37,239 nt of DNA, taken from assembly GCA_002269645.1 (NCBI GenBank), contig NIVC01003551.1, forward strand, positions 1-37,239, written 5' to 3'. The notes under the pieces are model-generated. The model worked only from the letters and a program-made list of their open reading frames with translations, did not search any database and was not told the DNA's origin. The stretch comes from Macrostomum lignano. Lineage: Eukaryota. Below, one piece after another: positions 1 to 37,239 of this stretch. The position numbers and the translations under genes are program-made. Within the stretch, counting starts at the first letter, position 1. Each line of letters opens with the position of its first letter.

Positions 1-811
1 CTGAAGGAGAGGCGTAACACACTGAAGGAGAGCGGTAACACACTGAAGGAGGGGGCGTAACACACTGATGGAGGGCGGTAACACACTGAAGGAGGGGGTG
101 GTAACACACTGATGGAGGGGCGGTAACACACTGATGGAGGGGCGGTAACACACTGATGGAGAGGCGTAACACACTGATGGAGGGGCGTAACACACTGATG
201 GAGGGGGCGGTAACACACTGATGGAGGGGCGGTAACACACTGATGGAGGGGGCGGTAACACACTGATGGAGGGCGGTAACACACTGATGGAGGGGGCGGT
301 AACACACTGATGGAGGGGCGGTAACACACTGAAGGAGAGGCGGTAACACACTGAAGGAGAGGGGCGGTAACACACTGATGGAGGGGCGGTAACACACTGA
401 TGGAGGGGCGGTAACACACTGATGGAGGGGGCGGTAACACACTGAAGGGGCGGTAACACACTGAAGGGGGGCGGTAACACACTGATGGAGGGGGCGGTAA
501 CACACTGATGGAGGGGCGGTAACACACTGATGGAGGGGCGGTAACACACTGAAGGAGAGGCGGTAACACACTGAAGGAGAGGCGGTAACACACTGAAGGA
601 GAGGCGGTAACACACTGAAGGGGGCGGTAACACACTGAAGGAGAGGCGGTAACACACTGAAGGTGAGGGGGCGGTAACACACTGAAGGAGGGGGCGGTAA
701 CACACTGATGGAGGGGCGGTAACACACTGAAGGAGGGGCGGTAACACACTGATGGAGGGCGGTAACACACTCAAGGAGGGGGCGGTAACACACTCAAGGA
801 GGGGCGGTAAC
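1..811. repeat. Minisatellite, ~22-25 bp unit (GGTAACACACTGA[T/A]GGAGGGGC), running off the window start
   Basis: Direct tandem repetition visible; unit length varies with the G-run length. Confidence 0.95.
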
Positions 812-1050
812 TGGTAATACAATGCTCAGGATGTGCGACTGCACTTGCAACCTTTGCATTAAGTTTTGTTATATTCTATCACTAGAGCCCAAGTATTTCA
901 GTTAATTTTACGTTGATTAAATACTAAAACAATTCCCAAACACAAATATTGATGTTAATCGGATAAATATTGCAATGTACTGCCACGGCCTGCTGTCAGT
1001 CATGACAAATCAAGTGCGCCATTCGAAATTTCTATTCTGTACTTCCTCAG

Positions 1051-2464
1051 GGTGCGGCGGGCCAAAGGGCGGCTGACAGAGCTGCAACTTCCCATGGTGA
1101 GTATCTTGTATTAGTTCTTCACAAGTTGTTCGCGCATAGGTCTCCAATGAGAGCTATAGCAGCGTCAGTCTAACAAATTTTCGGAACTCATTTTAGCGTC
1201 GCAGGCACTCATTTTGGCGCCGCAGGCACTCATTTTGGCGCCGCAGGCACTCATTTTAGCGCCACAGGCACTCATTTTGGCGCCGCAGGCACTCATTTTG
1301 GCGCCGCAGGCACTCATTTTAGCGCCGAAGGCACTCATTTTAGCGCCGCAGGCACTCATTTTGGCGCCGCAGGCACTCATTTTGGCGCCGCAGCACTCAT
1401 TTTGGCGCCGCAGATACTCATTTTGGCGCCGCAGGCACTCATTTTGGCGCCGCAGGCACTCATTTTGGCGCCGCAGGCACTCATTTTGGCGCCGCAGATA
1501 CTCATTTTGGCGCCGCAGGCACTCATTTTGGCGCCGCAGGCACTCATTTTGGCGCTCTGAAGAAAAATGATTGATTACCACAACGAGTTACAAGGTGGGG
1601 TGGGGGGACACAAAACATTGGCATATCCTCCCATAGCTTTTACTAGGAGACATGTCCCCCCCCCCCGGTGGCGACGCGCCTGTCAGGTTGTACACTTCGG
1701 GAAAGATTTGCGACTCCAGATTTTTGAAATCAACTCATATACTCGTAGATCACCAGGGGGAGGTGAACGCGTCCGACTCTCGACGACACTTCACGACCGC
1801 TGGTTCGATTCCAAATTCATCTGGGGCTTGTGCCAGAAAATTGGGGGGGGGGTTGTCATGCGATTCACAGACATGAGGAACACCAACTCCCCAAGGCCTT
1901 TCCAAGGCTCCCCAAAGTCAGTTTCTTTGCCTGTTATACTGGGGTTTTAGCCTAGTGGTCGGAGCGTCGGACTCACGACTTGAAGGTCGTGGGTTCGATT
2001 CTTGACTAACTCGGAGCAATTCGTGTCCTTGAGCAAGACCACTTAAGAAGTCTGCATTACTTCAGTTCACCCAGCTGTAAAATGGGTGCCAGCATTAGCT
2101 GGGGTAATTGAGGGTGTGTGGCGACCCCCCAGTCCTTGGAGTGAACAGCCGTACGCAGCCTTCAGATGCGCCGCGCAATAGCTGCGGCTGAGCTGTCGGT
2201 TGCACATCTACTGGGGCAGGTGTAATCAGTTATTATTATTATTATTATTGGCAGTTATACACTTTGGAAAGGCCAGCAATCATCATTTATCCTCTTGCTG
2301 CAGATGCTGCGGGCCCATCGAAGGCCTCTGCGGGTCGCAGGTCGCGCAGTCGCGGCGGCGGCGGCAAATCGGGATCAAAGACAGCGGCGGCGCCTGTGAA
2401 GCGGCGCCCGGCCTCAGCCAGCCGGCCTGTGATTGATAGCAGCGCCGCCTGTCGCAAGAAGTGA
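1051..2464 (+). CDS. Probable last two exons (1051-1096, 2304-2464) of a gene starting upstream of the window; basic, low-complexity C-terminus
   Basis: Acceptor TTCCTCAG|1051, donor 1096|GTGAGT, acceptor CTTGCTGCAG|2304. The phase-1 join reads GAAGQRAADRAATSH-D-AAGPSKASAGRRSRS...CRKK*. Both exons are GC-rich. No recognisable domain. Confidence 0.4.
1186..1555. repeat. Minisatellite, 21-bp unit (GGCACTCATTTTGGCGCCGCA), ~17 copies
   Basis: Direct tandem repetition; explains the ORFs 1165..1581 and 1214..1570. Confidence 0.95.
1941..2248 (+). mobile_element. tRNA-derived SINE with CORE-like central domain and (TTA)n tail, copy 1
   Basis: A-box TAGCCTAGTGG and B-box GGTTCGATTC. Central GTGTCCTTGAGCAAG..CACTTAA..CTGTAAAATGGG resembles the MIR/CORE consensus. 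(TTA)n tail; imperfect flanking direct repeat TTGCCTGTTATAC/TTGGCAGTTATAC. A second copy lies at 6373-6610. Confidence 0.8.
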
Positions 2465-3869
2465 ATGAAGCCTTGGACAGGGCTGCTCAAAGTTTAAAGG
2501 CGCTTCACCCCCCTCAAGTACTGCATGTTTTTACAAGCAAACTGAATGACATGATATGACACGTCTGTATCGTCAATTTATATTTTTCGAGACAAGATTC
2601 AGGTCCACTAAAAGTACTTTGTTTCTTGGAAGTCTGTTGAAACTCAACATTTTCCAGATATTTTCCAGAAAAAATTGTCAACGCATTCTTAAGAAGATTG
2701 GGCAGGCAAGCTAAACCTTAAATCCGATAATTCCGCTAAAAAGTTCATGTAGTACTTTATACTTCTCCTTGAGTCTTGAGCTTTCTGAGCTTTTGAAAAA
2801 CACAAAATCCTGCTGAAATTATCCTAGCAACTATTTTTTAGAAGAAAAATCGTAAAAAGCTCCTGAATGTAGTTTAGTTATTGTCTTACTTATTGCATAA
2901 GCTTATTTTATTATCTTCTAGTTCTAATAACTACCAAACTAGGTGCTCTATTTAGTTAATTATAACAAAATTTTAGCCAACTATAAATCATTATTTCTAC
3001 GCGCATCGGCTCAATTATTTATTTTGCAACAATTATATTCCATTGAAATTTGCTATTCCCGCTCAGTATGTTACCGCAATGTCCTGCAGCAGCACAATGA
3101 TATTATGTACATTTTTAGCCCAAATGCTTAATTGATCGCTTAATTATAGAGATTTGTATTACCTACCCTGGCAGGTAGCGATTAGTGATAGGTGTACTTT
3201 TATTTCAAATGGATTGCTCAAAAATACTTATCTAAATAGCCCACTGTTTTGGTTAGCTATTGTTTTCAAAAGCACGAAGTCAAAATGTTTTTAAAACCCA
3301 CTTTATTATGTAGCGGATACATACAGGCTACTTTAGAGTTACACTTAATAAGCGAAAAGTTGTCTAATAGTCAGAATGACGCAGAAGCATTTTCGTGCAT
3401 TTAGAACTGATTGTATGTGGCCCGGACCGCGAAGCCTCTCTCCGCGTCCCTCGGGTCCTTTGAAACTTCATAAGACCGATATCCGGCTCAAGGTCTAATC
3501 TTATTTCCTTTTCTCTCCTTTCATCTTTCATCTCATCTATCCTCTTATCTCATCTTCCATCTGTTTATCAGAGACAGGGGCTGTGTGTCCATGGCGCACT
3601 TTAAGCGACATTGTCACACAACCGGCGAGAGGCATTGCTGCCCATTCCGCCGACTCCCCTGAGCAGGCACACAAGCGCGCGGATACGTACGCAGTCATAC
3701 ACGCAGGCACACACTCACACAGGAGTGTACAGCGGCCCTAACTTTATTTATTTTTAGGCATGTACACTTCACTGTGCCTTGGGGGTTGGCCATCAAGGGC
3801 GTTAATTGCACGAGCAGAGCCAAGCCGAGATTCCAGATTCCAAGTCCTAAATTAATGTGACTGCAGTTG

Positions 3870-3977
3870 GAATCATTCTCTCATCTCCTCTCTCCTGCCT
3901 CTCCCTCCTCTATTGAATCACCAGCCATGAGCAGGGGATCTGGCCATTGAGGTAAAACCGGTTGCCGACCCCAGGTC
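3870..3977 (-). mobile_element. hAT-like non-autonomous element fragment with purine-rich interior
   Basis: Reverse complement reads CTGGGGTCGGCAACCGGTTTTACCTCAATGGCCAGAT followed by a GA-rich tract; similar to the segments at 9670-9854 and 33489-33630. Confidence 0.5.
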
Positions 3978-4062
3978 TATCAGCACCAGTTGGGACTCTT
4001 TCTTGGATTAGCTAATGCAGCTTACCGTTGCTGTGATGCAGTGTTTAGTTGTGCATATGGTT

Positions 4063-4782
4063 TCTGGTGTAGACAATTATATATTTAATTAAGAAGCCAT
4101 ATCAATAATATAGCAATTTCCAAGCCAATTGAGCCTAGGGGCAAGCAATTTAATCCTTATTGGGAGAATCAAGCTATTGAAGACTTGTTTTTCATTGTCT
4201 ATGGCCCAAAAAGGGGGTCTATGGAGTCTCTCAAAACAGTGTTGGACATATTGAAATAAAACCCGATCAATCTTTACGTGCAGCCATCGCGAAATGTGCT
4301 CAGCACTATTATCTCTCTCGATGGCAGCGACAATCAGGTCGTACCTTTCGTTGCTTATCTTGCGATAGGGTTCTCGCCCTGCAGGATTCTGCTCATCCAC
4401 TGCATCTTGGGCTGTAGCAGAACTTTCGTCACTGCTCTGCTGGTTAAATTCTTCGTCTGCCATATCCATGTTTGTCTGACGAAATCCGTTATTTTCTATG
4501 GTCTGAGGCTTGCACAAATGTGAAAAGGATTAATTGCGCGTCCAAATTCTCAAATTGGTTGCTCCATAGACCCCCTTTTTGGCCATAGACAATGAAAACA
4601 AGTCTTCAATAGATTGATTCTCCCAATAAGGATTAAATTGCTTGCCCCTAAGCTCAATTGGCTTGGAAAATGCTACATTGTCGTATTGAAAATAGTCCAC
4701 TTGTGACTTTGACTTTTAAACAAGAAGTCACAATTCGCTGAAAGTATATTTTTACTAATTTGTTAAAGTAATTGTCTATGGC
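4063..4782 (-). mobile_element. Internally deleted DNA transposon with ~115-bp inverted repeats around a transposase-like N-terminal HTH remnant
   Basis: 4111-4228 is the near-perfect reverse complement of 4562-4675. The spacer encodes MADEEF...YRKISNERYDLIVAAIERDNSAEHISRWLHVK, a Tc1/IS630-like HTH pattern. The GGCCATAGACAAT motif recurs at the ends. Confidence 0.6.
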
Positions 4783-4895
4783 CTCGGTGGCGCATCTCTC
4801 TCGCTCCTGACGTATAAAGACCTTCGTAACCATGTTATCTATATTAATATTATATTAAACACAATAGAAATATAGTTGCCGCAGCATAAAGAGTT

Positions 4896-6051
4896 ATGAA
4901 TTGTCCATCCAGCAGAACAAAGAGCTCAGTCGCAGCCAACGCCACAGGCAGTGTCGGCACAAAGCCCCAGGAAGCGGAGCCGGCCTCGCTGCCCCGACCC
5001 AAAAGTCGCACCAGCAGTGTTAGCTCAGGAAGCAGCTGCTCGCACAGCTGTGGCCAAAGCACCAGCTGCTCCGTGCCCGAGTCCGAGGCCCGATGGTCGG
5101 AGTTGCCAGCCCTGAAGCCGCTGGTGAACCCCCAGCGACTCCGAGCCCTGCGCCTCAGCAGTCGAGACGACGCGAGACACGGCGAGACGGTCTGGCAGCC
5201 GAGCCAGCGCAGCTGGAAGGAGGCAGTCGGTGGCGGCGACGCCACTGTCGCGGTGGAGCCTTCGAGTCCGCTGCACGAAATGGCTGGGCAGACCAGCGGA
5301 CCGCAGGACCCGGATGTGCGCACAAGGATGGACGGTACTTGCAACTGGTTCAAATAGTTTAGGGTGAACCAATTGGGGTTTTTGTACGCCTTAATTCACC
5401 CTAATCTTGTCCTCACTATCCTGGGTATGAATGTCAGCAGTGCAAAGCCAAGTTCCGCGTGCTCAGGCCAATGCCGGATTCGCAACTCTTCTCTGCATTG
5501 CAGCCTCCTCCTGCCGCATCGCCCCGTCTCCAACAGAGCGCAACCAGTGCAACAGCCGGCGACGCTGCCTCAGCGCCGACGAATTCGGCGACGTAGCGGA
5601 CGGTGACACCGACAGATCGACCTTGGCGTCGATGGCGCTTTACGATGAGGGCGCCGCCACCCTGGCGGCCTCGGCCAGCACGCCGCTGCAGCCGATCTAC
5701 CAGTACAGCTTCCGGGTGCCGGAGACCCGCGCCAACATGCGCGCCTTCTGCCACGCCTCCGACCGGCGCGTCGAGGCCATCGCCCGCGCCTGCGACTCGG
5801 AGATCCTGCTGGACCCGCAGCCAATCCGCACGGCCGCCGCCTCCGTCGCCCTCCGCCGGATCACCGTCAGGGCGCCGGACCTGCACAGCCTGGAGAAATG
5901 CTGCCGGATGTTCGACGACAAGTTTCCCCAGTTCTACGCCAGCTCGGGCCTCGGCCCGGACGGCCGCGGAGTCAGCAAGGTCTTCGACGACGACAGCGAG
6001 CGGCAAATTTCAGCTTCCAGCGACGAAATGACCTTCGGCAGCTTCTCTTAG
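4896..6051 (+). CDS. Two-exon orphan protein (~350 aa; exons 4896-5334, 5438-6051) with a C-terminal KH-like fold
   Basis: Donor GACG|GTACTT at 5335, branch-like CTAAT at 5401, NAGNAG acceptor at 5437/5440. The phase-1 join fuses ORFs 4896 and 5431 in frame. Exon 2 has strong GC3 bias. Confidence 0.65.
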
Positions 6052-6372
6052 CACTCGCTGGAGCCTTCGGCAGCATGGAGTGTGAGAGCCGCCTGCCTTG
6101 TGGCAAACCTTAATGACTGAGATTATTTTCCCTGTGGGTTCAGATTGTCATTCTACCTACGCCTAGCCTACGAGTATATGTATTTAAGTTCTGGCATTGT
6201 TTGCAATACGCGTACTAAACTTCTGTAAAATTGGATGCATAAAGTACGATAATAACCATTTTCCAACTGTGAATGCCTCCCAATTTTAAAAGATGAATAC
6301 TATTCAGATAAAAAATCTTCAAATTCACCGTCATCGAGAACACAACTCGATATTGTCGGTTGGTTGGAATAC

Positions 6373-6610
6373 TTTTTTTATTACACCTCCCCCTAATATG
6401 GGCTGATGTGCAACCGACAGCTCAGCTGCAACTATCGCCACGCACACCCCAATTACCCCAGCTAATGCTGGCACCCATTTTACAGCAGGGTGAACTGAAG
6501 CAATGCAGAGTTGCTCAAGGGTTGCAGAGTGGTCTTGCTCAAGGACGCAAATTGTTCTGAGTGGGTCGACAATCGAACCCTTGACGCAGTAACTAATAGG
6601 CTACCACCCC
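6373..6610 (-). mobile_element. tRNA-derived CORE-type SINE, copy 2 (internally deleted)
   Basis: Reverse complement shares GTCCTTGAGCAAGACCACT, CTTCAGTTCACCC.GCTGTAAAATGGGTGCCAGCATTAGCTGGGGTAATTG and GCTGAGCTGTCGGTTGCACATC with copy 1; A-box and B-box remnants are present. Confidence 0.8.
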
Positions 6611-7467
6611 GCGTGTCATAAATGTCTTTAACAAGATTTCCGTCATTGCGGAGAGGTCCCAGAAAACCGTGGCCCACTGGGCCAGCGGACATGAATTACA
6701 TCCAAACATTCGAAGTCGTACGTGTAAGCAACAAGAAATGCCGAATGTGATTAACACAGGTATTGCTTTGTTAGCACTGCAGTGAACCTGCTACCATGAG
6801 CAATAAAGCAACCATTACTCATTAGAGCAGTTGTTTAAAAAGTTATATTTTTCATAAAGATAACAGTAATAGTAACCAAATACAATGTCCAACTTGTCAA
6901 GCAGCAGTTTGCACTGACATTCCTCCACCTGCGACTTGTTCTCGGAACATCCAGAGACGCCAAAAAATGATTTGAACTCTTCCGACTGCTGATGTTGAAT
7001 TTCGAACTCCGCGAGCGGCTTAAGCCTTTTCTGCTCTATTTAGATTTGTTGGAAAAAATCGGATTGGGAAATCTTGAGTATTCTGGCACAAATTAGCTAT
7101 TGGTTGGCCTGATGGCGCTAGCAGCTCTGGGATCAGTCAGTGTGTATTGCAATAAAATCAGCCACCTTGTCACTTTGGCGCATTAAGTCAATAATTAATG
7201 ATTTTTCGGAATAGGTTAAATAATCTTGCGTTTCGTCTCCCTGGGGGGGGTGTTACACCCACGGCCAATTGAAATTTCTGCTTCCAAAGCCAGCAGGACA
7301 AAATTCAAAAAGTTTAGTACAAAAATTAATTACTTTTAAAAGCGACACAAATGCTGAACAGCACTTTCCCAGTACATTTCGTGGGTCTCCAGATCGGGAT
7401 CAACTCGGGGACCAATTTCGTGACCAGATCAGGACCAAATTGGGATCAGGATGGGACCAGTTTGGGA

Positions 7468-7905
7468 TCAGTCTGGGTATTGATGAGTCACTTCGCAGTT
7501 GGAATCAGTTGGTTGCGCAGGGAGTTGAGCTGGAACAGCAGCTGTGCCACTCGCCTGGCAGCAGGCGGCAGTGGCTGTGGCGGGTGCGCGCAGGCCCTCG
7601 TCAATCCTGGCAACCGTGGCGGACTCCGCCATGGACACCACGTTTAGCCGCTGCTGCTGAGCTTTAGGCGGGCTTTCCACGTCAGCCGCGCTCTGGTTGA
7701 CGACGTCTTCGATTGACATTCGAGTTGAAAACTGCTTGAGGCGCTGGCGCTTACGACTGCCCTCTTGCCTACCCGACTTCGGCGATTCTTCCTGATTGGG
7801 CGCGAGGCTCTGCCGGAGGACGCCGATGGCCAGCGCCGCCGTCAACGCGAGAGTCACCAGGAAGGCCGTGGCAACAACAACAAGAGCAATTTCTGTGGAA
7901 TTCAT
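7468..7905 (-). CDS. Small single-pass membrane protein (145 aa), N-terminal hydrophobic helix, no recognised family
   Basis: ATG-initiated GC-rich ORF. IALVVVATAFLVTLALTAALAIGVL is followed by a basic stop-transfer region and a disordered tail. Confidence 0.5.
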   Translation of the reverse strand: MNSTEIALVVVATAFLVTLALTAALAIGVLRQSLAPNQEESPKSGRQEGSRKRQRLKQFSTRMSIEDVVNQSAADVESPPKAQQQRLNVVSMAESATVARIDEGLRAPATATAACCQASGTAAVPAQLPAQPTDSNCEVTHQYPD

Positions 7906-8110
7906 CTGGCGGGCAGCAGTTGACTTTGTTGAGGTTTGAAGTTCTACTGAGCTTGAGTTCGGTTCAGCGGATCACCGGGCTACCGAGCTGCATGCTATCG
8001 CATTAGCAAAAATAAATGTTGTACAAACAAGAAATTGCGTTCATCAAGTCGTCACTGCATCGTAAATTTTGACTGAAAGATTGTTCGAGAGAGCTCATAG
8101 TCTATGGCCA

Positions 8111-8818
8111 GGGTCCATGAGAATTGCCCGCAGACGAATTGCCCGCCGAGATTTGCCCGCAGGAGATTTGCCCGTGGAGATTTGCCCGCCGAGCTTTTCC
8201 CGCGGAGATTTGCCCGCAGTGCATTTTGCCCGTGAGCGAATTGCCCGTGGAGATTTGCCCGCCGAGAATTGCCCGCCGAGATTTGCCCGCAGTGCAATTT
8301 TCCGCGAGTGAATTGCCGCGAGCGAATTGCCCGCCGAGTTTTTTCCCGCCGAGATTTGCCCGCAATCCTTTTTCCTGCAGCGCATTTGGCCACGCGGCAG
8401 ATTTTGTCTGCATTGCCTTCCCAATGCTTAGTACGTGTTAATCTTAATAAAGAGATTTACACGATCAAAACGTTTTGATAGTAACTGCATATCAAATGCA
8501 TATTTTGGGGGGAGCAATGTATGGACAGAATCTAGCTGCCAAATGCGCTGCAAAAAAAGGATTGCGGGCAAACCTCGGCGGGAAAAAACTCGGCGGGCAA
8601 TTCGCTCGCGGGCAATTCACTCGCGGGAAAATTGCACTGCGGGCAAATCTCGGCGGGCAATTCTCGGCGGGCAAATCTCCACGGGCAATTCGCTCACGGG
8701 CAAAATGCACTGCGGGCAAATCTCCGCGGGAAAAGCTCGGCGGGCAAATCTCCACGGGCAAATCTCCTGCGGGCAAATCTCGGCGGGCAATTCGTCTGCG
8801 GGCATTTCTCGTGCTCCC
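8111..8818. mobile_element. Foldback/MULE (Rehavkus-like) non-autonomous element with ~280-bp TIRs built of tandem TTGCCCGC subrepeats and a 9-bp TSD
   Basis: Left arm ~8111-8390 is the reverse complement of right arm ~8537-8818. Ends are GGG...CCC. TSD CTATGGCCA at 8102-8110 and 8819-8827. Confidence 0.85.
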
Positions 8819-9669
8819 CTATGGCCAGAGGAGGGAACGGTCGCTTAGCTTGAAGATTGCTACAATACGGTTGGTCAAGAATTGTTTCAGTATACATTCT
8901 CCTTTTCCCAGTGTGGCTTCGCCTCGGCCTGAGAAATGCATCCTCGGACTTACTTTTTCATAGACATATTTGGAAAAAGGAGAAAATATTTAACCTACTG
9001 AAAGCAAAAGACGTATCAATATCCAGTACAGTTAGTATATGGCACAAGGCTAAAGTTTTATGAATCTAGATGGTGCAGTCCATCCATACGCATACATAAT
9101 AGAAACATTTTACCATGGAAGACGACTTAGATCTAGTGTTAAGATATTTTGAAAGTAAAGAATCCGCTGCAACGAATCCTGCTGCTGGTAGTGATCGGTA
9201 GTGATTTTTGAGTGAGTGCTTACAAGACGCTTCTATTTCTTACTATGTTGAACTTCCTGTTGTTGGCTTTTTTCGTTTACGAGCGTACAATTTTTACATA
9301 CAACTATAGCAGGACTGAGAACTATTTCTCAGGCCTCGTTTGGGGACTGTATCTCTACAATCGATAAATTACCATAGAAGTTGTTGTTCCTCGGGATAAG
9401 GATGAGACTGGGATAGAGGCGAGAAATGCACTTTCTGTAGGTTAAATTAGCAAGCGATGTCACTGACTGCTCTCAGCTTGCAAGTTTACATACAAGGATT
9501 GTCTATGGCCAAATCGTGGGCAATCGGTGCAACAAGACTGCGCCATTGGATGAATAATAGAACTGGATCGCCAAAACCCCCAATTTTTTTGGTCCTAGCC
9601 ATAGACAAGCACCGGCATCACAAGAAGAAGCTCAGAATGCCGTACTTTCCCGTACGAATACGTGTAGCT

Positions 9670-9854
9670 TTTTAGCTTTTTACCTCAAGGCCAGATAGAG
9701 AACCAACCAAAGCGCATGATTGCGGTCCAGAAAGGGAAGAAACACGTGACGAGAGGAGAGATGAACTAGGAGAGAGGAGCAGAGGAGACGAGATTCGAAA
9801 ATGGAGCTGAGAAGAGACGTAAACCTTGAGAGGGCCGGAGTTTGCCGAGCCCTG
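9670..9854 (+). mobile_element. hAT-like non-autonomous element, 5'-truncated copy
   Basis: Ends AGTTTGCCGAGCCCTG (reverse complement CAGGGCTCGGCAAACT) followed by CCCTAGAG; interior shared with 33489-33630 and 3870-3977. Confidence 0.55.
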
Positions 9855-10512
9855 CCCTAGAGAACGCCCGTTGCTTGGCGGCCTCTTATTTCTAAGAAAA
9901 CCGAGTGCGATGTAATTAATTTGTTCAATGGTGCTACAGCGGTCCTGACTTTCTTCTTTCGTCGGGCATGTACACACTCCCTGTCGCTTGAGAGTTGACG
10001 TATACTAAACCTTCAATTGAAAAATAGCTTGAAAGCAAGCAATACACTTGCAACAATTATCAGTTAACCGACTCTGCTCTCGTCTTTAAACTCAAAAAAG
10101 GCGGCATCTTTCAAGCGAGTTTTATTTTCCGCACCAACGGCAGGAGCCTTCGCCAAAAAATACAATGCTGAAAATAATTTGCACTATTCCGAAATTAATA
10201 TGTATTAATTAAAAAAAGTTCAAATGGCCGTGCAGTCTCAGCACCAACGCAAAGACAGTGAATGACTGAAACAACTTGAAAAATGTATGCAGGTAACAGA
10301 GAGCACAAATGCTGCTAAAGCACTGCTGGGTGGCAATTACGTAGGGACATAGAGCATTAGGCAAAATAGTTCTGCAAATCAGAGTTGCCAACACATTTAG
10401 GATAATTAATCAATTTCTTGATTCTAAAATGTGCACAGTAAAATCAGATTGGAACAGCAGAGACGGAATCAACAGAGCCTTAGGGGATGGCCCGGCAACT
10501 GAGCATCTGAAA

Positions 10513-10913
10513 GGGGGTCAATCTGAGGATCTGACAGGGGTCAATTTGAGTATCTGACAGGGGGTCAATCTGAGGATCTGACAGGGGGTCAATTTGAGGA
10601 TCTGATAGGGGGTCAATTTGAGGATCTGACAGAGGGTCAATTTGAGGATCTGACAGGGGGTCAATCTGAGGATCTGACAGAGGGTCAATCTGACGATCTG
10701 ACAGGGGGGGGTCAATTTGAGGATCTGACAGGGGGGTCAATTTGAGGATCTGACAGGGGGGTCAATTTGAGGATCTGACAGGGAGGTCAAATTGAGTATT
10801 TGACAGGGGGTCAATCTGAGGATCTGACAGAGGGTCAATCTGACGATCTGACAGGGGGGTCAATTTGAGGATCTGACAGGGGGGTCAATTTGAGAATCTG
10901 ACAGGGGGTCAAT
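10513..10913. repeat. Minisatellite, ~24-26 bp unit (GGGGTCAATTTGAGGATCTGACAG), ~16 copies
   Basis: Direct tandem repetition. Confidence 0.95.
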
Positions 10914-10948
10914 CATTCAGAATCAAATGAGACGAGGACACCAGAGTC

Positions 10949-13145
10949 TCAGAAAGTCCTAGCGCACTCGATACCCTCGTCAATGCTGCCGAATCGCCGC
11001 ATTCCCCGAACGCCGATTCCACCGACGCCGGCGCCACTAATTGCTGGCGCGGCGCGTAGAAAATGGCGCCTGGCGGGCGGATCTTGCGCCATCTTGGGCT
11101 GCCTGACTGCGTAGGCGGCCAGGCCCAACAGAATAGCGGCATAGGACACAAAGTACAGCGGGTGAAAGCTGTAGCCAAACAGGTAAACGCCGACAAACAG
11201 GGCGTACAGGTCGGCTGTGAGCAGGGACAGATTGACCAACACTGCGCTGCCAGTTGTCATGGCAACCGGCATCAGAGAGTACAGAGCGTACATGCACAGC
11301 GCGAAGCCTACAGCGGCGCCGATTGCAGCGGCTGGAGACGCGCCGGGCGCCAGGCGGCCAGCCAGCAGGTGGCCGAGCTCGCGCCGCTCCAGCAGCAGCA
11401 GCTGAACTCCGCCAACCAGAGCGCCAAGGATGCCGACGCAGCCGATGTACAGCAGGCGCTCGTACCGCCGGACCAGGTGCTCCTGCCAGACATTCGACAG
11501 GCCGTACAGGGCGCCACCAGCCAATACGAGGGCGTCGCCGAGCAGCGGCGCTGGCGGTGCAGAATCGCCGGCGTGCTGAGCTGCCAGAACGTCAGCCAGG
11601 GCCATGCCACCAGCGCCGAGGACGCAGGCGGCAACGCCGACGTAGTGGCAGGCCTTGAACCTGGCGCCCAGGAGGAACCACGAGCTGATGAGGGCTACCG
11701 GGATGCTGGCGCAGTCGAGCAGCTGCACGCTGGTCACGCTGGTGTAGGCGTAGGCCTGGGATGGGGGTTCGATTGTTGATGATTGGATGATTGCGTAGGC
11801 TTGCTCAGCCGGAAGTGAAGGCAAATGTGTGGAGTGTGTGAGGCAACCGGAAGTATAATGTGAAGCAACCATAAGGGGATGTGAGGCAACCGGAAGTGGA
11901 GTGTGGGGCAACCGGAGGTGGAGTGTGGGGCAACCGGAGGTGGAGTGTGAGGCAACCGGAGGTAGAGTGCAGGGCAACCGGAGGTGGAGTGTGGGGCAAC
12001 CGGAGGTGGAGTGTGGGGCAACCGGAATTGGAGTGTGGGGCAACCGGAGGTGGAGTGTGGGGCAACCGGAGGTGGTGTGGGGCAACCGGAAGTATAACGT
12101 GAAGCAACCAGAAGGGGATGTGAGGCAACCGGAAGTGGAGTGTGGGGCAACCGGAAGTGAAGACAAATGTGTGGAGTGTGTGAGGCAACCAGAAGTGGAG
12201 TGTGGGGCAACGGGAAATGGAGTGTGGGGCAACCGGAGGTGGAGTGTGGGGCAACCGGAGGTGGTGTGGGGCAACCGGAGGTAGTGTGGGGCAACCGGAA
12301 GTGGAGTGTGAGGCAACCGGAAGTGGAGTGTGGGGCAACCGGAGGTGGTGTGTGGGGCAACCGAAGGTAGAGTGTGAGGCAACCGGAGGTGGTGTGTGGG
12401 GCAACCGGAGGTGGAGTGTGAGGCAACCGGAGGTGGAGTGTGAGGCAACCGGAGGTGGAGTGTGGGGCAACCGGAGGTGGAGTGGGGGGCAACCGGAGGT
12501 GGAGTGTGAGACAACCGGTGGTGTTAGGCATTCGAAAGTGGGGTGCTGGCAAGTAAAATCTTAGGTAACCTACGGCTAAATTGAAACAAAGGAAACCCTT
12601 TACTTTACTTTGGAAGCGAGGCACATGTAACCGGAAGTGTGACGAGCAAGGCTCACCTTAACCACAAGAAAGTTGGCCTCAACGTCCATCAGAGCGGCCA
12701 GCAGGTATCTCCACCAGAGGCGTCGAGCGGCGGCGCGCAGGCTGGCGGCCCGGCCGAGCCGGTAGAACGCCACGGAGCCAAAGGTAAGGCCCAGCAGCAG
12801 GTAGTTAAGAAAGCACTGAGAAGTCGGCGCGTTCACGCCGAACCGTTGCAAATAGCCGGATGTTACTGCCGTGCCGCAGATGAACAGCGACAGCAGCTGG
12901 CCGAGCGCCAGCGACACCAGCAGCCGGCGAGTTGTCGGTCGGTCGCCGCCACAGCAGCGGCTGGCCCAGTCTGGCGATGCTGCCTCATCAGCAGCTGGCT
13001 GGGCAGCAGAGTCCACAGCTGGCATTGGCGAGGCCTCCTTGCTGTTGTGCACCACTGGCGGCCCGAACGGACTGTCGAATTCGTCGACGCGCCCGACGGC
13101 GTCAGCGGCCGATGCGGTTGCCTGAAGGCGCCGTTGCCGCTGCAT
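10949..13145 (-). CDS. SLC35F2: Solute carrier family 35 member F1/F2-like transporter (exons 13145-12657, 11755-10949; ~431 aa)
   Basis: Family motifs GQLLSLFICGT, APTSQCFLNY, DVEANFLVVK|AYAYTSVTSVQLLDC, GDALVLAGGALYGLSNVWQE, VNLSLLTADLY. Donor AAG|GTGAGC and acceptor CCCAG|GCC, phase 0. The start codon and F1 versus F2 paralogy are uncertain. Confidence 0.9.
11806..12520. repeat. Intronic minisatellite, 18/21-bp unit (GGCAACCGGA[G/A]GTGGAGTGTG[G/A])
   Basis: Tandem array inside the SLC35F intron 11756-12656; explains the several Pro/His-rich ORFs here. Confidence 0.95.
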
Positions 13146-13216
13146 GCATTAAAGACTTTCGGTAAGTAAACTACTGAAAGTAGGCATCTACGGTATATAG
13201 CCAATGGCGCGGTATA

Positions 13217-14260
13217 GCCCTAGGGGGAATCTCCATCACAACCCTATGGGGAATATCCATCACAACCCTATGGGGAATCTCCATCACAACCCTATGGGGA
13301 ATATCCATCACAACCCTATGGGGAATCTCCATCACAACCCTATGGGGAATATCCATCACAACCCTACAGGGAATCTCCCTCACAACCCTACAGGGAATCT
13401 CCCTCACAACCCTACGGGGAATCTCCCTCACAACCCTACAGGGAATCTCCCTCACAACCCTATGGGGAATCTCCATCACAACCCTAGGGGGAATCTCCAT
13501 CACAACCCTATGGGGAATCTCCATCACAACCCTATGGGGAATCTCCATCACAACCCTATGGGGAATCTCCATCACAACCCTAGGGGGAATCTCCATCACA
13601 ACCCTATGGGGAATCTCCATCACAACCCTATGGGGAATCTCCATCACAACCCTATGGGGAATCTCCATCACAACCCTAGGGGGAATCTCCCTCACAACCA
13701 TACAGGGAATCTACCTCACAACCCTACAGGGAATCTCCATCACAACCCTATGGGGAATCTCCATCACAACCCTATGGGGAATCTCCATCACAACCCTATG
13801 GGGAATCTCCCTCACAACCCTAGGGGGAATCTCCCTCACAACCATACAGGGAATCTCCCTCACAACCCTACAGGGAATCTCCATCACAACCCTATGGGGA
13901 ATCTCCATCACAACCCTATGGGGAATCTCCATCACAACCCTATGGGGAATCTCCATCACAACCCTAGGGGGAATCTCCATCACAACACTAGGGGGAATTC
14001 CATCACAACCCTATGGGGAATCTCCCACAAAACCCTATGGAAAATTTCCCACAAAACCCTATGGGGAATCTCCCTCACAACCCTATGGGGAATCTCCCTC
14101 ACAACCATACAGGGAATCTCCCTCACAACCATACAGGGAATCTCCATCACAACCCTACAGGGAATCTCCATCACAACCCTATGGGGAATCTCCCTCACAA
14201 CCATACAGGGAATCTCCCTCACAACCCTATGGGGAATCTGCTACAAAACTCTATAGGGAA
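13217..14260. repeat. Minisatellite, 24-bp unit (CCCTATGGGGAATCTCCATCACAA), ~43 copies, degenerating at the 3' end
   Basis: Direct tandem repetition; the NPMGNLHH repeat ORF is a by-product. Confidence 0.95.
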
Positions 14261-14744
14261 TCTCCCAGACAACCAATACAGAATCGCCCTTTAACTAGCT
14301 CAACAAAAGTTTCTGAAGATAACAAGCCTGATCTGATACAATAATGTGATAAGAACGTGATTAGATATATTTGTTATTAATATTGTCAAAACTGGTTCAT
14401 ATTTACAGCTAAACTGCCCATGCAGTTCTCCAGCATACAGAATACTAACACAGGCTAGCAAATTTCAATTTTAAGCCGCAAAAAACACAACACAGATAAA
14501 TGCCATGAGAAAAGGGGGTTATTTAAGTGAATAAACTAAATCTAGTATCTATGGAGACAACAAGTTACAAAATTTAGTCAAGTATTGTTATTATCTATAA
14601 GTTGTAAATATTTTACAGAAGTTTTAACACAAAACGAGATTAGTAAGCTTTAATTTGATCAACAAGAACTCCGTAGGGAAGAGTTGAATGAAGAGATATT
14701 ATTAATTCAGTGTCGCTGCTTCCGTGACTTTCTAATAATAAATC

Positions 14745-14957
14745 CAGTGATTGTATACCCAAACCAGTGACTTTCTACCCGACTCAGTGACTTTCTACCC
14801 GACTCAGTGACTTTCTACCCGACTCAGTGACTTTCTACCCGACTCAGTGACTTTCTACCGGACTCAGTGACTTTCTACCCGACTCAGTGACTTTCTACCG
14901 GACTCAGTGACTTTCTACCCGACTCAGTGACTTTCTAACCGACTCAGTGACTTTCTC
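14745..14957. repeat. Minisatellite, 20-bp unit (CAGTGACTTTCTACCCGACT), ~10 copies
   Basis: Direct tandem repetition. Confidence 0.9.
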
Positions 14958-15098
14958 TCTCTACATCACAGACTAGATAAACTCTTCAGTGACTTTCCAG
15001 CCACGCAAGAGACCGGCTACCCTCTTCAGTGACTAACCAGACCTCGGACAGATTGTCTGAGCGCACAGAGTGCCAAAGCTAGTTTGTTGAGCAGCCAA

Positions 15099-15923
15099 TC
15101 AGAATCGAACACCCTCCAGCCGCAGCAGCAGGCTGTCTACTTCTTCAGCCTCAGCGTCGGCCGGTTCAGTCGACGAAGCTGCCGGCGCGGCAGTTGGGGT
15201 TTCTGGGGCCGACGCAGAAGCCACTCGCCGTGGAGGCGTCGGCGGCGACTGTCGCTCCTGGATTGTCAGGCAGGTGCGCAGCAGCGACCGGGCGTCCCTG
15301 TAGGCCTGCAGCAGCGAGGCGGTGTCTCCGGACAGGGTGAAAGCTCGCTTAGCCCGGGCCAGGCCGTCCCTGGCCAGAGCCACGGGACTGCGGCCCAGGT
15401 CCGCTTGGGTGGCGCCGGCGGCCAGGTAGCGGCCGACGAGGTCCAGCCGGCCTGTGACGGCCGCCAGCCTGGCTGGCGTGTTGCCAACGCAGTCCACTCG
15501 GCTGGGATCGGCACCGCAGGCGAGCAGACAGTCCACTAACTCACTGTCGCCCCTAGCCGAGGCGATGTGCAACGGTGTTCGACCTTTTTTATCCGCAACA
15601 TTCGGCGGCGCCCCGGCTTCGAGTAGGCGCCGAACACGCGCCGTTGAGTGGCGCCGATTGACGGCCTCGATGAGCTCCTGGCCCAGGCGGGCGCGGAACC
15701 GGGCGCGCCTCGGGCCGATCCGGGCGCCGCCTCTGTCCGCCGCTGACGACGGTGCCGACGCCGCCTTGCCAAGCAGGTGGCGCTGCTGGAAGACGCCGAA
15801 ACCGCGCCGGAACTCGTCCGGCACAGTTAGCGCCAATGGCGGCGCCTGCGGCAACAGCGGCGGAGGCGGCGGCGTGACCGGAGGCGATTCGCCAAGGACG
15901 CTGGCGCTGGTGGCAGCGGCCAT
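15099..15923 (-). CDS. ANKRD54: ANKRD54 (LIAR)-like ankyrin repeat protein, single coding exon (~274 aa)
   Basis: VRRLLEAGAPPNVADKKGRTPLHIAS, GADPSRVDCVGNTPARLAA and C-terminal EEVDSLLLRLEGV match the ANKRD54 layout. An acceptor-like TTTCGCTCTCCAG at ~15950 precedes the ATG at 15923. Confidence 0.75.
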   Translation of the reverse strand: MAAATSASVLGESPPVTPPPPPLLPQAPPLALTVPDEFRRGFGVFQQRHLLGKAASAPSSAADRGGARIGPRRARFRARLGQELIEAVNRRHSTARVRRLLEAGAPPNVADKKGRTPLHIASARGDSELVDCLLACGADPSRVDCVGNTPARLAAVTGRLDLVGRYLAAGATQADLGRSPVALARDGLARAKRAFTLSGDTASLLQAYRDARSLLRTCLTIQERQSPPTPPRRVASASAPETPTAAPAASSTEPADAEAEEVDSLLLRLEGVRF

Positions 15924-16060
15924 CACTGCCGAGGGTGAAGCTGTGTGGGCTGGAGAGCGAAATACCATCAATTTTTTTAAAACAAAGCGATCGGTCAGAC
16001 GAATGGGCGAAGTTCACTGACACTTGCAATTATTTTAAACAGACCTATGGTCACATACAC

Positions 16061-16216
16061 GCGCAACCTTCGGAATCACCAGGCCGTTTCTATTGGCAAC
16101 ACACTCATGTAAGTCGCTATTGGCTGAGAGCAGTCACGTGACTACTATTCTGTCCAATAGCGACTTACATGTGTGTGTTGCCAATAGAAACAGTGGGGTG
16201 ATTCCCTAGGTTGCGC
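16061..16216. repeat. Palindromic (MITE-like) element centred on AGTCACGTGACT with four CCAAT/ATTGG boxes
   Basis: Arms GCGCAACCT..GGAATCACC..GTTTCTATTGGCAACACAC.CATGTAAGTCGCTATTGG are mirrored on the other side of the centre. Confidence 0.8.
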
Positions 16217-16279
16217 CCAAGTATGCCTATGGAGTGGCGTGGAAGTCAGCAAAGAAAGAGCAGGACAGTGGTGACATGG

Positions 16280-16740
16280 AATGGTGAAGAAGTTTAAATA
16301 TCTGGGGGCAACCATCATGGTAAAGAAAGGTGGAGGAAGAGATCAGAATCCAAATTGGTATTGCAACCAGCTCAACAATAAGGCTTGATGAACCTTGGTG
16401 GCTCAAAGGAGTCAGTTTGAAGAATCGCCTCAAGATCTCAAATTCGGTCCCATGGGCAACATTGCTCTACATGTATGGGTGCAAGAGCTGGACTATAGAG
16501 AAGAAAATTATGGACACTCAAAGCATTTGAAACTGTTACAAAAGAATGCTAAGGATTTCATGGAAAGAGAAAAAGACAAATGCTTGAATTTTGAGAAAAA
16601 AGATAAGGAGGTAATTGGAAAGGAACTAGAATCTATAGAGATGATCAAGTGAAGAAAGCTCAAATATTATATCAATTGAGGAAAGGAATGAAGAGCCATG
16701 GCAAATGTCTATTTAGAGAGAAATGCAATGTGAAAAAGAG
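16280..16740 (+). mobile_element. Degenerate RTE-like non-LTR retrotransposon, 3' part of the RT ORF
   Basis: Frameshifted translation FKYLGATI..EEEIRIQIG..SLKNRLK..LLYMYGCKSWTI..KAFE.CYKRMLRISWKEKKTN, the typical C-terminal RT/thumb region of RTE-type LINEs. Confidence 0.8.
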
Positions 16741-17270
16741 GAAGTAGTGTTCCATTGTAGCTATGGCTATAGCTATAGGATCCTATGGCAAATATGGTAA
16801 AATAGGTGCCTATGGCAATTACAGATATGCCTATGATAGGTAGCTGCTCTTATGGCTATGACTATGGAAATATGATAATTGCTATCATATTCTATAGATT
16901 CTCATAGCTGTATTATTAATAAAATTTTACTATTTTTTTAATCTATAATACGGTTCTTAACTTCTCATTAATATTAATATTAAGCCCTAATGGCCTAAGA
17001 AATTTAAAGCAAATTTAAAGATAAATTTAATAGTGAGTTTTTTTATTAAATATTAGAAAGTTAAATACTTCTATAATATAATATTAGGCCTATGGCTATG
17101 TTGCCTATCCAATTAGAGAATAATGATAATTAACAGGATCAAAGCAATAATGTATGATTTCTTAGAAACAGAATTTGTAGGCTATGCATTAGAAGAGAAT
17201 AAATATTTTGTTTTAATGCACCATGTATTTTTGTTTTACTGCACAAAATAAATTGGGAAAATAATTTTTG

Positions 17271-17836
17271 GGCAATTTTCCTCTTTCGTTCGTTAAATTA
17301 TTTTTTCGATTTGAATCGGTGCGTAGACGCGAAAAAGTGACGTGGCAGCATTTGAAATTGTGCCTATTGAAAAAATGATGTGGCAGTAGTGGAAAGGACA
17401 TGGGGTTGCTGCTGACACATGTCTATGGCACTACTCACCTACTCGGTTCGTGGCGGAGTATAGGCAGCAGCTTGCACTCGCTCCTTGCTCCCCTTCCCAC
17501 TCTCGCATGAGCTTTGACTTATCGCATTGAGTCTTCACTTGTTAAATTTTATTAAATTTTACTCGAACTGCAACATGGCTGGGCGCCCAGCGGCACCTAC
17601 ATTCATCGTCCCTCCTGGACAACTGCGTCCCTCGCTGGAGCTGTGCGACATAAACTTTACGATGCGCGAGCTGGCCAACATCACCCAGACGCCTAGAGAC
17701 TGCATCAACTCCATCCAACTTTCCGAGAAAAATTTAAGTCCCAGCATCTCATTACTGTCGTTTTCTGACATTACTCAGTAGTCACAACTTGTTTCTGTCG
17801 AAAAAATAATTTAACGAACGAAAGAGGAAAATCGCC
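17271..17836. mobile_element. Element bounded by ~39-bp inverted repeats, containing a short GC-rich ORF remnant
   Basis: TTTTCCTCTTTCGTTCGTTAAATTATTTTTTCGA (within 17271-17309) is the exact reverse complement of the sequence within 17798-17836. No TSD found. Confidence 0.55.
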
Positions 17837-18720
17837 AATTTTTGTTATAATTTATTAAGAAATTTGATGTATAAATAGGCTAGGAGCAATTTTGCAGCCA
17901 AGTAAACTCAATTGTCTGGTATCTAATCCATGAGCAACTATTGCAAGCAATAAAAGCAATTCAATCTATAAACTTTTAAAGTCTTTCAAGTACAATACAA
18001 AGATTTATTCATTTAAAAAAGGCTGAGAACAGTGCTAAGAAATTTGCTAAGAGAAGGAATTGGGAAATAATTTGTAGAAACATACTAAGATTAAGAAAGG
18101 CACCATGGGCATGACTCTAGTCCTGGTAACGCCCAATTGGACTAACTCATGTACCATTACCAGTATTAGACTACTCAGGCCATACATAAGACACTACTAG
18201 AACTATACATAAGATGCTACCAGATATATCAAATGAAATTCTAGGAAACAGTTAAAAGCATTAAGACAGAAGTTAGTTAAGCTTAGCACAACTTGGTGGA
18301 ATTCAGAGGACAGAAGTAAGCCCTATGACACACTATTTGGACACAAAATTTGCAACAAAAACAATTTTTGAATTTGAGGTGAGCCTTCTAAGTTCTAGGC
18401 TTCTATCTTAAACTTTGTGCCACCATTACACATTATGAAAATTTAATTTAATTTTAATTTAGGTTAATTTAAGCTAGGTTTATTCCCATCAGCATCAAGT
18501 GATCAAAGTAGGCCTAGGCCCTACTATTGTTGGCACTGGTGTGGTGACTAAAAAAATGGGCTTACTATACTTCGTCTTCAGGCACTAGGCTCTAACTAGG
18601 TAAAATGAAATCATAGGTCCCTATACCTAGGCCTAAATAATGTCAAATAGGCCTATTCTAGACTCAAATAATGCAGTTTACTTAAGGCCTATGGCCTGCC
18701 TACTGCCTGCTAGTTAGTAC

Positions 18721-18791
18721 GGCTACAGGTCAAAAGGGCGACAGATCAAAAGGGCGACAGTCAAAAGGGCAACAGTCAAAAGGGCGACAGT
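18721..18791. mobile_element. Probable terminal repeat of the adjacent MULE element (GGCTACAGG plus tandem TCAAAAGGGCGACAG subrepeats)
   Basis: Four tandem subrepeats ~200 bp beyond the transposase stop; the partner end was not found in the window. Confidence 0.5.
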
Positions 18792-18992
18792 CGTAGTAAA
18801 CTAGTAGTAAAAAGTAGTTAAAATTTATTAGACTTGTATTTGTTAAAAGCATTTGTTAGAATGTACAAGCAGTTAAATTGACGAACTTTGACGATTATAC
18901 TTGTATTTGTTAAAATGCTTTGTTAGAATGTACATGAGCAATTAAAATGAATTAGACTTGTATTTGTTATAATGTATTTGTTAAAATGTGGT

Positions 18993-20120
18993 TCAGTGAG
19001 GTCCATTTATTGCACTAACTGCCTTCAGTAGATCATCCACTGAGCGGTTGCCGCGCCTGAATAATTTCCAGTACTTAAAGTACTGGGCCTGCATACCTCG
19101 GTATCTGTTGTGCTGTACGCGGCGCATTACTCCTTGGGAGAGGAGCTGCACCTCCACGGGGATCATTCGTGCTTCATTGAATAGGAGCTTGATGAGCAGG
19201 TAAAATTGGATGTTTCTTCGCAGGCTCTGTAGTTTAGCGCGCGATGCCAGCTCTCTAAGTCGTTGTTGGTCCAGCTAATCACCTGTGAAATATAGAAAAA
19301 TGTATTGACACAAATGCGTAAAATAATGCATTTATGCGTATCAGTAGTGACATGTATTTGTTAAGCAAACTTATCAAACTTGTTAATCACTTTAGTTCAT
19401 ACAACAAAGTCATACTTTCGAAGTCAGTCCCAGTACATCATTTTTCCTCCTTACATGTAGTACTTAAGGTGAATTCTGCACTTAGTATCACTCTTAAAGT
19501 GATACTCTAAGACAGTACACTCTCTTGTATCGTCTTACTTTAAATCACCATGAAAATACTTGTCAAGTAATTAAACTTTTTTGCAACAATGAAAACTGCC
19601 AAAGTATGAAGTACTGGTACTTTCCTTACATTTTCAATATGCCTACATGCCTACATGCCTACATGAACTTTCCAAGTTATCTCCAAGTTTGCAATGATAT
19701 TTTTTCCGGATACACATAAAATATTTTGTCATAACTTCACCTGTCTGTATACGGAGATGTCATGGATGTTCCAGCAGATGGAGCTGGTGATCCACGTCAC
19801 TTGGACGTAGTCGCACAGGGCAGTCAGGAGAGGTGTTAGAGCAGTCTCAGCCTCTCAACGTGGAGACGGTAAAATGTCATCGCAATATGCTCAGGTGGCA
19901 GGAAGGGGAGCGCCATCAGCTTTTCGGCAGAATCGCTGAGTTCCATCATCGTTACAGTACGCCGGCTGCAAGCCTAGCTGCTGAATGGCAAGCCTAGCTG
20001 CTAGCCACGAATTGATGCTTGTGGTAAGACAGTTCAGATGGCTCTCAGAACTGCGGCCTCAAAGTCAACGATAAAGCCCTCTGGTTTCGCGTGCGGGACG
20101 ATGGCCTTGAGTGCCTTTGC
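18993..20120 (-). pseudogene. Intron-containing MULE/Mutator transposase pseudogene (exons ~20120-19741, 19282-18993)
   Basis: FIVDFEAAVLRAI, LMALPFLPPEHI, LCDYVQVTWI..SVYRQ|VISWTNNDLESWHRALN, FYLLIKLLFNEA..LLKAVSAINGPH*. GT-AG intron 19740-19283 in phase 0. Contains stops and frameshifts, and the CxxH segment is missing. Confidence 0.85.
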
Positions 20121-21904
20121 ATGTATACATGTAGGAAGGAATGACAACGGTTAGTTTTTACTTCTTTTCATTCTTTTCAATCGTACATGCCACTGTTGCA
20201 TGTTCGGTGTTGCCAACCATGGCAGCCATCACACTGCAAGCCTTGTTGACGTTGGCGGACCTCATTTTCGTATATGATGCACGAGTTATCCATTTTAAGG
20301 AAATCAATATGCAGCCCGCTTCCATCAGCTTTCTAACTAAACATGTATATACGCAACTAACTAAACCAAATATAGCTAATTGTACACACTCACAACTCAA
20401 CAGCCCTTTCCCCATTCCCCCTATTCATCAAATTAATGTACATCGTTAAATCAACAATGAATAGAATTGCACAGTCCTTATATTGTTGCACCAGAACTTG
20501 GACTGCTACTAAATCATGAGCTGAACATAGGACAGTAAAGAGCAGATTTTTTAATTCAGGCGTGGCAACGTGGCAACTTGTATGGTCTAGTGAGAGCAGT
20601 GAATGAAATAATAAATAAATATAATCGATTCTCGAAACTAAATGGCCGGGGTCTAGCCGGTTCGTACCAATTGTTTAATTTTTAATATCCATTTTCAAAA
20701 TGGGTTCCAGTTCCAGAACGCTGCGTGTCTGTCTAAATAAAATTTTCGATCCATTCACGTTTCCTGTAAAGGCTGGCAACATTTAAATAAATTCAAGTTG
20801 CTTTTCATTTCCCATCTGATTCTGGTTGTAGAATTGGATAACGGAGTTATTTTGTTCTGGAACCAATTATTCTTGTGAGAATACTAATATCAACTCAACT
20901 TTAAAATGAGTCTGAACCAACTACACATCGATTTGAGCAACCTCAGATAGACCAGCGGAGCTAACGGAATGAGAACCGGTCTTGAAAACAAATTTATTAC
21001 TACACGTGCCAACCAGTCAGTCTGCTGCTAGCTGACGGGGAGTTTTCCCGAGGCTTTCGTGTGACAGCATCATAGTCATAGTGATTATATGGTAACTGGA
21101 CGACCCACTGGGCTGACTTCCCCTTTCTAGCGTTTGCTACACTGCTTTCCTTGTAGCACGTGCGATGTGCACGCGGTAAACCAACAATGTAATCAAGCAA
21201 ATTAAGTACTTTTAAATGTAAAATACGTCGACGTTTCTGCTTTTATGTAATGACGTCGTTATCCGTTGGCGTAATGTCAAACTATACCTACATGTACATA
21301 TAAATATGCCAGCGGCGTCCTTCAACGTTAGGTACACATGGATCTGTACTCGGTTCCGTCGTCGGCGGGCGTCAGAATACTTCACGGATAATGCATAATT
21401 ACCGCAGAAAGTTTCAGAGAAAGGGTTTCTATAGAGTTCAAGTCCTGTTCGCTCGCCAGCCATACGAAATGCTGCAGTAGAGTTTTATCTGTAGACTTGG
21501 AATTCCAATAATTGGCAGCATTTTTTGCAGATAATAGGCGCGTCCACCAAAATAAATCAAGAAAAGCGAATAAATAACTGTTTTTATGTCGCTTAGGCGC
21601 AAATACATGTAATTTTGATTTCATCTTTACTATTTGGTTACAATTTCAATACGAAATCAATGCATAGTATACTAAAAATAATCTCTTATTTCAATGCTAC
21701 ATTAAGAACAAAAAGTCTTCTAGTGCACTCGGCACGAGCACAGAAATTTCAATCGACTGCTGTTAAAATACCACATCGAAATCAGTACATGGAGACTACT
21801 ATAAGATGCATGAAAGCGGTGCTAAGGAAAATGAAGCCCCTGACGAACTGAATTGTAATTGGTTCTAAGTTTCTCGATGAAAATCAGTACATTGTGCGAC
21901 GTAA

Positions 21905-22234
21905 TCAGCAGTCATCTCCCAGTCCAATGTCGTGCGTGTCGACAAACTTCCATAGCAGGTCCAGCACCTCCTGCTTGAGCTCCTTCGGCACCCGCTCTCT
22001 GGCCTGCGGCAGCACCGCCTCGACAATTTCCTCCACAGTGCAGTACTCGACCCCTTTGGCTCGGATGAGATCTCGGCACTGGCTTTTCACTTCTTCCATC
22101 CAGCCCGAGCTGTTCAGAGCCGCCCGGATGTGGCGCCGGATCCGGTCCTGCTCGCCGGAGGCCTGCAGCTTGGCTTCGATTTTACTGCGAACTTCGTCGC
22201 ATTTCCGGTCGATGTTACGGTCAGATGAGGACAT
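21905..22234 (-). CDS. ENY2: Transcription and mRNA export factor ENY2/Sus1 (109 aa, single coding exon)
   Basis: IEAKLQASGEQDRIRRHIRAALNSSGWMEEVKSQCRDLIRAKG..TVEEIVEAVLPQARERVPKELKQEVL matches the ENY2 consensus. Confidence 0.9.
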   Translation of the reverse strand: MSSSDRNIDRKCDEVRSKIEAKLQASGEQDRIRRHIRAALNSSGWMEEVKSQCRDLIRAKGVEYCTVEEIVEAVLPQARERVPKELKQEVLDLLWKFVDTHDIGLGDDC

Positions 22235-23114
22235 GATGACGGCAGCAAGTTGAGCACGCTGGCTTGAGTTCTCGTTCAACTAATGCAGCGATGAGAGTAT
22301 TTTATGTAGCTAGCTGCTTTCAGATCATAAGATCGTAGCGGCCTGGTCCCCCGGGTTTGGGCCATAGAGTTGCTCCTAAAGTGTGGAGTAGTTAACACTC
22401 GACACAAGCTCGATAAGAGTCCTTTCACCCTGGGGCAATTAAATACGTAAAATTCACGGTTTCTTGTACTTCTTGTACAACAAGCCACTCGCCTGGATAA
22501 ACGAAGTTACAAGGGGGTAATAACTCACAATGGCTTGTACACTTTGCATGTTCGAATTGGCAGATTTCATTTTATTTGTCAACTTGTCTGCAGTATAGTT
22601 GCAATTTGTGTTCGATATCAAACCTACAGTATATTGCTCGTAGTAAAATATTACAATTTAAAGACTTAGACGAACGTGGATCTACAGAGAACTTAACCTA
22701 AAACACAAAATAACAAATTTAGCATGCAAATTAAACTATCGCAAACATCGTTTCTTAGGCGTAAAATAGCGGGTAGATCAGATGGAGTAAACAGATGGCG
22801 GACAAAATGTCCGATTAGAAGATAATTAGTAATTTTAAGTAGTAATTTTCTGAGGCCTGACAGTCTCCTTTGCGAAATTAATTCTAGATTGCCACTATAG
22901 CAAAGGTCTTCTGATATAAGCCACAGCACCTGAACTGTCAATACATGCAAGTCTGGCCGACGTTCGACGTCGATGACAGATACACTGTATGACGCGTTAT
23001 CAGTCGATGTATAATGCAAATCTAATGAAAAACTGGCAGAACAAAAAATTCATCGTTTCCCAAATTTATGGTTCCAAATTTTAGTAGAAGCTACAAATGA
23101 GACACTTTCAGGTC

Positions 23115-23907
23115 CTACATGTCCTCCTCAGTATTAACCCTTACATCTGTTACTATATCCAGGTAGCACTTCTTTGTCAGGGTCGAGCAGTACTCGGATA
23201 CAACAATATCATCGAACCCATGCCGAGCTGAAGATTGAGCCTTCATTAGTCTGCAGTTTACATTGGCCATAATGTCCGTCAGATGATCGTGACGAAACCG
23301 GTCACAAATGACGTCGCAGAATGTCTGTACGAACAGTGAGCCATTATACCGATCCCGATGGGCTGTTTCGCCCTTAGTGCTTGAATGGCAGACCAGAAAA
23401 TCTTTTTTATAAGGGCTGAATCTGGAATCTTCCGCGCGATTTGGTGAAAAGCGCGACTCGTCAGCTTTCAATCCACGACACGCTTGAATAATGAAAATCT
23501 TTGGCTTGTTGAGCAGACTGGTGCAGTGAACAGGGTACAGAGGCCGCATAATTGATTCTAAGCCTACGGATTCTCCATCACTTCCATAGACTTCCCCACT
23601 AGAGCCGTGAGCCATGATGACGCACACAAAGCAGCCGAGGTTGGAACGGCCAAATTCAACTGAAGCCGCGTGAACTTGTTCCGGCATCTCCTGACTAGTT
23701 GGATTTTCCGCCAACTGGACATCAAAAGCCATCTTTGAGAACAGTGTTGATAGCCTATCTACGTCCAAGCGAGATCCTTCCCGATCCTCAAGGAGTGACC
23801 TCCTGTCATACTTTTCAACGTTGATTATTAGACAAACACCCCGTCGCGGAGACGTCACTGGGTATCGGTCGTCATCTTCAGCGGTTCTGCAATAGCGATT
23901 TGTTATA
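23115..23907 (-). CDS. Caspase (peptidase C14) domain exon of the ANK-kinase-caspase gene
   Basis: RGVCLIIN..REGSRLDVDRL..CFVCVIMAHG..GSDG..NKPKIFIIQACRG..DFLVCHSS..HRDRYNGSLFVQ; catalytic His and Cys are intact. Confidence 0.92.
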
Positions 23908-26900
23908 CTGGTGATGCAAATAAATCAAATATACTTTTAGTCAGTCAGGGACCAACCTCTGAGACGCAACGGCTCCGGGGTTATTCAATATGCTGCCTTC
24001 AGAGCTGCCACTTGGCCCGCCTGGACCGCCTCCGTTATTAGAATCGGCTCCTCTGGGATCATTTGTGCCATCTCCGTAGCCTGCATTTGGCCTGCGCTTG
24101 CAGTCGCCTCCGTCTGGACCGCTGCCTTTCTCATTGTCATCGTCATTGTCATTCTGACTTTTTACGGCCAAATGGTCAGAATCTAAAATGTTGTTATTTC
24201 GTTTGGATGAAATGATTGTCATCAGTTTCCCAATTAATATCTGTACGAGAAGTAGGGCCTAAACTATATAGTCAGCTAGTGACAGCTACTGATGAGTATG
24301 AGTTTAATAGTCTGCGATCGCAAGAGAAACTTTGAGTACAACCGCAAATTAGGATAAAAGTAGATCTTAACACACGCAGGTACACCCTGAGAGCTTTCAG
24401 CGGCCCGGACACTCTCGTCATCAGGTATGACGTGTTTTAGCGCTTTGCTACTCACACCCATCCCCTTAGTAAACTAAAGGTTTGCTATACTAAAATATTT
24501 AAATTGATCCAACAACTTAATCTGCACTCACTGCACACGATAAATGGATGCTTGAGCAGCTCAGCTGACGACTTTCGAGTTTTGTAATTCTTGTCTGTAC
24601 AGAAGCGGTAAAAATCTATCATGTTGATGTCGCATGTCTCCGGTGAACTCGCCAGTGAAGGAGCGCCGAACGTTGAAATTTTGCTGCCAAGATGCACGAA
24701 GCTTTTTATGTTGTCATACGGCACTCTGCCATTTGCCATGTAGTACACGATGCAACCGAGGGCCCAGACGTCCGTTTTGGGGCAGATTCGACCGGAGCTG
24801 CCGCCTTCCTGGTCGTCTCCGCCGAATCTCTCCGGAGCCAGGAAATGGAGAGTCCCTTTCGGCATCGTGCTGCTCTCCAGGCAGTGCGTGTCGGATTCGC
24901 ACAGCCTGCGAGACAGACCAAAGTCGATAAGCTTCACCAATTTATTTCCATCTATAAGGATGTTGTTGCCGTTGATGTCCCGGTGAACAACACCCATGCT
25001 GTGCATATACTGTAGAGCGCTGCAGATCTGTAAGCAGGGTTTCCACTTGAGAGTTTAAAATGAAATTCTTCTCTAACTTTCAAATCTAGGCAAGTCTCAC
25101 CTGGGTTGTTAGCTTTCGGTTCACTTCGATTTGAACAGGTTCTCCATTAAGAAAATTATTCAGCGTTTTACCGTAGACGCGCTCCATCACAACAGTGATC
25201 TGCAGGCTATCGGCATTGTAGCATATTTCAACAAATTTTGCAATGTTTTCGTGTTTCAGTCCGCACAGATTCAGTTCAGCCTTGATATTGTCTGCGACTT
25301 TGTGATTTCTGACGTCCTTTCCGTCTGTGTCGTGGAAGGGCAAGTTAATGAACTTGGCGCAGTACTCGGTCGGGCTGTTCGGCAGAGTGGCCCGGCAAAC
25401 AGTTCCGAATGCGCCCCGACCGATCTCTTCGCCGAATTTGATGCTCTTCATGACGGACTTGCTGCAAGGGTAAGCTCATTGTGTATTGTGTGTAAGCTCA
25501 ATGCTCAGGGTATGAAAAGCAATTTGATCTTCCAGTTCGCTGGCTGAGGGTCTTCTGTCACCAACTAAACACCAAACAAACTGATTTCGGTTAAGTTAGA
25601 AATGACTAACAAATTTTAAAAAACCATCTGCAATGCAACTCACCATTCCACTTTCGGAACCGTGCTACTCTCCGTTGGTTTTGCTGCTTCTGTTTCCATT
25701 GCTACTTCACCAGCTGCCACCGGCGTCTCTTTTGCTTGCATTGCAGCAGCTGCATTAAGTGCATCCAGCTTGCTGTTCAGATCAAGCCTTGAGCCTTCTT
25801 GCTGCTTAATACCGCTGTTACCTGGAGCACGAACCGGCAGAGTCGGACGGTTGTTAAAAGACCTCATTGTAGGCAGAGTTGCAGAGTCTGCGCTAGCCAG
25901 AAGCCTGAAAAAGAGGGCATTTCATCATCCGTGAAAACAGCATCGTGGCTCGTAATGGCTTGTAACAGATCAAAGAGCAAATTTCTCACGGGTGAACTCG
26001 CAGTTTCTCCTTGAAGAATGATTTATCCGCGAACCTTGGGGCGTCATTTAGCGAGTCTAGGTGTTGTAGTAAAATAGAAAAATTGCAGCACACAAAAAGA
26101 TAACAAATAGAGAGTTCTCACTGGCCCAGCAGTTCGGAGGTCTGCTTGCAGCAGTTCCTATCAGCATAGTACAGCGCGGTGCTCCCGTTGTTGTCTCGCA
26201 TCTCCCAGTTGGCGCCAAGCCGAAGCAGCGCCCTGACGCTGTCCACGTGGTCGCGGCTGGCCGCCTGCATGAGGGCCGTCCAGTTGCGGTGGTCGCCGCA
26301 GTTCACGGCCGCCCCGGAGTTGGCGAGCGCCCACATGGCGCCCTCCCAGCCGGCTGCGGCGGCCGAGTGCAGACTGCTCCAGCCGTTGGCGTCAGGCGCC
26401 GTGGGGTCGCCAAGACCTGCCAGGAGCTTCAGCACCTCAAGGCCGGCTGACTTGCACTCGGAGACTCGCATCAGCGCAGTCTTGCCGGCACCGTCGGGCA
26501 AGTCGCAGTTGGCGCTGGTGGCCAGCAGCTTGAGCTCGGCGAGATTGCCAGCAAGGGCGAGCTGCTCCAGCTGTATGCGAATTCGCTCTTGCTGGAAGGT
26601 ACGTATATTTAGACAATTATTGGGGATTAAGGACTTTAGACGCTTGCCACAGGCTCAAGCACTGAGCACACAAGATCATGTTTACGCTCGCATGTGCCTC
26701 GAATCGTCATTGTCACGCAAGTGTGTAATGACAATTAATGGCAACTCCCAAATTGACATTTTGACGTGTCCGCTTGGCACCACGATTTTTAAAAGTACAA
26801 ACTATAGCTGTTCATTAGTCTAAGGATGCTAAATTAATCTGCAAGCAAGTTTTTGAACACTCACCTGGGGCGTCAGGCCGTTCTCAAGTAACTTCAGTTC

Positions 26901-28319
26901 ACTAAAATGATCGGTGTACAAGTATTTATCAAACTGTTTTAACATTTAAAAATCGGATTCTTTATATTATATACTGCCTCACTCACGCCTCAATTATCTT
27001 GGCCAACTCGTGCCAGCCGCACTCCTCAGCCATGTCCAGCGCCGTCCGACCTTCCGAGTTATTTTTGCACAGAACTGCCTGCCAGTTGCTGGCCAGGTGT
27101 GTCTGCCTGAACAGGTGCATCAAGTGCTTCGCGCAGCGGGTCTTCCCGGATTGGGCGGCCTCCATAAATGGCGTGAGTCCCTTGTTGTTGGTCTGGAATT
27201 TGATTTCAGCCGGGAGCAGAGCCAGCAACATCAAGTTGCCATGCCGGGCGGCCAGATGGGCGAGGCTGTCCCCGTTCTCATCGGCACTGTGAAGCTCGCA
27301 AGCTGACCGGTCAATCAGCAGCTCGAAGCTCTTGGCGCAGTTCGCGCGCAGACCACCGGGAGTCCCGGCGCATTCAGCCAGGACCGCCCTGCAGTCTGAC
27401 GGGGTCAGGTCCTCCTTGGCTACGAGATCCAACAGCAGACCGTAGTTTCCCTCCTTCAGCTTCTCTGCGATCTCGCTGGTCTGGGACTGAAGCAAATAGG
27501 GTTTTTTAAACACGTGGTTAATAATAGGGCATCTGTATCACAGGTATGCAGCAGTTTTCTGAGATCCGGACTGATACAAAATCCCCTGGGTTAACACCTA
27601 TAAACAGGTGCCATTCCCACCCATGGGTAGTCAAACTCGAAGCTATGGAATGTGTGCGATGCCTAACGACGAGAGTGAGGACCTACGTACTCTAGATGCA
27701 TGAATCTCTCTCATGACATGTGCCTGCATTTGCATCCGATTGAGTGATCATGTAATCCCTCTAGCTCTGAATGCTATACCAACCAATGCGAGTGCTCTAA
27801 CCAGCGGGAGATTCGGTCTGAGTCTCAACCAATTGGGAGCAGTAGTGTGCTAAGGAAATATATTCAATGCGAAAGACTTTGGGGAAAATACTAGAAATAA
27901 ACCCTTGTAAAATTCAAGCAAGAAACTTGGCTATCCCTTCACCCCCTCGCCTCATAGCAATCTCTGCTGGCTCTTTGAGATCAGCCGAACTATAAATTGA
28001 CTCAGCGAATCTTGAAAAATAGGTGGACTTAAAATTTTATTCAAATCCTCAGAGCGCGATCCCAAAACATTCGGAAGATTCTTACTCGAAATTCTCCACT
28101 TTATAACACCATTTTCTGCAAGTGTAACATCTCCGTGATCGAATCATCACGAAAAGTCAGTCGATCGGCTCATCAATATATAGACAAGAGCCACAGAAAT
28201 GAGACCCAAAAATATGATATGCCTCCATCCATGCGAGTGATTGATCCACTCCATACTAAAACCAGTGCAATATCCATTTAATATCCATTTAATTATCAAC
28301 TTACCAACGGATCCGGCAT
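23115..28319 (-). CDS. Ankyrin repeat - Ser/Thr kinase - caspase multidomain protein (9 exons, ~1052 aa)
   Basis: Exons 28319-28305, 27486-26987, 26901-26865, 26591-26122, 25904-25644, 25461-25101, 25027-24532, 24182-23957, 23907-23115. All introns are GT-AG with matching phases (0,2,0,2,2,0,1,2); total 3159 nt in one frame. The kinase-to-caspase linker junctions are the least certain. Confidence 0.75.
24532..25461 (-). CDS. Protein kinase domain exons (STE/MAP3K-like) of the ANK-kinase-caspase gene
   Basis: IGRGAFGTV, YCAKF, LKHENIAKF, HRDINGNNIL, KLIDFGL, GTLHFLAPE, DVWALGC, ELLKHPFI; 73-nt intron 25100-25028. Confidence 0.92.
26122..27486 (-). CDS. Ankyrin-repeat exons of the ANK-kinase-caspase gene
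   Basis: DENGDSLAHLAA, NNKGLTPFMEAA, NSEGRTALDMA, DGAGKTALMR, DANGWSSLHSAA, DHRNWTALMQAA, DNNGSTALYYA: about seven repeats in two blocks joined through a 37-nt microexon. Confidence 0.88.
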
Positions 28320-29056
28320 ACTTCTTACGACGTAGAAAAAAAATATCGCAGAATGAATTCTGCCAATTTTCAGTTTAGTTTGCAATAGAAATGAAAACTA
28401 TAGAATGAGGGAAGAACTGCAGCTTTTAGTATCAAAATATCTGCCTGCTATGTACATTGGGTTTTAGTACCTTGTAGCTTATTACGCTCGTACCTTGTAC
28501 TTCATAGCAAGACTTGTCTGTCCAATGCACTTGGCCAGTGTACACTCAGTACAGCTAATTGCTGTACACTCAGTTTTGAAGCTAATTGGTGGGTGGAGTA
28601 AATGAGAGTGCAGAGAGCTGGCTGGAAACAAAAAAGCCAATTGAGCCTGGTCAGGAGCAATTTTATCGTTAGTGGGAGACTTGCTTTTCAATTAAACACG
28701 ATTCTGCATCCCTGCATCAAACCCTAAAACCGTGCTTAAACGGCTTGTGATCGCGTATTGGCTGGGGTCATTTAATGCACGATCCAGAAATATAGTTTAG
28801 TAGTAGTGCTAGACTTAAAGGCCAATATTACTCTTAGTGCAGAGAAAACTTTCAGACTCGCTGGTCTTCTGAACAGCAAAAAAGCGGGTAGCCATGCATT
28901 TGGCGCAGCTTGAGTTAAAATCTTGTCCACTTTAATTAAAAAAACATCGAATCTTGAGAGTTTTTCCAATCAAATCGGCCTTCCAATTTTTAACTATCAG
29001 AAATTTGGAAAGGGTGTGAAAGGTGAAGGTTCAGTAACTGATCGAGGATCTGAGAG

Positions 29057-29847
29057 TTAGCGGCTGTGGCCCAGCAACTGGGGATCTGGGAGGCTGGCCC
29101 AGCAACTGGGGATCTGGAAGGCCGGCCCAGCAGTTGGGGATCTGGGAGGCTGGCCCAGCAACTGACCTTCTGGAAGGCTGGCCCAGCAACTGACCTTCTG
29201 GAAGGCTGGCCCAGCAACTGAGGATCTGGGGGGTTGGCCCAGCAACTGACACTCTGGGAGGCTGGCCCAGCAACTGAGAATCTGGGAGGCTGGCCCAGCA
29301 ACAGGGGATCTGGGAGGCTGGCCCAGCAACTGGGAATCTGGGAGGTTGCATGGCCCAACAAGTGAGGATCTGAGAGGCTGGCCCAGCAACTGGGGATCTG
29401 GGAGGCTGGCCCAGCAACTGACATCCTGGGAGGCTGGCCCAACAACTGACACTCTGGGAGGCTGGCCCAGCAACTGAAGATCTGGGAGGCTGGCCCAGCA
29501 ACTGACACTCTGGGAGGCTGGCCCAGCAACTGACACTCTGGGAGGTTGGCCCAGCAACTGGGAATCTGAGAGGCTGGCCCAGCAACTGACCTTCTGGAAG
29601 GCTGGCCCAGCAACTGAGGATCTGGGAGGTTGGCCCAGCAACTGAGGATCTGGGAGGCTGGCCCAGCAACTGAGAATCTGGGAGGCTGGCCCAGCAACTG
29701 AGAATCTGGGAGGCTGGCCCAGCAACTGAGGATCTGGGAGGCTGTTCCAGCAACTGGGGATTTGGGAGGCTGGCTCAGCAACCTAGGATCTGGGAGGCTG
29801 GCTCAGCAACTGAGGATTTTGGAGGTTTAACCAGCAACTGAGGATGA
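29057..29847. repeat. Minisatellite, 28-bp unit (GAGGATCTGGGAGGCTGGCCCAGCAACT), ~28 copies
   Basis: Direct tandem repetition; all three minus frames are open with the same 28-aa periodic text. Confidence 0.95.
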
Positions 29848-30133
29848 GTGCTGTACTTCACTTTAGGCGTTAACATTTCGCATTTTAAAATCCAATGCAC
29901 ATGCTGTTTTATTCCGGTGATTTAGAGGCACATTTGGTCAATTCAGAACGATCCAGTAACCCTCTATAGCCCTTAAAAAGTGTGCAATGCATACTTGTAT
30001 AACCACAGCACTGAAAGGGAAAGCATAGCGAGTGGCTTTGATTGGAAAATATTGTTTTATTTCCGAGAAATGTTTTTCTAGTCCTGTCAGTCAAAGAACT
30101 CGTGCAAAAAGCAGGTGTAGCAGTTGCTTCTAG

Positions 30134-30394
30134 TTAATAAACTCCAGCTCTCCAGGTGTCGCGCCGACTGCCCGTGCAGCAGGGATGGACCAGCTGGCAG
30201 CAGTTCAGCAGCGAAGCGCCGCAGGGAGCGCAGGCGATGGCAGCACATCTGACCATCGTGTGCATCTTCTGACCCACATGGTCTTTCGGCTGCGCCGCGT
30301 CGAGTCCGCCTGATTGCAAACCTGCCCCTTCTGTGCAGCTCCGGTGCCCAATGATTGAGCTTGGCTGCTGCATCACCACTGGCTGGGTTGCCAT
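30134..30394 (-). CDS. Small protein (86 aa) with N-terminal QPVVMQQP and a Cys-rich C-terminal half; may be the first exon of a longer gene
   Basis: GC-rich ORF MATQPVVMQQP...CAAIACAPCGASLLNCCQLVHPCC..., preceded by acceptor-like TTCATCAG. Family not established. Confidence 0.4.
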   Translation of the reverse strand: MATQPVVMQQPSSIIGHRSCTEGAGLQSGGLDAAQPKDHVGQKMHTMVRCAAIACAPCGASLLNCCQLVHPCCTGSRRDTWRAGVY

Positions 30395-30627
30395 GCGAAC
30401 GGCCTGTGCCTGATGAATCTTTACAATCAATTTAGCTGCTATAGTTGCAAAATCTATTTAGAGCATTGATTTAGAGACGTGTTACTTCGGCTTGTCAAGA
30501 GTGCAAGGCGAGCATTAGATCGCTCATCTGCGAAATGTCTGTGGGCAGCAGTTCCTCAAAACTGGGGATTTCCAAATCTCAAAAATGCAATTGCTTGCTG
30601 ATGTTTGCAAATACGCACTCCCTTCAG

Positions 30628-32102
30628 TCAGTGCTTGAGAGTCTGCCTCTCCGCTCTCCCTCAGTGCCTGAAAATCTGCCTCTCCGCTCTCCCTCAGTGC
30701 CTGAAAATCTGCCTCTTCGCTCTCCCTTAGTGCCTGAGAACCTGCCTCTCCGCTCTCCCTCAGTGCTTGAGAACCTGCCTCTCCGCTCTCCCTCAGTGCT
30801 TGAGAATCTGCCTCTCCGCTCTCCCTCATTGCTTGAGAATCTGCTCTGCTCTCCCTCAGTGCTTGAGAATCTGCCTCTCCGCTCTCCATCAGTGCTTGAG
30901 AATCTGCCTCTCCCTCAGTGCCTGAGAATCTGCCTCTGCTCTCCCTCAGTGCTTGAGAATCTGCCTCTCCGCTCTCCCTCAGTGCTTGAGAATCTGCCTC
31001 TGCTCTCCCTCAGTGCTTGAGAATCTGCCTCTGCTCTCCCTCAGTGCTTGAGAATCTGCCTCTGCTCTCCCTCAGTGCTTGAGAATCTGCCTCTCCCTCA
31101 GTGCCTGAGAATCTGCCTCTCCGCTCTCCCTTAGTGCCTGAGAATCTGCCTCTCCGCTCTCCCTCAGTGCTTGAGAATCTGCCTCTTCGCTCTCCCTCAG
31201 TGCCTGAGAATCTGCCTCTTCGCTCTCCCTCAGTGCCTGAGAATCTGCTTCTCCGCTCTCCCTCAGTGCCTGAGAATCTGCCTCTCCGCTCTCCCTCAGT
31301 GCTTGAGAATCTGCCTCTCCATCAGTGCTTGAGAATCTGCTTCTCCCTCAGTGCCTGAGAATCTGCCTTTCCGCTCTCCCTCAGTGCCTGAGAATCTGCC
31401 TCTTCGCTCTCCCTCAGTGCCTGAGAATCTGCCTCTTCGCTCTCCCTCAGTGCCTGAGAATCTGCTTCTCCGCTCTCCCTCAGTGCCTGAGAATCTGCCT
31501 CTCCGCTCTCCCTCAGTGCTTGAGAATCTGCCTCTCCATCAGTGCTTGAGAATCTGCTTCTCCCTCAGTGCCTGAGAATCTGCCTTTCCGCTCTCCCTCA
31601 GTGCCTGAGAATCTGCCTCTTCGCTCTCCCTCAGTGCCTGAGAATCTGCCTCTTCGCTCTCCCTCAGTGCCTGAGAATCTGCTTCTCCGCTCTCCCTCAG
31701 TGCCTGAGAATCTGCCTCTCCGCTCTCCCTCAGTGCTTGAGAATCTGCCTCTCCATCAGTGCTTGAGAATCTGCTTCTCCCTCAGTGCCTGAGAATCTGC
31801 CTTTCCGCTCTCCCTCAGTGCCTGAGAATCTGCCTCTCCGCTCTCCCTTAGTGCCTGAGAATCTGCCTCTCCGCTCTCCCTCAGTGCCTGAGAATCTGCC
31901 TTTCCGCTCTCCCTCAGTGCCTGAGAATCTGCCTCTTCGCTCTCCCTCAGTGCCTGAGAATCTGCCTTTCCGCTCTCCCTCAGTGCCTGAGAATCTGCCT
32001 TTCCGCTCTCCCTCAGTGCTTGAGAATCTGCCTTTCCGCTCTCCCTCAGTGCTTGAGAATCTGCCTTTCCGCTCTCCCTAAGTGCTTGAGAATCTGCCTC
32101 TC
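30628..32102. repeat. Minisatellite, 33-bp unit (GAGAATCTGCCTCTCCGCTCTCCCTCAGTGCCT) with 26-bp variants and a 217-bp higher-order repeat
   Basis: Direct tandem repetition; identical ORFs recur at 31351/31568 and 31325/31542, with a third matching start at 31785. Confidence 0.95.
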
Positions 32103-32924
32103 CACCTTCCCTCCGAAATTAATGAAATTTCAGAAATTAATGAAATCCACAAGCGCACGACAGCCGCAATGTAAATTTCAAGATGCCGACAGAAATCTGC
32201 AAGAGAAAGAAGACAATAGCAGACTTGCAGAGTGTATTTGGGATTCCAACTCGGTGTTTATACAAGTGCACAGTGGGTCAAGCGAGCTGGCAGAACAAAG
32301 ACCTACTGATAATTATTTGTTTAAAAAACGCGGGCAGATCAGTAATCCTTAATCAATAAGCTTGTAAGCGAAAGAGGGAACAATCTATCAGAGAGAATCG
32401 AAATTGCGTACAGAACAAGACACACAAGCGACACCAAGTTTTCAATCCAATACGGAGACCTACAAAATGATGCACCGGACACCAAAGATTAATAAAACCA
32501 AAATCAACAGAGAACTATAATATTCAATTTAGTTAATTTTATAATAATTTCAATATTGGCAACTGGGAAACGCAAACAAACAAATGTGTGGGGTACAGGC
32601 TGACAAATACAAACAAATTGTATTTGTAAAGTAGATTGCATCAATTTATAGTGAGTCAACGTGCACTTACTCAGATTCTGAGTTAAATTATAAAGTACTT
32701 TTCCCCAGTCCAAGTAGGGAAACTATTTAGGCTTTGGATAGGCCCCAGTCTGTTTGAAAATTTATAAAATGAGTTAGCAAAAGAAAAATCATTCCAGCCG
32801 AAGAAAGATACGATTAAACTACTTGCAAAACTGTAATAAATTGTTTTGTCGATTTTGTACTACTTAAAACAGGTACTAAGAGTAGTAGCGAACGAGCAGA
32901 GTTATCTAGAAGCCACACGAGAAG

Positions 32925-35145
32925 CTAATCAGACGGCGCCTTCTCAACAGCGAACGGCTGGTCAACAGGCAGCGAGCCGCAGTCGGCGATGACCACATCC
33001 TGGGATGGCCGGTCATTCTGGTTAGTTGGGGTGGTCTCGATCGTCCTGACCACGCTCATGCCCTCCAGCACTTTGCCGAATACAACGTGCCGCCCGTCCA
33101 GCCACTGGGTCTTGGCCACGGTGATGAAGAACTGGCTGCCGTTTGTGTCCGGGCCAGCGTTGGCCATGGAGCACCAGCCGGCGCCGTAATGCTTCAGCTT
33201 GAAGTTCTCGTCCTTGAACTTCTCGCCATAGATGGACTTGCCTCCGGTGCCGTCGCCTTTAGTGAAATCGCCGCCCTGAATCATGAAGCCCTTGATGACG
33301 CGGTGAAACTTGGACCCCTTGTAGCCCATGCTGCCGCCAGACTCCTGGGGCACGCCCTCCGCCAGCGACTTGAAATTCTTAACAGTTTTTGGCACGCTGC
33401 CGCCAAACAGGCCGATGACGATGCGGCCAGCTGGCTTCCCACCGATGGTGATGTCGAAGAACACCTGGGAGCGAAGGTTTATTTAGATCAGGGTCCGGCA
33501 AACTTTTCTCAAAAGCCAGATAAAGAACCTAGCTAATGGCTGTGGGCCAGATGAGAGAGGAAAGGAGAGGGAAGGAACAGGAGGTAAGAGAGTTGAGATT
33601 TGAGAAGAGACCTCAAACAGGCCAGACTGCTATTGTAAAGTTTCAAAGGACCCAAAAGCTGGATAGAGGCTTTTCAACTCCTGATTTCAATACAAAATTA
33701 GCAAGCCACACACAGCAAGGCATTTGAAAATTTAATGAGAGCTAAAGCAGGATTAGATGGCAAAGCTTTCTGCCTATTATTCCATTGACTCCTGGCCTAT
33801 ACACAAGCTGTATAGCACTAAAGCAGCCTTAAATTTCAAATTGTCATGCATATAGGCTTACACTTTCTATAGGGGTTGAACCTTATATGTGAATTGCATG
33901 GCATTCCCAAGCCAATTATGGGTGCTAGATATAGGCTATTTACCTGGATGATTTTATTCTTGATCATAAAATAACTACACAGAAAATCTAGCTAAAATAT
34001 CTATAAACTTTTACTTAAAGTACTATAATAGTTAATGTTCCACTGCAACTATGACTATAGCTATAAATACGAGTATAGCCTTGTCCAAGTCTAATGGTAG
34101 AATGGCCCCATTATAAGCCTAGTCAAAAACTAAAATACTATTAGCTATATATTAAAAATATTAGACTTGGACATAAACTATTACTTTTATATTATATAAT
34201 AAATGTTTTATGTTCCTTATATAACTTAAAAGTAAGTTAAGATTGTTAAATAGATGTAAGTACACTGAAATATATTCCCACGCACACGTGACACCTTCCT
34301 GAGTGTGGGACTGCCCCGCTCCCCCTACTTTAAAAATACTAGATCCGCCACTGTTATAACTTATATTATAAGAGGTTGAATCCCAAAACCAATAGATTTT
34401 GAACCTAATAAACTTCAATCCCTAAAACAATTTAAATATAAATCTAGAAGTAAAGATAAATTTCCATCATTCTTGGGATTCAAAATAGCTTTCTTTCAGA
34501 ACTAGGCCTAAACAATGTAAAAAGTATATGCAATAGGTTTATGTAATAATAGAGTTCTTATATAATAAAAATTAATAATACCAAATTAAATAACAAAGTA
34601 AAAGTCTATTGGCATTAGTATGCATAGGCAAACTTTGGCCTTTAGCTGCTTCTTTATCTCTTAGGTCCTTGGAAACTTTTTTCTCTTCTGTTTTTAGAAG
34701 ACAATAACATATTTTGCAAAATATAGTTTTGCATGAATAAATTATTTTTATAGAAAATAATCATTTTTTAAGTAACCTTTTAAAGCTTAGTAAGAAACAA
34801 TAGATTTTAGGGAGAAACTAGGCCTATAACATGTTATTAGGGGCCTATTTATTGAGTGCCTACTTTTATTTAAACAATATTCTTTTATCTAAATACATTT
34901 ATATTATTAAGCAACTAAACAGGTAAATAACTAATAACCATGCTATCATCAATCATTGACTTAACTTTGTGAACCCAGTGGTCCTTGTATATACTATTAT
35001 GACATAAAATTAAAGTACTTTTTTGTTTATATATTGTTACCTTGTCAGTTACTTTGGGTCCTTTGGCCGATGCACCAGTATGAAAACTACTAAAAAGAAG
35101 CATCATAATGACGCAAAGACCAAGTGCAGTCGCAATAGTTCGCAT
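32925..35145 (-). CDS. PPIB: Peptidyl-prolyl cis-trans isomerase B (cyclophilin B), exons 35145-35041 and 33464-32925 (214 aa)
   Basis: Signal peptide plus KGPKVTDK|[66 protein letters not shown]; donor AAG|GTAAC and acceptor CCCAG|GTG, phase 0. Confidence 0.95.
33489..33630 (+). mobile_element. hAT-like non-autonomous element, 5' part, inside the PPIB intron
   Basis: Begins CAGGGTCCGGCAAACTTTT after ATTTAGAT; interior GCCAGATA.AGAACC..GA-rich..TGAGAAGAGAC is shared with 9670-9854. Confidence 0.55.
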
Positions 35146-35997
35146 TTTGCAGAGTTGAATACGAATAACTTGAAAAATTTTAGAAGCAGACATAAACTAC
35201 TTAATGAATATTCTTTCGCTCAGAAGTATTAAACTGTAGCAGGCCCAAGCATTACAAATCCATAAAATAATTTCGAATGTAGCAACTGCCTAGTCAGTCA
35301 CTAGACACACAGGATTTCAATTTGAAACGGATTTGAATTCGTAGATTTTTCAGTAGTATCGTGTAACTACAACCTAATTGTTTTCCTATTTCATATTATG
35401 ATTAGCTGTTCAATACTTATCATTTAATTTTTGTATCTTTATTTTTCCTTTTATCTCGTATACTGGAATGCAATATATACATTAGTCATTCTAATACGAT
35501 ACGTTCATCCTTTGTTTTACTAGGAATTTCCCAGTAAGTTTTGGGAATGCACGTTGCGTCGAGTTTTCCGTGATCTCAATTATGGTAGCACAGTTGCATA
35601 GGTGCACACAATTCGGTACCAAGACAGTTAGGTACCAGAGCAATCGGAAGCTTTTTAAAGTAGAAACAGATGCAGGGAAGTGTTTTTTAAGTTAAATATT
35701 TATTGGCTATCTATTGGACAAAATACTGAAATTGATATCTATATACTATAAAAATTTGATACTGAAGGTTTTCTCTTTGTTTCTATTCCAAGAAAGAGCA
35801 CGCATCTTGAAGAACATACATCGAATCCATGTACATGTACGTGCTTCAAGTAATTATAATTATAAAAGGGAACTTAACTTAACATGTATATTTCTTGAGA
35901 GGGGAGACTAAAATACGGATCGGATCATCGGGGTCAGATTCAGGATCCGAGATCCGTCGGATCAGCAATTAATTGATTATACTAAGTAAGTAATGAT

Positions 35998-36115
35998 CAT
36001 AGGCGTCAGAACGGGGGGCAGAGGGGCCATGTCCCATTTTTAACGTGGGGGATCGACCATCATATGGTTACCCATGCATGCCCCCCCCCCACTTTTCAAA
36101 ACTTTGACGCCTATA
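35998..36115. mobile_element. Short MITE-like element with ATAGGCGTCA/TGACGCCTAT ends and internal G/C runs
   Basis: 10-bp terminal inverted repeat; no TSD seen. Confidence 0.45.
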
Positions 36116-36315
36116 TATGGCCTTTGGCCGATCCCAAGGTTGGGGATAATAGGCAACGCCATTTAAATGCCTTTCTTCCTACGCTCGTACATGTAGATGG
36201 GTTCGATGCGGCAGGGGATGGGAGAGTGCAGGCCCCAAAGCTCTCTCGGGGTGCACGATCCTACGGGCCGGGGCCGTATTTAGAAGTATTGTTACTACTG
36301 TAATTATACTCGTAC

Positions 36316-36494
36316 CAGGGACTACTCAAACACCGGGACGGGAAACTAAAATTTTTTACGAGGCTGGCTGGCAATTATTTTCATTAGAGAGATGCTGTGT
36401 TACTTTGTTGTCTATGGTTATTTTCTACTGCTGATGATAGACCAGCCTCGTAAAAAAATTCTAGTTTCCCGTCCCGGTGATTGAGTAGTCCCTG
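36316..36494. mobile_element. hAT-type MITE, 179 bp, ~52-bp TIRs, perfect 8-bp TSD
   Basis: CAGGGACTACTCAA..CCGGGACGGGAAACTA..TTACGAGGCTGG is mirrored at the right end; TSD ACTCGTAC at 36308-36315 and 36495-36502. Confidence 0.88.
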
Positions 36495-37044
36495 ACTCGT
36501 ACTTGCTTGAATTCGGCTCATACTGCATGTGATCTTTCACTCTGATCCTCAGCTTCGATTCCATGCCCTGCGACAGGCGCACTCACACTACTCACACTTC
36601 ATACGCCACGACTTCGGGTAAACAAGTAAACAGACAAGCAACAAAGAGTTCAATGGCTAATTCCCTAAATTGCTGGCCCTAAACTTGGCCGGATAAAAAT
36701 TGTTCGGTTGATTATTAAAGCTGAATAGAGAAGACAGAATATTTGGAGATTGTGAGAATTCGGGCGAGGGGAGGAGACCAGGCTAATGCGACCCAAGGGC
36801 AGCGCAACAGAGGAAAAATACGTACCTTAACAGACGCAGCCGACGGTCATCGGATAGTAACAGCGGCTATACAGGCACAGGAAATCCGGAACTTTCGGAT
36901 TGGGGTGGGTGTTAGGGGAAGTCGCAAACGATTGGGAAGGAAAGGACAGTTAACGGGTGCTTATTGGGGAGATCCTGAGGATCTTGGAGCAATCAAAGTA
37001 TTTGGGGGCGAGAATGGGCCCAGAAAAGCGGGGTCCCACAAAAT

Positions 37045-37218
37045 CGAAATTTCATGACGTCGAATTAAAAACACCTTCCTTCACAAAGTCGCAAGTTCAC
37101 GAGGTCGAAATTTCGACCTTGTGAAAGTGGCTGCAATGAGTTTTCGATGTTGTGAAATTTCGAACTAATAAAGTCTGTTGCTAAGATTTTCGACATTATG
37201 AAATTTCGACCTTGTGAA
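37045..37218. repeat. Degenerate GAAATTTCGAC subrepeat cluster with an internal palindrome; possible transposon subterminal region
   Basis: TTCACGAGGTCGAAATTTCGACCTTGTGAA hairpin and recurring GAAATTTCGACCTTGTGAAAG; close to the window end. Confidence 0.4.
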
Positions 37219-37239
37219 AGCACCATCCACATGGAAGAG

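What the first reader, a model, noticed from the sequence alone, without database searches (positions are those of the whole stretch)
23115..28319. Ankyrin-kinase-caspase fusion: sensor, kinase and protease in one polypeptide
Seen: nine co-oriented exons with canonical GT-AG sites and consistent phases give one ~1052-aa frame, MPDPL | ~7 ANK repeats | linker | kinase | Gly/Asp-rich linker | caspase with AHG and QACRG. No intervening promoter-sized gap or independent ATG context separates the domains; the caspase ORF in the track starts at GTG right after a phase-compatible acceptor. Established: animal caspases normally carry CARD/DED prodomains and kinases such as RIPK1 are recruited in trans; RIPK4/ANKK1 are kinase-ANK and DAPK is kinase-ANK-ROC-DD, none with a protease. 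I know of no characterised animal ANK-kinase-caspase protein. Inference: a self-contained innate-immunity or cell-death switch in which ANK ligand sensing and kinase dimerisation drive caspase activation.
Basis: partly seen in the sequence, partly recalled or inferred. Interest (0 to 1): 0.92.

Follow-up and report, generated by a model that had tools for sequence, protein, structure and literature searches.

The report
Flatworm ankyrin-kinase-caspase fusion gene
This is a real, already-annotated gene of the flatworm Macrostomum lignano that joins ankyrin repeats, a protein kinase and an intact caspase in one protein; it belongs to a species-specific family of domain-shuffled caspases noted in print only briefly and never tested.

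Summary
On the minus strand, 28319-23115, GT-AG exons give one open frame: about 7 ANK repeats, a linker, a protein kinase, a Gly/Asp/Asn-rich linker and a caspase with AHG and QACRG. The window is 100% identical to Macrostomum lignano contig NIVC01003551.1.

A mis-merge of two genes is unlikely:
- The public models derive from RNA-seq and were cut at mapped trans-splice and poly(A) sites.
- All three genomic copies keep the frame and splice sites.
- Copy g3 has no usable stand-alone caspase start.
- A paralogue only ~28% identical keeps the ANK-kinase-(pseudo)caspase order and shares intron positions.

The architecture is not unprecedented. A 2024 paper reports a different M. lignano kinase-caspase (PAA54824.1) and flatworm ANK-caspases. 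I found further shuffled relatives (ANK-caspase, Roc-caspase, LRAT-caspase, kinase-pseudocaspase-ANK-caspase). The kinase is not RIPK-like, and its catalytic-loop Lys is replaced (HRDINGNN).

Function is untested. The most likely mechanism is a long-prodomain caspase switched on by ANK- and kinase-mediated clustering and cleavage in a disordered Asp-containing linker. Verdict: real, a moderately interesting new variant of a known kind.

The parts
28305..28319 (-). Exon 1: start codon, MPDPL
   Evidence: GTAAGT donor follows. Same start as PAA50850.1, whose gene range equals 28319-23115.
26987..27486 (-). Exon 2: N-terminal cap and ANK repeats 1-3
   Evidence: CAG acceptor and GTGAGT donor. Pfam Ank_2. 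AF2 helical solenoid, pLDDT 85-97.
26865..26901 (-). Exon 3: 37-nt exon inside the ANK module
   Evidence: TAG acceptor and GTGAGT donor. The flanking introns sit at the same alignment column and phase in paralogue P0129.
26122..26591 (-). Exon 4: ANK repeats 4-7
   Evidence: Pfam Ank, Ank_2 and Ank_5 at aa 270-339. 39% identical to the ANK module of the M. lignano ANK-caspase P0283.
25990..26034 (-).
   Evidence: AAG acceptor and GTGAGA donor. Present in PAA47029/50850/59155 and absent from the older 1045-aa UniProt model. The DKSFF motif is conserved in P0283 as GKDFF.
25644..25904 (-). Exon 6: linker 1 (disordered tether)
   Evidence: AF2 pLDDT below 50 for aa 361-443. Absent from P0283 and mostly absent from P0129.
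25101..25461 (-). Exon 7: kinase N-lobe (G-loop GRGAFG 25421-25404; Lys in YCAKF 25364-25350; alphaC Glu 25286-25269)
   Evidence: Pkinase 6e-46. Motif coordinates.
24532..25027 (-). Exon 8: kinase C-lobe (HRDINGNN 24985-24962; DFG 24925-24917; APE 24838-24830; ends HPFIVC)
   Evidence: The catalytic-loop Lys of HRDLKxxN is Asn here, as seen in the alignment to TTK.
24183..24531 (-). Intron 8: the kinase-to-caspase junction intron (read-through stop at 24485; alternative in-frame ATG at 24222)
   Evidence: GT donor and TAG acceptor are conserved in all three copies. It is the most indel-rich segment (indels of 17, 16, 11, 2 and 1 nt), and the ATG is destroyed in g3. An intron falls in the same aligned codon in P0129.
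23957..24182 (-). Exon 9: Gly/Asp/Asn-rich linker 2
   Evidence: No indels among the copies despite low complexity. AF2 disordered at aa 729-815. Aligns to the linker of P0283.
23115..23886 (-). Exon 10: caspase p20/p10 and stop (AEDDD 23882-23868; S1 Arg in EDREG 23789-23775; His in MAHG 23615-23604; QACRG 23486-23472; duplicated SRFSP 23456-23442 and 23426-23412; Arg in AHRDR 23363-23349)
   Evidence: Peptidase_C14 2e-43. 3e-30 to human caspase-6, with catalytic and S1 residues aligned. Coordinates. The inter-subunit loop aa 943-963 is disordered in AF2.

Best explanation
SHOWN: window 28319-23115 (minus strand) is copy g2 of the Macrostomum lignano gene Mlig018903. Its ten exons encode one 1060-aa protein made of three separately folded modules joined by two disordered tethers: an N-terminal solenoid of about 7 ANK repeats, a protein-kinase domain and a C-terminal caspase. 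The caspase keeps the catalytic His and Cys and the Arg/Gln/Arg S1 pocket for aspartate. The gene belongs to a M. lignano radiation in which one ANK module, one lineage-specific kinase family and caspase or pseudo-caspase domains are recombined at intron boundaries. The plain ANK-caspase P0283 is collinear with this protein apart from the linker-kinase cassette (exons 6-8). INFERRED mechanism: it acts as a long-prodomain caspase held inactive as a monomer. The ANK module binds a partner or ligand, and the kinase domain, by dimerising and possibly trans-phosphorylating, brings two caspase domains together. The caspase then cuts itself at Asp residues in the disordered inter-subunit loop (KAD|ESRFSP, AED|SRFSP) and perhaps at AEDDD|R, which would free it from the prodomain. 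The Ser residues next to those Asp sites are candidate phospho-gates. The paralogue Mlig026099, with the same layout but a dead caspase, would be a FLIP-like partner or regulator. The likely biological role is regulated cell death or innate defence.
For: Gene identity: the window is 100% identical to NIVC01003551.1, and the 10-exon translation equals PAA50850.1. One transcript: the BOX15 models come from genome-guided RNA-seq assemblies that were cut at experimentally mapped SL trans-splice and poly(A) sites (PMC5730564). A 45-nt micro-exon in the model fits transcript-based evidence. An independent UniProt/WormBase model also fuses the domains. Coding behaviour: among copies g1-g3 every non-triplet indel lies in an intron and exons carry only one 6-nt indel. 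Overall pN/pS is 0.30-0.44. No separate caspase: g3 lacks the ATG at 24222 and has an in-frame stop upstream of exon 9. Old fusion: paralogue P0129 (~28% identical) has the ANK-kinase-caspase-like order, four introns at identical column and phase, and the junction intron in the same codon. Its last exon has a stop 8 codons upstream of the acceptor and no Met before the domain core. Domains: Pfam, caspase residues aligned to caspase-6 and caspase-3, kinase motifs. AF2 gives three confident modules, disordered tethers and a disordered inter-subunit loop, pTM 0.46. Family.
Against: I saw no transcript reads here, so support for the exon 8-9-10 joins is indirect. In this copy, intron 8 offers a read-through stop (24485) and an in-frame ATG (24222), so kinase-only and caspase-only products are conceivable as minor isoforms. 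The kinase lacks the catalytic-loop Lys (HRDINGNN) and may be a pseudokinase or atypical. The protease domain is most similar to effector caspases-6/3/7, which are normally activated by upstream cleavage, not by proximity. pN/pS of the caspase exon in copy g1 is close to 1, though counts are small. No orthologue was found outside M. lignano, so deep conservation cannot be used as evidence. No expression, localisation or phenotype data were found.
Confidence: 0.6

Rival explanations
1. Two gene products. An ANK-kinase mRNA ends shortly after exon 8 (read-through stop at 24485). A separate caspase mRNA, for example the downstream cistron of a trans-spliced polycistronic unit, starts at ATG 24222. 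The fused model would then be an assembly artefact from pre-mRNA.
For: M. lignano has many trans-spliced genes, and about 7% of assembled transcripts are polycistronic precursors. In copies g2 and g1, an ATG at 24222 lies 20 nt after a CAG and is in frame with exon 9, and an ATTAAA lies in intron 8. The kinase domain ends naturally at HPF.
Against: The annotation pipeline specifically cut transcripts at mapped SL and poly(A) sites and did not cut here in any of the three copies. Copy g3 has lost the ATG and has an in-frame stop, yet keeps exons 9 and 10 intact. The distant paralogue P0129 cannot express its caspase-like exon alone and has its junction intron in the same codon. Exon 9 shows coding-type conservation with no indels.
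Confidence: 0.07
2. The fusion is real, but the kinase domain is a non-catalytic scaffold (pseudokinase), and the protease is an effector-type caspase activated by cleavage from an upstream caspase. ANK and kinase would then only localise or restrain it and would not sense or activate.
For: The catalytic-loop Lys is replaced in the whole family (HRDINGNN or HRDINCNN). Related family members have clearly dead kinases: HRQ in P0247 and HRN in PAA54824. The caspase domain is closest to caspases-6/3/7.
Against: All the other core kinase motifs are intact: GxGxxG, the beta3 Lys, the alphaC Glu, the HRD Asp, the Asn, DFG and APE. From general knowledge, several active kinases lack that Lys (haspin, RIO, Bud32). 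pN/pS of the kinase is about 0.2-0.5, which shows constraint but cannot separate scaffold from enzyme.
Confidence: 0.25
3. Evolutionary by-product. The gene is a recent exon-shuffling chimera in a repeat-rich, hidden-polyploid genome, transcribed but without a selected function.
For: It is restricted to M. lignano in all searches. Many odd, partly degenerate relatives exist. Constraint on the g1 caspase exon looks relaxed. Copy g3 carries a ~3-kb insertion in intron 9.
Against: Three copies keep a 3.2-kb ORF with all catalytic residues and pN/pS of 0.3-0.44. The architecture has survived divergence down to ~28% identity in the P0129 lineage.
Confidence: 0.08

Closest known systems
M. lignano 'Casp.PK' (PAA54824.1), reported by Horkan et al. 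2024, Genome Biol Evol (PMC11463336)
   Same: Same species. A caspase with an intact SHG/QACRG dyad carries kinase-like domains as its pro-domain. It is known only in silico and has not been characterised.
   Different: It is a different gene. It has two kinase-like domains with HRN in place of HRD, a Gln-rich linker and no ANK repeats. It is only 27% (caspase) and 29% (kinase) identical to the window protein. The window gene's accessions were not found in the stored part of that paper's supplement.
Flatworm ANK-caspases (Schistosoma, Echinococcus and others; Lee 2014 as cited in PMC11463336)
   Same: N-terminal ANK repeats replace a death-fold prodomain on a C-terminal caspase. M. lignano has such proteins too (P0283 = PAA56209.1), and P0283 is collinear with the window protein.
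   Different: The window protein has a linker-kinase cassette between the ANK module and the caspase. Its caspase is only 27% identical to Echinococcus CDS23854, and the ANK modules show no specific similarity. The paper states that ANK-caspases are confined to parasitic flatworms, which P0283 contradicts.
RIPK1/RIPK3-caspase-8 complexes (ripoptosome, necrosome) and cFLIP
   Same: Analogy only: a kinase and a caspase cooperate in one death-signalling unit, and a catalytically dead caspase paralogue (here Mlig026099/P0129) could modulate the active one, as cFLIP does.
   Different: In vertebrates these are separate proteins assembled through RHIM, DD and DED domains. Here the link is covalent, there is no death fold or RHIM, and the kinase is not RIPK-like.
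RIPK4/ANKK1 and DAPK1
   Same: They combine a protein kinase with ANK repeats, and DAPK1 has a role in cell death.
   Different: The order is kinase then ANK (plus ROC-COR-DD in DAPK1), and none has a protease. Here the order is ANK then kinase then caspase, and the kinase belongs to a different group.
Alosa pseudoharengus XP_076138190.1 (predicted PYRIN-kinase-caspase) and Eisenia andrei kinase-caspase (PMC11463336)
   Same: Kinase and caspase are predicted in one animal polypeptide.
   Different: These are independent lineages with other N-terminal modules (PYD). They are predictions only, and the kinase is about 30% identical over a partial match.

Membership tests
Caspase (peptidase family C14A) | Caspase p20/p10 domain recognised by a profile and by similarity to solved caspases | tested here: met
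   PF00656 2.1e-43 at aa 804-1029 of the 1045-aa model. Human caspase-6 3e-30, and caspase-3 and caspase-7 about 1e-28. AF2 alpha/beta fold with pLDDT 85-95.
Caspase (peptidase family C14A) | Catalytic His-Cys dyad in the (S/A)HG and QACxG motifs | tested here: met
   MAHG (aa 895-898) and QACRG (aa 938-942) align with caspase-6 SHG and QACRG.
Caspase (peptidase family C14A) | S1 pocket Arg, Gln and Arg that give specificity for Asp | tested here: met
   The Arg in EDREG, the Gln of QACRG and the Arg in AHRDR align to the equivalent residues of caspase-6 and caspase-3.
Caspase (peptidase family C14A) | Asp-directed proteolytic activity and autoprocessing in the inter-subunit linker | not testable with these tools
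   Only sequence is available. The disordered loop aa 943-963 contains KAD|E and AED|S within a duplicated D-x-SRFSP motif.
Death-fold initiator or inflammatory caspases (CARD/DED/PYD prodomain) | An N-terminal CARD, DED or PYD domain | tested here: not met
   No death-fold family among the Pfam hits. The prodomain is ANK plus kinase.
Eukaryotic protein kinase, catalytically competent | Pkinase fold with GxGxxG, beta3 Lys, alphaC Glu, HRD Asp, catalytic Asn, DFG and APE | tested here: met
   PF00069 6.3e-46. GRGAFG, YCAKF, IKAELN, HRD..N, DFG and APE are all present.
Eukaryotic protein kinase, catalytically competent | Catalytic-loop Lys of the Ser/Thr kinases (HRDLKxxN), or the Arg of Tyr kinases (HRDLAARN) | tested here: not met
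   The loop is HRDINGNN. It aligns to TTK HSDLKPAN with Lys replaced by Asn, and paralogues have HRDINCNN or HRDINCSN. Activity is therefore uncertain.
RIP kinases (RIPK1-4, ANKK1) | Kinase domain most similar to RIPKs; RHIM or death domain, or ANK repeats C-terminal to the kinase | tested here: not met
   The best 60 of 2666 PDB kinase hits are TTK, MAP3K2, MAP2K4/6/7, PAK1-3, GCN2, SLK, PLK4 and RAD53, with no RIPK. There is no RHIM or DD, and the ANK repeats are N-terminal.
Flatworm ANK-caspases | ANK-repeat prodomain N-terminal to a caspase in one protein | tested here: met
   The window protein is collinear with the M. lignano ANK-caspase P0283: 39% identity in the ANK module and 32% in linker plus caspase.
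Flatworm ANK-caspases | Membership of the monophyletic clade that holds the neodermatan ANK-caspases | tested here: inconclusive
   27% identity to Echinococcus CDS23854 and no ANK-module hit. The NJ tree is unsupported, with bootstrap 15% for the window's group. The paper places a different paralogue as sister to that clade.
Published M. lignano Casp.PK (PAA54824.1) | Same gene, or a close copy of it | tested here: not met
   27-29% identity and a different architecture.

The most novel reading that the evidence does not exclude
Macrostomum lignano has assembled a cell-death or innate-defence signalling network without death-fold adaptors. It did so by combinatorially shuffling one ANK module, one lineage-specific kinase and caspase or pseudo-caspase domains, together with Roc GTPase and LRAT modules. 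Within this network, Mlig018903 is a genuine one-polypeptide sensor-kinase-protease whose caspase is gated by its own kinase through phospho-control of the duplicated D-SRFSP cleavage loop. The pseudo-caspase paralogue Mlig026099 serves as a built-in FLIP-like regulator.
Probability: 0.2. Interest if true: 0.75.

Novelty: new variant of a known kind. Interest (0 to 1): 0.5.

Why it matters
Caspases are normally recruited to kinases and sensors through death-fold adaptors. A covalent ANK-kinase-caspase would show that the same logic can be hard-wired into one chain, and it gives a simple system for asking how a kinase controls a caspase in cis. M. lignano supports RNAi and transgenesis, so the idea can be tested directly. 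The analysis also adjusts the published picture:
- ANK-caspases are not confined to parasitic flatworms.
- M. lignano has at least seven distinct multi-domain caspase architectures, not one oddity.
- Several relatives pair dead kinases or dead caspases with live ones, which suggests regulator/effector pairs.

The interest is tempered. The protein is already in databases, the general phenomenon was published in 2024, no orthologue outside the species was found, and there are no functional data.

Tried and rejected
- A word-indexed homologue search with the caspase domain alone returned only four effector-like caspases at about 30% identity. It was too insensitive to place the domain.
- An NJ tree of caspase domains groups the window protein with the M. 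lignano Roc-, ANK- and PK-caspases, but bootstrap is 15%, so I do not rely on it.
- Searches for Mlig018903 and Mlig026099 in paper texts and in the held supplements of two M. lignano papers found nothing, so there are no expression or trans-splicing data for this gene.
- I considered the operon / separate-caspase model seriously, because of the ATG at 24222, the read-through stop at 24485 and an ATTAAA in intron 8. I rejected it as the main product on the evidence from g3 and P0129.
- A tblastn search of the introns of the plain ANK-caspase gene found no degenerate kinase, so the direction of the change (cassette gain or loss) stays open.
- RIPK homology was considered and rejected.
- An ANK-like peptide I thought I saw in intron 1 (about 27930-28000) was checked only in one reading frame, which contains stops; its own frame was not translated with a tool. 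It was not pursued.
- The full-length AF2 model gives no confident inter-domain packing (pTM 0.46), so it says nothing about ANK-kinase-caspase contacts.

Full report
**What is there.** The window is eukaryotic. Pfam finds ankyrin repeats (Ank_2 5e-24, three stretches), a protein kinase domain (PF00069, 6e-46) and a caspase domain (PF00656, 2e-43) in that order. A homology search identifies the organism and the gene. The best hit is the Macrostomum lignano hypothetical protein BOX15_Mlig018903g3, with 98% identity, 100% coverage and the same three Pfam families. Its 90% cluster holds three GenBank copies (g1, g2, g3; 1060-1062 aa) and three UniProt models from an independent annotation (992-1045 aa). 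The gene region of the window is 100% identical to contig NIVC01003551.1 of assembly GCA_002269645.1, which is copy g2. With it the window translates exactly to PAA50850.1, 1060 aa.

The weak point is the 349-nt intron 8 (24531-24183) between the end of the kinase (…HPFIVC) and the low-complexity linker exon. Read-through would stop at 24485. In this copy an ATG at 24222 is in frame with exon 9, so separate ANK-kinase and caspase products are formally possible. M. lignano does have trans-spliced polycistronic units. Five lines of evidence argue for a true fusion.

- The BOX15 models are transcript-derived. They are genome-guided RNA-seq assemblies that the authors cut at experimentally mapped spliced-leader and poly(A) sites (PMC5730564). 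None of the three copies was cut here, and the model contains a 45-nt micro-exon. That these GenBank models are that assembly is my inference from the locus-tag names.
- Among the three copies, every indel that is not a multiple of three lies in an intron. Intron 8 alone carries indels of 17, 16, 11, 2 and 1 nt. The exons, including the repetitive linker exon 9, carry only one 6-nt indel. Splice donors and acceptors are conserved. Overall pN/pS is 0.30-0.44.
- In copy g3 the ATG at 24222 is destroyed and an in-frame stop precedes exon 9. The next Met lies inside the p20 core, so g3 cannot encode a stand-alone caspase, yet it keeps exons 9 and 10 intact.
- A second gene, Mlig026099 (P0129, 902 aa, about 28% identical overall), has the same ANK-kinase-caspase-like order. 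Four of its introns sit at the same alignment column and phase as in the window gene. Its kinase-to-C-terminal-module intron falls in the same aligned codon.
- The caspase-like exon of Mlig026099 has a stop eight codons upstream of its acceptor and no Met before the domain core. It can therefore only be translated as a splice-fusion to the kinase. The fused structure thus predates the divergence of the two genes.

I did not see reads, so this support remains indirect.

**Anatomy of the protein.** AlphaFold2 on the near-identical g3 protein with a paralogue alignment gives three confident modules:

- ANK solenoid, aa 1-355
- kinase, aa 445-728
- caspase, aa 816-1049

They are separated by disordered tethers (aa 361-443 and 729-815), with no confident inter-domain packing (pTM 0.46).

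The caspase domain keeps everything needed for Asp-specific proteolysis. The His (MAHG), the Cys (QACRG) and the S1 Arg/Gln/Arg align with human caspase-6 and caspase-3. These effector caspases are its closest solved relatives (3e-30). The inter-subunit loop (aa 943-963) is predicted disordered. It contains a duplicated motif, KAD-ESRFSP and AED-SRFSP, and an AEDDD run precedes the p20. All of these are plausible autoprocessing sites, by inference.

The kinase has the G-loop, the beta3 Lys, the alphaC Glu, HRD, the catalytic Asn, DFG and APE. Its catalytic loop, however, reads HRDINGNN, so the Lys of HRDLKxxN is Asn, as in all its paralogues. Its closest solved relatives are TTK/Mps1, MAP3K2, MAP2Ks and PAKs (about 1e-24). 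No RIP kinase is among the best 60, and there is no RHIM, DD, CARD, DED or PYD.

**Relatives.** An exhaustive HMMER scan of 1.84 billion representatives with kinase + linker + caspase was followed by local domain splitting, Pfam and name look-ups. It shows that M. lignano holds a family of recombined architectures:

- ANK-kinase-caspase (this gene)
- ANK-kinase-pseudocaspase (Mlig026099; His to Ala, Cys to Leu, S1 Arg to Gln)
- kinase-caspase-like-ANK-caspase (Mlig030125/PAA89054.1; the kinase has HRQ, and the first caspase-like domain has Cys at the His position and His at the Cys position)
- kinase-caspase-ANK (UniProt models)
- ANK-kinase-kinase and ANK-kinase (P0126, P0130)
- plain ANK-caspase (P0283 = PAA56209.1)
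- Ras/Roc-caspase (P0258, P0404)
- LRAT-caspase (P0294)

The window's caspase domain is most similar to the Roc-, LRAT- and ANK-caspases of the same species (41, 37 and 35%). It is less similar to any caspase from another species (33% or less).

P0283 is collinear with the window protein. Its ANK module is 39% identical up to and including the micro-exon motif (DKSFF versus GKDFF). The similarity then resumes at linker 2 plus caspase (32%). What P0283 lacks is exactly linker 1 plus the kinase, which are exons 6-8. Its introns hold no kinase remnant. The simplest reading is gain or loss of an exon cassette between conserved introns.

Outside flatworms, kinase+caspase predictions exist in a fish (Alosa, PYD-kinase-caspase, seven isoforms) and an ostracod (CARD-caspase…kinase).

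**Literature.** Horkan et al. 2024 (PMC11463336) describe ANK-caspases as a clade of parasitic flatworms. [quoted passage not shown] Their supplement shows that this Casp.PK is PAA54824.1. It has two kinase-like domains with HRN, a Gln-rich linker, a caspase and no ANK, and it is only 27-29% identical to the window protein. It is therefore a different paralogue.

The window gene's accessions do not occur in the stored part of that supplement. The paper's table lists no ANK-caspase for M. lignano, although P0283 is one and PAA88208 in the paper's own FASTA begins with ANK repeats. No other paper describing this architecture or this kinase family was found.

**Mechanism (inference).** The protein has the layout of a long-prodomain caspase. 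Such caspases are generally activated when their prodomains cluster them. Here the clustering modules would be the ANK solenoid, by binding a partner or ligand, and the kinase domain, by dimerisation with or without trans-phosphorylation. They are tethered to the protease by about 85 disordered residues. Processing would occur at the Asp residues of the disordered loop. The Ser at P1' and the nearby SP sites in the duplicated D-SRFSP motif could make cleavage phosphorylation-sensitive. The dead-caspase paralogue could heterodimerise with the active one, as cFLIP does with caspase-8.

The alternatives are:

- the kinase is only a scaffold, and the protease is an effector cleaved by another caspase
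- the two halves are expressed separately
- the gene is a neutral chimera

They are weighed in the rival explanations.

**Verdict.** The 'single polypeptide' reading is well supported, though without direct reads. The claim of an unknown architecture is only partly right. This exact ANK+kinase+caspase gene has not been discussed in print, as far as I could find. It is, however, a database entry, its two-way relatives (ANK-caspase and kinase-caspase) were published in 2024, and it is one of many shuffled paralogues in one species. It is a new variant of a known kind, of moderate interest, and experimentally tractable.

Noticed in passing
P0283 (PAA56209.1, locus L005 3001-16295); PAA88208 in the supplement of 10.1101/2023.12.11.571055: The free-living M. 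lignano has plain ANK-caspases, although the 2024 paper states that ANK-caspases are restricted to parasitic flatworms and lists none for this species. In an unsupported NJ tree, PAA88208 pairs with the Echinococcus ANK-caspase.
   Followed up: partly
P0247 (PAA89054.1, Mlig030125g1), aa 16-287, 319-499, 628-722 and 837-1053: Its architecture is kinase, caspase-like domain, ANK, caspase. The kinase has HRQ in place of HRD. The first caspase-like domain has Cys at the His position (GCG) and His at the Cys position (QTHRD), so the dyad looks swapped. The second caspase is intact.
   Followed up: partly
P0258/P0404 (Mlig000293g2, Mlig021837g1) and P0294 (UniProt A0A1I8GH60): These are Ras/Roc-GTPase-caspase and LRAT(NlpC/P60)-caspase fusions in M. 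lignano. Their caspase domains are the closest relatives of the window's caspase (41% and 37%).
   Followed up: partly
P0288 (XP_076138190.1, Alosa pseudoharengus); P0296 (CAG0899406.1, Darwinula stevensoni): A fish protein is predicted as PYRIN-kinase-caspase (seven isoforms), and an ostracod protein as CARD-caspase…kinase. These are independent kinase+caspase predictions in other animals and were not validated.
   Followed up: no
L001 14417-17388 (copy g3, intron 9); ORF at L001 14926-16986: Copy g3 carries a ~3-kb insertion in the 70-nt intron between the linker exon and the caspase exon. It contains a 686-aa ORF with no Pfam hit, possibly a mobile element.
   Followed up: partly
window 23412-23456: A tandem duplicated motif, D-E-SRFSP … E-D-SRFSP, sits in the predicted-disordered inter-subunit loop of the caspase. 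In copy g1 the first unit has diverged (SRFTS).
   Followed up: partly
window 1-811, 1186-1555, 10500-10913, 11829-12518, 13218-14265, 14765-14956, 29067-29845, 30628-32103: There are many long minisatellite arrays (periods 20-33 nt, up to 47 copies) that create spurious long ORFs in several frames. The 11829-12518 array lies on the same strand as, and next to, SLC35F-like coding sequence.
   Followed up: no
window 8119-8364 and 8564-8804: Two 14-nt-period arrays have reverse-complementary units (GAGATTTGCCCGCA versus GCGGGCAAATCTCC) about 200 nt apart, forming a large inverted minisatellite pair.
   Followed up: no
window 32925-33464 (-), 21905-22279 (-), 15099-15971 (-), 12600-13145 (-): The neighbouring genes are a cyclophilin (Pro_isomerase 6e-51), ENY2 (5e-22), a 290-aa ANK-repeat protein and SLC35F-like exons. 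The cyclophilin / 53-aa ORF / fusion gene / ENY2 order is the same at copy g3, with the 53-aa ORF and ENY2 also present at g2 (the window's own contig) and the 53-aa ORF at g1 (contig ends downstream).
   Followed up: partly
window 24222 and 24485 (intron 8): An in-frame ATG and a read-through stop could allow minor caspase-only or kinase-only isoforms in copies g2 and g1. The ATG is lost in g3.
   Followed up: yes
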